Shown: positions 1 through 39,108 of the stretch, piece after piece | Numbering within the stretch: the first letter of the stretch is position 1 | How the letters are laid out: every line of letters starts with the position of its first letter | Assembly: GCA_900318605.1 (NCBI GenBank) | Contig: ONLJ01000011.1 | Location: 1-39,108 of the forward strand | DNA length: 39,108 nt | Source: an uncultured Rhodospirillaceae bacterium | GTDB taxonomy: Bacteria; Pseudomonadota; Alphaproteobacteria; RF32; CAG-239 | Reading direction: 5' to 3' | Program-made: the position numbers and the translations under genes | Notes under the pieces: generated by a model | The model's database searches: none | Told to the model about the DNA's origin: nothing | The model's input: the letters and a program-made list of their open reading frames with translations, nothing else

Positions 1-480
1 AATCTGCGCTATGAGAAAATCATCATAATGACCGATGCTGATGTTGACGGCGCACATATTACTTCGTTGTTAATGACTTTTTTCTATCAACATATGCCGA
101 AGCTAATTGAAAACGGACATCTGTTTATTGCTACTCCGCCGCTTTATAAAATCGTGGCAGGAGGCAAGAACTATTATGCTCTTGATGATGAGGAAAAAGA
201 TAAGATTTTAGCCAAAGTCATTAAAGGTAATACAAAGCCGGATATCAGCCGTTTCAAGGGTTTGGGCGAGATGAGTCCGACCCAGTTAAAAGAAACGACA
301 ATGGATAAAAATAATCGTATTTTGTTGCGTGTGGTAATCCCGAATACGTCGACCGAGGAAGGTCGCTCCGAAGATTTTGAAACGCGCCGTCAGGTTGAAC
401 GCCTTATGGGTAAGGATCCGGAACAACGCTTTAAATTCATTATCGAACGGGCAAAATTTGTTGATAATCTGGATATCTGA
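1..480 (+). CDS. parE: Type IIA topoisomerase B subunit, C-terminal part (5' end outside window); ParE-like
   Basis: Frame 1 is open from nt 1 ([20 protein letters not shown], the Toprim acidic motif). It continues with [18 protein letters not shown] and a C-terminal [25 protein letters not shown] tail that resembles proteobacterial ParE more than GyrB. The ParE-versus-GyrB choice is from memory of family tails, not a search. Confidence 0.8.
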
Positions 481-512
481 CCGAAAAATCAACTATCTTT
501 TAAAGCTTTTTT

Positions 513-1439
513 TTAACTTTTTCCGCTTTTGCTTTTTCTTTTTATTCTTGAGAAAAGAGATTCGTTCTGGCGTTGTTCTTGAGTAAGTCCGCTTTCAACG
601 CCGAAAATAGTGTACCTTAGCGCAAATGTACAGTTATCATCTTCGCATTTACAACCTGATTTTGCATTGCCACGAGAAAACGGCGTAGGTAAGAAATGAT
701 CGGCAGGCTTTGTGACATTCATACTATAATGACGCCGCTGACGAATACTGCGCGCCCTTCCCTTTTCATCGATAAATGAAGTAAACTTCACATCGGTATC
801 ACGTTTATCAATATCCTGCAGCGCCAAATCTTCGCCAGTACTTTCGTCGTAACTTCCGATAGCTACAGCCAATAATCCCTTAACTTTATCACCCCAATCC
901 ATCATAGCAAGATTGACACACACATCTTTCGGCAAACCCTGATAAGACATCTTAAAGGTGGAAGATTCCAGATTATCCTTAAAATTATGAAGTTTATCTG
1001 ATGGAGCGATAACAATTTCTCCTCCATAAGGATTTACCAGTGATTTTTTATCGGCAGCTATTATTGATCTCGGGATGGCATCAACCTCAATCAAACGCTG
1101 AACCGAAGCCTCGGTTTCATCATCATAAACCATATAGTGAGTACGGATATTTTCCACCAAATTCGAAATTTGCTGCGTAGTGTAGTTCAGCTTTGTCAAA
1201 AATTGCAAACTCTGATAATTTACTTTCAAAAAACTGAAAAACAGATATGCCGCGGTACCATACAAAATTACCATAATCGAATATTTCTGGATTTTAGGCA
1301 TATATTTATTAAACCACGACTGATGTTTTTTCTTCCATTTTTTGAAAAAAAAATTTTCTTTCCGCGGATCAGGCGACTGATTATTAAGATTTGCAAATTT
1401 ATCATACATATCCGTTACCCCGCTATCTGCCCGTGACAA
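513..1439 (-). CDS. Hypothetical single-pass membrane protein with a pilin-like C-terminal domain
   Basis: 308-aa ORF with a Lys-rich N-terminus and one hydrophobic helix ([19 protein letters not shown]). The C-terminal part shares YGGE(I/V) and GLP(K/R)DV...DWG motifs with the pilin-like ORF at 28626-29102. The start is uncertain: ATG 1439 overlaps the secA 3' end by 25 nt, and an alternative ATG at 1409 lies 5 nt after the secA stop. Confidence 0.5.
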
Positions 1440-4087
1440 TGTTTAAACTTTTTACCGCTGCCGCAAGGACACGGGTCATTACGAGCAACGTTTGCAAACA
1501 TTGAACTGTCAAGTTTCTCCGCACCCAAATTCAATTCTTCATGCACAGCCGACATTTTACGATTTTGCTGTTTTTCCTCTGCTTTCTGCATTGCTTCACG
1601 AGTATTGGTTTGGATTACAGTATGACAAATAACCACCGTTACCCTTTCTTTCAAGACATCTAAAAGCTGAGAAAACATATTAAATGCTTCTTTTTTATAT
1701 TCATTAAGCGGATTTTTCTGCCCATATGCACGCAAAACAATGGTATGACGCATCAAATCGAGTGTTGCAATATGATCTTTCCAAAGTTGGTCAAGAACTT
1801 GCAAAAAAATACTTTTCTGCACCATTTTTACTACATCAGGAGGCAAAGTTGTTTCTCTTTCAGCCATACGGACATCTACTTCACTTAAAATTTGTTCGCG
1901 CAAAGTTTCGCTGTCGATATTCGGATTGTTGCACCAATTCGAAATCGGTAAAATAAATCCGGTCGTCATTGATAAGTCGTGCTTCAATCCTTCAATATTC
2001 CACTCTGATACTGCTGTTCCATAAGGCGCATGTGAAGAAATAATTGCGCTTAAATATTCATCACGCATATCTTTTATTGTCGCCGACAAATCATCGGTTT
2101 CCATAATTTCGCGACGTTGCTCATAAATAATTTTACGTTGGTCATTCATCACGTTATCATATTTAAGCAAGTCTTTTCTGATATCAAAATTACGTTCTTC
2201 AACTTTCTGCTGAGCTTTTTCCAAAGCTTTGCTTATCCACGGATGAACAAGAGCTTCTCCTTCCGGCAAACCAAGTCTTTGCATAACGCTTGACATTTTC
2301 TCCGAACCGAAAATACGCATTAAATCATCTTGCATGGAGAGGAAAAATTTAGAAGTTCCTGGATCCCCTTGACGACCCGAACGACCGCGCAGCTGATTAT
2401 CAATACGACGACTTTCATGGCGTTCGGTACCCAAAATAAACAAACCGCCGGCTTTAAGAACTTTTTCTTTATCTTCAGCCACTTCTTTTTCGATTTTTGC
2501 TTTAATTTTAGCAATCTGCTCAGGCGATTCATCTCCTTTAAGTGCATCTTTAAGTTTCATATCCGGATTACCGCCGAGCTGAATATCGGTACCGCGACCG
2601 GCCATGTTGGTAGCAATCGTAACCGCTCCGGAAACACCGGCCTGTGCCACAATATAAGCCTCGCGTTCATGATAACGAGCATTCAACACTTCAAACTTGA
2701 TATCCGGTGCCGCTTTTTTGAGCAGTTCGGCAACCACCTCAGACTTTTCAACCGAAGTTGTACCGACCAAAACCGGCTGACCTTTTTTATGACATTCGAT
2801 AATCGTGTTGATAATTGCGCGATATTTTTCATTTTCCGTACGATAAATTTCATCTTGTAAATCTTCACGAGCAATCGGACGGTTAGTCGGAATTTCAATA
2901 CAAACCAGATTATAAATATCGGAAAATTCGGTTTCTTCTGTCATCGCCGTACCGGTCATACCGGAAAGTTTCGGATAAAGGCGGAAGTAATTTTGGAATG
3001 TAATCGAAGCAAGTGTTTGATTTTCCGACTGGATTTTCACACCTTCTTTAGCCTCCAACGCTTGATGAAGTCCGTCGCTGAAACGACGTCCTTCCATAAT
3101 ACGTCCGGTAAACTCATCAACGATCACAACCTTATTGTCTTTTACGATATAATCAACGTCGCGCTGATACATCACTCTTGCCCGCAAAGCATTATTAACA
3201 TGTTGCACCAAGTTAACATTGCCGATATCATAAAGCGAACCTTCATTGATTAAACCGGCTTCGTGAAGCATTTTTTCGACATGTTCCATACCGGCTTCGG
3301 TCAATGTAACATTTTTTTGTTTTTCGTCTTTTTCATAGTCCTCGGCAACTAAATTCGGAATAATTTTTGCCATTTTGATATATGTCTCAGACGAATCCTC
3401 GGCTTCTCCGGAAATAATAAGCGGCGTACGAGCCTCATCAATTAAAATCGAATCGACCTCATCGACGATGGCAAAATTAAAATCGCGCTGAACTCTCTCC
3501 GGCAAGCTGAATTTCATATTGTCGCGCAAATAATCGAATCCCAACTCATTATTGGTACCGTAAACAATATCACAGGCATAAGCCATACGACGCTCATTGT
3601 CGCCTTTGCCGTGTACAATATAATCAACGGTCAATCCCAAAAAGCGATAAATCTGCCCCATCCATTCGGCATCACGTTTTGCCAAATAATCATTAACCGT
3701 AACGACATGAACGCCCTTACCTTCCAAGGCATTCAGATACGCCGCCAAGGTTGCTACAAGTGTTTTACCCTCACCGGTTTTCATTTCGGCAATCATACCG
3801 TTATGCAAAACAATACCGCCGATAAGCTGAACATCATAGTGGCGCTGTCCCAAAACGCGCTTTGCCGCTTCACGTACGGTTGCAAAAGCCTCCGGCAAAA
3901 TATCATCCAGAGTTTCCCCTTTTTTCAAGCGATTTCTGAATTCATCGGTTTTAGCCTTAAGTTCCTCATCCGAAAGTTTTATAAACTCCGGCTCCAACTC
4001 ATTGATATGTCTTACAATTTTATTTTGTTTTCTGATATATCTGTCGTTTGAACTACCAAAAATCTTACGGGCGATTTTTCCTAACAT
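1415..4087 (-). CDS. secA: Preprotein translocase ATPase SecA
   Basis: 890-aa ORF with the motor motifs [32 protein letters not shown] and [14 protein letters not shown]. It ends in the C-terminal zinc-binding tail [14 protein letters not shown]. Confidence 0.97.
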
Positions 4088-4260
4088 ATACTTTATTTTC
4101 CTTGAATATTACACTATACTTGGAACGAATTTAGTTTGAATAAAAAATAAAGTCAAGACTCACTAAAAAAAAGTTATAAACTTGTGTGAAAAAAAACTTT
4201 GAAATTTAGAAATAAAGTATATATGATACTCCTGTTTTGTTTATTTATTTGGAGGAATTG

Positions 4261-5097
4261 ATGCAAAAAAAATATTTATTGGCTACCGGAGCGATTGCGG
4301 TCGTACTCGTTGCCGGAGCTTTCACTTATAACGTATGGGCCGAAAAAAACAACGGCGTTGCCGCAATTGTCAACGGCGAACAGATAACCGTAGCCGAAGT
4401 AAAAAACGCTTATGATGATAATCCGCAGATTAAAGCTCAGGTTCCGTTCAACGAATTTTATGACAGAGCCTTGGACGTTATCATAAACGGGAAACTTGCA
4501 TTGCAGGCTGCCACAAAAGCAAATATTCAAGCTACGCCCGAATATCAAAAAGAATTGGCTCAAATGCAGGAAGATTTGGCTCGTAAAGTTTATATCGACA
4601 AGCAAATTGTTTCTAAAGTTACCGAAGATGAGGTCAAAAAATTTTATGATGAATACGTCAAAAATTTCAAAAGCACCAAAGAAGTAAAAGCCAAACATAT
4701 TCTGGTTGATACCGAAGATTTGGCAAAAGAAGTCATTGAAAAACTTAACAATAAAGCCGATTTTGATGAACTTGCTCGTGATTATTCAAAAGATCAACCT
4801 GATTTGGGTTATTTTACCGAAGACATGATGGTACCGGAATTTTCTTCCGTAGTATTTGCGATGGATAAAGGCACTTATTCCCAAGAACCGGTTAAAACCG
4901 AATTCGGATACCATGTAATTTATGTTGAGGATATCAGAGATTCTCAGCCTTTGGATTTCAAGGCGGTTGAACCGCAAATCAGAAATAATCTTTCGCAGAA
5001 AGCCGTTGATGATGTAATCAATGACTTGCAGCGTGATGCTCAAATCGAAAAGTTCGATTTGGAAGGCAATAAGATTAAAGAAGAATCCGCAAAATAA
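4261..5097 (+). CDS. Membrane-anchored/periplasmic parvulin-type peptidyl-prolyl cis-trans isomerase (PpiC/PrsA/SurA-like)
   Basis: Start moved from TTG 4237 to ATG 4261, which follows GGAGGA at 4251-4256. N-terminal hydrophobic segment KYLLATGAIAVVLVAGAF. Parvulin domain KAKHILVDTEDLAKEV...DLGYFTEDMMVPEF...FGYHVIYVEDIR. Confidence 0.85.
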   Translation: MQKKYLLATGAIAVVLVAGAFTYNVWAEKNNGVAAIVNGEQITVAEVKNAYDDNPQIKAQVPFNEFYDRALDVIINGKLALQAATKANIQATPEYQKELAQMQEDLARKVYIDKQIVSKVTEDEVKKFYDEYVKNFKSTKEVKAKHILVDTEDLAKEVIEKLNNKADFDELARDYSKDQPDLGYFTEDMMVPEFSSVVFAMDKGTYSQEPVKTEFGYHVIYVEDIRDSQPLDFKAVEPQIRNNLSQKAVDDVINDLQRDAQIEKFDLEGNKIKEESAK

Positions 5098-5118
5098 AAT
5101 TTTTGACTTTCCGATTTA

Positions 5119-5147
5119 TGCCGGATTTCAACAATCCGGCATTTTTT
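5119..5147 (+). terminator. Rho-independent terminator after the PPIase gene
   Basis: Hairpin TGCCGGATT-tcaac-AATCCGGCA followed by TTTTTT (5142-5147). Confidence 0.75.
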
Positions 5148-5181
5148 AATTAAAACAACTCTATCTACCAAATTTGAAAAA

Positions 5182-5964
5182 TCAATCTTCCGACAAAGAT
5201 TTTATGTATTCATAATCTTTTATTCTTAAATCGATATGCTGTTCGACTCCATGCCCTGTTTCCAATGTAATATAGGCATTTTCATCGGTATAATTGCGCA
5301 AAAAATTCTTCAGCGGATAATTTCCGTCGCCGAGATGTAAATGCAAATCATCAGCTTTATTTATATCTCCATCGCACAAATGATAGACAGTCGGTTTCAA
5401 TTCAAACAAACTTTTTAACTGCGTTTGAATATCCATATTCAAACTCAAAGCCGCACAAATTGCGTGTGAAAAATCGAAACAAAATCCGCAGCCGCTTTTA
5501 TCCATAATATAAGCGATTGCTGCGGCAGTATTACCATGTAGCGCTTCGCCCTCACTCCCGTAATAAGGAATATTTTCAATAACAATCCGCTTATCATTAA
5601 AACCCTTAAACTGCCGCGCCGTTTCCTCAATATACTTTTGACCATGACCATATCCGCCATGCACCACAATAGTTTTAGAATTAAAAATATCGGCAATTTT
5701 TTGCGATATTGCAATCAATTTTCTGTTTTGAGTTTCCGCTTCTTTGTTGCCTGTATCAAAATTTGTGTATGGTGCATGTATCCGCACTTCCACATCTCCG
5801 AGTTGTCGTTTTATTTTCATAAAATCATCATCACTGCTGTCGGGAATAACCATCAGCTCCATAAACATATCTTTTTTTGTTGCGACAAACTCGGCACATT
5901 CCTTGACCAATGCCGGTGCTGTTTGTAAATTTGTACTGAATAATTTGAAACCTAATTTTCTCAT
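5182..5964 (-). CDS. Xylose-isomerase-like TIM-barrel protein (sugar phosphate isomerase/epimerase family)
   Basis: 260-aa ORF with the spaced metal and active-site pattern typical of the family: RIHAPY, IVVHGGYGHG, VIENIPY, CFDFSHA, HLCDGD...LHLHLGDGNYP. Substrate unknown. Confidence 0.6.
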   Translation of the reverse strand: MRKLGFKLFSTNLQTAPALVKECAEFVATKKDMFMELMVIPDSSDDDFMKIKRQLGDVEVRIHAPYTNFDTGNKEAETQNRKLIAISQKIADIFNSKTIVVHGGYGHGQKYIEETARQFKGFNDKRIVIENIPYYGSEGEALHGNTAAAIAYIMDKSGCGFCFDFSHAICAALSLNMDIQTQLKSLFELKPTVYHLCDGDINKADDLHLHLGDGNYPLKNFLRNYTDENAYITLETGHGVEQHIDLRIKDYEYIKSLSED

Positions 5965-5982
5965 TGTCTTTTTCTCTGCAAA

Positions 5983-7263
5983 TTATTTTTTATTCGCCTG
6001 CCAACCTTTAGCCGCACGACTGATACAATCATCATATCTTCCGCAAAATGTTTTTGGCATAGCTATTTTTCCACACACAATTTTTTGACCGACATCTAAA
6101 ATTTCCGGAATTTCCCAAACTTTATTTTCCAACTTATAACGAGCCAAATCGGCAAAAAGACGCGCCTCCATAAAATCCCCGAAATTAGACTGTTTGATAA
6201 CCGGCTCATACGCAAATTTTTCCCGTAAGTTTGCAAAACTCTTTTCATGTTCCGGTAAAATAAAAACTTTTCCTGCTAATAACTTTTCAAAACTTTGACG
6301 AACAACCGGATTTTTCCAACCTCCTCCGAATAAAATAATTTGAGCCGGCATTTTTATATTATCAGGAAGCAGTGTCAGAGCCTGAACGGCAATATATGCA
6401 GCGGCATATTCAAATGTATGAACTACATCTTCAAACGAAATATTTTCCTGTTGCACATATTGAAAAATTCGGCTCTTATGATAATAAGCCGGATCTCCCG
6501 ATTTCGGTAAAGGAGTTTCATAAAAATCCCGTCCGCAATTAAAAATTTCTTTCAGTAATTTTTCGTTCAAATTTCCGTTTTTACCGAACATTCCGTCTTT
6601 ATCATAACTTTCGGCAGAATACCGACGAATATAATTATCGGTATATTCATTAAACGGACCGGCATCTGTACCGAGTAACGCCTTTTTCTCATTTATAATT
6701 GCAAAATTTGAAGTATTTCCGCCGTTATAATAGATACCATCACCTTCCGAAACGGAAATATGAGCATTGTGAGGTGCTACCAATGGTGCGCCGTCAAATC
6801 CTTTCATCAACGGATCAGAACGAAAATCATAAACTACCGGAATACCTGTCAAATCAGCCAACATTTGTCCCGAGCCGATTTGCAATGTATAAGCTTGTGT
6901 CCCGTCAATTTTCGCTTTGGAAGGCGGATTATGATCCAAAGTTTTACCATGAAAGCCGATTGCATCAATAGTAGATTTGTCAATATTATTTTCCCGACAC
7001 ATTTCATTTATACATTCGGCAATCTGCTTTACATAATCATCGTGAACAGATTGAAAATCCGGAATATTTTTGATTTCTTCCGCAGTTTTATTAAAAACTT
7101 CCACCCTTAAATATTCAATCCTTTCCTGCATATTTTTCGTATAAGGACGGGTAAAAGTACAAATATCGGTCATTTTATCACCGTCAAACTCAGTTAATAC
7201 CAAGTCGATGGCATCCATCGAATTTCCCGTCATATTTCCGATTATTTTATATTTTGCCATCAT
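5983..7263 (-). CDS. Anhydro-N-acetylmuramic acid kinase (AnmK)/levoglucosan kinase family protein
   Basis: The family pattern runs along the whole length: GNMTGNSMDAIDLVL, GFHGKTLDH, TLQIGSGQMLADLTGIPVVYDFRSDP...FDGAPLV, YNGGNTSN, TDAGPFNEYTDNY, YDKDGMFGKNGNLNEKLL, LPKSGDP, ILFGGGWKNP. Start set to the ATG pair 7263/7260, preceded by GAGGAG. The ORF-track start 7290 would overlap the upstream gene by 44 nt. Confidence 0.7.
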   Translation of the reverse strand: MMAKYKIIGNMTGNSMDAIDLVLTEFDGDKMTDICTFTRPYTKNMQERIEYLRVEVFNKTAEEIKNIPDFQSVHDDYVKQIAECINEMCRENNIDKSTIDAIGFHGKTLDHNPPSKAKIDGTQAYTLQIGSGQMLADLTGIPVVYDFRSDPLMKGFDGAPLVAPHNAHISVSEGDGIYYNGGNTSNFAIINEKKALLGTDAGPFNEYTDNYIRRYSAESYDKDGMFGKNGNLNEKLLKEIFNCGRDFYETPLPKSGDPAYYHKSRIFQYVQQENISFEDVVHTFEYAAAYIAVQALTLLPDNIKMPAQIILFGGGWKNPVVRQSFEKLLAGKVFILPEHEKSFANLREKFAYEPVIKQSNFGDFMEARLFADLARYKLENKVWEIPEILDVGQKIVCGKIAMPKTFCGRYDDCISRAAKGWQANKK

Positions 7264-8854
7264 ATTCTCCTCTTTTACCTTGCCATTCAATATCTTTTGT
7301 TCTTAAAATACATCTCAAAACATCATAAAATGCTTCAACCAACACACAAGGTTTCACTGCCGAGGTAACCCTTAAATCTGAAGGCCAATGCGAAGGCGGC
7401 ACAAAACATTCAATCGGAATAACCGAAACATTGCAGTCATTCAATATCCGCAAAAAAAGTTCGTAAGCAGTCTGTCGACTGTTTTTTAATCTGATAATAA
7501 TATTAGGTGATACATCATGCAATCCGAAAATATCAAAATATTTTTCCAAATTAAATTTTCTAATCATACTCAAAATCACAAAGTTCTGAAATTTTATATG
7601 TAAATCAATCAGTTCTCTCCATATTTTAAACTCTTGCAATAAAAGAGATTTATCGGATATTTTACCTTTTAATTCCGGCGGAACAGCTGCTTTTCTTTTT
7701 TCCAAAAACGCTTTCTCATAAAAAGCCGTCAATGATACCGTATAATATAAAAAAGACGGCGGAGAACCATAGGTAGTGCTTGCATGCCGATAAAATTTAT
7801 CAATAAAGCTGGCATCGGCCAAAATATGACCTAACTTAAGTCCGGCAATATTATACATTTTAGAATACGAAGCTAATACAATCAGATTTTTATATTTTAT
7901 CGGATCAAGATACGGACTGATTTTTTCATCAAACATAATCTCGTCTGCAATAAAATAAGTTCCGAATCTGGCACATTTTTCCTGTAACACCGGTAAAAAC
8001 TTTTTAATATCGGAAAAGCCACCGGGATTATGCGGAATACTGAATAAAACCACAGCGGTTTTTTCATCAATTCCGTTAATAATATTTTCCATTGAAAAGG
8101 AATAATCCCGATTTAAGAAATATATTTCCGGCTTAAAATAATACCCGATGACATCAATTATCGGAGCATACGTCGGGACAATAACAATACATTTTTTCTG
8201 TCTGTTTCCGAGTTTGGAAATAAAAGACAAAAGTGAGTTCAACCCTTCCGTACCGCCTTGAACGACTGCCGTATTTTCGGCTGAACACTTTTTTTGATTT
8301 CTGCGAAACTGCTCCAGTTGAGCAATTTTACCACGCGTATCCCTATGCCCCAAAGAATCGGAATAACCGAACCAATCATTTTCGGCTGCGACATTTAATC
8401 CCGCTTTAACAAAGGCCGGAGGAAAAAAATAATTCGGGTCATTAACTCCCCGGCTTAAATGTATCGTATTTTTTTTCCTTTTTGATTCACCATAAACATC
8501 ATAGCGGAAAAAACAATCAAAAATTTCTTTTTTTTCTTTAAGCGGAATTTTGTTGTAATTTATCTCAGTCGGTTCTTCTCGCCAATTTTTTACTTTTTCG
8601 GATATGGAAGAAATATTCCAATTTGCACGAAAATAATTTTCATTTTTTGTTTTTTTCCACTCCTTCAGATTTAACGATTTTAATTTTTTCATCAATAAAT
8701 CATATCCGACCGGAATATCCTTTGATAAACGGATATTTTTTAACAAATTTTCTTTAATACAATTATCGACCGGAAAAGACAGGTTCAGCCGTTCAATCAA
8801 TTTTTGAGATTTTTTTTCCAGTTTATGAGCCGTATTGATAAAATCCGTGTTCAT
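7247..8854 (-). CDS. PLP-dependent aminotransferase (fold type I, class I/II) with a long Lys-rich N-terminal extension
   Basis: Core motifs: VVQGGTEGLNSLL, VIVPTYAPI, SIPHNPGG, FIADEIMFDE, and the PLP-lysine motif ASYSKMYNIAGLKLG. About 170 residues precede the recognisable aminotransferase core. Start set to ATG 8854 (MNTDFINT..., AGGAAA upstream). The ORF-track start 8968 is a likely over-extension into the divergent promoter region. Confidence 0.7.
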   Translation of the reverse strand: MNTDFINTAHKLEKKSQKLIERLNLSFPVDNCIKENLLKNIRLSKDIPVGYDLLMKKLKSLNLKEWKKTKNENYFRANWNISSISEKVKNWREEPTEINYNKIPLKEKKEIFDCFFRYDVYGESKRKKNTIHLSRGVNDPNYFFPPAFVKAGLNVAAENDWFGYSDSLGHRDTRGKIAQLEQFRRNQKKCSAENTAVVQGGTEGLNSLLSFISKLGNRQKKCIVIVPTYAPIIDVIGYYFKPEIYFLNRDYSFSMENIINGIDEKTAVVLFSIPHNPGGFSDIKKFLPVLQEKCARFGTYFIADEIMFDEKISPYLDPIKYKNLIVLASYSKMYNIAGLKLGHILADASFIDKFYRHASTTYGSPPSFLYYTVSLTAFYEKAFLEKRKAAVPPELKGKISDKSLLLQEFKIWRELIDLHIKFQNFVILSMIRKFNLEKYFDIFGLHDVSPNIIIRLKNSRQTAYELFLRILNDCNVSVIPIECFVPPSHWPSDLRVTSAVKPCVLVEAFYDVLRCILRTKDIEWQGKRGEYDGKI

Positions 8855-8984
8855 TTTATTTCCTTTTTTTAGCATCATAAACTTAAAAACAAATCTTGTC
8901 CATATAATTATTTTCTTGCCATCTTTTATAAAGTCGTATATAAACATAAATGACTTCAAACATTGCATTTTAAGGAGATTTCAA

Positions 8985-10037
8985 ATGTCTTTTGCCGATT
9001 TAATCAAACCGCATAAATTAGCTCCCGGCGACAAGGTTGCGATTATTTCCCCGTCATGGGCCGGAGCAAGTGTTTATCATGACAGATATTCAGCCGGCAT
9101 AAAGCAAATGGAAGACGAGTTCGGATTGATTGCCGTTGAAGCTCCCAACTCCATGATTGATGCACGGGAAAATGCTGATAATCCGCAAAAAAGGGCAGAT
9201 GACATAAATTGGGCAGTCAAAAATAAAGAAATTAAAGCCATTATTCCGGTAATCGGCGGTGATGATGCCGTACGTCTTTTACCATTTTTGGATTATAAAG
9301 CAATCAGAAACAACCCAAAAATCTTATTGGGCTATTCTGACGGAACCGTTTTACATTTGGCATTTTTGCACGCCGGGGTAAGATCAATCTACGGTCCGGC
9401 AATCATGGCCGGCGGCTTTGCCGAAAACGGGGGGATGTTTGATTATTTCAAAAATTCGGTCAGAAAGACACTTTTTTCAACCGACATCATCGGAAAAATC
9501 GAACCGAATATGGATGGTTGGACAGACGAAGAATTACCATGGAGAGATCCCCAAAATCAGTCCATAAAAAGAAAATTAAAAAAGTCAACCGGCAATAAAG
9601 TGTTGTTGCAAAACGGAAAAGTTCAAGGACATTTGTTCGGCGGATGCATTGAAGTATTGGAAATGCTTAAAGGGACTCCGGTATGGCCGGAAAAAGAATT
9701 TTTCAACGATGCGATACTCTTTTTTGAAACTTCGGAAGAAGCTCCGTCAATTGACTATGTTGTACGGGTATTACGCAATTATGCGGCAACCGGAATTTTG
9801 CAAAAAGCAAACGGGATTATAATCGGCCGCGGCGCTTCATTGCCCGAAAATGAAATGGACAGATACGATCAGGCATTCCTTCATGTAGTTCAAAAAGAAT
9901 GTCACTTAAATATCCCTATCATATCCCAGATGGATTTCGGACATACCGATCCGATGTTTTTATTGCCTTACGGAGCAAAAGCGGAAATTGATTCTTCAAA
10001 CGGAAGTTTTTCAATTTTGGAAAGCGCCGTCATTTAG
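8985..10037 (+). CDS. S66-family serine peptidase, MccF-like (LD-carboxypeptidase family)
   Basis: Start at ATG 8985, after AAGGAG at 8972-8977. Nucleophile motif PKILLGYSDGTVLHL, acid FFETSEE, His motif MDFGHTDPMFLLPYG. The 350-aa length and an inserted Trp-containing loop (DGWTDEELPWRDPQNQSIKRKLKK) fit the MccF clade better than the ~300-aa LdcA. Confidence 0.75.
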   Translation: MSFADLIKPHKLAPGDKVAIISPSWAGASVYHDRYSAGIKQMEDEFGLIAVEAPNSMIDARENADNPQKRADDINWAVKNKEIKAIIPVIGGDDAVRLLPFLDYKAIRNNPKILLGYSDGTVLHLAFLHAGVRSIYGPAIMAGGFAENGGMFDYFKNSVRKTLFSTDIIGKIEPNMDGWTDEELPWRDPQNQSIKRKLKKSTGNKVLLQNGKVQGHLFGGCIEVLEMLKGTPVWPEKEFFNDAILFFETSEEAPSIDYVVRVLRNYAATGILQKANGIIIGRGASLPENEMDRYDQAFLHVVQKECHLNIPIISQMDFGHTDPMFLLPYGAKAEIDSSNGSFSILESAVI

Positions 10038-10053
10038 GTTTACTCTAAGAAAA

Positions 10054-10689
10054 ATGCTGAAAAATATATTATGGGATAATGACGGCACACTGATAGATAC
10101 AGCAACTCTGTTCTGCGATGCCAACAGAGTTGCTTTATTATCAAAAAACATCTTAATGGATGAAAAACTTTTTGTAAAAATCTCGCAAAAACAGGGCAAA
10201 AGTATTTTAGAATATTATGCTCTCAAAAACTCGTGGAACGAAAAACAATTAAAAGAGTTGTATTTGCTTCGACAATCAAAATATACCGAGATGTTGAAAA
10301 ACGGTGCCGCCTTGAACTATGAAGCATTTAACCTTATCGAATGCTTAAAACAAAAAGGCATAAAAAATTTTATGGTTACCGGATCGAGTAAAAATGAACT
10401 ATTGCTTGAATACTCAAAAAAAAGCGATTTATTGGCACTGTTTGACGATATCATCACCGCAGATGACTGTGACAGGCCTAAACCGCATCCGGATTCTTTG
10501 CTTCTGATAATAAAAAAATGGCACCTTTACAGCAACGATTCGGTTGTCATCGACGACCTGCCGAGAGGAATAATTGCCGCCCGAAAAGCAGGGCTGAAAG
10601 CGATTCGTTATAACCCGTTCGTAAAAAAAAGCAAATACGCAAGTTTTTCAAAACTGTTATATTCGTTGGAAAACATTGCAAACAAATAA
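10054..10689 (+). CDS. HAD-superfamily phosphatase (subfamily IA, beta-phosphoglucomutase-like)
   Basis: Start at ATG 10054, 17 nt after the upstream stop. Motif I WDNDGTLIDT (DxDxT), motif II VTGSS, motif III/IV RPKPHPD and VVIDDLPRGIIAARKAGL. Confidence 0.75.
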   Translation: MLKNILWDNDGTLIDTATLFCDANRVALLSKNILMDEKLFVKISQKQGKSILEYYALKNSWNEKQLKELYLLRQSKYTEMLKNGAALNYEAFNLIECLKQKGIKNFMVTGSSKNELLLEYSKKSDLLALFDDIITADDCDRPKPHPDSLLLIIKKWHLYSNDSVVIDDLPRGIIAARKAGLKAIRYNPFVKKSKYASFSKLLYSLENIANK

Positions 10690-10693
10690 ATGC

Positions 10694-11803
10694 CTAGATA
10701 TGCACCGACTTAAAATTATTGATTTTTGCAATATTTTCAACCGATTTTATAATTTCCTCATTTGCCGATGAAATATAAATATTTCCGGAAATCATATCTA
10801 AAAATTCAGGCAAAAAATCGCCGGTTATTACCTTAAGATTCGGAGAAATAATACCACCGCGATATTGCTGTTTCAGACAAATCAAGACTGCTTTTTCTCC
10901 CCTATTCAAAACCTCTTTCAAATATTTCCGTGTCGAACGATTATACCCGATAAACCAATGATTAAAACACGAAAGATTATTTTTATTTTTTTTACTGTAT
11001 TGAAATTGTTCGAGCATTTTCAGTGTCTTTTTTTTCATGAGTTTCAAATCATCAGGTTGCAGCGTATCTCTCCATTCTCCGACCAAACCTTTTCTGAATA
11101 TTCTCGGTTGATTTTTATCTTTGAGATATTTCATTTCCTCACTTTTTATTTTTGAAAAACGTGAATTTTCGACCGCGTTTTCAATTTCTTTTTTGGTTCG
11201 TTTGATTTTGAGACTTTTCAATAAGTTCTTTATTGTTTTCAGCGGATTGAATTTTAAGTCTTCGTATTTGACCAAACAGAGTTGATGTCCTGCCTCGTTC
11301 CCCCATTCAATCCATTTTTCAATATAAGATGTCCAATCATCAAAAGGTTTTTTACCGTAAAATCCCTTTGTATTCAAAAAATCGCTTAAACTTCCCTTCT
11401 CATCGGAAAATCCCCTGCGCCAATTATAATATGAAATAACCGCATCTCTGGCATCTCTTACCAAAAGCACGGCTGTATGAGGTTTGGCATTAACATAACT
11501 TTCGGGATAAAAATGAGTTTTAAAAAAACGAACTTCTCTCGATTTTTCTATCACATATTTTTCTTCAAGTTGTCTCCAATGCTTGCGCCACAAAGGCAAA
11601 ACGACATCGGTTTTTCTTTTATTTTCGGAAATTTTTTCCTGATATCCTTCAATATAATCAAGCCCCAATTCCAGCAATATTCCTCCCATCAAAGAACTTC
11701 CCGAACCTAAATAGCTGGCAAGTATCACATCATCGCTTTCAAGCTTTTTTATATTTTCCGTTGCCAATTTCAAATCAGCATCTTTTTCTGAACCCGACAT
11801 CAA
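10694..11803 (-). CDS. Sulfotransferase-fold (Sulfotransfer_1-like) protein with an atypical 5'-PSB loop and a ~100-aa C-terminal extension
   Basis: 3'-phosphate-binding motif VLLVRDARDAVISYYNW, catalytic-His region FFKTHFYP, YEDLKFNP, and C-terminal FRKGLVGEWRD. The PSB loop reads SYLGSGSSLMG instead of PKSGTTW. The start overlaps the stop of the upstream gene (11800-11803). Confidence 0.75.
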   Translation of the reverse strand: MMSGSEKDADLKLATENIKKLESDDVILASYLGSGSSLMGGILLELGLDYIEGYQEKISENKRKTDVVLPLWRKHWRQLEEKYVIEKSREVRFFKTHFYPESYVNAKPHTAVLLVRDARDAVISYYNWRRGFSDEKGSLSDFLNTKGFYGKKPFDDWTSYIEKWIEWGNEAGHQLCLVKYEDLKFNPLKTIKNLLKSLKIKRTKKEIENAVENSRFSKIKSEEMKYLKDKNQPRIFRKGLVGEWRDTLQPDDLKLMKKKTLKMLEQFQYSKKNKNNLSCFNHWFIGYNRSTRKYLKEVLNRGEKAVLICLKQQYRGGIISPNLKVITGDFLPEFLDMISGNIYISSANEEIIKSVENIAKINNFKSVHI

Positions 11804-12564
11804 AATACTCCGTTATAAAATTTATTGCTCTCATATTTATTTAAATCTTCAATCGTATCAACTTCAATCCAACCGCCGTGAACAATCACGCCTTTAATCG
11901 GATTTCCGGCATTTATCAGATGTTGTAAAAATGTCGTCATATACATATTTTGATATGTTTTTCCGTCATAATCGGCAAACTTATTCATACTTTTATAAAA
12001 GCTGATAATTTCAGGAAGAACATTTTTTTTAAATTTCGTTAATCCGATATATTGCGCTTGTATTCGTGCATAATCTTTCGTTTTTTTCCCGAGTTCCAAA
12101 ATATTATTTTCTTCGGAAAGTATTAAACTCTCAGCATCATCAAGCGGATTATCCATACGAAATCGCCATAATTTTTCCCAATTTTTATCCACTATTGTTG
12201 CAATATTTGCCTCGGAGTTTATCAGTTTTTCCAAGTTATCGAAAGTATAAACAATATCGGAATATGAAACAATCACATCATCATTCAACTCGTTTTCACA
12301 AGAAAACAATGTAGTAACCATATTTGATTTTTCATAATTTTCGGCAAAATATACCTTAACATTTGAACCGGATAAATGCTCTTTTAAGACATCGAATTTA
12401 TATCCGCCGATAACAACAATATCGGAAATACCGTTTTTCTTAAATCTTTCGATAATGATGTCAATCAGAGGTTTTCCGTTCAGTAATACCATACATTTCG
12501 GCACCTCATTTGTCAGAGGTCGCAAACGATTTCCCTGTCCTGCCGCTAAAATAATTGCTTTCAT
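11800..12564 (-). CDS. Nucleotidyltransferase; Cj1416-like CTP:phosphoglutamine cytidylyltransferase candidate
   Basis: 254 aa with the N-terminal NTP-transferase signature MKAIILAAGQGNRLRPLTNEVPKCMV. 4-nt overlaps at both ends. Sits in the context of the three other phosphoramidate-pathway families. Confidence 0.7.
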   Translation of the reverse strand: MKAIILAAGQGNRLRPLTNEVPKCMVLLNGKPLIDIIIERFKKNGISDIVVIGGYKFDVLKEHLSGSNVKVYFAENYEKSNMVTTLFSCENELNDDVIVSYSDIVYTFDNLEKLINSEANIATIVDKNWEKLWRFRMDNPLDDAESLILSEENNILELGKKTKDYARIQAQYIGLTKFKKNVLPEIISFYKSMNKFADYDGKTYQNMYMTTFLQHLINAGNPIKGVIVHGGWIEVDTIEDLNKYESNKFYNGVF

Positions 12565-13175
12565 TTTTCGTTTTTCCCTTCAAAAATTTTTTGGAATAAT
12601 TTTATATCTTCGAGTTGAAAAATTTTTTCTCTTTCCGGATGCCACATAACAGCATAAATGCTTTTATATTTATGATGAAACGCTTCGATAATACCGTCAA
12701 ATGAAACATAATCCGCCTCAAAATCTTCAGGAATGTTTTTAACTGCATAATTATGAAAAGAATTGACCGATCTTCTTAAATTCTCTCCGCGGATTTCGTG
12801 AGATATCGCCACATGATTTTTAACCGATTGCAATGAGCCTCCGAAAAAATTGTTTATTTGCTGCATTCCGTGGCATACCCCGATAACCGGCATATTCGCT
12901 TTGATTGCTTCTTGAAGCAATTTTTTTTCAAATGTATCTCTGATTTTATTGACCTCTTCGGAACTGACGGAAAAAAGGTCATTTCCACCGGAAAGCACGA
13001 TTCCCGATATTTCCATTTTTTGCAAAAACTGCAGAATATCATGTTTTACAGATATCGGAATCAAAAAGAATCCGCAACTTTTCATAAACTCATACCATCT
13101 CACATCGAGAGATTCTCTTATTTCCCGACCGTCATATTCACTTGATATTCTTTGAGTAATGGCAATATTTATCAT
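12561..13175 (-). CDS. Class I glutamine amidotransferase / peptidase C26; Cj1417-like gamma-glutamyl-CDP-amidate hydrolase candidate
   Basis: 204 aa with the nucleophile elbow PVIGVCHGMQQIN and a His-Glu pair in VMWHPERE. 4-nt overlaps with both neighbours. Confidence 0.7.
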   Translation of the reverse strand: MINIAITQRISSEYDGREIRESLDVRWYEFMKSCGFFLIPISVKHDILQFLQKMEISGIVLSGGNDLFSVSSEEVNKIRDTFEKKLLQEAIKANMPVIGVCHGMQQINNFFGGSLQSVKNHVAISHEIRGENLRRSVNSFHNYAVKNIPEDFEADYVSFDGIIEAFHHKYKSIYAVMWHPEREKIFQLEDIKLFQKIFEGKNEK

Positions 13176-15514
13176 CTGATTATCCTTAACTGTTTATTTA
13201 ATGCATCTATTTCGATAAATTCAGCTTTTCGCAGCTCATTAAACCGTTTTTCTCCGATACCTATTACGGCAGGAATATTTTGTTCCATACAGCGAATAGC
13301 CATATGTGAATTAGCCCCGCCGAATTGAGTAATCAGTCCGGCAATATTTTTGGTAAAAATAAAATCATATCCCGGATCAGCCGCTCTGATACAAATAATC
13401 TTATTTTGACAATCAGCATTATGTATTTCTTCTTCACAAATCACTTTAGCTTTAACTTTTCTCTGAGTTACATAATTAGGAATATTTTCATTCTGCTCAA
13501 AGCAAAAAATATCTTTTGCCGAACAGAAAACTTCCGGAAGTTTAACGTATTTGGTATAATAATAATTTATTTTACTTTGGTTGATTTTATTTTGCAAAAA
13601 CTCTTTTTTTTCTTTCACTGTTTCAAAATGTTCAAGCAAATCATAAATCGAAACGTATGATATATCTTCTTTTGAAATTGATAAAGAATGAGCATATTCC
13701 CCAATCAGGAGCAATATATGACTCAAGATTTTTGTGAATATAAATTTACTTTTATCCCGCCACAAAATACTGTCTTCTATGCAATTTAGCAAGTATTTGG
13801 CAGAAAAATTAAGACCTTCCCGTACCAATAACTCATCAATTTTTTGCAGTTGTTTTTGCGTGAAAGAATTTTTTTTCAGAGGTTTTTCAGCAATCGAACT
13901 TGATGTTGACATATTGAAATACGAATTAAAATCTTCATCATATCTCAATGAAAGAATATCATAAGAACTCGGCCGCAAATGTCCCCATTTTTCCAAAAAT
14001 TTTTTTTGAGTTATTTTTTTGTTTCTGAGTTTAACAATATCGAATTGTATTTCTTCGGAAATTATGGGAATCGAACAAATAAAATCATTGTACTGTTGCA
14101 AAGTTATAATTTTCTTTTCCAAAAACGAATCCAAAAATTGTTTTCCGATAAAAGCTGTTCTGGCAATCCCCGCAAACGGCAATGTTCCGAATTTTTTGCA
14201 CGCTTCAAGCAACTCTTTTGTTTTTTCTTCAAAACTCATTTTTTTTGCAAACAACAATTTGCAATTTTCCTGCAATTTTTGCACTGAAAGAATGTCTTTT
14301 TTATACAGCGGAACCGGATAATTAAAAACACTGTTTGTTATTTTTCTCAAAGAACTTAAAAACTCGTTGATTTGCTTTGGCGACAATAAATCGGAAAATT
14401 TTTCCTTAATATTATCGCCGGAAGTTAACGTTGCTGCCGTAAATAAAATGCTGAATTCAGCTTTATCATGCAATTCAGGATTTTTTTCCAAAGCCCTTAA
14501 ATAATAATCCGTAATCTTGCGAGATGTCTTTTTGCTTAAATCGGACGGAATAAAAGAATTAAAATCCGTTCTCACATCAATATACGGACATCCCATAAAA
14601 GAATGAAGCAAACGATAAGGTGCCACATTTTTATAACCGTAATTTTTACGCTGGATTGCCCAGATATCATCGGTTATCAGGGCTTTATATAATGACAAAG
14701 CCAACGGATTCGGACATGTACCGATCATTTCGGCAGGATTCCAATCCGTCATCATGCTGAATATATTACCTTTACCGTCCAACTTATTTTTTCTGCTGTT
14801 ATTTTTGATTTCCTGATAAAGTAATTTCAATTTATCAAAAAAAAGTTCATCTGATATTTTTTCTCTTGTAAAAGAACTCTGGACAATCAGCGGTCGAACT
14901 TGAAAAATGTACAATTTTTTTTGCTTATCAAAGGCAAATTCAATATCCAATGTATCGGAATCATAAATACGTTCTATTTCTTTTACAGCAGATAATAACG
15001 ATTTTATCGGCAACTCTCCCGACAATTTATTCAATTTAACAGACCGTGAAATAACTATGGTTTTTCCCTGTCCCGAACCGGACGTAATCGTATTTGTCTT
15101 ACCGTCATTGGTATAATTGATAATATAATAAGGCGCACCGGTTGCATGATCACGAGTAAACATAACGCCGGAGATCCAAATATCCTTCAGCATCGGTTGG
15201 ATTAAAATTTCATCTTCATCATTGCGATAATCTTTTGTGACAGCGTCAATAGCCTTAACCAAACTTTTTGAATCCGGTTCGACATTCAAAACGGATTTAT
15301 AAACACCGGCATTGGATTGCTCGGCTCGATCTTCGTTATATGCAGATGAGCGAACAATTACCTCAGATTTAAATGCCGATTTAATTTGATTTAAGAAAAA
15401 ATTTTTATTTTTTTTATATTCGGAAAACAAAAAACACAACAAAGGAAGAATTTCAAATTTTTTTGCTTTGTTTTTTAAAAAAATCAGATTTTGCGCCTTT
15501 GAATTTAAAGTCAT
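13172..15514 (-). CDS. ATP-grasp plus phosphohistidine-swivel enzyme; Cj1418-like L-glutamine kinase candidate
   Basis: 780 aa. N-terminal PPDK_N/ATP-grasp signature VIVRSSAYNEDRAEQSNAGVYKSVLNV. The PEP-utilizer mobile-domain His motif (LITQFGGANSHMAIRCMEQNIPAVIG) is at the extreme C-terminus, so there is no PEP/pyruvate-binding TIM-barrel domain as in PpsA/PPDK. Confidence 0.7.
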   Translation of the reverse strand: MTLNSKAQNLIFLKNKAKKFEILPLLCFLFSEYKKNKNFFLNQIKSAFKSEVIVRSSAYNEDRAEQSNAGVYKSVLNVEPDSKSLVKAIDAVTKDYRNDEDEILIQPMLKDIWISGVMFTRDHATGAPYYIINYTNDGKTNTITSGSGQGKTIVISRSVKLNKLSGELPIKSLLSAVKEIERIYDSDTLDIEFAFDKQKKLYIFQVRPLIVQSSFTREKISDELFFDKLKLLYQEIKNNSRKNKLDGKGNIFSMMTDWNPAEMIGTCPNPLALSLYKALITDDIWAIQRKNYGYKNVAPYRLLHSFMGCPYIDVRTDFNSFIPSDLSKKTSRKITDYYLRALEKNPELHDKAEFSILFTAATLTSGDNIKEKFSDLLSPKQINEFLSSLRKITNSVFNYPVPLYKKDILSVQKLQENCKLLFAKKMSFEEKTKELLEACKKFGTLPFAGIARTAFIGKQFLDSFLEKKIITLQQYNDFICSIPIISEEIQFDIVKLRNKKITQKKFLEKWGHLRPSSYDILSLRYDEDFNSYFNMSTSSSIAEKPLKKNSFTQKQLQKIDELLVREGLNFSAKYLLNCIEDSILWRDKSKFIFTKILSHILLLIGEYAHSLSISKEDISYVSIYDLLEHFETVKEKKEFLQNKINQSKINYYYTKYVKLPEVFCSAKDIFCFEQNENIPNYVTQRKVKAKVICEEEIHNADCQNKIICIRAADPGYDFIFTKNIAGLITQFGGANSHMAIRCMEQNIPAVIGIGEKRFNELRKAEFIEIDALNKQLRIIR

Positions 15515-16272
15515 TTTTTACATTTTCCGTTCCATGTTCTGCAAGTATATTTCACAAAAAACTCATCAGGCAGTTTTGCATAAATTTTATCGCATATTCG
15601 ATTGAATATTTTCTCTCCTTCCGGCGTAGCCAAATCCCAATATTTATTCTTAACGCTTTTCCATGCCTTTATGTAGTTTTCCAAGGTCTGCTTAAAATTA
15701 AAATCCATTTCCATATACATTATATCAGTAAAAAGATTCGAATTTTCAATAACTTCGCGTTGGTCTTGTCTTCTGATACCGCGTTCATAATCAGGAATTA
15801 TTTCTTTTATAATTGCTTCAACCTCTTTTTGAAAACCATCATTTAAATCCCGATGATTCCACAAGCAGGAAAAGACGCCGTTTTTTTTCAGGATTCTACC
15901 GGTTTCATGCAAGGCCTTATTTCTATCCAATACATTAAAACTGCTTCCGAAAGCAACTAAATCAAAAGAATCATCAGACAATGTCGTATTATAACCGTCC
16001 GCATCAATCCACGTAATTTGTTTCAAATTTTTCGTTCTTTCTTTTCCGATATCCGACATCGCTTTCGTCGGCTCGACGGCTTTTATAAAACAGGGATATT
16101 TTGCCAATAAAACGCTCAAATTACCGGTTCCGGCACCGATATCGGCAACCTCGAAATTATCAATTAAGGACAAATTCCCGTATTCAATGATGCAATCAAT
16201 AACTTTTTGCGGATAGTTCGGTCTGTATTTATAATACGGGGCTTGAAGCGTATAATCCCAATTTTCGGCCAT
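15511..16272 (-). CDS. Class I SAM-dependent methyltransferase (Cj1419/Cj1420-like candidate)
   Basis: 253 aa with SAM motif I VADIGAGTGNLSVLL and post-I/II motifs AVEPT, FDLVAFGSSFNVL, LKKNGVF. 4-nt overlap with the downstream gene and a 1-nt gap to the upstream gene. Confidence 0.75.
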   Translation of the reverse strand: MAENWDYTLQAPYYKYRPNYPQKVIDCIIEYGNLSLIDNFEVADIGAGTGNLSVLLAKYPCFIKAVEPTKAMSDIGKERTKNLKQITWIDADGYNTTLSDDSFDLVAFGSSFNVLDRNKALHETGRILKKNGVFSCLWNHRDLNDGFQKEVEAIIKEIIPDYERGIRRQDQREVIENSNLFTDIMYMEMDFNFKQTLENYIKAWKSVKNKYWDLATPEGEKIFNRICDKIYAKLPDEFFVKYTCRTWNGKCKK

Positions 16273-16273
16273 T

Positions 16274-16789
16274 TCAGCATTCCTTGACTAAGTCCAGTAT
16301 CATTTCTGCTTTTTTTTCGATATTCCCGTCATCGTTATTATCAATAGTTAAGGATATAAAAGGAGGAAAATCATACTGTTGGTTAATTCCGACAATATTT
16401 TTTGTAGCACCGATATCTTTTTTATACAACCCTTTTTTATCTCTTTGTTTAATTTTTTCGAGGTCGGCAACAATCAATATAACTTTATGGTTGGCGATAT
16501 TTTTCGCATTAAATTCATGAATTTCGGAAAACATTGATATGGTAGCGGCCACAACGTTTATCCCCTGATCCGTCAAAAGTTTGCACAGTCCGGATATTCT
16601 CTTGGCGTTTTGTAATCTTTCCGGCAAAGAATATCCAAGGTCATAATCACACATTTTTCTTACGCAATCGCCGTCAATCAGTACCCAATTTTTTGCCTTT
16701 TGTTTTAACCTATTGTATAAACTTGTAGCGATTGTTGTTTTTCCGACTCCGGAAAAACCGGTAATCCAAATCAGTTGTCCTTTTTGCAT
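16274..16789 (-). CDS. APS-kinase-fold nucleotide 3'-kinase; Cj1415-like cytidine diphosphoramidate kinase candidate
   Basis: 171 aa with P-loop WITGFSGVGKTTIA, then LIDGDCVR and the overall size of CysC-type adenylylsulfate kinases. No ATP sulfurylase gene is nearby. Confidence 0.7.
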   Translation of the reverse strand: MQKGQLIWITGFSGVGKTTIATSLYNRLKQKAKNWVLIDGDCVRKMCDYDLGYSLPERLQNAKRISGLCKLLTDQGINVVAATISMFSEIHEFNAKNIANHKVILIVADLEKIKQRDKKGLYKKDIGATKNIVGINQQYDFPPFISLTIDNNDDGNIEKKAEMILDLVKEC

Positions 16790-16842
16790 TTTACGATACC
16801 TTTTCTGATATTAAAATGACCAATACTCAAAATGACTGATGC

Positions 16843-18042
16843 TTATCGTTCCAGTCCTATTTTAATTTGCGAAACCTTCAAAGCGGCAGGTATTATCTGT
16901 TGAGGTCTGGATAGAAAAGTATATAACTGAACCAAATTTTCCGTTTCCGCAACTTTTTCCAATTTACGATTATAAATTTTATAGCCATTATCCGTAACGA
17001 TAATATTAGTCGGACAAGATAAAAATTGCGAACATTTCTGACGATTGATAACGGACACATTCGTACGGTCATCAACAGCCACGCTAAGCCCCAGACTTTT
17101 CATCCGTTCATAAGTCATATTAGCAAGCGGCTTTAATTTTTGCTGCAACGGAATCACAACATAATCAAAAGGCCTCAAACACTCCGGCAAATTGAAACCG
17201 TATTCATCTCGGTTCGCATCCATTATTGAGAACAAAGTCCTTTGTGTCCCCATACCATAGGTCAAAAACAAAGGTTTTACTTTTTTATTTTCCGAATTTG
17301 TATATTTCAATTTGACCGGTTTATCGGTTGTGTAATGATAATACATTGCTAAGCTGAGAGCTTTTGTTTTTTTGCTTTCATCAATTTGAGGAAGATACAC
17401 ATTTTCCTTTCCGGCCTCGGATAAATAAAAATATTCCGCCATAAGTTTATCGCCGTTATCCTGTTTGTAAAAAGGCAAGCGAAAAGTCGAAAAAATCGAT
17501 TGTGTTAACGAATCAAACATCTCGGAAGATTTAATCAATGAATTCCTGTCGGTATCCACGGAAAAACCTCCAAACATTTTGAATTGTTTCCCTCTTAAGA
17601 AATGCCTCGGATCAGCCATATTGCGATAAAAATTGGTTGAATAAACATATCTCAAAGGCAGTTGAGAGTGCGACAAGTTATTATCCGACAAAACCTTAAT
17701 AAACAAAGGTTCAGGAGTCATCATTAAATGAAATCCCTCCATTTTTCCGGACAGATACATAATTTTGCTTCTGAATTGTTGCCCGATTTCCTGACCCTGT
17801 TCCAAAACATTGTTATCAATAATCGTCGGCGGTTCGATTTGTTCCATACCATAATTGTCAGCTATATCCATCATCGTATTTTCCATATTTCTGACAATCT
17901 TTATACCCAGAGGCGTTAAAAGAGGAATGGCATTAGTATCAAAACAAAACAAAATATCGTTCAACAAATTTTCCGTAGGCTGTTGATTAAACGGCTCACG
18001 CAGATTATAGTTGTTAATATTGATTTGTTTAGATAAAAACAT
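16843..18042 (-). CDS. Class IIa aminoacyl-tRNA synthetase paralogue (ProRS-like catalytic core plus anticodon-binding-like domain, no editing domain)
   Basis: 399 aa. LLTPLGIKIVRNMENTMMDIADNYGMEQIEPPTI (motif 1 region). HLMMTPEPLF...LSHSQLPLRYVYSTNFYRNMADPRHFLRGKQFKMFGGFSV (motif 2 with the Arg retained). LTYGMGTQRTLFSIMD (motif 3, G.G..R). C-terminal FDYVVIPL...GLSVAVDDR resembles a class IIa anticodon-binding domain. Far too divergent from canonical bacterial ProRS to be the housekeeping enzyme. Confidence 0.65.
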   Translation of the reverse strand: MFLSKQININNYNLREPFNQQPTENLLNDILFCFDTNAIPLLTPLGIKIVRNMENTMMDIADNYGMEQIEPPTIIDNNVLEQGQEIGQQFRSKIMYLSGKMEGFHLMMTPEPLFIKVLSDNNLSHSQLPLRYVYSTNFYRNMADPRHFLRGKQFKMFGGFSVDTDRNSLIKSSEMFDSLTQSIFSTFRLPFYKQDNGDKLMAEYFYLSEAGKENVYLPQIDESKKTKALSLAMYYHYTTDKPVKLKYTNSENKKVKPLFLTYGMGTQRTLFSIMDANRDEYGFNLPECLRPFDYVVIPLQQKLKPLANMTYERMKSLGLSVAVDDRTNVSVINRQKCSQFLSCPTNIIVTDNGYKIYNRKLEKVAETENLVQLYTFLSRPQQIIPAALKVSQIKIGLER

Positions 18043-18053
18043 TACTTACATCC

Positions 18054-20525
18054 TTAATCGCGGGTTTTCCTGCACAGATTTATCAATCTCGGCAACAAAG
18101 TTTTCTTATCACGAATAACAATGACTTTAACGTCTTCTCCGAGTGAACTTCTGTAAGACTGAATCTTTTGATCACGGCTTTCGGAAATAGTTCTTTCGAT
18201 ATCTTCATTTGAAGCCTCGGCATCAACCGACAACTCGCACTTCTTTTTACCGTTAACGGTTAACGGAATAGCGATTTCGTTAGTTCTGAAGTCAATTAAA
18301 GAGCTTTCGATTTCCGGCCACTTATCGGTAAATATCGAACGTTTTTGCGCAAAGCATTCTCTCCATAACGTATCAGCCGTATGCGGTGTGAATACCCCGA
18401 TAACCTTAAGAAATTCTTTCATTGCCAAACGCTGTACTTTTCCCGATTCGCTGTCTTCATTGATTTTATCTCTGTTTTTAGCGAGTACGTTCGCAAATTT
18501 ATATATTTTAGCAATCGCCACGTGAAAAGATTGATTGTCCTCTATTTCGCGACGCACATCTTTGGCTGTGTGATGAAGTTCCGCCAAAAGGAACTTATCT
18601 TTCTGACTTAAGTTTTCGGCAACAATCGATTCATCTTCACGCGGTTTAACGGTTCTGTACATACCAACCAACGAACCCAAAAATTTCTTTTTGGCCTGCA
18701 ATCCCGTTTCACTCCATTCCGTATCCAACTGGAACGGCTTATCCGACAACAAATATAAACGCAAAGCATCGGCACCGTATTTTTCAATCATTTCATCAGG
18801 ACGAACAACATTTCCCAAAGACTTTGACATCTTATGTCCGCCCAGTTTGACAATACCGTTATCCAAAAAGTTCTTAACCGGCTCTTTAACCGGAGTCAAA
18901 CCGAGTTTATAAAGAAAATGAGACATAAAACGCAGATAAATCATATGCTGATTGGCATGTTCCAAACCGCCGACATAATAATCAATCGGCATCCATTTTT
19001 TTGCTTTTTGCGGGTTCCAAGGTTGTTCATCATTATGCGGATCCAAAAAACGCCATACATACCACGCCGAACACATAAAGGTATCCAACGTATCCGTTTC
19101 TCGTGTACATATTTCTCCGGTTTGCGGATTTTTATAATTCAAAAATGACTCGTCAACGGTCAGCGGCGATCTACCTTTAGCCAACTCAAAATTCATCTCT
19201 TTCGGCAGTCTTACCGGCAACTCATCTTCTTGAACCGGCTTAAAGTTGCCGCTGCTATCCTTTACAAACGGAATCGGACATCCCCAAAAACGCTGTCTTG
19301 AAATCGACCAATCTTTAAGCTTGTACCTTATTTTTCGCTCGCCGATATTTTTCTTTTCCATATAATCCGAGATAAACTCTCTTGCCTGATTACTTGTTTT
19401 TCCGTTCAATAGCCAACTGTGAATCATCTTATCTTCACCATCAACCAACTTAGGCAAATAATCCAAATTCCGCTTTTGCGCAAATGCGGCATCTTTTTCA
19501 TTTATTGCCGGAATACACGCAACGATTCCCGTACCTTCCGTCGGCATAATATGATCGGATACAAAGACCGGGATCTGTTTTCTGGTCAACGGGTGGATAA
19601 CATAACTTCCGGTAAAGACAGATGATAAATCCGCTTGAGAAACCCTTTCGGTCGAACTTTTCAACAAAGCTTTTTTGATATATTCATCCATTGCATCTTT
19701 TTGAGACGGCACCGTTAATAAATCTGCCAAATCATGTTCCGGAGCAACATAAAGTGCGGAAATACCGAAAACAAATTCCGGATTTTGAATAAAGGTTGTC
19801 ATGTTGAACTTTTGCTCATCATCGGAAAAATGCAAATCGACTCCTTCCATTCTCCCAATCCAGTTACGTTGCATTGCTATAGCCTGAGAAGACCAATTAA
19901 GTTCATCCAATCCGTTCCACAAATCTTCGGCATAATCGGTAATTCTGACAAACCACTGTTCCATTTTTTTTCTTTGAATGGGAGCACCGCTTCTCCAACC
20001 TTTTCCGTCAATAACCTGCTCATTGGCCAAAACAGTTTTATCGACCGGATCCCAATTTACCCACTCATCGGCCCGATATAAAAGATTATTTTCGTAAAGC
20101 TTCAAAATCAGCCACTGTGTCCATTTATAATACTCCGGAGAAGCCGTAACGATTTCTCTGTCCAAATCAAAGGAAAAACCCATCGGTCCGATTTGTTCGT
20201 CTCGCATTTTTTCAATATTTTTTTGAGTCCATTTTTCCGGATGAACATTATTCTTAATTGCGGCATTTTCGGCAGGTAGTCCGAAAGCATCCCAACCGAT
20301 GGGATGTAAAACATCTTTTCCCATAAAACGTTCCAAACGCGCCAACGTATCGGAAATTGAATACACCAGTGCGTGTCCCATGTGCGCATTTCCAGAAGGA
20401 TATGGAAACATACCGAGAATATATGATTTTTGTCCCGATGTTTCACGAGTCGTATCGACTCCTTCTTCTTTCCATTTTCTTTGAATTTCTTCTTCTTGCT
20501 GCCTTATATTCATAGCTTCAGCCAT
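18054..20525 (-). CDS. leuS: Leucyl-tRNA synthetase (bacterial type, atypical/reduced)
   Basis: 823 aa with MFPYPSGNAHMGH (HIGH), GWDAFGLPAENAAIKNN, VLANEQVIDG, RDW-type [42 protein letters not shown] (KMSKS) and YGADALRLYLL. Confidence 0.93.
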   Translation of the reverse strand: MAEAMNIRQQEEEIQRKWKEEGVDTTRETSGQKSYILGMFPYPSGNAHMGHALVYSISDTLARLERFMGKDVLHPIGWDAFGLPAENAAIKNNVHPEKWTQKNIEKMRDEQIGPMGFSFDLDREIVTASPEYYKWTQWLILKLYENNLLYRADEWVNWDPVDKTVLANEQVIDGKGWRSGAPIQRKKMEQWFVRITDYAEDLWNGLDELNWSSQAIAMQRNWIGRMEGVDLHFSDDEQKFNMTTFIQNPEFVFGISALYVAPEHDLADLLTVPSQKDAMDEYIKKALLKSSTERVSQADLSSVFTGSYVIHPLTRKQIPVFVSDHIMPTEGTGIVACIPAINEKDAAFAQKRNLDYLPKLVDGEDKMIHSWLLNGKTSNQAREFISDYMEKKNIGERKIRYKLKDWSISRQRFWGCPIPFVKDSSGNFKPVQEDELPVRLPKEMNFELAKGRSPLTVDESFLNYKNPQTGEICTRETDTLDTFMCSAWYVWRFLDPHNDEQPWNPQKAKKWMPIDYYVGGLEHANQHMIYLRFMSHFLYKLGLTPVKEPVKNFLDNGIVKLGGHKMSKSLGNVVRPDEMIEKYGADALRLYLLSDKPFQLDTEWSETGLQAKKKFLGSLVGMYRTVKPREDESIVAENLSQKDKFLLAELHHTAKDVRREIEDNQSFHVAIAKIYKFANVLAKNRDKINEDSESGKVQRLAMKEFLKVIGVFTPHTADTLWRECFAQKRSIFTDKWPEIESSLIDFRTNEIAIPLTVNGKKKCELSVDAEASNEDIERTISESRDQKIQSYRSSLGEDVKVIVIRDKKTLLPRLINLCRKTRD

Positions 20526-20643
20526 TTATTTATTCTCCGCTTACCAGAATTTTTTAGACATATTAGCAGAAAGAATAAAATAAATCAACTAAAAAAAACA
20601 TTTTTGGCAAAAATATTTTATCTGATAAACTATGACTTTTTGA

Positions 20644-21336
20644 TTATTTTCTTAAACCGAAAATCTCAAATTCAGCTTTCAAATATTTTTCGATTTCAAC
20701 GTTAAAAAATTTCTCGCAATCCGAGTCGGTTGTTGTTTTATCACTTTCAATCGGACGATATTTTTGAATATAATATTCTTTCACACCGAGCAAATTCAGG
20801 GTATCGGCAATTTGATAAATATCATCAGGAGTTAAAATGCGCGGGTCGCAAGTGGTTCGACACTCAAAATTTATACCGCTATTGATGAGCAAGTCCAAAC
20901 TCTCTTTAACTTTTTCAACATCAGCAATTCCGCCGGTTGCCGTTTTATAGCGCTCTGCTTCAAACGGAGCTTTAATATCAAAACCAACCCACGACAGATG
21001 TGGTAAAACTTTTGCTAAAGCCTCCGGATTATAACCGCCCGTGTGCATACCGATTTCAAAGCCCATATCTTTGACGATGTTCATTGCTTGCGGAAGATTT
21101 TTCTGCATTAACGGCTCACCACCGGAAAACACTACCCCATCCAAAATACCTTTGCGATGTTCCAACAGATGAACGAGATTTTCCCAAGTGGCATCACTTT
21201 CGCCATTTATGTTTTGCAACGACTGATTATAACAAAACGGACAGCGCCACGGGCAGCCTTGCATAAACACCACCGCCGCAATTTTACCCGGCCAATCGAC
21301 AATACTGAACTTTTCGATATCCCCGATTTTTATCAT
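20644..21336 (-). CDS. nrdG: Anaerobic ribonucleoside-triphosphate reductase activating protein (radical SAM)
   Basis: Start moved to ATG 21336 (MIKIGDIEKFS...), preceded by GGAGGA. VDWPGKIAAVVFMQGCPWRCPFCYN (CxxxCxxC cluster), then GVVFSGGEPL. Located downstream of nrdD. Confidence 0.85.
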   Translation of the reverse strand: MIKIGDIEKFSIVDWPGKIAAVVFMQGCPWRCPFCYNQSLQNINGESDATWENLVHLLEHRKGILDGVVFSGGEPLMQKNLPQAMNIVKDMGFEIGMHTGGYNPEALAKVLPHLSWVGFDIKAPFEAERYKTATGGIADVEKVKESLDLLINSGINFECRTTCDPRILTPDDIYQIADTLNLLGVKEYYIQKYRPIESDKTTTDSDCEKFFNVEIEKYLKAEFEIFGLRK

Positions 21337-21411
21337 ACAATCCTCCTTTTTTTCGATAAATAAAGGGAGAAACACTTATGCCTTCTCCCTTTATTTTACA
21401 AAGTTTTCGGA

Positions 21412-21627
21412 TTATTCAGCAGCAGCCAAAGTGCAACCGCAATCTTCGTCTAAATACATAACGGCTTTTTCCTCGCAGAAACACTTACGAGAGTAATATT
21501 CCGATTTTTTACCCTTGTTGAATTCGGAAACCGGACGATGATAGCCCATAACTCTGGTCCAAATCTCGCAAGGTTGTCTTTCAGCGTCGGTTAATTTTAC
21601 TTCGTTAATGTCAATAGTGTTGTTCAT
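21412..21627 (-). CDS. Stand-alone glycyl-radical domain subunit of class III RNR (NrdD C-terminal domain as a separate 71-aa protein)
   Basis: ERQPCEIWTRVMGYHRPVSEFNKGKKSEYYSRK matches the NrdD C-terminal R-x-x-G-Y-x-R-P-V-x-x-(W/F)-N-x-G-K-x-x-E glycyl-radical motif. Own RBS (AGAGGAA) and ATG, 57 nt after the nrdD stop. Confidence 0.75.
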   Translation of the reverse strand: MNNTIDINEVKLTDAERQPCEIWTRVMGYHRPVSEFNKGKKSEYYSRKCFCEEKAVMYLDEDCGCTLAAAE

Positions 21628-21684
21628 TTTTTATTCCTCTAAATTTTAAGTTAATACCAAATTGTTCTTTTTTTTATGTAGCTT

Positions 21685-23784
21685 TTAAGCAACATTACTT
21701 GCTTTCAGCTTTTTGATTTTTTCAGCCTTTTTCTCTTCATCGCAAAGCGGGCAGAATTTGTGTTCGCCGGCTAAATAACCGTGCTTCGGACAAATAGAGA
21801 AAGTAGGAGTAATAGTAATGTAAGGCAGGCGATAGTTGGTCAGAACTTTTCTGATCAGTTCACCGCAAACCTTGGCCGACGAAATACGTTGGCTCATATA
21901 AAGGTGCAAAACCGTACCGCCTGTGTATTTTGACTGCAAGGTAGATTGCAATTCCAAAGCCTCAAACGGATCATCGGTGTAGCCCACCGGCAGTTGCGAA
22001 GAGTTTGTATAATACGGATCTTCTGCCGTACCGGCCTGAATAATTCCTGGGAAGCGCTTTTTATCCTCACGAGCAAAGCGATAAGTTGCACTCTCGGCCG
22101 GAGTAGCTTCCAAATTGTACATATGCTTGGTTTCTTCCTGAATTTTGATAAGTGCGGCACGAATATAATCTAAGAATTTTTCGGCAAACGCCTTACCCCA
22201 TTCATCGGCAACACTGTGCTCGCCGTCGGTAAAGTTCAAAATCATCTCATTGATACCGTTCACACCGATAGTCGAGAAGTGATTGCGCAATGTTCCGAGA
22301 TAACGTTTTGTATAAGGATACAACCCGTTATCAATCAGGCGCTGAATTGTTTTACGCTTAATTTCAAGAGAAGTACGAGCAATATTCAAGAGTTCGTCAA
22401 CACGACCGAATAAACCGGTTTCGTTTCCTTTATAAACATATCCCAAACGAGCGCAGTTGAATGTTACCACACCGATAGAACCGGTCTGCTCAGCCGAACC
22501 GAACAACCCGTTACCTTTAGCGAGTAATTCACGCAAATCAAGTTGCAAACGGCAGCACATTGAGCGAATTTGTCCCGGTTTCAAAACGGAATTGATAAAG
22601 TTTTGGAAATAAGGCATACCATATTTTGCCGTCATCTCAAACAAGAGTTGCGACTTCGGATCATCCCACGGAAAATCCGGCGTCATATTATATGTCGGAA
22701 TCGGGAAAGTAAACGGACGATCCATAACATCGCCTTCCATCATAACTTCAATATAGGCGCGGTTAATCATATCCATTTCTTTTTGCAAATCGCCATAAGT
22801 AAACGGCATTTCTTCCTGACCTTCGATAATCGGCATAAAATTCTCATCATGACCGGCAATATGACCGCCGATATAAGGGTGCTGATTGCGCAAATCTTCC
22901 GGACATACCCAGTCAAACGTAAAGTTTGTGAACGGAGTTTGCGAACCCCAGCGAGATGGCACATTCAAGTTGTAAATCAGCTCTTGCATGCACTGTTTAA
23001 CTTCATCATAAGATAGATTATCTTTTCTGATATAAGGAGCCAAATATGTATCAACCGAAGAAAAAGCTTGCGCTCCGGCCCACTCGTTCTGCAGTGTTCC
23101 CATAAAGTTTACCATTTGACCGGTAGCAGCAGAAAGATGCTTCGGCGGGTTGGCTTCAGCTTTTCCACGTACTCCGTTAAAACCTTCTTTCAATAAGTTT
23201 TTCAACGACCAACCGGCACAATAAGCCGCCAACATATCCAAATCATGAATATGAATATCGCCATTACGGTGAGCTTCGCCGACCTCAGCCGGATAAACAT
23301 GGCTCAGCCAATAGTTAGCTGTAACTTTACCGGAAACATTCAAAATCAAACCGCCGTTGGAATAGCCCTGATTTGCATTGGCATTAACACGCCAGTCAAG
23401 CTTTTCGAGATATTCGTTAATAGAGCTTTCCACATCAACCATAACTTTTTGATCACCACGCATACGATTGCGTTGATCACGGTATAAAATATAGGCTTTC
23501 GAGGTAGCAAAATAGTTTGCGGAAATCAAAACCTGCTCAACAATATCCTGAATTTGCTCAATAGACGGCAACACATCCGTAAATTTGTGGTTGATAACTT
23601 TCATTACCTGTGCGGTCAAAAGCCACGCATCGGACTCACCGAACTCGCCTGTACTGGTACCGGCTTTCAAAATTGCATTATAAATTTTCGACTCGTCAAA
23701 CGGTGCCAACGTACCATCACGTTTTGTAACATTCTTTATATCGGTTTTTATTTTGTTGAACGTAGGATTTTGCTCCTCAGCCAT
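21685..23784 (-). CDS. nrdD: Anaerobic ribonucleoside-triphosphate reductase, large (catalytic) polypeptide lacking the glycyl-radical tail
   Basis: 699 aa with an N-terminal ATP-cone (VTKRDGTLAPFDESKIYNAILKA). Core motifs HIHDLD, GWSLKNLL, MCCRLQLDLREL and LEATPAES. C-terminal zinc-ribbon-like CPKHGYLAGEHKFCPLCDEE, then a stop before any RxxGY motif. Confidence 0.93.
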   Translation of the reverse strand: MAEEQNPTFNKIKTDIKNVTKRDGTLAPFDESKIYNAILKAGTSTGEFGESDAWLLTAQVMKVINHKFTDVLPSIEQIQDIVEQVLISANYFATSKAYILYRDQRNRMRGDQKVMVDVESSINEYLEKLDWRVNANANQGYSNGGLILNVSGKVTANYWLSHVYPAEVGEAHRNGDIHIHDLDMLAAYCAGWSLKNLLKEGFNGVRGKAEANPPKHLSAATGQMVNFMGTLQNEWAGAQAFSSVDTYLAPYIRKDNLSYDEVKQCMQELIYNLNVPSRWGSQTPFTNFTFDWVCPEDLRNQHPYIGGHIAGHDENFMPIIEGQEEMPFTYGDLQKEMDMINRAYIEVMMEGDVMDRPFTFPIPTYNMTPDFPWDDPKSQLLFEMTAKYGMPYFQNFINSVLKPGQIRSMCCRLQLDLRELLAKGNGLFGSAEQTGSIGVVTFNCARLGYVYKGNETGLFGRVDELLNIARTSLEIKRKTIQRLIDNGLYPYTKRYLGTLRNHFSTIGVNGINEMILNFTDGEHSVADEWGKAFAEKFLDYIRAALIKIQEETKHMYNLEATPAESATYRFAREDKKRFPGIIQAGTAEDPYYTNSSQLPVGYTDDPFEALELQSTLQSKYTGGTVLHLYMSQRISSAKVCGELIRKVLTNYRLPYITITPTFSICPKHGYLAGEHKFCPLCDEEKKAEKIKKLKASNVA

Positions 23785-23831
23785 TTTATTTTATCTCCTT
23801 AAAATTAGCGGTTACTGTTTATCATCATCTC

Positions 23832-23877
23832 ATACAACATATAGATGAATAAAAAGTTAAACAACTATATATTGTGG
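23832..23877. promoter_or_regulatory. Pair of NrdR-box-like palindromes upstream of nrdD
   Basis: ATACAACATATAGATG (23832-23847; reverse complement CATCTATATGTTGTAT) and CAACTATATATTGTGG (23862-23877). By my alignment each matches about 13 of 16 positions of the NrdR consensus acaCwAtATaTwGtgt. Centres are 30 bp apart, 48-93 nt upstream of the nrdD ATG. Confidence 0.6.
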
Positions 23878-24401
23878 TTATACTCAACTTTTTTCTGTAA
23901 TGATAAATTGAATAATCATTGAAGTCATTTAAGCTGATTAGCCGAAAATATTACAAGCTTAATTTTTGCACTTTTTCATTAAAACGACCTTAAGTACTTA
24001 TTTTTAATAGATAAAAAATTTATCCCCTTAAATAAGTTCGGTGGATAAATATGTTAATTGTTAATTTTTCCTTACCTGATATTTCTTACGCACGAAAAAA
24101 CAGTTGATTACGGCTAATATTTTGATTGTACTTAAATAAACTTACACCAAAAAGATGAAAAATATCTCAGCTATATTAAAAAGACCGAAAATCATCTTTT
24201 TTTTCTTAAATTTGCGATTCTTATATAAGAAATAGATTAAATGAAAAAAAATTATTTTATAAACCATTACATCATAAACAGAAAAACATAGTCATATCAA
24301 AGAGTTTATACGCATTCTGACAACATTACAAAAACGAATCGCCGATAATCAAATTACTTCATTATCGACGATAAAACTAAAAGATGTATTGGATAAAAAA
24401 A

Positions 24402-25451
24402 TTATCCGAAATAATCAATTCCCATGGCTTTTTTAACTTCGTGAAGTGTGTTTGCGGCAACCTCGCGAGCATTTTCGCTTCCCTTTTTAAGCATTTCAAA
24501 AATCGCCGGAACATCGCCTTGCAGTGCCTCGCGTTTTTCTCTTATCGGACGGAGTTCCGCCTGCAAAATTTCGTTCAAAAACTTCTTAACTTTGCTGTCG
24601 CCCAGTCCGCCGCGTTGATAATGTGCTTTTAATTCGCCAAGATTATCATACTCCGGCCAAAATTCCTTAAAATGCTCATCACGGCAGAAAGCATCAAGAT
24701 AAATAAACACCGGATTATTTTCGGTATGTCCGGGATCCTCAACTCTTAAGTGTGTCGGATCGGTAAACATGCTTTGAATTTTCTTTTTAATTTCATCGGC
24801 CGAATCCGAAAGATAAATGCAGTTACCGAGCGATTTACTCATTTTATTGGCGCCGTCAAGCCCCGGAAGTCTGGAACATGTTTCGTTTTCGGGCAACACC
24901 GCTTTCGGCTCGACCAAAACCGGCGCATATATCTGATTAAACGAACGAACGATTTCCCGTGTTTGTTCAATCATCGGCAGTTGATCCTCACCGACCGGCA
25001 CGATATTGGCCTTAAAAGCAGTAATATCGGCAGCCTGACTGATCGGATAAGTAAAGAAACCGACCGGAATACTTTGCTTAAAACCACGCATTTGTATTTC
25101 GTTTTTAACCGTCGGATTACGCTGAAGGCGCGAAACCGTAACCAGATTCATATAATAAAAAGAAAGTTCGCATAACTGAGGAATCTGCGATTGAACAAAA
25201 ATCGTCGATTTTTCCGGATTTAACCCGCAAGCCAAATAATCAAGCGCCACTTCGGAAATATTGGAACGCACTTTATTTATATTATCGGCATTGTCGGTTA
25301 AAGCCTGCGCATCGGCAATCATAATATAAATTTTCTTATACTTACCGGAATTTTGCAACTCGACTCGGCGTTTCAGCGAGCCGACATAATGACCTAAATG
25401 CAAGCGTCCCGTAGGTCTGTCGCCGGTTAAAATGATATCACTGTTCATCAC
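24402..25451 (-). CDS. trpS: Tryptophanyl-tRNA synthetase
   Basis: 349 aa with [20 protein letters not shown] (HIGH-type), [26 protein letters not shown] and KMSKSLGN. Confidence 0.92.
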
Positions 25452-25601
25452 AAATCCTTATAAATTTTTTTTAATGTGATAAAGCAATAGCGAATCTTTG
25501 TCAAGGCGTTTCAGATACAATCAAAAAAATAATAATATTTTTTCATACTCTTAACCACCTGATTCAAAATGATATTTCAAAATTGTGTGCATAAAAATAA
25601 A

Positions 25602-25648
25602 ATACTATATCTTGTTTGTTTACTATTTGTTAACCCTATATGTAGTAT
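25602..25648. promoter_or_regulatory. Pair of NrdR-box-like palindromes upstream of the second glycyl-radical mini-gene
   Basis: ATACTATATCTTGTTT (25602-25617) and ACCCTATATGTAGTAT (25633-25648), each about 13 of 16 positions against the NrdR consensus. Centres are 31 bp apart, 47-93 nt upstream of ATG 25695. The geometry matches that seen at nrdD. Confidence 0.6.
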
Positions 25649-25694
25649 TTTCAACCTCACAACATCAACAACATTTTTTTAGGAGAACATTAAC

Positions 25695-25904
25695 ATGACA
25701 GTTATCAATTTCAACGAAGTAGCTTTAACTGATGCCGAAAGACAACCTTGCGAAGTTTGGACCAGAGTTATGGGATATCATCGTCCGGTTTCCGAATTTA
25801 ACCGCGGCAAAAAGTCGGAATATTATTCCCGCAAATGCTTTGTTGAATCGAAAGCTGTCGCACACATCAACGAACAAGAAACATGCGCTTGCGCTGCTGA
25901 ATAA
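25695..25904 (+). CDS. Second stand-alone NrdD-type glycyl-radical domain protein (69 aa, paralogue of 21412-21627)
   Basis: MTVINFNEVALTDAERQPCEVWTRVMGYHRPVSEFNRGKKSEYYSRKCF is nearly identical over the core to the 71-aa ORF next to nrdD. RBS AGGAGA at 25681-25686. Own terminator downstream. Confidence 0.75.
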   Translation: MTVINFNEVALTDAERQPCEVWTRVMGYHRPVSEFNRGKKSEYYSRKCFVESKAVAHINEQETCACAAE

Positions 25905-25979
25905 AATGTCCCGATGGCAAATGCCCGTGTTGATTTAGGCTTAAAATAACGAATACAAATTATCAAACTACTTAAGTAT

Positions 25980-26013
25980 CTTCCGATTTTTCAGCGAATC
26001 GGAAGATTTTTTT
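25980..26013 (+). terminator. Rho-independent terminator after the 69-aa gene
   Basis: CTTCCGATT-tttcagcg-AATCGGAAG followed by a T-run (26007-26013). Confidence 0.75.
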
Positions 26014-26073
26014 ATACAATATTTGCATTTTGAAAATCCGCGACCTATATACTTTAGTATAAGGAGATAAAAA

Positions 26074-28575
26074 ATGAACTTAGAGAAATTTACCGATAGG
26101 AGCAGAGGCTTTCTGCAAAATGCCGAAAAGTTGGCGGGAAAGATGAATCATCAGTTCATCACACCGGAACATTTATTGAAAGTCATGCTTGAAGATAATG
26201 ACGGAATGGCAGCAAATTTACTGCGCCAATCCGGTACCGATGTCAATTCTTTAAGGCAGAAAATCGACGATGAACTTAACAAACTTCCGAGTGTTGAAGG
26301 TCAAGGAGTGCAGCTTTCGGCTTCCCAGAGTTTAATAAAAGCTCTGGCACAAGCCGAGGATATGGCTCAAAAAGCCAAAGACACTTATGTTTCGGTTGAG
26401 CGCTTGTTACAAGCCTTATTGCTCGGCAAAAATTACGGTGTTGATTTGAAAGCCTTAAATACGGCAATCAATCAAATGCGCCAAGGAAGAACAGCAGATA
26501 GTGCATCTGCTGAAGATTCAATGGAAGCCTTAAAGCGCTTTGCGATTGACTACACCGCACTGGCCTCAAGCGGAAAACTTGATCCGGTTATCGGGCGAGA
26601 TGAAGAAATCCGCCACACCATTCAGGTTTTGTCGCGCCGCACCAAAAACAACCCGATTCTCATCGGCGAGCCGGGTGTCGGAAAAACGGCGATTGTTGAA
26701 GGTTTGGCTCTGAGAATCATCAACGGCGACGTACCTAGCACTTTAGCCCACAAGCGGCTGATGGCGCTTGATATGGGCGCAATGATTGCCGGCGCGAAAT
26801 ACCGCGGCGAATTTGAGGAGCGCTTAAAAGGCGTGTTGCAAGAGGTTTCCGCCTCCAAAGGGCAGATAATTTTATTCATTGATGAAATGCACACCGTTGT
26901 CGGAGCCGGCGCTTCCGAAGGTTCAATGGATGCCTCAAACCTCTTGAAACCGGCATTGGCGCGTGGCGAATTGCATTGCATCGGCGCCACTACCTTAAAG
27001 GAATATCAAAAATATATCGAAAAAGATGCTGCCTTTGCGCGCCGTTTTCAACCGGTTTATGTCGGCGAACCGAAGGTTGAAGAAACAATTTCCATTTTGC
27101 GCGGAATTAAGGAAAAATACGAGTTGCACCATGGTGTACGCATTTCCGATTCGGCTCTGGTAGCGGCGGCAACCATGTCAAACCGCTATATTTCCGACAG
27201 ATTTTTGCCGGATAAAGCAATCGATTTGATTGATGAAGCCGCCAGCCGCTTGAAGATGGAAATCGATTCCAAACCGGAAGCTTTGGATGAACTTGACCGC
27301 CGTTTGATTCAGCTCAAAATCGAACGTGAAGCCTTAAGAAAAGAAAATGATACAGCTTCCAAAGAACGCCTGCAAAAAATCGAAGTACAAATCAAAGATT
27401 TGGAAAAAGAATCGGCGGAGCAAACCGAAAAATGGAACGCTTACAAAGGTTCGATGATTGAAGCAAACCGCTTGCGTGAGCGCTTGGACAGAGCCAAAAT
27501 CGAAGCTGAAAGAGCCTTGCGTGACGGACATTATGAAAAAGCCGGCGAGTTGCAATATAAAGAAATTCCGGATTTGGAAAACAAACTGCGCTCGATGGAA
27601 AATAATCAATATCAGGCAACTCCTGAAACGGTTACGCCGGATATGATTGCTTTGGTGGTTTCGAAATGGACGGGAATCCCGACCGATAAACTTATGGGCG
27701 GCGAAAAGAAAAAACTGCTGGAATTGGAAGATAATTTAGCCAAACGCGTAGTCGGACAAGATGAGGCAATCAAAGCGGTAGCCAATGCCGTACGTCGTTC
27801 GCGTGCCGGCTTGCAGGACCCGAACCGTCCGATCGGCTCGTTCTTATTCCTAGGGCCGACCGGTGTCGGCAAAACTGAGTTAGCCAAGGCTTTGGCAGAG
27901 TTCTTGTTCGACGAAGAATCCGCCTATGTCCGCATTGATATGTCGGAATACATGGAAAAGCATGCGGTTGCGCGGCTTATAGGCGCTCCTCCGGGATATG
28001 TCGGCTATGACGAAGGCGGCGTTTTGAGCGAAGCCGTACGCCGTCGTCCGTATCAGGTTATTTTGTTTGACGAGGTTGAAAAAGCGCACCCTGATGTGTT
28101 CAACATTTTGCTTCAGGTACTTGATGACGGCCGCCTGACCGACGGTAAAGGTCGCACGGTTGATTTTAAGAACACCTTCATCATTATGACATCAAACCTG
28201 ATTACCAATGAGAATCAAGGCGACATGATGAATATCTTAAAATCATTCTTTAAGCCGGAATTTTTGAACCGTTTAGATGAAATTATTCTCTTTAATCCTT
28301 TAAATAAAGAGAATTTACGAAAAATTGTTGACATTCAGACATCTCGCTTACAGGAACGTCTGCTTACCCGTCAAATCAAACTCGAGATTGAAGATTCTGC
28401 GCGTGATTGGCTCTCTGAAAACGGTTATGATGCCGAGTTCGGCGCCCGTCCGTTAAAGCGCCTTATCGTACAGGATTTGGAAAATCCGCTGGCGATGATG
28501 CTCTTGGACGGCGAAATCAAGGACGGCGATACCGTGAAAATCTACGCGGATTCCGACGGATTGCAAATAAAATAA
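26074..28575 (+). CDS. clpB: Chaperone disaggregase ClpB
   Basis: 833 aa with a Clp N-domain ([14 protein letters not shown]), two AAA+ modules ([15 protein letters not shown]; [15 protein letters not shown]), a long coiled-coil middle domain between them, and [13 protein letters not shown]-type sensor motifs. RBS AAGGAG at 26061-26066. Confidence 0.96.
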
Positions 28576-28582
28576 CCGCAAC

Positions 28583-28615
28583 AAAAAAAGGACTGAATTT
28601 CAGTCCTTTTTTTTA
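28583..28615. terminator. Bidirectional rho-independent terminator between clpB and the convergent pilin-like gene
   Basis: A-run, then AGGACTG-aattt-CAGTCCT, then a T-run. It can act for both convergent transcripts. Confidence 0.75.
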
Positions 28616-28625
28616 TTTTTATTGA

Positions 28626-29102
28626 TTAGTCTTCGCCCTCTTCCTCTTCTTCATTACCATCATTTAAGTTGACGGAAACCAAATCTCCGCTTCCGCCCCA
28701 ATCTTGAGTGGCAATATGCATGGCAACATCACGAGGAAGACCTTTTACGGCAACGGCATAATAAGTTTGACCGTCCGAAGTGGTTTTGGCTTGAATCTTA
28801 ACCTCTCCGCCATAAGCATGAGTAATTTTATCAGCCTCATGCTTAAACGTATCCGGCACAATACCGAGTTCATAAGCTTCGTCAGTAGATAATTCTTCAT
28901 ACTGATCCTGTTTTATGAACAAAGTTTTTACATTATTGACGGTATGAGTGATACCATCTACCAACGTATTACTCCTATTTTTGTTCATTGCTTGTCGAAA
29001 CGCAATAACTCCGCCAATTGTCAAAGCCGCAACAACTGCTAAAACTCCGAGCATTTCAATCATAGAACGACCGAACTGATTTTGCTTTTCATTTTCATAC
29101 AT
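28626..29102 (-). CDS. Pilin/pseudopilin-like protein with a non-canonical prepilin-type N-terminus
   Basis: 158 aa. The N-terminus QFGRSMIEMLGVLAVVAALTIGGVIAF resembles the G|FTLIE prepilin motif (Gly at -1, Glu at +5, hydrophobic helix) but has Arg at +1. Small globular C-terminal domain with an acidic tail (NEEEEEGED). Confidence 0.5.
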   Translation of the reverse strand: MYENEKQNQFGRSMIEMLGVLAVVAALTIGGVIAFRQAMNKNRSNTLVDGITHTVNNVKTLFIKQDQYEELSTDEAYELGIVPDTFKHEADKITHAYGGEVKIQAKTTSDGQTYYAVAVKGLPRDVAMHIATQDWGGSGDLVSVNLNDGNEEEEEGED

Positions 29103-29193
29103 CCGTTATAATCTCCTTTACATAAACACTAACAATATTCTAGCATTGTTGCCGTTAATATGTCAAGCCGTAATTACAAAATTTTGCGCAAAG

Positions 29194-30549
29194 TTAATCA
29201 TCAATTTCCAAAGTCAGCCACTTACCTTTGGTATTTTCAAAGTGAGCTTCCGGATCATAATAATTAACATTCAATGCTAAATTTTTAGCCGTTAATTTTC
29301 CCATAGTCTGCAAAAGCTGCAAACCGGAAATATAATAATCGTGCTGAGCCTTGACTTCATTAACCTGAGAAAGCAATAATGCTTGATAAGCATTCAAAAC
29401 ATCTAAAACCGTACGATTACCTAAAGCTTCTTCTCTCTGCGTACCTTCCAAAGCAATAGCTGAAGCTCTGACTTGTTCTTTTAAAGAATCAATACTTGAG
29501 CGATTGGCCTGCATTGATTCCCATGAAGCGGTAACACCGGCTTCGACGGCACGTTCTGCCTCTCTTAAATTTTCTTTTGCCTGCCATTTTTGATACTTGC
29601 TCTGACGGATTTTGGCTCGTGTAGCACCGCCGGTATAAAGAGGAACAGCCATGTTTACGACATATTCCGTACTGGTAGTATGCGGATTATTGCTGATTTT
29701 TGAAGATGTTTCGGTTTTACCGGTTTTGGCATTAAAACTGACTTCCGGTAACAGAGCTCCTGTTTTACTTCTCACATCATATTTTGCCGCTTTAAATGAA
29801 CGTTGAGCGGCAAGCAATGAAAAATTGTTGTTCTTTGCATATCTTAAGGCATCGGCAAAACCACTTGGAAAGAACTTTTGTAACCCTTCTGGTTGTTCAA
29901 GATTTTCCGGCAATCTCCCGACATGATGAATATATGCAGATTTTGAAATTTCATAATTTCCTTCAGCGGCAATCAATGCAGATTGAGCTTGGGCATAACT
30001 TGCACGCGACTGAGCAACATCAGTGCGAGTAACCTCTCCGACATCAAAACGCGCCATAGTTTCTTCCAATTGTTTTTTCAAAAGTTTTTCATTGTTTCGC
30101 TGTAATTTTACGATTGCCTCATCGCGCAAAACATCTAAATAAGCACTTGAAGCATTGAGAAGAACGGTCTGCTCGGTGGCATACAAATTATTGATATCTG
30201 CTTTAGCGGCATTATCTGCCGAACGTACGGCGTTATAAGTTTGCAACCCGCTGAAAAGCGACTGCGAAATTTGTCCGTTGTAACCTTTGGCATATCCGTC
30301 ATTAGTCGGAGAACCATTGGATTTAACGTGTGAATCGGTATAATTGGCATTAGCGCTGATATTCGGACGAAAACCTGAACGAGCCAATGCCGCACCTTCA
30401 TTGCTGGCACCGCTCATGGCACGCCCGCCTTGTAAAACCGGATTGGTATTATAGGCTTCGCTCATTGCTTCAAAAATCGTTTCGGCATTTGCGTTCACAC
30501 TCAAAAACGTTCCCAATACAAATACCGGCATAAATTTCATCAGTTTCAT
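29194..30549 (-). CDS. tolC: TolC-family outer-membrane efflux/type I secretion protein
   Basis: 451 aa. Signal peptide MKLMKFMPVFVLGTFLSVNANA|E. Two repeats of the OEP pattern (AMSEAYNTNPVLQ...; LRYAKNNNFSLLAAQRSFKAAKYD...) and the typical L-x-x-V-x-x-A-Y heptad-rich helices. Confidence 0.85.
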   Translation of the reverse strand: MKLMKFMPVFVLGTFLSVNANAETIFEAMSEAYNTNPVLQGGRAMSGASNEGAALARSGFRPNISANANYTDSHVKSNGSPTNDGYAKGYNGQISQSLFSGLQTYNAVRSADNAAKADINNLYATEQTVLLNASSAYLDVLRDEAIVKLQRNNEKLLKKQLEETMARFDVGEVTRTDVAQSRASYAQAQSALIAAEGNYEISKSAYIHHVGRLPENLEQPEGLQKFFPSGFADALRYAKNNNFSLLAAQRSFKAAKYDVRSKTGALLPEVSFNAKTGKTETSSKISNNPHTTSTEYVVNMAVPLYTGGATRAKIRQSKYQKWQAKENLREAERAVEAGVTASWESMQANRSSIDSLKEQVRASAIALEGTQREEALGNRTVLDVLNAYQALLLSQVNEVKAQHDYYISGLQLLQTMGKLTAKNLALNVNYYDPEAHFENTKGKWLTLEIDD

Positions 30550-30718
30550 TATTGTTTCTTTCTTTATGTTTTTTTTGACTTTTTACACTTCAAATGGTTA
30601 AAAATCAAATAATTTGTTTATATTATTTGGGGATAATTTGCAATAATGTTAAGCAATTTTCAATTATTTTTGCTTTAATTTCGGTATAAGTAGGTATGTT
30701 AAAAAGTTATTAGGAGAA

Positions 30719-33190
30719 GTGAAAGTGATAAAAAGTACTAACGATACATTAAATGAAATGGATAGAGCTCGTCTTAAACTTTCAATAGAACATTACATAA
30801 AATATTTTATCGGCAAACGCGTATGCGAATTAACCAAGGAAGAAGCATACAAAGTTGTGGCATGGGCAGTGCGTGAATTTGCTCTCGATAAAATGTATGA
30901 GACAATGGAGCGTTACAATAAGGTAGGCACTAAGCGCGTCTATTATCTCTCAATCGAATATTTGATCGGCCGCTCACTTGAAAACAACTTACATAACCTT
31001 CACTTGCACGACATAATGAATAATATTAAAATTGACGGTTTTCCCGATATTTCATTACAGGAAATTTTTGAAGCGGAATATGATCCGGCTTTGGGTAACG
31101 GCGGTTTGGGACGTTTAGCCGCCTGCTACTTGGATTCGATGGCATCAATGGGACTTGCCGGCTTCGGATATGGCATAAACTACCAATTCGGTTTATTCAA
31201 GCAAAAATTTGAAAACGGCTATCAGGTTGAACAATCGGATACATGGCTCGGCGAAAATTCTCCGTGGCAGTTTGCCCGCTACGATCGCACGGTTTCGATT
31301 CCTATTGGCGGACATGTAGAAATGTATAACAAAGCCGACGGAAAAGTAAATTACGTTTGGACCAATACTCATACCCTTTACGGTGTACCTTATGATTTTC
31401 CGATTGTCGGTTATAACGGAAAATCCGTAAACTACTTGCGTTTATTCTCAGCCAAAACCGATGACGAACTGGATATCAATATTTTCAACAGTGGCGGCTA
31501 TATTGAAGCCGTCCGTGATAAGATTCTCACCGAAACAATTTCTAAAGTTTTATATCCGTCCGATAATATTGAATCCGGAAAAGAATTGCGTCTGACACAA
31601 CAATATTTCTTCGTATCATGCGCCGTCCAAGACATGATTCGCCGCTTTTTGGAAAAGAGCAACGATTTTTATAAAATGCCGGATTATATCTGTATTCAAT
31701 TAAATGATACTCACCCGGCTCTGGCTATTGTAGAAATGATGCGCCAGCTTTTGGACGTTTACGGACAGGAATGGGATGAAGCGTGGAACATTACCACCAA
31801 GTTGTTCGCCTACACTAATCACACTCTTTTACCGGAGGCTTTGGAGAAGTGGAGCAGCTCGATTTTAGGACGTATTTTACCGCGCCATTTACAAATTATT
31901 TATGAAATCAACCGCCGTTTTATGGAATTTGCCCGTTCAAAATTCGGCGATGATGCTTATAAACTCGGCAAAGTAGCTATTGTTGACGGCGAAGGTGATA
32001 ATCAGGTTATCCGTATGGCAAACCTTTCTATCGTTGGTTCGTTTTCCGTTAACGGTGTAGCAAAATTACACTCAGAACTGATTAAAACATCGCTGGTACC
32101 GGAATTTTTCGAACTCTGGCCGGAAAAATTTACCAACATCACAAACGGAGTAACACCGCGCCGTTGGCTTTTGCATGCCAACAATCATTTGGCAGACTTA
32201 ATCAGCGAAAAAATCGGCAAGGAATGGATTACGGATTTAGACAAGCTCCGCAATCTTGAGCCTTTCTTAAAAAATAAGGAATTTTTGCAAGAATTCCGTG
32301 AAATAAAAATTGAAAACAAACGCCGTCTGGCACAGAAAATGTATAAAGCAACCCGCGTTATGGCCAATCCGGAAAGCATGTTTATCGTTCATGCCAAACG
32401 CATTCATGAATACAAGCGGCAACTAATGACGATTTTACAGATTATCGGCGACTATCTTGCGATTATACGTGACAACACACACCCTATTACACCTAAGACC
32501 TATATTTTTGCCGGTAAAGCGGCACCGTCATACACATTTGCCAAGTTAGTAATTAAATTGATTAACAATGTAGCAAAAGTAATCAATAATGATGATCGTG
32601 TAAATGAATACTTAAAAGTAATATTCATTCCGGACTATAAAGTATCGGTAGCAGAAAAACTGATACCGGCAGCAGACATCAGTTGTCAAGTTTCCACCGC
32701 CGGATTTGAAGCTTCCGGCACAAGTAACATGAAATTTGCCTTAAACGGAGCTTTGACTGTCGGCACTTATGACGGCGCAAATATTGAAATACGCGAAGCG
32801 GTAGGCGCTGAAAACTTCTATTTATTCGGACTTACCGATGAAGAAATCCGCGCTAAACGATTAACTTATAATCCAAGAGATATATACGATAATTCCGACT
32901 ACATCAAACGTATTTTAAATACAGTGAACTCTAATATGTTCTGCGAAAATGATTATCCGCAGTTGTTCCGCCCGATTTATGATTCACTTTTAAACAGCGA
33001 TTATTATTTCGTTTTAGCTGATTTGGAGGCCTTTAACAATTCAATTCATCAGGCTGAAAATGATTTCAACAGCAAGTATGAATGGGCAAAAAAGGCTTTG
33101 TTGAACGTTGCCAGAATCGGTTATTTCTCAAGTGATCGTTCGGTTATGGAATATGCCGAAAAAATCTGGCATATTAAACCGGTAGATTAA
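30719..33190 (+). CDS. glgP: Glycogen/maltodextrin phosphorylase
   Basis: About 820 aa with YLSIEYLIGRSLENNL, DPALGNGGLGRLAACYLDS, NDTHPALAI and the PLP-lysine signature EASGTSNMKFALNGALTVGTYDGANIEI. Start uncertain: GTG 30719 is only 2 nt after AGGAG (30712-30716), whereas GTG 30725 has better spacing. Confidence 0.95.
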   Translation: MKVIKSTNDTLNEMDRARLKLSIEHYIKYFIGKRVCELTKEEAYKVVAWAVREFALDKMYETMERYNKVGTKRVYYLSIEYLIGRSLENNLHNLHLHDIMNNIKIDGFPDISLQEIFEAEYDPALGNGGLGRLAACYLDSMASMGLAGFGYGINYQFGLFKQKFENGYQVEQSDTWLGENSPWQFARYDRTVSIPIGGHVEMYNKADGKVNYVWTNTHTLYGVPYDFPIVGYNGKSVNYLRLFSAKTDDELDINIFNSGGYIEAVRDKILTETISKVLYPSDNIESGKELRLTQQYFFVSCAVQDMIRRFLEKSNDFYKMPDYICIQLNDTHPALAIVEMMRQLLDVYGQEWDEAWNITTKLFAYTNHTLLPEALEKWSSSILGRILPRHLQIIYEINRRFMEFARSKFGDDAYKLGKVAIVDGEGDNQVIRMANLSIVGSFSVNGVAKLHSELIKTSLVPEFFELWPEKFTNITNGVTPRRWLLHANNHLADLISEKIGKEWITDLDKLRNLEPFLKNKEFLQEFREIKIENKRRLAQKMYKATRVMANPESMFIVHAKRIHEYKRQLMTILQIIGDYLAIIRDNTHPITPKTYIFAGKAAPSYTFAKLVIKLINNVAKVINNDDRVNEYLKVIFIPDYKVSVAEKLIPAADISCQVSTAGFEASGTSNMKFALNGALTVGTYDGANIEIREAVGAENFYLFGLTDEEIRAKRLTYNPRDIYDNSDYIKRILNTVNSNMFCENDYPQLFRPIYDSLLNSDYYFVLADLEAFNNSIHQAENDFNSKYEWAKKALLNVARIGYFSSDRSVMEYAEKIWHIKPVD

Positions 33191-33210
33191 ACACCTTATT
33201 AAAACCGAAA

Positions 33211-33237
33211 AAACCGCCGCAAAGAAAGCGGCGGTTT
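33211..33237. terminator. Bidirectional terminator between convergent glgP and the OB-fold gene
   Basis: Perfect 10-bp stem AAACCGCCGC-aaagaaa-GCGGCGGTTT flanked by A-rich and T-rich runs. Confidence 0.8.
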
Positions 33238-33254
33238 ATCAATAAAAGGAATTA

Positions 33255-33644
33255 TCAATTTGTGTTGTTGCTGCTCATAGTCATTGAGTTGTCGCCGACA
33301 AATTCTATTTCCTCGGCATCAAGCGATGTTACATTACCCTCTTTATCTACGCTTGCGGTAATAATTACAGCCATATTCGGAACAAAAGTTTGACCTTTCA
33401 TCAACCCGTCATCGATTTCAACGGTTATATTTCCGGAGTCATCGGTAAATATATACATTTCATCACCCAAGCTTTGAGTTAAATTACCTTGAATATAAAT
33501 AATCGTGTCTTCCGGCATATTAGCCGCATCGGCAACATGAGTAACGGGTTTAGTAATCTGTTTTGCCGAATCCATTGCTTCAGCGGTATTAAATGTTAAT
33601 ATTGAGCAAAAAAGAGCCAAAGTGCATAAAATTTTATTTTTCAT
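33255..33644 (-). CDS. Secreted OB-fold protein of the YgiW/YdeI (BOF) family
   Basis: Start moved to ATG 33644 (MKNKILCTLALFCSILTFNTAEA, a signal peptide; GGAGA upstream). The mature part IYIQGNLTQSLGDEMYIFTDDSGNITVEIDD...ITASVDKEG fits the BOF pattern V.L.G.I....gdd.Y.F.D.tG.I.VeID. Confidence 0.55.
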   Translation of the reverse strand: MKNKILCTLALFCSILTFNTAEAMDSAKQITKPVTHVADAANMPEDTIIYIQGNLTQSLGDEMYIFTDDSGNITVEIDDGLMKGQTFVPNMAVIITASVDKEGNVTSLDAEEIEFVGDNSMTMSSNNTN

Positions 33645-33814
33645 TATTGTATCTCCTAAAAAAGTTGAACCGTAATTCATATATTGCCTAAAAATCACTT
33701 TTCAACGCTTTTGTTATATTCGGTAATAAAATGTGATATAATAAAAACAAAAAAAGTGCTTACATTTTTTTTATATGTTGCTAAAATGCGCGCAGTTTTT
33801 AAGGAGAAATATTT

Positions 33815-36415
33815 ATGGATACTAATATAAATGAAAAACAAGAACAAGAATACATTCATTCGCTTATTTCCAAAGTAAGCAAGGCACAGAAAGAGTTTTC
33901 AACTTATACTCAAGAGCAAGTTGATGAAATTTTCCGCCGTGTGGCATTAAAAGCCAGCTCACTTAGAATTCCTTTGGCAAAAATGGCGGTTGAAGAAACC
34001 GGAATGGGAATTGCCGAAGATAAGGTTATTAAGAACCATTTTGCTTCGGAATATATTTATAACAAATTCAAAGACACCAAAACCTGTGGTATTATTGAGG
34101 ATGACAAGGCTAACGGTCTGATTAAATTTGCCGAACCTATCGGTGTTATTGCCGGCGTCGTACCGACCACAAACCCGACATCAACGGTCATTTTCAAGAC
34201 CTTAATTGCCCTTAAAACCCGCAACGGCATTATTTTTTCGCCGCACCCGCGCGCCAAAAAATGCACCAATGAAACTGCCCGTATTTTACTTGAAGAAGCG
34301 GTTAAGGCCGGCGCCCCGAAAGATATTATTGCATGGATTGATGAACCGAATCTTTTGCGCACTCAATATTTAATGCAGCAATCGGATTTGATTTTGGCGA
34401 CCGGCGGTCCGGGAATGGTTAAGTCAGCCTATTCTTCCGGCACTCCTGCAATCGGTGTAGGTCCGGGTAATACTCCGGCAGTTATTGATGAAACTGCTGA
34501 TATTCAGATGGCGGTCAGCTCGATTTTATTGTCAAAAACTTTTGATAACGGAATGATTTGTGCTTCCGAGCAATCAGTTGTGATTGTTGAAAGCATTTAT
34601 GACGAAGTTAAAGCCGAATTTTTGAAACGTGGCGCTTATATTTTAAACAAAGACGAAGCCAAAAAAGTTGGCGCAACCGTGATTCAAGACGGCAAAGTAA
34701 ATGCCGCCATAGTCGGACAGCCTGCGGCAAAAATTGCCGAAATGTCAGGCATTAAGGTTGATGAAAAAGTCAAAGTTTTAATCGGCGAAGTTTCTAAAAT
34801 CGGCGCCGATGAACCTTTCTCTTATGAAAAGCTTTCGCCGGTTTTGGGAATGTATAAAGCTAAAGATTTTGACGATGCCGTTAAAAAAGCTAAGGCTCTG
34901 ATTGAATTTGCCGGATGCGGTCATACTTCGGTTTTATATACCAACCCGTGCAATGACGAGCGCATCAAATTCTACGGCGATACCATGCCGACCGGACGTG
35001 TTATGATTAACTGTCCGTCGTCGCAAGGCGCCATCGGCGATATTTATAACTTCAGACTTGAACCGTCATTGACTCTTGGTTGTGGTTCTTGGGGTAGGAA
35101 TTCTGTTAGTGAAAATGTAGGAGTAAAACATCTGATGAATATTAAAAACGTTGCCAAACGCGAAGAAAACATGCTGTGGTTTAAAGTTCCGCCGAAAATT
35201 TATTTCAAACCGGGATCTTTGGGCTTTGCCTTAAAAGAATTAAAAGGCAAGAAAAAAGCCTTTATCGTAACCGATAAACCACTGTTTGATTTAGGCTATA
35301 CCAAAAAGATTACCGATATTTTGGAACCGCTCGGTATTTCCTACAAGATATTCAGTGATGTTAAGCCGGATCCGGATTTGACCACCATCAACAAAGCCCG
35401 CGATATGGTTAACAGCTTTGAGCCTGATGTTTTAATCGCTTTGGGCGGTGGATCTCCGATTGATGCCTGCAAAATTTTGTGGATTATGTACGAGCATCCG
35501 GAATTAAAGTTTGAAGATTTAGCACGCCGCTTTATGGATATCAGAAAACGTATTTTCGAATTTCCGGAGATGGGCGTTAAGGCTCAGATGGTTGCTATTC
35601 CGACAACATCAGGTACAGGTTCGGAAGTAACCCCGTTTGCCATTATTACCGATGATGCAACCGGCGTTAAGTATGCAGTTGCCGACTATACCTTAACTCC
35701 GTCAATGGCGATTATCGATACTGATTTGGTAATGACCATGCCGAAAGGCTTGTGCGCCGCTTCGGGTATTGACGTTATGACTCACGCTCTTGAATCGTAT
35801 GTTTCAAACATGGCAAATGATTACACCAGAGGACTTTCGGTTGAGGCCGGTCGTTTGATTTATGAGAATCTCATAAAATCATACGAAACAGGCGATGCAA
35901 CTGCACGTGAAAAAGTTCATCATGCGGCAACTATTGCCGGTATGGCATTTGCCAATGCTTTCTTGGGTGTTTGCCACTCGATGGCTCATAAGCTCGGTGC
36001 GGCATTCCATATACCGCACGGTTTTGCCAACGCATTACTCATCAATCAGGTAATTCGTTACAACTCTAATGATTGCCCGACGAAGCAAGCAACATTCCCG
36101 CAATATCGTTATCCGAACACCAAAGCCGCTTATGCCGCGTTTGCTAAAGGTATAGGCATAAAGGGTAAAACCGATGATGAGTTGGTCAATAACCTGATTG
36201 CCGCAATTGAGGAAATGAAGAAAAAGCTCAACATTCCTCTTTCGATTAAAGATTGGGGCATAGCTGAAAAAGATTGGGAAAATGCGATGAAAACCTTGCC
36301 GGAATTGGCATTTGATGATCAGTGCACCGGAGCAAACCCTCGTTACCCACTGTTCAAAGAAATTGAACAAATGTATCGTTATGCTTATGAAGGCAAAACC
36401 GATTTTAAGCTTTAA
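33815..36415 (+). CDS. adhE: Bifunctional acetaldehyde-CoA/alcohol dehydrogenase AdhE
   Basis: 866 aa. N-terminal ALDH domain (VVPTTNPTST, FDNGMICASEQS) fused to a C-terminal iron-containing ADH domain (ALGGGSPIDACK, GVCHSMAHKLGAAFHIPHG). RBS AAGGAG at 33801-33806. Confidence 0.96.
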   Translation: MDTNINEKQEQEYIHSLISKVSKAQKEFSTYTQEQVDEIFRRVALKASSLRIPLAKMAVEETGMGIAEDKVIKNHFASEYIYNKFKDTKTCGIIEDDKANGLIKFAEPIGVIAGVVPTTNPTSTVIFKTLIALKTRNGIIFSPHPRAKKCTNETARILLEEAVKAGAPKDIIAWIDEPNLLRTQYLMQQSDLILATGGPGMVKSAYSSGTPAIGVGPGNTPAVIDETADIQMAVSSILLSKTFDNGMICASEQSVVIVESIYDEVKAEFLKRGAYILNKDEAKKVGATVIQDGKVNAAIVGQPAAKIAEMSGIKVDEKVKVLIGEVSKIGADEPFSYEKLSPVLGMYKAKDFDDAVKKAKALIEFAGCGHTSVLYTNPCNDERIKFYGDTMPTGRVMINCPSSQGAIGDIYNFRLEPSLTLGCGSWGRNSVSENVGVKHLMNIKNVAKREENMLWFKVPPKIYFKPGSLGFALKELKGKKKAFIVTDKPLFDLGYTKKITDILEPLGISYKIFSDVKPDPDLTTINKARDMVNSFEPDVLIALGGGSPIDACKILWIMYEHPELKFEDLARRFMDIRKRIFEFPEMGVKAQMVAIPTTSGTGSEVTPFAIITDDATGVKYAVADYTLTPSMAIIDTDLVMTMPKGLCAASGIDVMTHALESYVSNMANDYTRGLSVEAGRLIYENLIKSYETGDATAREKVHHAATIAGMAFANAFLGVCHSMAHKLGAAFHIPHGFANALLINQVIRYNSNDCPTKQATFPQYRYPNTKAAYAAFAKGIGIKGKTDDELVNNLIAAIEEMKKKLNIPLSIKDWGIAEKDWENAMKTLPELAFDDQCTGANPRYPLFKEIEQMYRYAYEGKTDFKL

Positions 36416-36435
36416 TCGGCTGAAAAACAACACAA

Positions 36436-36466
36436 AAAAAGGGCAGATTTTTCTGCTCTTTTTTTG
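36436..36466 (+). terminator. Rho-independent terminator after adhE
   Basis: AAAGGGCAGA-tttt-TCTGCTCTT stem containing one G-U pair, followed by a T-run. Confidence 0.65.
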
Positions 36467-36507
36467 TTACATTTTTGTTACATTTTTATTGTTTTTACCG
36501 TCATTTA

Positions 36508-36536
36508 TTGACTTTTAAATTTTTATTTGTTACGAT
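36508..36536 (+). promoter_or_regulatory. Sigma-70-like promoter candidate for the Cys-rich protein gene
   Basis: TTGACT (36508-36513), a 17-nt spacer, then TACGAT (36531-36536), about 110 nt upstream of ATG 36647. Pattern match only. Confidence 0.35.
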
Positions 36537-36646
36537 AGCTCAATAGCTGGTTTTTGATTTAGAATCAGAATTGTATTATGTTGAAAAAATGGTTTGCTAA
36601 AATTAGGATATATGGCAACTCATTGCTTTTGTTTATGGAGGAAGAT

Positions 36647-38416
36647 ATGAGAAAAGGTGTTGCGAATATAATGCTCTTGGCATTAGTTCTCTTCGGGTTT
36701 AGCAAAATAGCAACAGCCGATGTGTGTTTTTTACCTGACGGTGAAGAATGTGGCAATGGTGTGCCTTATAACGAAGGGTGCGTAAACGGCAACTGTAATC
36801 CTACTCCTCCGACACCGACGTGCGTTGGCTCGAACTGTGATCCGACACCACCGGTTACCTGCCCTGATGGATGTTTTGATACGGAAGAAGCGGCGATATC
36901 AGCCCGCGGTCGTTCAAAAACTGTTGCCGGAACAACCTTTGTTGAGGATTCCTACTATAAATTCAATCAATGTTGGTGTTTAACAACCGAGTGTAGCAAC
37001 CTTGAATACAAACATACTTCTGAATTAGGCGGAAACTGGACATGCACTCCATGCTCCAGACCGAAAAGTAAGTTTTATAACAACCGCTATAAATGTAGCT
37101 GTAACATAACTGCCAAAAATGGTTATACGGCTAACACTACATCTTGCCAGTGGATACCGATACCATGCGAAGAAGGAACATCAACCGATTGTACTCCGAC
37201 CGCGGACGGCTGTACCACTTGCGAAGATACCGGCAAAAAATCAGGCGAACTTTCGTGTACTATAAAACATACTACCGATCCGACATGCCCTGAAGGCGGT
37301 TCGCTGACTAGACCGACATCCGGTTGCTACAATAAAGAAACGCAAAAATGCGGCACCCAAACCTGCTATATACCATACAGCCCTAACTGTACCGGCAATA
37401 AGGAACAAAAAGGTACCGCAGATCAGTGCAGTTGCGTATGCAAAACCGGTTATCATGAACAGGGCTCTGATTGTATTGAAAATGCCTGTCCAACGAATAC
37501 GGTAAAAGAAAGTGATTGTGTCACAACTAACTATACGAAATTTCACCAAACTTCGTCTTATACCGACACTTCCGGTAATACTATTAATTGCGGAACTTGC
37601 AAATGTACCCCGCTGGCAAATGAAACTCAGCCGAATTCAGGTTGTTACAAGCAGGCGCAAGACGATAACGGATGTGGCGAAATGAGAACAGTTTATCTAG
37701 ATGCCACACCTCAATGCGGAAGCAATGCACATGTAACCGGCAGCGGCACAAATTGCAGTTGTGCATGCAACACCGATTATGTACCTTATAATGGCGTTTG
37801 TTGCAAACCGTCGAGCTGCGATTCGTCTTATAATCTGACCACCCAACCGACCAGTGCTACCACTACTTATGATAGTTGCTCTAAGGGTTGCGGACTTGGT
37901 ACGGTTTATAAGTGCAAGGAAGGCTATGAGTTCAAAAACGGAAATTGTGTAAAACCAGGCTGTCCTGAGGGCTCATTTATGTATGAAGGAGAATGTATTA
38001 ACTGCGATACTTGTAAAAACCTCGTAGAAACTACAGGCGGGACCTCAAACAACGGATACACTACGAACAGATGCCGTACTGCAAGTTTGTGTCAACAAGA
38101 TAAAGAGCGAATTGAAAGCACTTATCATTGTGCATGTTCTTGCAGCGAAGGATATAAGTACGGCTGCCTTGTCCACTATAACCTTGAATGTCCGACCTGT
38201 AATTTCCAGACTCCGGCCGAAGGTTATGTCGAACTTATTGATGATGAGCTCACAGAGCTTTGTGAAACCAATTGTCCTATCACTCCAGTAGAAGAACCTG
38301 ATTGTCCTAAGGGTGAGCAGGCCTTCGATGGCATGTGCTACAGTGTTACGGAAGTACTCAAAAATGGTCAGGTAACTGGCAACGGCTTTAACTTTAGCCT
38401 TCCTTCCGATGAATGA
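36647..38416 (+). CDS. Secreted, extremely cysteine-rich repeat protein (EGF-like CxCxxGY spacing)
   Basis: Start set to ATG 36647, after GGAGGAAG at 36637-36644. Signal peptide MRKGVANIMLLALVLFGFSKIATA|D. I count about 64 Cys in 589 aa. Recurrent modules: CSCVCKTGYHEQGSDC, CSCACNTDYVPYNGVCC, CACSCSEGYKYGC, YKCKEGYEFKNGNC. Pro/Thr linkers such as NPTPPTPTC and DPTPPVTC. Confidence 0.6.
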   Translation: MRKGVANIMLLALVLFGFSKIATADVCFLPDGEECGNGVPYNEGCVNGNCNPTPPTPTCVGSNCDPTPPVTCPDGCFDTEEAAISARGRSKTVAGTTFVEDSYYKFNQCWCLTTECSNLEYKHTSELGGNWTCTPCSRPKSKFYNNRYKCSCNITAKNGYTANTTSCQWIPIPCEEGTSTDCTPTADGCTTCEDTGKKSGELSCTIKHTTDPTCPEGGSLTRPTSGCYNKETQKCGTQTCYIPYSPNCTGNKEQKGTADQCSCVCKTGYHEQGSDCIENACPTNTVKESDCVTTNYTKFHQTSSYTDTSGNTINCGTCKCTPLANETQPNSGCYKQAQDDNGCGEMRTVYLDATPQCGSNAHVTGSGTNCSCACNTDYVPYNGVCCKPSSCDSSYNLTTQPTSATTTYDSCSKGCGLGTVYKCKEGYEFKNGNCVKPGCPEGSFMYEGECINCDTCKNLVETTGGTSNNGYTTNRCRTASLCQQDKERIESTYHCACSCSEGYKYGCLVHYNLECPTCNFQTPAEGYVELIDDELTELCETNCPITPVEEPDCPKGEQAFDGMCYSVTEVLKNGQVTGNGFNFSLPSDE

Positions 38417-38918
38417 CGTCTACTATCCTGAAGTTGATGAAACCGAAGGCGGAATGATATGCTTTAAGGTTGTATCAAGTGAAGCCGTCGACTATAATAG
38501 AGATGTATCTGTCGATATTACATGGCGTGGAACATCTGATTTTGAGCACAAAAACGAACCTTGTATACTCGGATATAAAAGCTCTGCAACCCAAGAACCT
38601 TCAATGGCAAATTATATGTGTTCCCCTGAAGTGTTGTCTCGGGTAGGCTATTATGCTACCGGACGTTGTTATGAGGAGGAGGATGATTATTACGGCTCTT
38701 ACAATTCTTGCACAGTAACAAAAATACAGAATCTTTGCTTAAATAGCGGAGCTACAATAATTTCATTGGATAAATTGAATTACTCCGAATGGTCGACCAG
38801 TTCTGTGGTAACTATAAGTGCAGGAGATACAAGCGGTCAAGGATGTGTAACCAGACAAGCAACTTGTGCTTACGACTTGCAAGGAACTGTAACCGATGTA
38901 CATATATCTACTTATTGA
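38409..38918 (+). CDS. Hypothetical 169-aa protein overlapping the 3' end of the Cys-rich gene (or its frameshifted C-terminal continuation)
   Basis: ATG 38409 overlaps the upstream stop within GATGAATGA, an 8-nt overlap. It has no signal peptide and contains 8 Cys. It is followed by a good terminator. Confidence 0.4.
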   Translation: MNDVYYPEVDETEGGMICFKVVSSEAVDYNRDVSVDITWRGTSDFEHKNEPCILGYKSSATQEPSMANYMCSPEVLSRVGYYATGRCYEEEDDYYGSYNSCTVTKIQNLCLNSGATIISLDKLNYSEWSTSSVVTISAGDTSGQGCVTRQATCAYDLQGTVTDVHISTY

Positions 38919-38956
38919 CAGTTGAGTTACATCTGACAATTAGTCGCTTACAAAAC

Positions 38957-38995
38957 CGGCGGAGGTGTCTTTATCCCCCGCCGATTTTGTTTTGG
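38957..38995 (+). terminator. Rho-independent terminator after the Cys-rich gene pair
   Basis: CGGCGGAGG-tgtctttat-CCCCCGCCG (one mismatch), followed by ATTTTGTTTT. Confidence 0.7.
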
Positions 38996-39033
38996 ATACA
39001 ATGGAGGCATTTATTATTTAATAAAAAAGTCAT

Positions 39034-39071
39034 CCCTAAAAATTTTCTTTAAAAGAAAATTTTTTCCAGGG
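39034..39071. repeat. AT-rich inverted repeat / long hairpin
   Basis: CCCT-AAAAATTTTCTTT-a-AAAGAAAATTTTT-tcc-AGGG. The 13-nt arms are perfectly complementary, with an outer CCCT/AGGG pair across a 3-nt bulge. Confidence 0.5.
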
Positions 39072-39108
39072 ATCTTGGAATTAAATTATTGACAAGCAAA
39101 AAAAAAAC

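Follow-up and report, generated by a model that had tools for sequence, protein, structure and literature searches.

A conserved alphaproteobacterial gene cluster with a predicted role in the formation of an N-aminoacyl phosphoramidate

Contig ONLJ01000011.1 of an uncultured Rhodospirillaceae bacterium (assembly GCA_900318605.1), analysed over 39,108 nucleotides (the window), raises the question why genes for a Campylobacter-type phosphoramidate donor share an operon with leuS and with a paralogue of a class II aminoacyl-tRNA synthetase (aaRS), next to a peptidase of the MccF clade. We favour, with some reserve, the reading that the region 7247–20525 (Table 1) is a biosynthesis and self-protection cluster of this rumen/gut alphaproteobacterium for a small N-aminoacyl phosphoramidate mimicking an aminoacyl-adenylate. 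The predicted product is probably O-methylated and nucleoside-linked, with leucyl-tRNA synthetase as its likely target.

Table 1 Genes of the cluster, in order of their position in the window
Product	Position	Strand	Match or property
SbzP/PseP-like PLP-dependent enzyme, N-terminal extension	7247..8878	-	similarity to PseP 8k3h
S66 serine peptidase, MccF clade	8985..10037	+	350 aa; bit scores to BA3275/MccF
HAD-IA phosphatase	10054..10689	+	PF13419, 83 bits
Sulfotransferase-fold protein	10694..11803	-	369 aa, ~100-aa C-terminal extension; PF00685 (Sulfotransfer_1), 97 bits
Nucleotidyltransferase (Cj1416-type CTP:phosphoglutamine cytidylyltransferase, by context)	11800..12564	-	PF00483
Class I glutamine-amidotransferase-fold hydrolase (Cj1417-type)	12561..13175	-	best NCBIfam match NF045546
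PPDK-like three-domain kinase (Cj1418-type L-glutamine kinase)	13172..15514	-	NF004508/PRK05849, 862 bits, full length, cut-off 501
Class I SAM methyltransferase, Type-P subfamily	15511..16272	-	PF08241
APS-kinase-family kinase (Cj1415-type)	16274..16789	-	PF01583, 107 bits; PRK05541, 158 bits, cut-off 127
ProRS-fold class II aaRS paralogue	16843..18042	-	399 aa; PF00587
LeuRS (leuS)	18054..20525	-	bacterial LeuRS, full length, 823 aa; first operon gene; TIGR00396, 785 bits

Gene order, coordinates, gaps and overlaps given in an earlier note on this DNA all hold, and its domain calls are borne out by Pfam and NCBIfam. The minus-strand run opens with leuS, followed after an 11-nt gap (a 1-nt overlap in loci L001 and L002) by the aaRS paralogue and after a further 53 nt by the APS-kinase-like gene. 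A gap of 1 nt separates the latter from the methyltransferase gene, and the last five genes, from methyltransferase to sulfotransferase-fold protein, are joined by 4-nt overlaps. Convergent on this run are the plus-strand genes for the S66 peptidase (ATG at 8985, preceded by an AAGGAG site) and the HAD phosphatase (ATG at 10054), with 4 nt between the stops at 10689 and 10694. The cluster reaches further left than previously recognized, to the SbzP/PseP-like enzyme; with this candidate nucleotide-handling protein, the former statement that the window holds no nucleoside-modifying enzyme needs qualification. The cluster is chromosomal, set among housekeeping genes, and contains no exporter gene, a point against the favoured reading; a TolC-like gene lies ~9 kb away.

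The full unit is syntenic in four relatives (72–73 % identity of the paralogue) with differing outer flanks, and identical gene content recurs in other orders in distant loci, i.e., L021 (TARA ocean), L022 and L015/L020. Thus, the arrangement is not due to chance. The co-conservation on which the earlier note had staked its proposal is found: paralogue, S66 peptidase, methyltransferase, the four enzymes of Cj1415-1418 type and sulfotransferase-fold protein occur as a set, in shuffled order, across at least four distinct lineages, among them Alphaproteobacteria of rumen, marine and other origin. In Streptomyces/Krasilnikovia, a partial set adjoins an ABC exporter, and a co-linear actinomycete operon comprises paralogue, GNAT, M16 peptidase, nucleotidyltransferase, ABC exporter and APSK-MTase-GlnK. 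The cluster also occurs in reduced-genome DPANN and Patescibacteria. Its spread is sporadic, in part on plasmids, with transposases or recombinases at the flanks.

The ProRS-fold paralogue combines a catalytic core that lacks the INS editing domain with an anticodon-binding-like domain. It scores 37 bits with tRNA-synt_2b, its best NCBIfam matches are ProRS models, and the top 50 Foldseek matches of its AF2 model (pLDDT 91.8, pTM 0.89) are all ProRS (TM 0.75–0.77). A canonical ProRS is ruled out by a proS-model score of 80 bits against a cut-off of 558. Across 44 family members, the TPE glutamate (E111) is invariant and the arginines of motif 2 (R140) and motif 3 (R268) are at least 90 % conserved. 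This ProRS fold with retained ATP- and α-amino-binding residues argues for an amino-acid-activating enzyme, as the favoured reading would have it. Counting against that reading, motif 2 reads YRNM, without the Glu that is usual there (FRDE in ProRS), and AgnC1 shows no hmmsearch match to the paralogue (hhalign probability 1.6 %).

The LeuRS of the window has the editing domain and the HIGH and KMSKS motifs, and is devoid of the leucine-specific (LS) insertion domain, which is missing in 10/10 cluster-linked LeuRS. It aligns in a single stretch (residues 11–781, 36 % identity) with AgnB2, the TM84-resistant LeuRS (PMC8323819; PMC5059758), and in at least six lineages the LeuRS gene adjoins that of the paralogue, as AgnB2 is placed on pAgK84. 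However, the AgnB2 substitutions T42, A102 and KQSKS are missing from the window's protein, which keeps KMSKS; this speaks against the favoured reading. Since other LeuRS of this sequence group that lack the LS domain occur in housekeeping-like contexts (L024, L027), leuS may be the sole, ordinary copy. The operon's LeuRS is a candidate for an insensitive, i.e., resistant, target and/or for a biosynthetic partner supplying activated leucine.

The same product class could also be reached with an amino acid taken from aminoacyl-tRNA, LeuRS forming Leu-tRNA(Leu) or transferring leucine in the manner of SbzA and the paralogue acting as an AcmF-like tRNA-dependent transferase. This route, which we regard as possible but rather improbable, has aminoacyl-tRNA-dependent precedents in other pathways: AcmD/AcmF (AcmF being class II aaRS-like) and SbzA, the extra IleRS of its cluster, AcmF and SbzA acylating a sulfamoyl/sulfonamide NH2 in this way (PMC12945691). 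It would agree with leuS lying directly upstream of the paralogue gene, with the confidently modelled anticodon-binding-like domain and with the altered motif 2. Against it, the paralogue family differs from AcmF in having retained the arginines of motifs 2 and 3, the Phe that stacks on adenine and the TxE glutamate, and in ~40 % of paralogue loci LeuRS is absent from the neighbourhood.

The S66 peptidase resembles MccF more than LdcA (339 bits with B. anthracis BA3275, 117–124 with MccF, 25–76 with LdcA enzymes) and has kept the catalytic triad of Ser (GYSD), Glu and His (GHTDP), in support of the favoured reading. Of the 22 loci with the paralogue, 16 carry the S66 gene, as does pAgK84. For MccF, cleavage of the aminoacyl-phosphoramidate amide is published (PMC8323819; PMC5059758). 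Furthermore, the paralogue family sits in clusters sharing homologues of AgnA, AgnB1, AgnB2 and S66 with the agrocin 84 locus, which carries them on pAgK84 with local order preserved. Together with the co-conservation, these homologues support the aminoacyl-adenylate-mimic reading of the earlier note, in which product identity, amino acid and leuS status are what we infer.

A non-antibiotic metabolite, or an aminoacyl-phosphoramidate on a macromolecule (tRNA, protein), with the LeuRS adjacency reflecting a shared tRNA(Leu)/leucine substrate instead of resistance, appears unlikely. The chromosomal site among housekeeping genes, the possible sole-copy state of leuS, the occurrence in DPANN and Patescibacteria and the missing exporter would fit this explanation, whereas the sporadic, mobile-element-flanked spread, the known immunity function of MccF-clade hydrolases and the direct kinship to a proven antibiotic locus argue against it. 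So do the exporters accompanying the Xenorhabdus (an MFS exporter on a megaplasmid), pAgK84 and actinomycete versions; the Xenorhabdus and actinomycete loci, with their exporters, also sustain the favoured reading.

Among the donor enzymes, the PPDK-like kinase comprises PPDK_N and PEP-utilizers domains (Pfam), and the amidotransferase-fold hydrolase matches NF045546 (gamma-glutamyl-CDP-amidate hydrolase; E 8.6e-51) with 173 bits, short of the equivalog cut-off (250 bits), the second-best family reaching 59 bits. The closest solved structure to the nucleotidyltransferase is CTP:phosphocholine cytidylyltransferase (1jyk); the role as cytidylyltransferase, like that of the methyltransferase, is assigned from gene context. 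These context-based assignments and the sub-cut-off score of the hydrolase weigh against the favoured reading. The APS-kinase-like gene always accompanies the other donor genes. The Type-P methyltransferase shares 36–57 % identity with those of L020, L021 and L022, and donor genes are always adjacent. Capsule MeOPN is the only characterised role of Cj1415-1418-type enzymes (PMC6429109; PMC3907429), and a Campylobacter jejuni-like attachment of (O-methyl) phosphoramidate to a surface glycan or lipid, with paralogue, S66 peptidase and leuS as unrelated neighbours, had been considered equally live. Despite the lack of an exporter in the cluster, we now judge it very improbable: glycosyltransferase, sugar-nucleotide and capsule-export genes are absent from the window and from each of ~12 cassette-bearing loci, the cassette, not confined to capsule/LPS loci, co-varies with paralogue, S66 and LeuRS genes in shuffled orders, and it is replaced in sister clusters by an AgnA-like enzyme. 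The absence of capsule and glycosyltransferase genes likewise favours the N-aminoacyl phosphoramidate.

The sulfotransferase-fold family is narrow (32 matches), and donor genes stand beside every homologue with ≥37 % identity for which the context was examined. The catalytic K-T/A-H (K95, H97) and the 3'-phosphate-binding motifs (R116...S124; R237-K238-G239) are kept in 10/10 or 9/10 aligned members, and the 5'-PSB Lys is lost. Since the 3'-phosphate-binding motifs are retained, the protein is probably a phosphoramidyl transferase for the PAPS-like donor 3'-phospho-CDP-amidate. L023 holds a 28 %-identical homologue with APS kinase and methyltransferase genes and without glutamine kinase. Ordinary PAPS-dependent sulfation, with an ascamycin-like product that is sulfated or sulfamoylated and with another purpose for the phosphoramidate genes, would suit this locus and the Pfam placement of the APS-kinase-like and sulfotransferase-fold proteins in sulfation families, but is hardly credible given that no locus encodes ATP sulfurylase, that at ≥37 % identity the genes for these two proteins always have the other three donor genes with them, and that the catalytic 5'-PSB Lys is lost.

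The PLP enzyme scores 122 bits with PseP 8k3h (next structure 38 bits); it retains the PLP Lys, F413, Y418 and the GYSDSLG motif with D462, has W in place of F457, and shows no conservation of R466 and Y699. It adjoins the cluster in L002, L003 and L028 and is fused to the HAD phosphatase in L020. The latter is conserved in L003 and L028; in L021 and L022 a CysQ/inositol-phosphatase-family gene takes its place, which would fit the release of a 3',5'-bisphosphate nucleotide.

The following pathway may be envisaged for the favoured product. (i) PPDK-like kinase, nucleotidyltransferase, amidotransferase-fold hydrolase and APS-kinase-like kinase would convert glutamine, ATP and CTP to 3'-phospho-cytidine-5'-diphosphoramidate, with 3'-phosphorylation of cytidine diphosphoramidate proposed for the last; this step is shown at the level of families, by assignment to the established Cj1415-1418 chemistry. 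The donor is an isostere of PAPS. (ii) The sulfotransferase-fold enzyme would move the terminal H2N-PO2 onto an acceptor hydroxyl, with a nucleoside 5'-OH as the most plausible one, and set free cytidine 3',5'-bisphosphate. (iii) The methyltransferase is proposed to methylate the phosphoramidate oxygen. (iv) The paralogue, as proposed ligase, would activate an α-amino acid with ATP and acylate the P-NH2 nitrogen; aaRS-like enzymes and resistance aaRS copies acylating sulfamoyl or sulfonamide NH2 provide precedents (PMC12945691). (v) The S66 peptidase is proposed to hydrolyse the aminoacyl-N bond for protection of the producer or for processing. The PLP enzyme, a candidate for tailoring or precursor formation with use of SAM and nucleotides, and the HAD phosphatase, possibly acting on an intermediate or on the 3',5'-bisphosphate by-product, may provide or modify either acceptor or amino acid.

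The cluster is real and conserved, and apparently undescribed, and we place it as a variant within the family of aaRS-inhibitor clusters; the earlier claim that no such cluster is known has to be narrowed, since published relatives exist in the agn locus and in the agn-like clusters that PMC8323819 surveys. The agrocin 84 locus is experimentally defined, AgnA being the proposed P–N bond former (PMC8323819; PMC5059758). AgnB1-type methyltransferases share ~26–29 % local identity with Type-P and are not orthologous, a further point against the favoured reading. In the sister architecture, an AgnA-like enzyme (AsnRS-core) replaces the five-gene phosphoramidate donor/transfer module and would stand in for steps (i) and (ii). 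Both never co-occur in 22 cluster loci around the common core of paralogue, S66 peptidase and often LeuRS, and this mutual exclusion supports the favoured reading. In contrast to agrocin 84, P–N bond formation in the window's cluster would thus fall to enzymes that have so far been described only for capsule decoration in Campylobacter.

Gene order, gaps and overlaps described in the earlier note are reproduced exactly by the ORF map, and each of its domain calls was upheld by Pfam and NCBIfam. The flanks of the cluster are composed of ordinary chromosomal genes (gyrB, secA, ppiC, nrdDG, a Trp/Tyr-type aminoacyl-tRNA synthetase (aaRS), clpB, a TolC-like gene, glycogen phosphorylase and adhE), i.e., those of an anaerobic Gram-negative chromosome; among genomes, a sheep-rumen alphaproteobacterial MAG comes closest. 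Rfam, tRNA and promoter/terminator scans yielded nothing informative. The genes for an AnmK-family kinase and a xylose-isomerase-like TIM-barrel protein occur in the window only and are absent from all related loci; therefore, they are not counted as part of the cluster. Two genes for PilS/bundlin-like type IVb pilins and a pair of ORFs lacking a Pfam match lie elsewhere in the window.

Features of the cluster, its surroundings and related loci, with their coordinates
Feature	Sequence	Position	Strand	Remarks
leuS	window	18054-20525	-	First operon gene; followed by 11-nt gap
Class II aaRS paralogue (399 aa)	window	16843-18042	-	Followed by 53-nt gap
Six-gene run after the 53-nt gap	window		-	APS-kinase-like, methyltransferase, PPDK-like kinase, GATase, NTP transferase, sulfotransferase-fold; 1-nt gap and 4-nt overlaps
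S66 peptidase	window	start ATG 8985	+	AAGGAG site ahead of start; convergent on minus-strand run
HAD hydrolase	window	start ATG 10054	+	Stop 4 nt from sulfotransferase-fold stop
PLP enzyme ('aminotransferase')	window	7247-8878		SbzP/PseP-like
AnmK-family kinase and TIM-barrel gene	window	5182-7290	-	Directly downstream of PLP gene; AnmK long ORF 435 aa, probable start ATG 7263 or 7260
Type IVb pilin genes	window	513-1439; 28626-29102	-; -	27 kb apart
612-aa and 169-aa ORFs	window	36578-38918	+	No Pfam match
S66 peptidase	pAgK84	40331-41389
Candidate phosmidosine-type operon	L029 (Streptomyces sp. NBC_01707 plasmid NZ_CP109191.1)	11179-19321 (plasmid 269178-277320)
APS kinase, Type-P-like methyltransferase, sulfotransferase-fold gene	L023	8535-10942		Beside phenazine cluster (phzA/B, D, E, F, G)
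LeuRS without CP1 editing domain (668-670 aa)	L007, L010 (Pacearchaeota, Patescibacteria MAGs)	7993-9999 (L007); 3625-5637 (L010)		Archaeal type; immediately upstream of paralogue
Fragment of such a LeuRS	L006	10-504
LeuRS-linked biosynthetic genes	L025 (Nocardia gipuzkoensis)	10001-22538
Extra 216-227-aa gene	L002, L028, L020	12180-12863 (L002); 11541-12221 (L028); 11000-11650 (L020)		Between sulfotransferase-fold gene and HAD/S66
414-aa protein with C-terminal DnaJ domain	L015, L020, L011	11140-12384 (L015); 3876-5120 (L020); 11140-12384 (L011)		Directly after paralogue
PLP-HAD fusion (712 aa)	L020	11659-13797

Related loci were retrieved in two ways, via the paralogue (genome scan with a 12-sequence alignment) and independently via the sulfotransferase-fold protein. 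Close relatives of the paralogue (at least 72 % identity) are rare (n = 13 among 5.8 billion clusters), and in four relative contigs the run from leuS to the sulfotransferase-fold gene, the HAD/S66 pair and the PLP gene are syntenic with the window, the outer flanks being different. An exhaustive HMMER search for the wider paralogue family returned 669 matches, of which about 100 are free-standing proteins (380-400 aa, 25-40 % identity). A TARA ocean locus (L021) encodes LeuRS, the paralogue, the sulfotransferase-fold protein, S66 peptidase, methyltransferase, glutamine-kinase-like enzyme, nucleotidyltransferase, GATase and APS kinase together with a CysQ-family protein; L022 has the same set in rearranged order, and L015 and L020 have it without LeuRS. 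In Krasilnikovia (L012) and Streptomyces (L014), one co-linear operon comprises the paralogue, an NDK/ClpS-like protein, an M16 peptidase, a GNAT protein, a nucleotidyltransferase, a three-gene ABC exporter and the APS kinase, methyltransferase and glutamine kinase genes. The four Cj1415-1418-type genes occur together in eight further loci besides the window. No glycosyltransferase, capsule or capsule-export genes were found in the window or in the related loci examined. With this and the recurring gene content, the co-conservation anticipated by the earlier note holds in the relatives, in which the unit recurs in shuffled orders and never with capsule genes. Three loci contain an extra gene that is missing from the window and has a weak NUDIX match in L020; NUDIX genes are also present on pAgK84 and in the Nocardia locus. 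The LeuRS-less clusters with the five-gene donor/transfer module encode a DnaJ-domain protein next to the paralogue.

The PPDK-like kinase matches NF004508/PRK05849 over its full length (862 bits; cut-off 501), which we take to be the family of Cj1418 (L-glutamine kinase). For the GATase, the best NCBIfam match is NF045546 'gamma-glutamyl-CDP-amidate hydrolase', with a score that falls short of the equivalog cut-off (173 against 250 bits; next family 59 bits). The APS-kinase-like protein matches PRK05541 (158 bits; cut-off 127), and the NTP transferase (PF00483) is a candidate cytidylyltransferase of the Cj1416 type; solved structures of Cj1416 or Cj1417 were not among the PDB matches. By established chemistry, the product of the Cj1415-type kinase, 3'-phospho-cytidine-5'-diphosphoramidate, is an isostere of PAPS (Taylor and Raushel, cited in PMC6429109).

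The sulfotransferase-fold family is narrow (32 matches), and every member of at least 37 % identity with examined genomic context adjoins donor genes. A homologue with 28 % identity (L023), accompanied by APS kinase and methyltransferase but not by glutamine kinase, marks the boundary of the family; the neighbouring phenazine genes suggest that this locus may direct formation of a sulfated or otherwise modified phenazine. Family members retain the catalytic K-T/A-H motif as well as the two 3'-phosphate-binding motifs, whereas the catalytic Lys of the 5'-PSB loop is lost; this loop reads LGSGSSL in the window protein as compared to PKxGTTW in cytosolic-type sulfotransferases. ATP sulfurylase is not encoded in any of the loci. 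L021 and L022 additionally have a CysQ/inositol-phosphatase-family gene, as would be anticipated upon release of a 3',5'-bisphosphate nucleotide; in its place, the HAD phosphatase is present in the window clade and L020. Based on the kept 3'-phosphate motifs, the company of donor genes, the lack of ATP sulfurylase and the phosphatase genes, the protein is proposed to act as a putative phosphoramidyl transferase. The searchable literature contains no description of Cj1421/1422 as having a sulfotransferase fold.

An AlphaFold model of the paralogue built from 44 family members (pLDDT 91.8, pTM 0.89) retrieved prolyl-tRNA synthetases as all of the best 50 Foldseek matches (TM 0.75-0.77), headed by the INS-less enzyme of R. 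palustris and spanning the catalytic as well as the anticodon-binding domain. Across the 44 sequences, the α-amino-binding Glu of the TxE motif (E111) is invariant, and conservation of the Arg residues of motif 2 (R140) and motif 3 (R268) is 90 % or higher; F154 corresponds in the alignment to the adenine-stacking Phe, which is likewise kept in the family. A canonical ProRS can be dismissed, as the protein scores only 80 bits against PRK09194 (proS; cut-off 558), has lost the motif 2 Glu and lacks the INS domain. Its features fit a predicted ATP-dependent amino-acid-activating enzyme. A tRNA-dependent route has a precedent in the ascamycin transferase AcmF, which has lost its ATP site and uses Ala-tRNA (PMC12945691). 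A variant of this kind may also apply to the paralogue, although it is less probable than direct activation; in contrast to AcmF, the paralogue has a ProRS fold and kept ATP-binding residues.

The S66 peptidase (PF02016 and PF17676; conserved Ser-Glu-His triad) scores 339 bits with B. anthracis BA3275 (its closest relative of solved structure, ~55 % identical), for which no report of function was found in the literature, 117-124 bits with MccF and 25-76 bits with LdcA enzymes. The earlier assignment as an MccF-like peptidase is thus borne out by bit scores and triad, which place the protein in the clade of MccF and not of LdcA. MccF hydrolyses the aminoacyl-N(phosphoramidate) bond (PMC8323819). 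Among 22 cluster-bearing loci, 16 contain the S66 gene together with the paralogue. A role of S66, HAD and AnmK in peptidoglycan recycling, by analogy to LdcA/MupP/AnmK, was dropped because of the S66 scores, triad and co-occurrence; the HAD protein reaches 31 bits with the MupP model (cut-off 359).

The PLP enzyme scores 122 bits with PseP, compared to 38 for the next structure. PseP and SbzP join SAM to β-NAD en route to the IleRS inhibitor SB-203208 (PMC13351049). The PLP-binding Lys, the GYSDSLG motif (D462) and the nucleotide-contacting aromatic residues F413 and Y418 of PseP are conserved. Among the β-NAD contacts, F457 is replaced by W and R466 by H; Y699 falls in a poorly aligned stretch and shows no conservation. 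PseP has a much longer N-terminal region. Since the PLP gene adjoins the cluster in three close relatives (L002, L003 and L028) and a single protein in L020 fuses the PLP domain to the HAD phosphatase domain encoded by separate neighbours in the window, both enzymes belong to the cluster.

A sister architecture is present in Micavibrio, other Alphaproteobacteria, a gut Rickettsiales MAG, Pacearchaeota, Woesearchaeota and Patescibacteria, where paralogue and S66 lie beside an AsnRS-like core and a methyltransferase. The AsnRS-like gene encodes an 'asparagine synthetase A' core devoid of the anticodon-binding domain, and the pair corresponds to agnA-agnB1 of the agrocin 84 plasmid pAgK84 (37-42 % identity for AgnA, 40-45 % for AgnB1). 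The order on pAgK84 is agnA, agnB1, agnB2 (LeuRS), agnC0 and agnC1, with an S66 gene further along (29-30 % identical to that of the window; E 8e-45). On a Xenorhabdus bovienii megaplasmid, one block contains genes for an AsnA-like protein, methyltransferase, S66, nucleoside phosphorylase, LeuRS, a paralogue homologue (30 % identity, E 2e-47) and an MFS exporter. The AgnA-like gene was found in nine sister loci and pAgK84; it is absent from the window and from all Type-P loci, the ones carrying the five-gene module of glutamine kinase, nucleotidyltransferase, GATase, APS kinase and sulfotransferase-fold protein. Across the 22 cluster-bearing loci, AgnA-like gene and five-gene module are mutually exclusive, and both architectures share paralogue, S66 and often LeuRS. 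AgnA is the proposed P-N bond former (Travin et al. 2021 review, PMC8323819). From the mutual exclusion around a common core, we read the AgnA-like gene and the five-gene module as alternative ways to make the phosphoramidate, i.e., two solutions to one step. The methyltransferases of both architectures were initially considered a shared component, but pairwise comparison separates them into two distinct subfamilies, each always adjoining its own P-N module; on sequence grounds, they are analogous and not orthologous.

AgnC1 has a remotely ProRS-like structure according to HHpred/Phyre2, and a published survey of agn-like clusters with AgnC1 as bait contained only Ensifer and actinomycete examples (PMC8323819). 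Sequence homology of AgnC1 to the paralogue could not be demonstrated: hmmsearch with the A1 profile gave no match, hhalign a probability of 1.6 %, and phmmer as well as transitive tests via the Streptomyces and Xenorhabdus members no link, the only similarity being a weak local BLAST match to the Xenorhabdus member. Position, size and the published fold prediction nevertheless suggest a parallel between the two proteins.

The LeuRS gene adjoins the paralogue gene in the window clade, Micavibrio, L021, L022, the Xenorhabdus plasmid, pAgK84, Pacearchaeota and Patescibacteria. As the loci were retrieved via other genes, this linkage was not selected for and cannot be chance. AgnB2 is the TM84-resistant LeuRS (PMC8323819) and lacks the LS domain (PMC5059758). 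The window LeuRS shares 36 % identity with AgnB2 and likewise has no LS domain; this insertion is missing in all ten bacterial cluster-linked LeuRS, including the Xenorhabdus copy, which apart from this shares 51 % identity with E. coli LeuRS. However, LS-domain loss is not diagnostic of an immunity LeuRS: the window protein belongs to an LS-less group (43-55 % identity) with some members in housekeeping-like contexts (L024, L027), and others in contexts resembling biosynthetic gene clusters (L026; Nocardia, with S66 and NRPS). The AgnB2 point determinants KQSKS, T42 and A102 are absent from the window LeuRS, a difference to agrocin 84. In its own genome, leuS of the window may be the only copy, may be a resistant copy besides another one, or may serve as a partner in biosynthesis like SbzA. 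Following the HIGH motif, LeuRS of the window clade reads HMGHALVY, an unusual change from HMGHVRNY in E. coli, AgnB2 and Xenorhabdus (HVRVY in Micavibrio). The Pacearchaeota and Patescibacteria copies, from reduced-genome episymbiont lineages, are of archaeal type. The Nocardia locus, with a window-type LS-less LeuRS (46 % identity) and genes for an AMP-binding enzyme, S66, NUDIX hydrolase, P450 and NRPS nearby, probably represents another LeuRS-linked biosynthetic cluster with different chemistry.

From family assignments and established chemistry, the pathway would start with conversion of glutamine, ATP and CTP to 3'-phospho-CDP-amidate. The sulfotransferase-fold enzyme would then pass the phosphoramidyl group on to a hydroxyl of an acceptor, probably a nucleoside, the methyltransferase would O-methylate the phosphoramidate and the ProRS-fold ligase would N-acylate it, while S66 peptidase and LeuRS may shield the producer. 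As a tentative synthesis, to which we give somewhat less than even credence, the loci may constitute an undescribed, widespread family of aaRS-inhibitor clusters (rumen/gut and marine Alphaproteobacteria, Actinobacteria, Xenorhabdus, DPANN archaea and Patescibacteria) with a core of ProRS-fold ligase and MccF-clade hydrolase and two interchangeable P-N routes; in the window, the sulfotransferase-fold enzyme would be a new phosphoramidyl transferase using 3'-phospho-CDP-amidate, and the product a new O-methyl N-leucyl-type phosphoramidate nucleoside of a gut commensal.

Clusters for aminoacyl-adenylate mimics with linked aaRS and MccF-type hydrolase are already known. The earlier note's statement that no cluster of this architecture had been described is upheld, within the searchable literature, for the combination of Cj1415-1418 module and sulfotransferase-fold transferase, but not for the general kind, which is known from agn. 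The searchable literature, which leaves most subscription journals outside, contains neither this combination in such clusters nor the either/or relation to AgnA, the wide extent of the ProRS-fold paralogue family, a phosmidosine gene cluster or natural-product clusters containing a glutamine kinase.

Natural aminoacyl-adenylate mimics (agrocin 84, microcin C, albomycin, ascamycin and phosmidosine) are rare, potent tRNA synthetase inhibitors, and, to our knowledge, the biosynthesis of agrocin 84 is still unsolved. In the window, an uncultured rumen/gut bacterium offers a compact 11-gene candidate pathway for a compound of this type; each inferred step is directly testable. The Cj1415-1418 pathway would be moved from capsule decoration to small-molecule biosynthesis, with the sulfotransferase-fold enzyme nominated as the missing phosphoramidyl transferase. 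The either/or relation with AgnA offers genetic evidence as to the agn genes responsible for making the toxic N-acyl phosphoramidate. If true, the same logic would pick out the long-missing phosmidosine cluster and give roles to AgnB1, AgnC1 and AgnC5. In case of the LeuRS-linked versions in DPANN and Patescibacteria, the chemistry could matter in host-symbiont interactions.

With the MeOPN pathway of C. jejuni (Cj1415-Cj1418, Cj1419/1420, Cj1421/1422), the window appears to share the same four enzyme families, encoded contiguously, and a SAM methyltransferase. It differs in lacking a capsule locus, in the ties of its genes to aaRS paralogue, LeuRS and MccF-like hydrolase, and in the sulfotransferase-fold protein as candidate transferase. 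The microcin C system resembles it in the MccF-clade S66 peptidase with its triad, but the window encodes neither an MccA peptide nor an MccB adenylyltransferase. The acm cluster (ascamycin) also uses APS kinase and sulfotransferase. Furthermore, acm and sbz (altemicidin/SB-203208) yield aminoacyl-adenylate mimics via aaRS-like acylation of X-NH2 (sulfamoyl or sulfonamide) and encode an extra aaRS copy (PMC12945691), to which LeuRS of the window may correspond; the SbzP/PseP-like PLP enzyme may be a further likeness to sbz (PMC13351049). In contrast to both, the predicted chemistry of the window involves phosphoramidate and not sulfur, and its PLP enzyme keeps only part of the PseP NAD contacts.

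Agrocin 84 resembles the window in the predicted product class, an N-acyl phosphoramidate mimic of Leu-AMP, in the operon LeuRS directly upstream of a ~400-aa protein with ProRS-like fold, in the S66 gene of the locus and in the adjacent SAM methyltransferase. The window differs by the five-gene module in place of AgnA and by the lack of agnC2-C7 (tailoring), agnD-F (opine-like uptake moiety) and the exporter AgnG. Phosmidosine from Streptomyces durhamensis is an N-prolyl O-methyl phosphoramidate of 8-oxoadenosine and represents exactly the product class predicted for the window, the cluster of which is, however, tied to LeuRS and not to ProRS. The Streptomyces plasmid operon (L029) encodes an AgnA-like protein, methyltransferase, FAD-binding subunit, molybdopterin hydroxylase, paralogue-family member (278 bits to the family profile) and S66. 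These parts, which serve as an independent check on the roles assigned here, would match phosphoramidate, O-methyl, 8-oxoadenine and N-prolyl groups one-for-one, suggesting this operon as a candidate phosmidosine-type cluster and providing a concrete starting point for compounds of this type.

Follow-up and report, generated by a model that had tools for sequence, protein, structure and literature searches.

Organization of the locus

The window, meaning the whole 39,108-nucleotide stretch of DNA analysed here, contains a minus-strand operon whose last gene encodes a sulfotransferase-fold protein (10694-11800, minus strand), identified through Pfam PF00685, an AF2 model and Foldseek and regarded here as a candidate phosphoramidyl transferase. 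The ORF covers 10694-11803 on the minus strand, and translation of 10694-11800 from an ATG yields a protein of 368 residues. This ATG (11800-11798) is the likely start; it overlaps by a single base the TGA (11802-11800) that ends the upstream NTP-transferase gene, giving TGATG at 11802-11798, and an alternative TTG start at 11803 would produce a 2-base overlap with the same stop. Orthologues of 365-368 residues begin at the position equivalent to the ATG. Together with these orthologue starts, the overlap indicates that the close coupling to the upstream gene is real, as the first-pass annotation had proposed from the overlap with the cytidylyltransferase stop.

Five genes on the minus strand lie immediately upstream. 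The first encodes an NTP-transferase (11800-12564; Pfam NTP_transferase), for which the Pfam match is generic only and the CTP:phosphocholine cytidylyltransferase LicC is the closest structure in the PDB; its position in the operon and its co-conservation in 20 of 25 clustered loci support a role like that of the cytidylyltransferase Cj1416. It is preceded by a class-I glutamine amidotransferase-like hydrolase (12561-13175), similar to the gamma-glutamyl-CDP-amidate hydrolase Cj1417, whose best match by far is NCBIfam NF045546 (GCDPHdlase; E=8.6e-51) at 172.8 bits, below the equivalog cutoff of 250. The next gene (13172-15514) encodes a Cj1418-like L-glutamine kinase homologue with PPDK_N and PEP-utilizers domains (Pfam), which scores 862 bits on NCBIfam PRK05849 (cutoff 501), a model taken here to represent the Cj1418 family. 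The remaining two encode a SAM-dependent methyltransferase (15511-16272; Pfam), which accompanies the sulfotransferase-like gene more consistently than any other partner, and an APS-kinase-fold kinase of the PRK05541 type (16274-16789; NF004041), the proposed cytidine diphosphoramidate 3'-kinase.

Further upstream on the same strand is a divergent ProRS-like class II aminoacyl-tRNA-synthetase paralogue of 399 residues (16843-18042; Pfam tRNA-synt_2b). It reaches only 80 bits on the NCBIfam ProRS model (cutoff 558), matches ProRS in the PDB with E=4.5e-16, and carries YRNM in place of FRDE in motif 2 while retaining motif 3. The gene is present in all six alphaproteobacterial-type loci, and the protein is proposed to be a putative ligase rather than a housekeeping ProRS. 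A bona fide bacterial LeuRS (18054-20525, minus strand; 785 bits on TIGR00396, cutoff 548) is encoded 11 nt upstream of this gene and may be either a housekeeping or a self-resistance copy; LeuRS is also adjacent in L001, L005, L007 and L031.

Convergent with the operon is a gene (8982-10037, plus strand) for a two-domain serine peptidase of family S66 that belongs with the microcin C immunity protein MccF. It matches Pfam S66 and S66C, PDB 5f9m, an MccF paralogue (E=2e-100), and E. coli MccF (about 1e-34). Similar peptidases are encoded in L003, L005, L007 and L051. Between this gene and the operon is a HAD-family phosphatase gene (10054-10689, plus strand; Pfam HAD_2), which is fused to an aminotransferase-like gene in L003 and is also found in L051. 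On the minus strand, 7247-8968 encodes a PLP enzyme of 573 residues with an Aminotran_1_2 fold (Pfam) and an N-terminal extension of ~170 residues; in L012, L050 and L051, which come from other phyla, a homologue immediately precedes the sulfotransferase-like gene. Every other large ORF of the window also has an assignment, none in the operon being left over, and scanning the window with Rfam gave no match to a leader or riboswitch that might point to an amino-acid specificity. The occurrence of an aaRS-like ligase, LeuRS and an MccF-like peptidase hints at an antibiotic that mimics an aminoacyl-adenylate.

A sulfotransferase fold without the PSB-loop lysine

Pfam PF00685 (Sulfotransfer_1) covers residues 24-261 of the 368-residue protein with E=1.7e-27, and phmmer searches of the PDB returned SULT1B1 and SULT1E1 at about 2e-12. 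The AF2 model (pLDDT 90.5) has the sulfotransferase fold: the top 50 Foldseek matches are all cytosolic SULT structures, nearly all PAP- or PAPS-bound, with E values of about 1e-9 to 1e-10 and a TM score of 0.6 normalised to the target. Motifs were located by HMMER alignment to SULT1B1/SULT1E1, and their coordinates, all on the minus strand, were verified by translation. KTH (residues 95-97; 11513-11521) aligns to K106/H108 of SULT1E1 and would supply the catalytic Lys and His; RDARDAVISYY (residues 116-126; 11426-11458) corresponds to the 3'-phosphate-binding motif with its Arg and Ser, and FRKGLVGEW (residues 236-244; 11072-11098) to the RKG 3'-phosphate/nucleotide motif. The fold and the three motifs were therefore correctly recognized in the first-pass annotation.

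The 5'-phosphosulfate-binding (PSB) loop is different. Its equivalent, LGSGSS (residues 32-37; 11693-11710, minus strand), aligns on PKSGTT of SULT1B1/SULT1E1 and departs from the pattern P-K/R-S/T-G-T/S-T/S, with Gly33 occupying the site of the Lys or Arg of sulfotransferases, so that the reported loss of the lysine is borne out. In sulfotransferases this residue contacts the transferred group or the bridging oxygen. Neither Lys nor Arg was present at this position in any of 72 relatives, the best 50%-identity representatives of the family with an aligned loop, in which Gly (67), Asn (3), Ser (1) and Ala (1) were found instead. The equivalent of Trp53 is Leu in 58 of these 72, whereas it is Trp in 25 of 28 matches that bear Lys or Arg. 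As judged from these alignments, the lysine-less loop is a character of the clade. The other motif residues are retained across about 80 divergent members of the clade, Arg116 and Ser124 being invariant, Gly239 conserved in 99%, Arg237 in 96%, His97 in 90% and Lys95 in 86%. The family profile also matched two-domain proteins of 577-726 residues, none of which has a Campylobacter name.

In the AF2 model the C terminus folds as a beta-alpha-beta (Rossmann-like) domain of ~98 residues (10697-10990, minus strand), pLDDT lying at 93-96 for most blocks of 10 residues. The final ~100 residues of the window protein have no Pfam match, and neither phmmer nor a profile search of the PDB was significant. 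A longer version in P0022/P0023 matches Pfam ThiF below threshold (E=1.3e-5), and origin as a ThiF remnant is offered here as a possible lead and not as a finding. The domain is missing from homologues of ~280-300 residues and is found only in the alphaproteobacterial-type subclade. It had been described as matching nothing recognizable, which stood, and as a possible acceptor-binding domain, which fared less well, the domain being a dispensable Rossmann-like add-on limited to one subclade.

Gene context and the partner kinases

The surroundings of the sulfotransferase-like genes, as opposed to whole genomes, were compared for 34 lysine-less loci from what are described here as five phyla (Alphaproteobacteria, Actinomycetota, Planctomycetota, Acidobacteriota and Betaproteobacteria). 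The cassette methyltransferase was present at 33 of the 34 loci and an APS-kinase-like gene at 31; linkage of the clade to these two genes is near-obligate. The full set of glutamine kinase, gamma-glutamyl-CDP-amidate hydrolase and cytidylyltransferase was present at 18. By contrast, the cassette was found at none of 14 control loci chosen around weaker sulfotransferase matches, in which every readable loop contained Lys or Arg (Fisher p ~3e-11, or 6e-10 with near-identical loci collapsed). The methyltransferase and sulfotransferase-like genes adjoin or overlap at many loci and are fused in L011 and P0045.

The expectation that LGSGSS-type loops always neighbour homologues of Cj1415-1418 largely held, but "always" proved too strong in view of two groups of loci. 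In L013, L018 and L029 the amidate genes are replaced by phosphonate genes, which encode a PEP mutase fused to a cytidylyltransferase domain, phosphonopyruvate decarboxylase and an Fe-dependent alcohol dehydrogenase; the NTP-transferase, kinase, methyltransferase and sulfotransferase-like gene are kept. In eleven Streptomyces loci, all closely related, the kinase, methyltransferase and sulfotransferase-like gene stand alone within 10 kb, with no glutamine kinase; their amidate genes may lie elsewhere in the genome. Phenazine (Phz) genes flank two of these reduced loci, L047 and L048, and inspection of L019 and L016 for a phenazine link revealed only an AMP-binding enzyme, an MFS transporter and regulators. 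One further lysine-less locus, L030, has no cassette gene nearby.

Two other loci bear on the relationship between the loop and the cassette. In a Helicobacteraceae MAG, a distantly related sulfotransferase-like gene, in whose loop (GRSGS) Arg is present, lies directly upstream of a kinase gene with the cassette-type signature, followed by genes for the methyltransferase, glutamine kinase, amidotransferase-like hydrolase and NTP-transferase; loss of the Lys is therefore not required for association with the cassette. In L011, a single polypeptide combines a lysine-less domain (YPGSGAAW) with a canonical PRSGSTLL domain, and the locus encodes two APS-kinase-fold proteins, one a true CysC with 61% identity to the E. 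coli enzyme and the other closer to the cassette kinases, along with glutamine kinase, hydrolase and NTP-transferase.

The kinases themselves are of the PRK05541 type. That of the window scores 158 bits on NF004041 (PRK05541; cutoff 127), presumably the Cj1415 family, and 119 bits on TIGR00455, below the cutoff of 138.7; its signature reads TISMFSE against the canonical ISPY. All five kinases tested from beside lysine-less genes (window, L010, L013, L019 and L029), one of them from a reduced Streptomyces locus, scored best on PRK05541 (142-188 bits, exceeding its cutoff) and fell below the CysC model cutoff, whereas two kinases from beside canonical sulfotransferases reached 240-249 bits on TIGR00455. 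Searches by tblastn with E. coli CysD and CysN gave no match anywhere in the window, although a control locus was matched, in agreement with the earlier remark that no ATP sulfurylase is nearby. Nor was CysD or CysN found at any of the 34 lysine-less loci, so that LGSGSS-type loops were not encountered in CysDN/CysC sulfation loci, a setting that had been named as evidence against the phosphoramidate proposal. The only CysDN-CysC locus found, L041, contains a canonical PKSG-type sulfotransferase. Within the scope of the CysD/CysN searches and the five kinases tested, lysine-less genes showed no coupling to a PAPS supply in the form of ATP sulfurylase plus a CysC-type kinase.

Proposed function and relation to known systems

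The reading favoured here, which is considered somewhat better than an even bet, is that the sulfotransferase-fold protein is a group transferase with a donor other than PAPS, namely 3'-phospho-CDP-amidate, possibly after O-methylation. It would probably represent a new kind of phosphoramidate-transferring enzyme, a suggestion that draws on its sequence and gene context. The donor would be the product of the five upstream genes, 3'-phospho-cytidine-5'-diphosphoramidate. The Arg116, Ser124 and Arg237-Lys-Gly motifs would bind the 3'-phosphonucleotide in the way that sulfotransferases use them to bind PAP, His97 would deprotonate an acceptor hydroxyl, and the hydroxyl would attack the terminal P(O)(NH2) phosphorus with departure of cytidine 3',5'-bisphosphate (pCp). 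L005 and L012 contain genes for CysQ-family (Inositol_P) phosphatases, and L009 a homologue, which is consistent with a 3',5'-bisphosphonucleotide as by-product. More speculatively, the clade-wide change from the loop Lys to Gly, along with Leu for the next Trp in most members, may re-tune the pocket for a phosphorus centre bearing NH2, OMe or alkyl and for cytidine over adenosine; that the Lys had to be lost is conjecture, because phosphoramidyl and sulfuryl groups carry equal charge. As a weaker proposal for the window, a small molecule would probably serve as acceptor and then be acylated by the ProRS-like ligase. The product would then be an N-acyl (methyl)phosphoramidate resembling an aminoacyl-adenylate, with self-protection conferred by the MccF-like peptidase and possibly also by LeuRS.

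A variant retains the 3'-phosphonucleotide donor of the cassette but has another group transferred, such as an O-methylated methyl-phosphoramidyl group, or has nitrogen acceptors, making the family generic "P-X" transferases of phosphonyl or methyl-phosphoryl groups. It draws on the constancy of the methyltransferase, sometimes fused to the sulfotransferase domain, and on the three loci that exchange amidate for phosphonate genes and keep the rest of the module; a neutral or bulkier transferred group would also explain the change from Lys to Gly. This variant, rather unlikely as stated, refines the favoured reading and is not a true alternative to it.

The protein might instead be a conventional sulfotransferase that uses PAPS to sulfate the product of the pathway, for example by N-sulfation of a phosphoramidate, the APS-kinase-like gene supplying PAPS. 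The fold is complete with catalytic His, 3'-phosphate motif and RKG motif, and natural products that combine P-N bonds and N-sulfate exist, as in the sulfamoyl-phosphoramidate groups of phaseolotoxin and sulphostin. For the reduced Streptomyces loci, "sulfation plus methylation" would be the simplest account. However, the PSB-loop Lys or Arg is missing from all of the 72 best relatives, CysD and CysN are missing from the window and from every lysine-less locus, and every partner kinase tested, including that of a reduced Streptomyces locus, is PRK05541-type and not CysC-type. In L011, moreover, a separate canonical sulfotransferase domain and a true CysC accompany the lysine-less domain and the cassette-type kinase. 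Sulfation would also leave the activated phosphoramidate of the pathway without a transferase, and on balance this explanation is improbable.

An Arcobacter cassette lacks a sulfotransferase-like gene, from which it follows that other transferases must exist; at that locus a protein of 705 residues (PF22674; nine homologues, none of them named) is encoded beside the glutamine kinase. Glutamine kinase homologues (at least 2729) likewise far outnumber the lysine-less sulfotransferase-like clusters. That the window protein is itself a degenerate sulfotransferase lacking its key catalytic Lys, acting as a subunit for nucleotide binding or regulation, or hydrolysing the activated donor, while another enzyme (e.g. 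of the Cj1421/Cj1422 type) performs the transfer, is nevertheless the least credible explanation, since 86-100% conservation of His97, Lys95, Arg116, Ser124 and Arg237 would argue for catalysis, clustering of 25 loci revealed no other conserved gene fit to be the transferase, and the 705-residue Arcobacter protein has no homologue in the window or at any lysine-less locus.

If phosphoramidate transfer by this protein is correct, the sulfotransferase superfamily would span sulfuryl to phosphoryl-type (P-N, P-C) transfer, and the pathway's use of a 3'-phosphorylated, PAPS-like nucleotide would have a reason. Gly in place of the PSB-loop Lys/Arg, together with a PRK05541-type kinase and a methyltransferase, would serve as a mining marker for phosphoramidate and phosphonate natural-product loci and for glycan-modification loci. 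A broader proposal, tentative when all its parts are taken jointly, is that the lysine-less clade comprises unrecognised phosphorus-group transferases using 3'-phospho-CMP-linked phosphoramidate, methyl-phosphoramidate or phosphonate donors made via PRK05541-type kinases, a portable module that acts on small molecules and flagellar glycans in at least five phyla; the window would then specify a LeuRS-aimed methyl-phosphoramidate mimic of an aminoacyl-adenylate, with the MccF-like peptidase and LeuRS providing protection. The cluster may accordingly encode a new aminoacyl-tRNA-synthetase inhibitor in its host, an uncultured gut or rumen alphaproteobacterium.

The C. jejuni MeOPN genes comprise Cj1415-Cj1418, the methyltransferases Cj1419/1420 and the transferases Cj1421/Cj1422. 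Like this pathway, which proceeds through a 3'-phospho-CDP-amidate intermediate (PMC6429109, PMC3907429), the window has a PRK05849 kinase, a SAM methyltransferase and a PRK05541-type kinase, together with a putative hydrolase that matches NF045546 below its cutoff and a putative cytidylyltransferase; the PRK05849 kinase would be an L-glutamine kinase and the PRK05541-type kinase a non-CysC 3'-kinase of the APS-kinase fold. The C. jejuni genes belong to a capsule locus, whereas those of the window are arranged compactly in an operon, in the company of genes for LeuRS, an aaRS-like ligase and an MccF-like peptidase. Compared by description, the candidate transferase is a soluble sulfotransferase-fold protein of 368 residues, whereas Cj1421/Cj1422 are phase-variable, and proteins of their type have ~600 residues (PMC13317227). 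In the literature searched, Cj1421/Cj1422 are linked to the final MeOPN step, in which the activated P-N group is transferred, by genetic evidence only, and full-text searches turned up no account of phosphoramidate or phosphonate transfer by a protein with a sulfotransferase fold. The present candidate is small, soluble and modelled with confidence, and has a well-defined hypothetical donor, so that P-N transfer becomes directly testable in vitro.

To our knowledge, known phosphonate tailoring proceeds without a 3'-kinase or a sulfotransferase-fold transferase, and neither was found for it in the literature searched. Like nucleotide-activated phosphonate tailoring, in which CMP-phosphonate cytidylyltransferases take part (PMC6697681), L013, L018 and L029 join a module of kinase, methyltransferase and sulfotransferase-like protein to phosphonate genes.

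In combining P-N genes with an MccF-family S66 peptidase, an amino-acid ligase homologue and an aaRS gene, the window recalls microcin C with MccF, agrocin 84 with the LeuRS AgnB2, and phosmidosine, a prolyl O-methyl phosphoramidate of 8-oxoadenosine (PMC6429109, PMC11229370). The likeness to aminoacyl-adenylate mimics is one of resemblance only. Unlike for microcin C, no MccB/ThiF adenylyltransferase or peptide precursor is evident in the window, and in contrast to the N-acyl phosphoramidate mimics its P-N bond would derive from glutamine via the Cj1418 route.

With cytosolic SULTs (SULT1E1, SULT1B1 and SULT1A1) the protein has in common the fold, Lys-x-His, the Arg/Ser 3'-phosphate motif and the RKG motif, and probably also a 3'-phosphonucleotide leaving group. 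It differs from them in that the clade has Gly for the PSB-loop Lys/Arg and mostly Leu for the next Trp, in that its genes are tied to PRK05541-type kinases and P-N/P-C genes rather than to ATP sulfurylase and CysC, and, in the subclade of the window, in the extra C-terminal Rossmann-like domain.

Sulfotransferase fold and operon position of the window gene

The open reading frame at 10694-11803 on the minus strand, as delimited by the ORF finder, begins with a TTG at 11803. The junction with the upstream cytidylyltransferase gene reads ...GTA TTT TGA TG..., with the TGA stop at 11802-11800 and an ATG at 11800-11798 that has its A in common with this stop. Orthologues of 365-368 aa have their first residue at the ATG-equivalent position, and the TTG is probably not the true start. 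The overlap with the cytidylyltransferase stop described in the first-pass annotation exists with either start codon (ATG 11800 or TTG 11803).

A Pfam Sulfotransfer_1 match (E = 1.7e-27) spans residues 24-261 of the window protein, and a phmmer search of the PDB returned SULT1B1 and SULT1E1 as the top matches (about 2e-12). In the phmmer alignment, SYLGSGSSL is placed against TYPKSGTTW, with Gly33 at the position of the sulfotransferase lysine; KTH aligns with the catalytic Lys/His, RDARDAVISYY with the 3'-phosphate Arg/Ser, and FRKGLVGEW with RKG. The AlphaFold2 model, built with 22 homologues, is confident (pLDDT 90.5, pTM 0.90), and every one of its best PDB matches is a cytosolic SULT structure, in nearly all cases with bound PAP or PAPS. 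Given that alignment, model, and PDB matches agree, the earlier description of a sulfotransferase fold with retained motifs but without the loop lysine is accurate.

The gene (10694-11800) is the last in a minus-strand operon that opens with a bona fide LeuRS (18054-20525; TIGR00396, 785 bits). After a spacing of 11 nt follows a highly divergent 399-aa ProRS-like class II aaRS paralogue (16843-18042), which scores 80 bits against ProRS models with a cutoff of 558, has motif 2 YRNM for FRDE, keeps motif 3, and has no editing domain. Third to seventh are the kinase (16274-16789), methyltransferase (15511-16272), glutamine kinase (13172-15514), hydrolase (12561-13175), and cytidylyltransferase (11800-12564). 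Elsewhere in the window, a TrpRS at 24402-25451 brings to three the aaRS-type genes within 8.6 kb, and NrdG and NrdD (anaerobic ribonucleotide reductase) and AdhE, at 20644-25451 and 33815-36415, indicate an anaerobic host. A 612-aa ORF (36578-38416, +) and an overlapping 169-aa ORF (38409-38918, +) have no Pfam match.

Loop substitution and residue conservation

None of 31 close relatives found by word-indexed search, all metagenomic, has the loop lysine. When 1.84 billion representatives were searched exhaustively with a profile, 105 proteins matched at E ≤ 1e-30. When the best 150 matches were aligned to the profile, the top 73 included 72 with an aligned loop, in which the residue was Gly (67), Asn (3), Ser (1), or Ala (1) and never Lys or Arg; the first canonical PK/RSG..W loop appeared at rank 74. 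In SULTs, the Trp after the loop stacks on adenine. This position is Leu in 58 of the 72 clade members and Trp in 25 of the 28 K/R-bearing matches. Across about 80 non-redundant clade members, Arg116 and Ser124 are conserved at 100%, Gly239 at 99%, Arg237 at 96%, His97 at 90%, and Lys95 at 86%. That nucleotide-binding and catalytic residues are kept while the loop is changed points to active enzymes with an altered donor pocket rather than to decayed proteins.

Residues ∼272-369 (window 10697-10990) form a confident small beta-alpha-beta unit in the AlphaFold2 model. This C-terminal domain is confined to the alphaproteobacterial-type subclade and is missing in homologues of 265-310 aa elsewhere, so it is not part of the core chemistry. 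Homologues P0022 and P0023 carry a longer version, whose residues ∼285-400 give a sub-threshold ThiF/E1-like match (DDSTVSPADLDN...G.PKA; Pfam ThiF, 24.9 bits versus a cutoff of 28.1) without the glycine-rich ATP loop; this stretch is deleted in the window protein. A profile built from 14 C-terminal domains found no PDB match. Acceptor binding is a possible role for it.

Gene neighbourhoods of lysine-less homologues

Contig look-ups, together with a scan that took one genome from each prokaryotic species, gave 34 distinct lysine-less loci, window included, which were scored by tblastn using the window proteins, the loop being read in each. They come from Alphaproteobacteria MAGs (of those with a name, the nearest is a sheep-rumen MAG, at 68% identity), actinomycetes (Streptomyces, Krasilnikovia, Lentzea, Nonomuraea, and others), Planctomycetota, Acidobacteriota, and one Rhodocyclaceae MAG. 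Within 10 kb, a cassette-type methyltransferase was present in 33 of the 34 loci, an APS-kinase-like gene in 31, and the complete set of glutamine kinase, amidotransferase-like hydrolase, and NTP-transferase in 18; a nineteenth (L051) is interrupted by the contig end. The test proposed in the first-pass annotation, whether homologues with this loop always neighbour Cj1415-1418 homologues, thus gave a largely positive answer, although "always" is too strong. In 14 loci with weaker sulfotransferase matches from the same scan, every readable loop is canonical (PKSGNT, PKAGT, PKTGST) and the methyltransferase and amidate genes occur in none (Fisher p about 3e-11, or 6e-10 with near-identical loci collapsed). 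All-against-all ORF clustering revealed no further gene family common to 25 loci, leaving the sulfotransferase-like gene as the sole conserved gene without an assigned step. The pathway requires a transferase, for which this gene is the only conserved candidate in these loci.

The partner kinases divide along the same line. All five tested beside lysine-less genes (window, L010, L013, L019, L029) matched PRK05541 best in NCBIfam (142-188 bits, cutoff 127) and fell under the CysC model cutoff; the kinases adjoining canonical sulfotransferases in L033 and L041 scored 240-249 bits against TIGR00455 and fell under the PRK05541 cutoff. We take PRK05541 to be the Cj1415 family and PRK05849 the Cj1418 family. 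Cassette kinases have in common TIS[ML]F[HS]E at the position of CysC ISPY. Queries with E. coli CysD and CysN matched nothing in the window, in agreement with the initial observation that no ATP sulfurylase is nearby, nor in any lysine-less locus. Homologues occurred solely in L041, adjoining a canonical sulfotransferase and a true CysC, so the loop was not found in CysDN/CysC sulfation loci.

A Rhodocyclaceae MAG locus (L011; DATFAA010000041.1, 1-20777) is a flagellin-glycosylation island with two flagellins, a GT41, and a 1686-aa GT2. Its 1025-aa protein combines a lysine-less Sulfotransfer_1 domain (YPGSGAAW), a Sulfotransfer_3 domain with canonical PRSGSTLL, TPR repeats, and a methyltransferase domain. 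Besides a true CysC (61% identity with that of E. coli), the locus encodes a second APS-kinase-fold protein closer to the cassette kinases, and a glutamine kinase, hydrolase, and cytidylyltransferase. With two kinases alongside two types of sulfotransferase domain, the simplest explanation is two distinct donors.

In the phosphonate loci L013, L018, and L029, glutamine kinase and hydrolase are missing; in their place are PEP mutase with a fused cytidylyltransferase domain, a decarboxylase that is TPP-dependent (phosphonopyruvate decarboxylase), and an Fe-dependent alcohol dehydrogenase. The lysine-less gene is retained along with NTP-transferase, PRK05541-type kinase, and methyltransferase, and in L029 (5680-10876) these genes overlap in one operon. 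This exchange of amidate for phosphonate genes suggests that the module moves phosphonyl groups too. Eleven near-identical loci from Streptomyces and relatives (L019-L024, L026-L028, L047, L048) have only kinase, methyltransferase, and sulfotransferase-like gene, with no glutamine kinase within 10 kb; the one kinase tested (L019) is still PRK05541-type, and phenazine (phz) genes adjoin the triads in L047 and L048. In a compact cluster of Streptomyces CP054916.1 (L053, 3671-12121), methyltransferase, glutamine kinase, hydrolase, NTP-transferase, kinase, and O-methyltransferase precede a 706-aa fusion of ketosynthase to a lysine-less sulfotransferase domain, and in Lentzea an aromatic amino-acid lyase is among the neighbours. 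Such variety would be expected of a portable tailoring module with differing acceptors. Genes for CysQ-family phosphatases occur in L005 and L012, and a homologue in L009, consistent with a 3',5'-bisphosphonucleotide by-product being recycled.

Lysine loss is not obligatory, and the pairing is broader than the lysine-less clade, since in a Helicobacteraceae MAG (L057; WTBY01000004.1, 7551-13697) a distantly related sulfotransferase-like gene (392 aa), whose GRSGS loop bears an Arg, lies immediately upstream of a kinase with the cassette-type signature, followed by methyltransferase, glutamine kinase, hydrolase, and NTP-transferase, in a Maf-type flagellar glycosylation island. The cassette of an Arcobacter MAG (L056, 5244-8471) has no sulfotransferase-like gene; beside it are a kinase of 363 aa, extended C-terminally by ∼200 aa, and a 705-aa protein (precomputed PF22674 C2185-like_N) from a family of nine members only. 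There are at least 2729 homologues of the glutamine kinase, so the sulfotransferase-like solution serves only a minority of such pathways.

Predicted reaction and product

On this comparative evidence, we consider it somewhat probable that the lysine-less protein is a transferase with a new donor, 3'-phospho-CDP-amidate, and a new transferred group on a known fold. In full-text literature searches, no paper was found that describes transfer of phosphoramidate or phosphonate by a sulfotransferase-fold protein. The hypothesis, specific and cheaply testable, bears on the transfer step of phosphoramidate biosynthesis.

The window operon converges with genes for an MccF-family S66 peptidase (8982-10037, +; E = 2e-100 to the Bacillus MccF paralogue 5f9m and about 1e-34 to MccF in the PDB) and a HAD phosphatase (10054-10689, +). 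Past these two genes, a PLP enzyme of 573 aa with Aminotran_1_2 fold and a long N-terminal extension is encoded at 7247-8968 (−); its top NCBIfam match, at 80 bits and far under cutoff, is to the guanitoxin cyclodehydratase GntC, and it may make the acceptor. Proteins of this kind (573-750 aa, window included) are co-conserved, and in other phyla their genes adjoin or overlap the sulfotransferase-like gene, directly abutting it in L012 (8189-9991), L050 (567-2801), and L051 (7059-9299). The peptidase recurs in L003, L005, L007, and L051, and the phosphatase in related clusters, fused to the PLP enzyme in L003. The aaRS-like gene is present in all six alphaproteobacterial-type loci, the window among them; L009/L012 and L051 have an ATP-grasp ligase in its place. 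Full-length aaRS genes adjoin the clusters of three phyla, as LeuRS in Acidobacteriota L031 and the alphaproteobacterial loci and as IleRS in L009/L012, and the metagenome contig L051 has a class I aaRS fragment. The recurrence of aaRS-like, S66, PLP, and aaRS genes, together with parallels to microcin C/MccF, agrocin 84 and its resistant LeuRS, and phosmidosine (PMC6429109, PMC11229370), suggests by analogy that the window product may be an N-acyl (methyl)phosphoramidate imitating an aminoacyl-adenylate.

Follow-up and report, generated by a model that had tools for sequence, protein, structure and literature searches.

Our analysis covers a window of 39,108 nucleotides, a contig from an uncultured gut-type alphaproteobacterium. 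Its minus strand carries five consecutive genes which a sequence-only reading had described as a phosphoramidate-donor cassette at positions 11800-16789 (Table 1). An ORF check confirmed the coordinates and sizes proposed for all five and placed them on the minus strand, and Pfam returned the expected domain content for every protein. The diagnostic motifs quoted in that reading were all found as well: GFSGVGKTT in the kinase, GVCHGMQ and WHPE in the amidotransferase-fold hydrolase, GGANSHMAIRC in the 780-aa protein and AAGQGNRLRPLT in the 254-aa NTP-transferase. The junction sequences contain ATGA stop/start overlaps at 15511-15514, 13172-13175 and 12561-12564, and a 1-nt spacer separates the kinase stop from the methyltransferase start. 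A fourth 4-nt overlap, said to lie at 11800-11803 between the cytidylyltransferase and the downstream sulfotransferase-fold gene, holds in part: the junction reads GTATTTTGATGTCG, and the overlap measures 4 nt only if the latter gene begins with TTG, whereas the next ATG, to which the gene calls in its relatives point as the start, gives a 1-nt TGATG overlap.

Table 1. Genes of the cassette and its surroundings, in window coordinates.
Gene product	Position	Strand	Length	Remarks
MccF-clade S66 serine peptidase	8988..10037	+	~349 aa	ORF as listed from 8835; conserved neighbour
HAD-family hydrolase	9988..10689	+	233 aa	HAD_2, E 3e-23; convergent with sulfotransferase-fold gene; membership uncertain
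Sulfotransferase-fold protein	10694..11803	-	368-369 aa	extra C-terminal alpha/beta domain; proposed phosphoramidate transferase
Cj1416-like CTP:phosphoglutamine cytidylyltransferase (predicted)	11800..12564	-	254 aa	NTP_transferase
Cj1417-like gamma-glutamyl-CDP-amidate hydrolase (predicted)	12561..13175	-	204 aa	class I amidotransferase fold
Cj1418-like L-glutamine kinase (predicted)	13172..15514	-	780 aa	ATP-grasp and C-terminal phosphohistidine swivel domain
Cj1419-like SAM-dependent methyltransferase	15511..16272	-	253 aa	predicted O-methylation of phosphoramidate
Cj1415-like kinase	16274..16789	-	171 aa	predicted cytidine diphosphoramidate 3'-kinase
ProRS-like class II aaRS paralogue	16843..18042	-	399 aa	without editing domain; conserved neighbour, role uncertain
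LeuRS	18054..20525	-	823 aa	11 nt upstream of ProRS-like gene

The five genes and their Campylobacter counterparts

Reciprocal BLAST of the Campylobacter jejuni locus against all ORFs of the window returned exactly the predicted partners, with identities of 56% for Cj1419, 47% for Cj1416, 40% for Cj1415, 38% for Cj1418 (over 787 columns) and 34% for Cj1417; Cj1420 gave a weaker match (34%) to the same window methyltransferase as Cj1419. The window and C. jejuni proteins also share their best NCBIfam models: NF004508, which spans the full length of the 780-aa protein, scores 862 bits in the window and 1173 in C. jejuni (cutoff 501), and NF004041 scores 158 and 291 (cutoff 127). NF045546 ('gamma-glutamyl-CDP-amidate hydrolase') scores 173 and 331 bits, the window hydrolase remaining below the cutoff of 250 (172.8 bits, E 9e-51) and the next family reaching 59 bits. 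The earlier assignment of the genes to the Cj1415-Cj1419 families is thus corroborated by reciprocal best matches, shared models and catalytic residues kept across 62-80 homologues.

The individual proteins fit this assignment. The 171-aa kinase (Pfam APS_kinase) scores below the cutoff of the apsK model TIGR00455 (119 against 138.7 bits) and above that of NF004041, the same pattern as in Cj1415, and its P-loop and DGD motifs are kept in 60-62 of 62 cassette-linked homologues. The 780-aa protein consists of PPDK_N and a PEP-utilizers mobile domain at residues 704-771, and its swivel His737, within GGANSHMAIRC, is invariant in all 80 homologues and occupies the same position, 737, in C. jejuni. 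Residues Cys101, His179 and Glu181 of the hydrolase (Peptidase_C26/GATase) are kept in 69/69 homologues, and G9, G11, R13 and K23 of the cytidylyltransferase in 70/71; the closest solved structure to the latter is LicC, a CTP:phosphocholine cytidylyltransferase. The 253-aa protein matches Methyltransf_11/25. Cj1419 has no assigned function and its knockout left the C. jejuni capsule structure unchanged (PMC11800397), therefore the methylation role of the Cj1419-like protein is unproven.

The cassette is widespread and not an oddity: the kinase homologue occurs in at least 587 GTDB species genomes and in more than 2,700 protein clusters. Clustering of the five families is far beyond chance, since 47 of 80 species loci have the whole set grouped with the 780-aa homologue. 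The gene order of the window recurs in other phyla, in at least nine of the 80 loci; as had been noted, it differs from that of Campylobacter, and the claim that capsule genes are not adjacent holds within the window in a Pfam domain survey. Our comparisons support the reading of the five genes as a phosphoramidate-donor cassette, their functions being assigned by homology to a pathway established for Cj1415-Cj1418 (PMC11800397, PMC6429109). By the same homology, the cytidylyltransferase would join the product of the glutamine kinase with CTP to give CDP-L-glutamine, the Cys-His-Glu hydrolase would release glutamate to leave cytidine diphosphoramidate, and the APS-kinase-like enzyme would phosphorylate the 3'-OH. 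The predicted product, 3'-phospho-CDP-amidate, resembles PAPS in structure.

The sulfotransferase-fold gene as candidate transferase

The new point of our analysis lies just outside the region 11800-16789. The protein encoded at 10694-11800 matches Sulfotransfer_1 (Pfam, E 2e-27), and the top Foldseek matches of its AlphaFold model (pLDDT 89.8) are cytosolic sulfotransferases with PAP or PAPS bound. The catalytic His96 is invariant and the RDxRDxxxS and RKG 3'-phosphate-binding motifs are kept. The catalytic loop lysine of the PAPS enzymes is replaced by Gly, in 'YLGSGSS', which may mean that the chemistry of the protein differs or that it is a binding protein.

The genomic association of this gene with the cassette is conserved. 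Orthologues with 38-49% identity stay with the cassette in seven loci (L001 and L082-L087), through three rearranged architectures. Of the 80 species loci, which come from many phyla, 17 have a Pfam-supported ORF of the sulfotransferase fold next to the cassette, 15 of them within 22 nt; DUF2972, the domain of the Campylobacter transferases, occurs in ten loci and never together with such an ORF (0/80), and a search of the window for it gave no match. In about 53 of the 80 loci DUF2972 and recognisable sulfotransferases are both absent within 10 kb; the pairing is frequent, not universal. In L016 the cassette is followed immediately by a fusion of a sulfotransferase domain with a SAM methyltransferase domain. 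At least 14 loci have CysQ-like Inositol_P genes within or next to the cassette, and in L086 and L087 such genes adjoin the sulfotransferase gene; the phosphatase that disposes of PAP, the by-product of sulfotransfer, belongs to this family. The DUF2972 proteins themselves look like remote sulfotransferase relatives, though the signal is weak: hhalign aligned 331 columns to the sulfotransferase profile (P 1.8e-4, probability 48%) and placed their RDPIxxxKS motif onto the 3'-phosphate-binding motif.

Our preferred reading, which we hold to be rather more probable than all others together, is that the donor cassette and a sulfotransferase-fold transferase together make up a complete phosphoramidate-tagging system. 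The 368-aa protein would bind the 3'-phosphonucleotide donor the way sulfotransferases bind PAPS, and it is probably the enzyme that uses the predicted 3'-phospho-CDP-amidate, transferring the phosphoramidate to an acceptor hydroxyl with release of 3',5'-CDP; the Cj1419-like methyltransferase would add the O-methyl group. In this bacterium the sulfotransferase-fold enzyme would stand in for the DUF2972 proteins Cj1421/Cj1422 of Campylobacter. Its acceptor is not a nearby-encoded capsule; a different surface glycan or a small molecule could be the target. The sequence-only reading had treated the sulfotransferase-fold gene as a mere neighbour, and this view needs correction: the gene is coupled, recurrently cassette-adjacent and probably the missing transferase, and therefore the unit is larger than 11800-16789. 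The host, an uncultured alphaproteobacterium, has the full Campylobacter gene set for methyl phosphoramidate, a rare P-N tag.

One could argue that two systems meet here, the five genes feeding a transferase encoded elsewhere and the downstream gene encoding an ordinary PAPS-dependent sulfotransferase, either an accidental neighbour or one that shares only the kinase. The good Sulfotransfer_1 match, the PAPS enzymes as closest structures, the entirely canonical 3'-phosphate-binding residues and the APS-kinase fold of the 171-aa kinase are consistent with this. However, the start of the gene overlaps the cytidylyltransferase stop, and chance adjacency cannot account for the 15 further species loci, of unrelated phyla, in which an ORF of this fold immediately adjoins the cassette, in no case together with DUF2972. 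Moreover, the window has no gene for ATP sulfurylase (sulfate activation), the kinase belongs to the Cj1415 subfamily, the loop lysine is missing, and without this gene the cluster would have no transferase. We therefore regard the two-system explanation as unlikely.

Neighbouring genes and a possible small-molecule product

Several genes around the proposed tagging system are conserved. The ProRS-like paralogue matches tRNA-synt_2b (Pfam), scores about 80 bits with ProRS models whose cutoffs exceed 500, and aligns with bacterial ProRS as two blocks that skip the INS domain; motif 2 Arg140, motif 3 Arg268 and TxE Glu111 are kept across its family. Orthologues (31-32% identity) accompany the cassette and the sulfotransferase gene in all seven loci of the window's cluster type. 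The LeuRS, with tRNA-synt_1, editing and anticodon domains (Pfam), is found in six of the seven and adjoins the cassette in three gene arrangements (window, L001, L082 and L083; L086; L087) at 44-51% identity. The S66 peptidase, likewise in six of the seven, lies in L086 between the sulfotransferase and methyltransferase genes. It belongs to the MccF clade and not to the LdcA clade, as judged from its PDB matches: Bacillus anthracis BA3275, an 'MccC family protein', at E 2e-100 and MccF at 1e-35, with true LD-carboxypeptidases at only 1e-20 to 1e-5. The HAD-family hydrolase occupies the same place in L001 and L083.

These neighbours allow a second, speculative alternative, which we consider improbable: the genes from LeuRS to the peptidase could form a small-molecule cluster making an N-aminoacyl (O-methyl) phosphoramidate, a mimic of an aminoacyl adenylate comparable to phosmidosine, whose linkage is an O-methyl N-prolyl phosphoramidate. 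Phosmidosine is a phosphoramidate nucleotide antibiotic (PMC6429109) that resembles prolyl-AMP (PMC11229370); MccF provides self-immunity by cleaving aminoacyl-phosphoramidate nucleotides, and immunity is also known to be conferred by additional aaRS copies (PMC8323819, PMC5059758). The sulfotransferase-fold enzyme would transfer the phosphoramidate to a nucleoside or another hydroxyl for methylation by the methyltransferase, the ProRS-like ligase would acylate the P-NH2 with an amino acid, and the peptidase, perhaps with the linked LeuRS, would shield the producer. The retained ATP and amino-acid binding residues of the paralogue, its constant association through three gene orders, the position of the peptidase in L086, the lack of glycosyltransferase or capsule genes in all seven loci and a weak ThiF (MccB-family) match in the C-terminal domain of some sulfotransferase orthologues point in this direction. 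On the other side, the ProRS-like/S66 pair occurs without the cassette, within the sequence available, in six metagenome loci, alongside a class IIb aaRS-core paralogue and other methyltransferases, so it forms a module that exists independently and may be no more than a neighbour of the cassette; both the pair and LeuRS are absent from the 80 other cassette loci. Part of the neighbourhood conservation is simply ancestral, since NrdDG synteny is common to the window and L084, and no exporter is evident.

The last alternative, unrelated housekeeping enzymes (PEP synthase or rifampin phosphotransferase, CysC, a PuuD-like amidohydrolase and a LicC-like protein) adjacent by chance, finds an echo in database names of homologues such as 'phosphoenolpyruvate synthase/pyruvate phosphate dikinase' and 'PEP/pyruvate-binding domain-containing protein' and in the adenylyl-sulfate kinase label of NF004041 itself, but it is effectively refuted by the recurrent gene order, the reciprocal best matches and the model scores: PEP synthase, PPDK and rifampin phosphotransferase models reach 20-55 bits against cutoffs of 450-1700, CysC models likewise stay far below theirs, the sole PDB match, which is to the phosphotransferase family, has E 7e-4, and the Pfam search found no PEP/pyruvate-binding domain in the 780-aa protein.

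Comparison with known systems

The closest relative of the proposed tagging system is the C. jejuni MeOPN pathway (Cj1415-Cj1422, in the capsule locus). The homologues of Cj1415-Cj1419 are one-to-one, with the same catalytic residues and nearly the same lengths (170/253/200/779/253 aa in C. jejuni and 171/254/204/780/253 aa in the window), and the genes are clustered and co-oriented in both. In contrast, the order is kinase, methyltransferase, glutamine kinase, hydrolase, cytidylyltransferase in the window and Cj1420-1419-1418-1417-1416-1415 in C. jejuni, there is one methyltransferase only (the Cj1420 counterpart is missing), a canonical-looking sulfotransferase-fold protein stands in place of the DUF2972/NF058596 transferase, the genes lie outside a capsule locus and in an uncultured alphaproteobacterium, and identities are only 34-56%.

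With the systems for microcin C, agrocin 84 and phosmidosine-type aminoacyl-nucleotide phosphoramidates, including their immunity genes (MccF, AgnB2), the window shares an MccF-clade S66 peptidase, an aaRS paralogue and a full-length aaRS beside genes for P-N bond formation (PMC8323819), a link that we offer as a hypothesis only. The window lacks the MccA/MccB peptide-adenylation system and the agn genes, its P-N bond would come via the glutamine kinase route, and the aaRS-like/S66 pair is also found apart from the cassette.

PAPS-dependent sulfotransferases (Sulfotransfer_1; for example SULT1E1 and SULT2A1) share with the candidate transferase the fold, the catalytic His, the RDxxDxxxS and RKG motifs and, as predicted here, a 3'-phosphorylated nucleotide donor supplied by an enzyme of the APS-kinase fold. 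The window protein differs by Gly at the loop lysine (PKSGTT) and by some 90 additional residues that form a C-terminal domain. Its partner pathway would deliver a cytidine phosphoramidate donor instead of PAPS, and the group transferred is therefore predicted to be PO2(NH2) and not SO3.

Identity and setting of the predicted donor genes

The five minus-strand genes between 11800 and 16789 had been read from the sequence alone as a Campylobacter-type phosphoramidate-donor cassette, and at the level of homology this reading is borne out. The C. jejuni reference locus was taken from a scan of species-representative genomes, and its ORF lengths fit those of Cj1420-Cj1415. When Cj1415-Cj1420 were compared by reciprocal BLAST with every ORF of the window, the predicted partner was returned each time: Cj1419 matched the methyltransferase (56% identity), Cj1416 the cytidylyltransferase (47%), Cj1415 the kinase (40%), Cj1418 the 780-aa protein over its full length (38%, 787 columns) and Cj1417 the hydrolase (34%), all five pairs being reciprocal best hits. 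Cj1420 found the same methyltransferase as Cj1419, more weakly (34%).

The profile searches point the same way: NF004508, NF004041 and NF045546 are each the best NCBIfam model both for the window protein and for its C. jejuni counterpart. The Cj1418 family model NF004508 scores 862 bits for the window protein and 1173 for that of C. jejuni (cutoff 501). The window kinase reaches 158 bits with NF004041 (Cj1415 291, cutoff 127) and 119 with TIGR00455 apsK (Cj1415 127), where both stay under the cutoff of 138.7; with the same score pattern as Cj1415 it is, by these profiles, a Cj1415-type enzyme and not CysC. The putative hydrolase matches the gamma-glutamyl-CDP-amidate hydrolase equivalog model NF045546 with 172.8 bits (E 9e-51), below the curated cutoff of 250, compared with 331 bits for Cj1417; its runner-up model lies far behind at 59 bits, and the Cys-His-Glu triad is kept in 69 of 69 homologues. 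The 254-aa protein and Cj1416 have the same generic NCBIfam matches, with no dedicated model for either, and the former is a putative Cj1416-type cytidylyltransferase.

The domain content that had been proposed for these proteins agrees with Pfam, including the lack of a PEP/pyruvate domain in the 780-aa protein, which consists of an N-terminal ATP-grasp domain (PPDK_N) and a C-terminal phosphohistidine swivel domain. The swivel residue His737, in the motif GGANSHM, has the same number in the window and C. jejuni glutamine kinases, is kept in every one of 80 homologues, and is the residue of Cj1418 that Taylor and co-workers reportedly identified in 2018 as phosphorylated. Catalytic residues are kept across 62-80 cassette-linked homologues. 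Assignment of the 780-aa protein as PEP synthase, PPDK or rifampin phosphotransferase was rejected, because its scores with those models reach 20-55 bits where 450-1700 are required and it has only two Pfam domains. PDB sequence searches for structures of Cj1415-Cj1418 returned only generic fold relatives (rifampin phosphotransferase, at E 7e-4, for the 780-aa protein; LicC, APS kinases and GMP synthase subunits for the others). Since Cj1415-Cj1418 have established roles in making CDP-phosphoramidate 3'-phosphate (PMC11800397, PMC6429109), the five genes are counterparts of Cj1415-Cj1419 as far as homology goes, and the finding itself is real.

The minus-strand gene string is unbroken over 9.8 kb from LeuRS to the sulfotransferase-fold gene, with a widest gap of 53 nt. 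Four 4-nt overlaps had been claimed. Those at 15511-15514, 13172-13175 and 12561-12564 are seen as ATGA in the junction sequences, and the fourth, onto the sulfotransferase-fold gene, holds only with a TTG start: at this junction (TTTTGATGTCG) the adjacent ATG leaves an overlap of 1 nt, and relatives have gene calls that agree with the ATG start. A 1-nt spacer lies between the kinase and methyltransferase genes. A scan for promoters and terminators gave a result no better than shuffled sequence.

The window carries housekeeping genes (SecA, AnmK, NrdDG, TrpRS, ClpB, TolC, glycogen phosphorylase, AdhE), and NrdD/NrdG at 20644-23784 (-) together with AdhE at 33815-36415 (+) indicate an anaerobic lifestyle. 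Clustering at 90% identity groups its SecA, AdhE and NrdD with proteins from MAGs labelled 'Alphaproteobacteria bacterium'. The window contains no capsule or glycosyltransferase genes, in accordance with the earlier remark that no capsule genes are adjacent, and PADLOC found no defence-system membership. The GC content of the cassette region (32-35% in 10001-16000), compared with the adjoining LeuRS gene (39-41% in 18001-20000), is 5-7 points lower than in the flanks, which suggests horizontal acquisition.

Positions of the window gene string and of related features in other loci (L051, C. jejuni; L001 and L082-L087, relatives with a sulfotransferase orthologue beside the cassette; other L-numbers, further loci)
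Feature	Length	Position	Strand	Source
LeuRS	823 aa	window 18054-20525	-	six-frame ORF list
ProRS-like protein	399 aa	window 16843-18042	-	six-frame ORF list
APS-kinase-fold protein	171 aa	window 16274-16789	-	six-frame ORF list
Methyltransferase	253 aa	window 15511-16272	-	six-frame ORF list
PPDK_N/PEP-utilizers protein	780 aa	window 13172-15514	-	six-frame ORF list
Class I amidotransferase	204 aa	window 12561-13175	-	six-frame ORF list
NTP-transferase	254 aa	window 11800-12564	-	six-frame ORF list
Sulfotransferase-fold protein	369 aa	window 10694-11803	-	six-frame ORF list
DUF2972/Cj1421-family transferases		L051 93-1235; L060 6878-8281; L052 6390-8048; L054 7664-8704
Inositol_P genes		L006 2978-3727; L007 12932-13678; L014 6115-6855; L025 4907-5755; L063 12465-13220; and others
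Inositol_P genes adjoining the sulfotransferase gene		L086 9117-9998; L087 40-849
Gene following the sulfotransferase gene	216-230 aa	L001 10102-10782; L082 12180-12863; L083 14515-15207; L084 11000-11650
ProRS-like/S66 pairs with no cassette in reach		L090 5334-9521; L092 9920-15051; L095 3485-7700; L091; L093; L094

The sulfotransferase-fold gene beside the cassette

The protein encoded next to the cytidylyltransferase gene matches Pfam Sulfotransfer_1 (E 2e-27). Its AlphaFold model (pLDDT 89.8) combines an N-terminal sulfotransferase fold with an extra C-terminal alpha/beta domain, and Foldseek relates it to SULT structures with a probability of 1.0 and a target-normalised TM-score of about 0.6, the closest structures being cytosolic sulfotransferases with bound PAP or PAPS. 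His96, Arg115 and Ser123 are invariant in both sulfotransferase alignments, Asp119 and Arg236 are invariant as well, and Asp116, Arg118, Lys237 and Gly238 are invariant or nearly so; we take His96 to be the catalytic base and the other conserved residues to bind the 3'-phosphate. Thus the R...S 3'-phosphate motif, the RKG loop and the catalytic His of PAPS sulfotransferases are all present in the window protein, whereas the catalytic Lys of their 5'-phosphosulfate-binding loop (PKSGTT) is replaced by Gly ('SYLGSGSSL' aligned on 'TYPKSGTHW' of PDB 7d1x). This position is taken by Pro, Ser or Cys in other cassette-linked members. In two orthologues the C-terminal domain (P0154 residues 305-399, P0155 295-406) gives a weak ThiF match, E 1.6e-4 and below the gathering score, without the N-terminal nucleotide-binding part; Pfam found no match in the window protein's own C-terminal domain (residues about 280-368).

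The association with the cassette is recurrent. Orthologues with 38-68% identity stand beside it in three gene arrangements (L001, L082-L087), and a Pfam-supported sulfotransferase-fold ORF occurs at the cassette in 17 of the 80 sampled species loci (at most 22 nt away in 15 of them), a count that excludes the Lachnospiraceae proteins of L043, L045, L031, L010 and L067, which were matched by an iterated HMM and are unrecognised by Pfam. The word-indexed homologue search with the window protein reached close relatives only. Two apparent fusion ORFs, which are either fusions or an effect of ORF calling, join the sulfotransferase domain to a SAM methyltransferase domain (L016 13720-18048, 1442 aa) or to TPR repeats (L039 14918-18424, 1168 aa).

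In at least 14 species loci, CysQ-like Inositol_P genes lie inside or beside the cassette, in some of them inserted between the hydrolase and cytidylyltransferase genes; the window contains none. Such neighbours are expected if a 3',5'-bisphosphate nucleotide by-product needs clearing, and their product fits a phosphatase for 3',5'-CDP. Since 3'-phospho-CDP-amidate is an analogue of PAPS made by an APS-kinase-fold enzyme, a PAPS-type fold would be a natural catalyst for transfer of its terminal group. We therefore predict that the sulfotransferase-fold gene probably encodes the phosphoramidate transferase, and the gene context argues for a cytidine phosphoramidate donor and not PAPS. The donor would be used in a PAPS-like group transfer from 3'-phospho-CDP-amidate, and the by-product would be cleaned up by a CysQ-like enzyme. 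Our literature search found no paper linking O-methyl phosphoramidate (MeOPN) with sulfotransferases.

Several further genes lie on this side of the cluster. The sulfotransferase gene is followed in relatives by a gene for 216-230 aa without a Pfam match, in which a Nudix-box-like segment can be seen by eye (GGFVNIDKNKKETPPEAALREFGEECC); it is absent from the window, where a HAD gene sits directly beside the sulfotransferase gene instead. Another window gene, at 7247-8968 (-), encodes 573 aa, in which an N-terminal extension precedes a class I/II aminotransferase domain (174-536). This protein clusters with stand-alone HAD genes (BLAST), is retained close to the cluster in five loci, L084 among them, and has as its weak best NCBIfam match the guanitoxin enzyme GntC (80 bits, cutoff 415).

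The ProRS-like protein, the S66 peptidase and LeuRS

The 399-aa neighbour of the kinase was rejected as a true ProRS, scoring 80, 75 and 64 bits where the cutoffs are 558, 550 and 307. Its alignment with bacterial ProRS falls into two blocks and leaves out the editing domain. The protein is part of a family of its own, with roughly 70-110 representative clusters (about 390 aa, scoring ahead of true ProRS), in which the motif 2 Arg, the motif 3 Arg and the TxE Glu are all kept. The AlphaFold model is poor (pLDDT 50), and the word-indexed homologue search reached close relatives only. Orthologues with 31-32% identity stand beside the cassette and the sulfotransferase gene in 7 of 7 loci of this type. 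LeuRS adjoins the cluster in 6 of 7, at only 44-51% identity, and an S66 peptidase gene is found in 6 of 7, within the cluster in L086.

By its PDB matches (BA3275 2e-100, MccF 1e-35, LdcA-type 1e-20 to 1e-5) the S66 peptidase of the window (8988-10037) resembles MccF-clade structures far more closely than LdcA. The listed ORF, 8835-10037 (+), has a TTG start and 400 aa, and this would make it run into the end of the aminotransferase gene. Judging from homologues and PDB matches, translation really begins with the ATG at 8988, giving 349 aa.

These neighbours allow another explanation, in which the cluster is a biosynthetic locus for an aminoacyl-adenylate mimic resembling phosmidosine, whose linkage is an O-methyl N-prolyl phosphoramidate. 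The Campylobacter-type pathway would deliver phosphoramidate, the sulfotransferase-fold enzyme would attach it to a small acceptor such as a nucleoside, a Cj1419-like enzyme would O-methylate it, the ProRS-like paralogue would N-acylate it with an amino acid, and the MccF-type peptidase, possibly with the linked LeuRS, would provide self-protection. The linkage of a ProRS-like gene, an MccF-clade S66 gene and LeuRS does fit the chemistry of phosmidosine, a prolyl-AMP mimic with a phosphoramidate (PMC11229370, PMC6429109), and the known immunity systems, as MccF acts by cleaving aminoacyl-phosphoramidate nucleotides, and the carriage of extra aaRS genes is a classic means of self-immunity (PMC8323819, PMC5059758). 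However, six metagenome loci have the ProRS-like and S66 genes adjacent and no cassette within reach, neither this pair nor LeuRS is found in any of the 80 other cassette loci, and the NrdDG synteny shared with L084 means that part of the neighbourhood is simply inherited. For these reasons we regard such a biosynthetic locus as improbable. If true, it would be the first genetic route to N-acyl methyl-phosphoramidate antibiotics and would give the ProRS-like family and Cj1419 their first assigned functions.

The ProRS-like/S66 pair looks like a recurring uncharacterised module. In L090, L092 and L095 it is accompanied by a class IIb aaRS-core paralogue that is truncated (tRNA-synt_2, 334-401 aa), together with one or two SAM methyltransferases, and in L084, L091 and L094 the ProRS-like gene is followed by one for a DnaJ-domain protein of 409-414 aa.

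Spread of the cassette and comparison with Campylobacter

Homologues of the 780-aa glutamine kinase form more than 2,730 clusters at E <= 1e-10, with at least 587 matches in species-representative genomes, and occur in Campylobacterota, Bacteroidota, Spirochaetota, Bacillota, Bdellovibrionota, Planctomycetota, Omnitrophota and several proteobacterial classes; among the matches listed for species-representative genomes, none exceeds 44% identity. Taking homologues at most 8 kb away from the glutamine kinase gene, we found, among the 80 loci retained, the kinase in 67, the methyltransferase in 56, the hydrolase in 72, the cytidylyltransferase in 71 and all five genes together in 47. At least nine loci, including L003, L008, L011, L012, L029, L059 and L067, repeat the exact order of the window. 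Two further apparent fusion ORFs, again either fusions or an effect of ORF calling, match methyltransferase and kinase (L007 8709-9995) or kinase and glutamine kinase (L080 9113-12322). With this wide spread and recurrent gene order a cassette outside Campylobacter is no oddity, and the cassette itself belongs to a known, widespread kind. The survey shows the donor pathway in hundreds of species of many phyla. The modification is still described as restricted to Campylobacter (PMC6429109, PMC9561416), the sole exception found being a preprint that mentions similar genes in Borg elements.

In C. jejuni the transferases Cj1421 and Cj1422 belong to the DUF2972 family, named 'O-methyl phosphoramidate transferase' in NCBIfam; the C. 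jejuni and C. coli proteins match DUF2972 and the C. coli protein matches NF058596. A DUF2972 profile of Campylobacter and Helicobacter proteins matched no ORF in the window or L001, and the lists of called genes for L082-L087 contain no DUF2972 entry. DUF2972 was found in 10 of the 80 loci, mostly of Campylobacter and Helicobacter, and together with a sulfotransferase-fold ORF in none of the 80. The two families may nevertheless be related: hhalign aligned their profiles over 331 columns (P 1.8e-4, probability 48%) with the cleaner alignment, compared with a probability of only 10% with an earlier, fragment-laden sulfotransferase alignment, and placed 'RDPIxxxKS' of DUF2972 on the sulfotransferase 3'-phosphate motif and its segment 'YlDm..i....a..Tm' on 'YEDLK..p..ti'. 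A Paraglaciecola DUF2972 member reads 'RNPYDMVKS' at the former site. The weak homology hints, without being proof, that in Campylobacter the transferases may be sulfotransferase-fold enzymes that have diverged.

As two recent papers of the Raushel laboratory show, the final pathway steps are biochemically open: Cj1419 and Cj1420 are listed without functional assignment (PMC11800397), and decoration of the capsule with methyl phosphoramidate is treated as a reaction that awaits elucidation (PMC12409886). With the cross-phylum pattern the transfer step becomes testable; the pattern offers a concrete, testable answer to how 3'-phospho-CDP-amidate is used, provides tractable enzymes for phosphoramidyl-transfer assays and implies that gut and environmental bacteria have many P-N modified glycans or metabolites, a large pool that is still unexplored. 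It also shows that outside the Campylobacter group the donor pathway is repeatedly tied to small, soluble, canonical-looking sulfotransferase-fold proteins. What is new here is a variant of the Campylobacter architecture, with a sulfotransferase-fold enzyme in the position of the transferase.

Follow-up and report, generated by a model that had tools for sequence, protein, structure and literature searches.

The window, by which we mean the whole 39,108-nucleotide stretch analysed here (contig ONLJ01000011.1 of an uncultured Rhodospirillaceae bacterium), contains a conserved block of genes between positions 7247 and 20525, the proteins being 72% identical and dS saturated (Table 1). In this block a proS-like gene lies downstream of leuS and is followed by a phosphoramidate cassette with its methyltransferase and by the gene of a SULT-like protein, the gaps along the array being 11, 53, 1, -4, -4, -4 and -4 nt. 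The cassette, the methyltransferase and the SULT-like gene stand between the proS-like gene and the gene of an S66 peptidase, in one operon-like array. An earlier note on this DNA had put the proS-like gene 11 nt after leuS and 53 nt before the cassette, and both gaps are exact, the first counted from the leuS stop and the second up to the next gene. The note had also treated leuS as a neighbour; adjacent it is, but it is more than a neighbour, as it belongs to the conserved block and recurs with the proS-like family in independent contexts. Coupling to leuS (11 nt, and overlapping stop and start codons in the loci L001 and L002) is tighter than coupling to the cassette (53 nt). Judged by its profile score, the leuS of the block is a bona fide LeuRS, and it may serve as a copy for self-resistance.

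The proS-like protein is the sole adenylating or ligase-type enzyme encoded in the conserved block. Its gene shows a dN/dS of about 0.08, similar to that of leuS (0.05-0.07), and is therefore functional and under purifying selection. Housekeeping proteins encoded in the window gave the following model scores against their cut-offs: SecA 1267 vs 814, ClpB 1291 vs 1232, LeuRS 785 vs 548 and TrpRS 247 vs 177. No tRNA genes or Rfam families were found in the window, and promoter and terminator scans of the window performed no better than on shuffles.

Table 1. Genes and protein motifs of the conserved block, numbered on the whole window
Feature	Position	Strand	Remarks
Class I/II aminotransferase, ~160-aa N-terminal extension	7247..8968	-	Last block gene conserved between the window and L002
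MccF-type Peptidase_S66, 350 aa from ATG at 8985	8985..10037	+	49-55% identical to S66 genes of L004, L007, L012 and L013
HAD-family hydrolase	9988..10689	+	Within the conserved block
SULT-like sulfotransferase-fold protein (cytosolic type)	10694..11803	-	Donor loop PKSGTTW replaced by LGSGSSL
Nucleotidyltransferase	11800..12564	-	Putative Cj1416-type role; generic model match
Class I glutamine amidotransferase-fold hydrolase	12561..13175	-	Top model gamma-glutamyl-CDP-amidate hydrolase, NF045546, 172.8 bits (cut-off 250)
PPDK_N/PEP-utilizer enzyme	13172..15514	-	NF004508 862 bits vs 501; putative Cj1418-type L-glutamine kinase
SAM-dependent methyltransferase of the cassette	15511..16272	-	27-31% identity to AgnB1 over ~100-130 aa
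APS-kinase-family kinase	16274..16789	-	Putative Cj1415-type role, 3'-phosphorylation of cytidine diphosphoramidate
proS-like gene, 399 aa	16843..18042	-	ATG start; ProRS-derived class IIa core and anticodon-binding-type domain, without INS
Class IIa anticodon-binding-type alpha/beta domain, residues ~292-380	16903..17169	-	Confident model
Motif 3, residues 263-275, GMGTQRTLFSIMD	17218..17256	-	R268
Motif 2, residues 137-161, NFYRNMADPRHFLRGKQFKMFGGFS	17560..17634	-	R140; F of K-Q-F retained
TxE amino-group-binding motif, T109-P110-E111	17710..17718	-	Canonical ProRS counterpart PTHEE
leuS, 823 aa	18054..20525	-	LeuRS model score 785 (cut-off 548); ends 11 nt before the proS-like gene

Relation of the proS-like protein to ProRS

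The open reading frame of the 399-aa class II protein and the motif 2 and motif 3 strings that the earlier note had quoted from it (NFYRNMADPRHFLRGKQFKMFGGFS and GMGTQRTLFSIMD) were located as described. The significant Pfam match of the class II core (tRNA-synt_2b, 36.9 bits vs a cut-off of 29.3) was accompanied by curated NCBIfam models that were, for the best matches, all ProRS models, yet every score was far under its cut-off (NF006625, 80.2 vs 558; NF008979, 75.4 vs 550; TIGR00409, 63.9 vs 306.7; TIGR00408, 44.4 vs 437), so that the protein attains 14% of the ProRS threshold. The assignment to class IIa, and within it to the ProRS lineage, was borne out when the profile of the family was compared with PDB: bacterial ProRS matched at 4e-71 and the INS-less ProRS of R. 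palustris at 4e-60 in one collinear stretch, with far weaker matches for ThrRS (about 1e-22) and SerRS (about 1e-18). When the protein itself was scored against profile models, HisZ/HisRS matched weakly, the HisZ matches being marginal (E about 1e-3). Structure prediction agreed, as an AlphaFold2 model built from a 60-sequence alignment reached a pLDDT of 91.8 and a pTM of 0.89 (9 close sequences had given a pLDDT of 50), and the top 50 Foldseek matches to this model were all ProRS, the best being 2i4l with a TM score of 0.78, at about 14-17% identity to the solved structures.

Loss of many residues that are near-invariant in ProRS, with FRDE turned into YRNM, had been pointed out before and is confirmed here. 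The ProRS signatures (F/Y)RDE-x-RPR, MKDAYSF and EVG(H/Q)IF read YRNMADPR, KMFGGFS and LSLAM in the proS-like protein, with the RDE and RPR of motif 2 gone, the EVGHIF strand replaced and the motif 2 loop, which is unconserved among the family members aligned, one residue shorter. These replacements are consistent over 12 family members of known context, in contrast with seven of the eight canonical-type references aligned, the eighth (P0136) being itself atypical. In an alignment of 60 family sequences that are 20-40% identical to one another, E111 is nevertheless invariant and both R140 and R268 are nearly so. No clear pattern emerged among 12 sequences when pocket residues were inspected for co-variation with the associated LeuRS or MetRS.

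The domain organisation had been read correctly as well. The INS editing domain is absent, since alignments to a 570-aa ProRS come in two stretches that skip residues ~230-419 (~190 residues), and the remnant of this insertion found in the alpha-type enzymes is missing too, as a gap of ~60 residues relative to 2i4l. The FDYVVIPL...VAVDDR string, taken by the earlier note for part of an anticodon-binding-like C-terminal domain, spans residues 292-326 of a confidently modelled domain, which scores 17.9 bits with HGTP_anticodon (PF03129; cut-off 21), a match also recorded in the relatives P0093 and P0163. Four of 12 family members have a degenerate DDR motif in this domain, whereas the motif is invariant in all eight canonical-type references; it is intact in the lineage of the window, where the retained domain would suit a tRNA-binding enzyme.

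The closest structural counterpart is thus an INS-less alphaproteobacterial ProRS (R. palustris, PDB 2i4l), with which the proS-like protein has in common the fold, the order of domains (core, then class IIa anticodon-binding domain), the TxE motif and the arginines of motifs 2 and 3; unlike that enzyme, it is shorter still and has lost RDE, RPR, MKDAYSF and EVGHIF. In addition, and unlike bacterial ProRS, the proS-like family is found in an accessory, mobile genomic context. These sequence comparisons show a protein derived from ProRS with its ATP and amino-acid landmarks retained, which is almost certainly not the normal ProRS of the cell.

The proS-like family and its genomic contexts

The protein had been called an orphan, a description that does not hold, as about 100 clusters (at 50% identity) of 360-410 aa were found together with a recurrent agrocin-84-like neighbourhood. 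An exhaustive profile search was needed to reveal this family: a word-indexed homology search with the single protein recovered the close lineage alone, and the same search with the family alignment added two distant members. Hosts include Proteobacteria, Streptomyces, metagenomes and one contig that carries the proS-like module together with archaeal/eukaryotic-type ribosomal proteins and is probably from an archaeon. In Xenorhabdus and Streptomyces, relatives are carried by accessory plasmids, and mobile contexts are seen as well. Homologues from cultured strains include WP_046338264.1, encoded on the megaplasmid of Xenorhabdus bovienii CS03, and WP_331750277.1 of Streptomyces sp. NBC_01707. 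For these plasmid-borne relatives the term paralogue used in the earlier note is justified, and it presumably also applies to the genome of the window. The proS-like proteins are an undescribed and un-named enzyme family distinct from canonical ProRS.

In all 11 independent contexts an S66 peptidase gene was present within 7 kb of the proS-like gene, adjacent to it in most of them and with a 4-nt overlap in two. Genes for an AgnA-like truncated AsnRS and an AgnB1-like methyltransferase accompany the family in 9 of the 11; the AgnA-like genes are 36-63% identical, and 36-43% to AgnA itself, and the AgnB1-like genes are 40-66% identical. A LeuRS gene is associated with the family in the window lineage, in L004, in L010 and on the Xenorhabdus megaplasmid, and a MetRS gene in L013, while the Streptomyces locus L015 combines the proS-like gene with a xanthine-dehydrogenase-type oxidase. 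At L018 an integrase gene adjoins the proS-like/S66 pair, upstream of which neither AgnA nor a methyltransferase is encoded, and no biosynthetic partner is visible; this arrangement looks like a resistance cassette, inconclusively so because only about 300 nt of the contig are left downstream. Searches of the window and of L001, L002 and L003 for homologues of AgnA and AgnB1 found none.

The S66 peptidase of the window matched BA3275 at 3e-100 and MccF at ~1e-34, with LdcA at just 2e-20, and the S66 genes of L004, L007, L012 and L013 to which it is related are beside proS-like genes or within ~1.2 kb of them. By these comparisons it is of the MccF type and an orthologue of the S66 proteins whose genes accompany proS-like genes elsewhere. 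An assignment as an ordinary LdcA for murein recycling, beside AnmK, was rejected on the same two grounds, the MccF/BA3275 type and the orthology.

Family members can also be compared with AgnC1 of the agrocin 84 plasmid pAgK84 (Rhizobium rhizogenes K84). Profile-profile comparison with hhalign aligned AgnC1 with the proS-like family over 314 collinear columns (probability 92.8%, E 4e-7), while BLASTP against the proS-like protein gave an E of 0.55 and hhalign of a profile against the single sequence a probability of 2.7%. The family is accordingly graded as remotely homologous to AgnC1, on a signal seen in profile-profile comparison only. Both have a ProRS-like fold in which a 'LAM' strand replaces EVGHIF. 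AgnC1 has no Pfam match, and both DDR and the arginine of motif 3 are missing from it, whereas the family of the window retains all catalytic landmarks, and pairwise similarity between the two is not significant. The surroundings are partly alike: the cluster of AgnC1 also encodes AgnB1 (a methyltransferase), AgnB2 (a LeuRS), the MccF-like AgnC5 and a truncated AsnRS of the AgnA type, and of these the window has counterparts in its MccF-like S66 peptidase and its additional class I synthetase (leuS), but its lineage is without AgnA and AgnB1. Furthermore, agnC0, which precedes agnC1 in pAgK84, has no counterpart at the window, and a tblastn search with AgnC0 returned nothing at E <= 1 in any locus. 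A 2021 review flagged AgnC1 as ProRS-like and named both AgnA and AgnC1 as candidates for joining the acyl moiety (pentanamide) to the nucleotide. The target of agrocin 84 is LeuRS, not ProRS. AgnB2, the proven LeuRS-type immunity enzyme, scores 857.5 against the cut-off of 548, and together with the cluster-linked LeuRS copies it spans 785-1093; AgnB2 has stayed a recognisable member of its synthetase family, which the proS-like protein, at 80 vs 558, has not.

The phosphoramidate cassette and related pathways

The cassette appears to unite four enzyme types of the Campylobacter jejuni O-methyl phosphoramidate pathway (Cj1415-Cj1418 and methyltransferases) and a methyltransferase in a single operon. 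The kinase passes the APS-kinase-family model NF004041 (158 vs 127), while the hydrolase stays below its cut-off (172.8 vs 250). The cassette of the window differs from the Campylobacter pathway in that it has no capsule context and shares its block with genes for a LeuRS, an MccF-like peptidase, a ProRS-like enzyme and a SULT-like transferase. It could decorate a polysaccharide, as in Campylobacter. The SULT-like transferase is of the small-molecule SULT type and is a candidate for transferring the phosphoramidate to a small-molecule acceptor. The cassette methyltransferase is not an AgnB1 orthologue, the similarity being low and confined to the short stretch given in Table 1. The cassette proteins showed no similarity at E <= 1e-4 to pAgK84 agnD/E/F, the genes for PEP-utilizing enzymes and a nucleotidyltransferase.

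Recruitment of class II synthetase cores as tRNA-independent ligases is known from EpmA/PoxA and from the SerRS-like amino acid:carrier-protein ligases. Together with AgnA/AsnA these enzymes provide the concept of a synthetase core that forms an acyl-adenylate and hands the acyl group to a nucleophile other than tRNA. They belong to class IIb or derive from SerRS, and their tRNA-binding domains are gone, in contrast to the proS-like family, which is ProRS-derived and has kept a domain of the anticodon-binding type. The microcin C system (MccB and MccF) offers a likeness at the level of the product, as the window would specify the same class of compound, an N-acyl phosphoramidate nucleotide mimicking an aminoacyl-adenylate, and encodes an MccF-type S66 peptidase alongside. 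The two systems would differ in the origin of the N-P bond, for which the window would use a glutamine-derived phosphoramidate donor; among the surveyed ORFs of the conserved block, none was identified as a precursor peptide gene or as coding for an MccB/ThiF-type enzyme.

A further natural product to compare is phosmidosine, which has 8-oxoadenine as its base and an O-methylated phosphorus. Its structure would be matched by a phosphoramidate source together with a methyltransferase, a ProRS-like enzyme and an oxidase such as that of L015. It has been described from Streptomyces as an N-prolyl phosphoramidate nucleotide, prolyl-AMP-like and a potential ProRS inhibitor, and in its total synthesis the last step acylates the free nucleoside phosphoramidate with activated proline. 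No description of a phosmidosine gene cluster was found in the searched literature.

Possible function and biological meaning

The reading that best accounts for these data, to which we give a probability of about one half, is that the proS-like protein activates an amino acid and, acting as a ligase independently of tRNA, uses it for N-acylation of a phosphoramidate, which yields an aminoacyl-adenylate mimic, with the MccF-like peptidase and LeuRS providing self-protection. The Cj1415-1418-type cassette would supply an activated phosphoramidate donor, from which the SULT-like enzyme would move the phosphoramidate onto a hydroxyl of a small molecule, probably a nucleoside, and the cassette methyltransferase would then O-methylate it. 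The proS-like enzyme would activate an amino acid, proline or a leucine-like acid, with ATP and transfer the acyl group to the phosphoramidate nitrogen, and the resulting N-aminoacyl phosphoramidate would be a non-hydrolysable mimic of aminoacyl-AMP. The producer could be shielded by the co-transcribed LeuRS and by the MccF-type S66 peptidase, MccF being the enzyme that cuts this acyl-N bond in microcin C. In most other contexts the phosphoramidate would be supplied by the AgnA-like truncated AsnRS and the AgnB1-like methyltransferase, a pair that the rumen lineage appears to have swapped for the cassette. We propose that the proS-like family is a standard component of agrocin-84-like clusters for phosphoramidate nucleotides that mimic aminoacyl-adenylates. 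N-acylation of a phosphoramidate and a drug-insensitive synthetase were the two functions suggested by the earlier note; both survive the tests made here and the former has gained comparative-genomic support, although the function itself is still putative.

Some observations would suit a minimal but genuine, drug-insensitive ProRS that, with the MccF-type peptidase and in some clusters LeuRS, confers self-resistance to a product mimicking Pro-AMP, all biosynthesis being left to the AgnA-like and AgnB1-like enzymes or, in the window, to the cassette. The anticodon-binding-type domain is retained along with the ATP and amino-acid landmarks, the gene is closely coupled to that of another synthetase and invariably accompanied by an immunity enzyme of a known class, the L018 pair lies by an integrase with neither AgnA nor methyltransferase upstream, and phosmidosine points to ProRS as a possible target. 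In a variant of this explanation the LeuRS, proS-like and S66 genes form an immunity island into which an unrelated capsule-type MeOPN cassette has landed. The retained anticodon-binding-type domain, the tight coupling to leuS, the L018 pair, the remoteness of the AgnC1 homology and the possible use of the cassette on a polysaccharide weigh against the ligase reading, and to our knowledge no class IIa enzyme acylates a phosphoramidate nitrogen. We nonetheless regard a resistance ProRS, the strongest of the alternatives, as unlikely. A role in tRNA charging is disfavoured because the ProRS score is so low relative to the cut-off, DDR has decayed in four members and the motif 2 loop is unconserved, and because AgnC1, without the motif 3 arginine and without a Pfam match, could not be an active synthetase. 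RDE, RPR and EVGHIF are lost family-wide, whereas AgnB2 and the cluster LeuRS copies score well above their threshold, and the target of agrocin 84 is not ProRS. The block of the window would, moreover, be left with no enzyme for making the acyl-N bond that the MccF type cleaves. ProRS/tRNA-Pro identity differs between the domains of life, yet the module spans bacteria and a probable archaeon.

The ligase reading has also to be weighed against a biosynthetic role at another step, either formation of the N-P bond by attack of an amino-acid amide on the alpha-phosphate of ATP, or an AsnA-like amidation to the amino-acid amide, with the AgnA-like enzyme performing the complementary reaction. This is consistent with the retained class II adenylation site, with the joint presence of two class II cores in 9 of 11 contexts and with the naming of both AgnA and AgnC1 for attachment of the pentanamide, but in the window lineage the N-P bond would already come from the glutamine-derived cassette and AgnA is absent; acylation is therefore the simpler conserved role, an argument of parsimony, and we consider the other steps quite improbable. 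Tight coupling to leuS and S66, the weak HisZ/HisRS matches and the loss of the motif 3 arginine in AgnC1 could suggest a non-catalytic, HisZ-like paralogue, for instance a subunit modulating LeuRS or the S66 peptidase. Such a regulatory role is very improbable given the conservation of E111, R140 and R268 in so divergent a family and the marginal HisZ matches beside those to ProRS. Lastly, the position next to leuS and the purifying selection might be expected of a divergent housekeeping ProRS of the lineage, an idea that is hardly credible: SecA, ClpB, LeuRS and TrpRS of the window are not unusually divergent, relatives of the proS-like gene are carried by accessory plasmids in Xenorhabdus and Streptomyces or sit in mobile surroundings, and the nearest family members belong to unrelated organisms that share the same accessory module.

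In a more specific and more tentative form, on which we would not rely, the ProRS-like family may be the missing maker of the N-acyl phosphoramidate link in mimics of the agrocin 84 and phosmidosine type, and the block 7247-20525 a natural hybrid pathway in which a Campylobacter-type 3'-phospho-CDP-amidate donor would serve a sulfotransferase-fold enzyme in the phosphoramidylation of a small molecule or nucleoside, followed by aminoacylation by the ProRS-like enzyme. For the 5' N-acyl phosphoramidate of agrocin 84, AgnA and the ProRS-like AgnC1 are no more than candidate makers in the 2021 review. The window can be regarded as a natural experiment, as AgnA and AgnB1 are replaced by a cassette of known chemistry while the ProRS-like enzyme, the MccF-type peptidase and the LeuRS remain; roles could therefore be assigned to AgnA and AgnB1 in the supply of the (methyl)phosphoramidate, to the ProRS-like enzyme in acylation, and to the MccF-like peptidase and LeuRS in immunity.

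What is new here is a widespread aaRS-derived family, apparently catalytically intact by its landmarks, in bacteria, among them Xenorhabdus and Streptomyces, and probably also in archaea, and its combination with a Campylobacter-type phosphoramidate pathway. The arrangement suggests that phosphoramidate transfer has been taken on by a sulfotransferase fold and that rumen and gut bacteria make nucleotide antibiotics targeting synthetases. If the hybrid pathway is as outlined, commensals of the gut and rumen would produce a previously unseen synthetase-targeting antibiotic.

Sequence and fold of the proS-like protein

Judged from its sequence, the proS-like protein has a ProRS-derived core in which the adenylation landmarks are kept. 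Its ORF and motif strings lie where the earlier note had placed them (see the table), and the two short gaps described there were borne out: 11 nt separate the leuS stop from the start of the gene, which has an AGGA-type ribosome-binding site in front of it, and 53 nt lie between its end and the following gene. Pfam recognized the class II G/H/P/S/T core (36.9 bits, threshold 29.3) and gave the class IIa anticodon-binding domain 17.9 bits, slightly under its threshold of 21. The top curated models were ProRS only, all far under cut-off (80 vs 558, 75 vs 550 and 64 vs 307), and the ThrRS, SerRS, HisRS and HisZ models were far weaker, in agreement with the class II landmarks and ProRS likeness already claimed. 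Profiling against class IIa families and structure prediction, both of which the note had proposed, also placed ProRS first: the wider-family profile matched bacterial ProRS structures at 4e-71 and the INS-less ProRS of R. palustris at 4e-60 in one collinear stretch, vs ~1e-22 for ThrRS and ~1e-18 for SerRS, and an AlphaFold2 model built from 60 family sequences was confident (pLDDT 91.8, pTM 0.89), its 50 best Foldseek matches all being ProRS (top 2i4l, TM 0.78). The predicted lack of INS, the bacterial ProRS editing domain, was seen in the alignments of the protein to ProRS. The gene is under purifying selection, with a pairwise dN/dS of ~0.08 against two relatives 72% identical, similar to the values of leuS (0.05-0.07) and of the cassette genes.

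The description of the protein as an orphan did not hold. Close relatives found by word-indexed search formed only 13 clusters, each at least 72% identical; gene order is the same in all sampled contigs of this lineage (the related contig L003 keeps at least part), one of which is labelled as a sheep-rumen Alphaproteobacteria MAG. An exhaustive profile search gave 1132 matches, the top ~100 being full-length, single-stretch proteins of 360-410 aa, and canonical ProRS (~570 aa, two-stretch match) entered the list only from ~1e-20. Family members share 20-40% identity with the window protein; E111 does not vary in their alignment, and R140 (motif 2), R268 (motif 3) and D324-D325-R326 hardly do. 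Furthermore, a segment alignment of 12 members of known context with eight canonical-type ProRS references showed that the ATP and amino-group landmarks are retained in the family and that the ProRS signatures RDE, the RPR motif 2 loop, MKDAYSF and EVGHIF (replaced by LSLAM) are gone throughout it, extending to the whole family the loss of near-invariant residues noticed in the window protein. The DDR motif of the anticodon-binding domain, invariant in 8/8 references, has decayed in four of the 12 members.

Genomic contexts and comparison with agrocin 84

The proS-like gene is constantly associated with an MccF-type peptidase, and frequently also with AgnA, AgnB1 and an additional LeuRS or MetRS. 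From the ~100 clusters we sampled 11 independent contexts: the window lineage, metagenomic or MAG loci (L004, L007, L010, L011, L012, L013, L018 and L019), the megaplasmid of Xenorhabdus bovienii CS03 (L014) and a linear plasmid of Streptomyces sp. NBC_01707 (L015). A Peptidase_S66 gene was present in all 11, adjacent in most and overlapping the proS-like gene by 4 nt in two (L015, L018). In nine, the neighbours also include a methyltransferase of ~276 aa and a class IIb synthetase core that is truncated and annotated as 'asparagine synthetase A'. A LeuRS gene occurs in Xenorhabdus, L004, L010 and the window lineage. The MetRS gene of L013 recalls those reported in related, agrocin-like clusters from actinobacteria. 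Integrases, transposases, toxin-antitoxin or Abi genes flank several family loci.

Coordinates of the features discussed
Feature	Location	Strand	Remarks
proS-like gene	window 16843-18042	-	ATG start, 399 aa; motif strings at residues 137-161, 263-275, 292-326
S66 gene	window 8985-10037	+	350 aa; downstream of array, with HAD hydrolase gene (+)
Sulfotransferase-fold protein	window 10694-11803	-	last cassette gene; cytosolic-SULT type (SULT1B1, 2.4e-12)
Class I/II aminotransferase	window 7247-8968	-	last conserved-block gene; ~160-aa N-terminal extension
TrpRS gene	window 24402-25451	-	~4 kb upstream of leuS, past nrdD and nrdG
Genes between TrpRS and leuS	window 20644-23784	-	
MetRS	L013 14086-15621	-	511 aa; adjoins AgnA-like/methyltransferase/S66/proS-like module, replacing LeuRS
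Cluster	L014 (NZ_FO818638.1) 1496-13678		transposase-flanked, cultured bacterium
Cluster	L015 (plasmid NZ_CP109191.1) 3074-12783		
proS-like + S66 pair	L018 8001-10279		4-nt overlap
Four-gene module, complete	L019 (JGI 3300024432) 5334-9521		contig with L35Ae, L16/L10e

The Xenorhabdus cluster runs AsnA-like, methyltransferase, LD-carboxypeptidase (S66), nucleoside phosphorylase, VOC, GloA, leuS, proS-like (annotated 'aminoacyl--tRNA ligase-related protein'), MFS transporter, aldo/keto reductase and SDR. In Streptomyces the order is AgnA-like, AgnB1-like methyltransferase, a complete xanthine-dehydrogenase-family enzyme (FAD_binding_5; Fer2_2 + Ald_Xan_dh_C + MoCoBD), proS-like, S66 and P450, with NRPS condensation and adenylation genes close by. 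L015 is a candidate phosmidosine-type cluster, because an N-prolyl, O-methyl, 8-oxopurine phosphoramidate would need exactly its encoded activities. The L019 contig is probably archaeal, since it encodes archaeal/eukaryotic-type ribosomal proteins, which suggests that the module has moved between domains. The L018 pair may stand alone: the genes upstream of it code for an integrase, an M20 peptidase and an HNH protein and include neither AgnA nor a methyltransferase, and the contig stops ~300 nt downstream.

The agrocin 84 plasmid pAgK84 encodes AgnA, a truncated AsnRS proposed in the literature to make the 5' phosphoramidate; the methyltransferase AgnB1; AgnB2, an immunity LeuRS reported to be ~1000-fold less sensitive to the toxin; AgnC1, described as remotely ProRS-like and as an alternative candidate to AgnA; and the MccF-like AgnC5. 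In all-against-all BLASTP, the class IIb proteins of all modules were 36-63% identical to one another and 36-43% to AgnA, and the methyltransferases, AgnB1 included, 40-66%. AgnC1, in which the arginine of motif 3 is missing and Pfam finds no match, showed no significant pairwise similarity to the window protein; a profile of six AgnC1 homologues nevertheless matched the family profile (probability 92.8%, E 4e-7, 314 collinear columns), with a 'LAM' strand in common. On this profile match we regard the two as putative, remote sister groups, and orthology of the window protein to AgnC1 is not claimed.

The conserved block of the window

In the window lineage AgnA and AgnB1, homologues of which were not found in the window or its related contigs L001, L002 and L003, are replaced by a putative phosphoramidate-making cassette. 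Eight minus-strand genes form an array with gaps of 11, 53, 1, -4, -4, -4 and -4 nt: leuS, proS-like, APS-kinase-like kinase, methyltransferase, PPDK-like enzyme, amidotransferase-fold hydrolase, nucleotidyltransferase and sulfotransferase-fold protein. By curated models the genes in the middle of the array correspond to those of the Campylobacter O-methyl-phosphoramidate pathway (NF004508, 862 vs cut-off 501; APS-kinase family, 158 vs 127), the amidotransferase-fold protein matching best 'Gamma-glutamyl-CDP-amidate hydrolase' (172.8 bits, under the cut-off of 250); we take the enzyme roles to be those of the published Cj1415-Cj1418 enzymology. In the sulfotransferase-fold protein the PAPS-binding donor loop is altered from PKSGTTW to LGSGSSL, and this protein may be a phosphoramidate transferase, because the Cj1415 product, 3'-phospho-cytidine-5'-diphosphoramidate, is a PAPS look-alike. 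On pAgK84, agnD, agnE and agnF (PEP-utilizing, 'pyruvate kinase' and nucleotidyltransferase genes) resemble the cassette in enzyme type, with no similarity by tblastn at E <= 1e-4.

By its matches the S66 protein is of MccF type (B. anthracis BA3275 3e-100, MccF ~1e-34, LdcA just 2e-20 and partial). PDB alignments and sister-contig gene calls support its ATG start and reject the TTG at 8835 of the mechanical ORF list, which overlaps the aminotransferase. It is 49-55% identical to the S66 proteins adjoining or near the proS-like genes of L004, L007, L012 and L013, and the cassette therefore sits between two genes that are usually neighbours. Between the window and L002, conservation extends from leuS to the aminotransferase (7247-20525) and the flanks differ; the L001 contig stops short of the S66 gene. 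Comparing window 7000-18000 with its flanks, cassette and aminotransferase genes have GC 0.32-0.36 and GC3 0.29-0.36, vs 0.40-0.47 and 0.37-0.49 in most flanking housekeeping genes (AnmK, at 0.37 and 0.30, is the exception; leuS and S66 are intermediate, 0.41-0.42), a pattern that would fit part of the block having been acquired horizontally. The aminotransferase, whose best curated match is the guanitoxin PLP cyclodehydratase GntC (80 bits, far under cut-off), may supply a non-standard amino acid. Synteny suggests that TrpRS lies outside the block; with it, three synthetase-type genes fall within ~8.6 kb.

Proposed role and alternatives

We infer that the proS-like enzyme would perform the constant step, activating an amino acid and then acylating the phosphoramidate nitrogen, because it is the sole ligase-type enzyme in the window block, MccF enzymes cleave exactly this acyl-N bond, the SULT-like transferase is of small-molecule type, and this acylation is also the last step in the chemical synthesis of phosmidosine. 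In supplying the (methyl)phosphoramidate, the AgnA/AgnB1 pair and the cassette would be functionally equivalent, and the MccF-like peptidase and LeuRS would protect the producer.

The main rival is that the protein is a drug-insensitive ProRS forming an immunity cassette with MccF. Points in its favour are that the anticodon-binding-type domain has been kept, that the gene is closely coupled to leuS and that the L018 pair lies beside an integrase. However, AgnB2, a proven immunity synthetase, remains above the cut-off of its family model (857 vs 548), as do all LeuRS copies linked to the clusters (785-1093), whereas the score of the proS-like protein amounts to 14% of its cut-off; tRNA-related motifs are unconserved across the family, AgnC1 is degenerate, and the module spans a probable bacteria/archaea boundary. 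Moreover, the window block would then be left without an enzyme making the bond that MccF cleaves. That the protein is the housekeeping ProRS of the lineage is very unlikely, as SecA, ClpB, LeuRS and TrpRS of the window all pass their own models and relatives lie on accessory plasmids of cultured bacteria, which have a chromosomal proS.

Lastly, the only trace we found in the literature was the remark on AgnC1 in a 2021 review, and searches on phosmidosine biosynthesis, AgnA with phosphoramidate and N-acyl phosphoramidate biosynthesis gave nothing relevant. Clusters of the agrocin-84 type, in which recruited synthetase cores serve to make synthetase inhibitors, are already known. No earlier description seems to exist of a family with a catalytically intact-looking sequence, of its pairing with MccF-type peptidases as a core, or of a hybrid that includes a Campylobacter-type cassette; the Xenorhabdus bovienii CS03 cluster would make an experimentally tractable model of the family.
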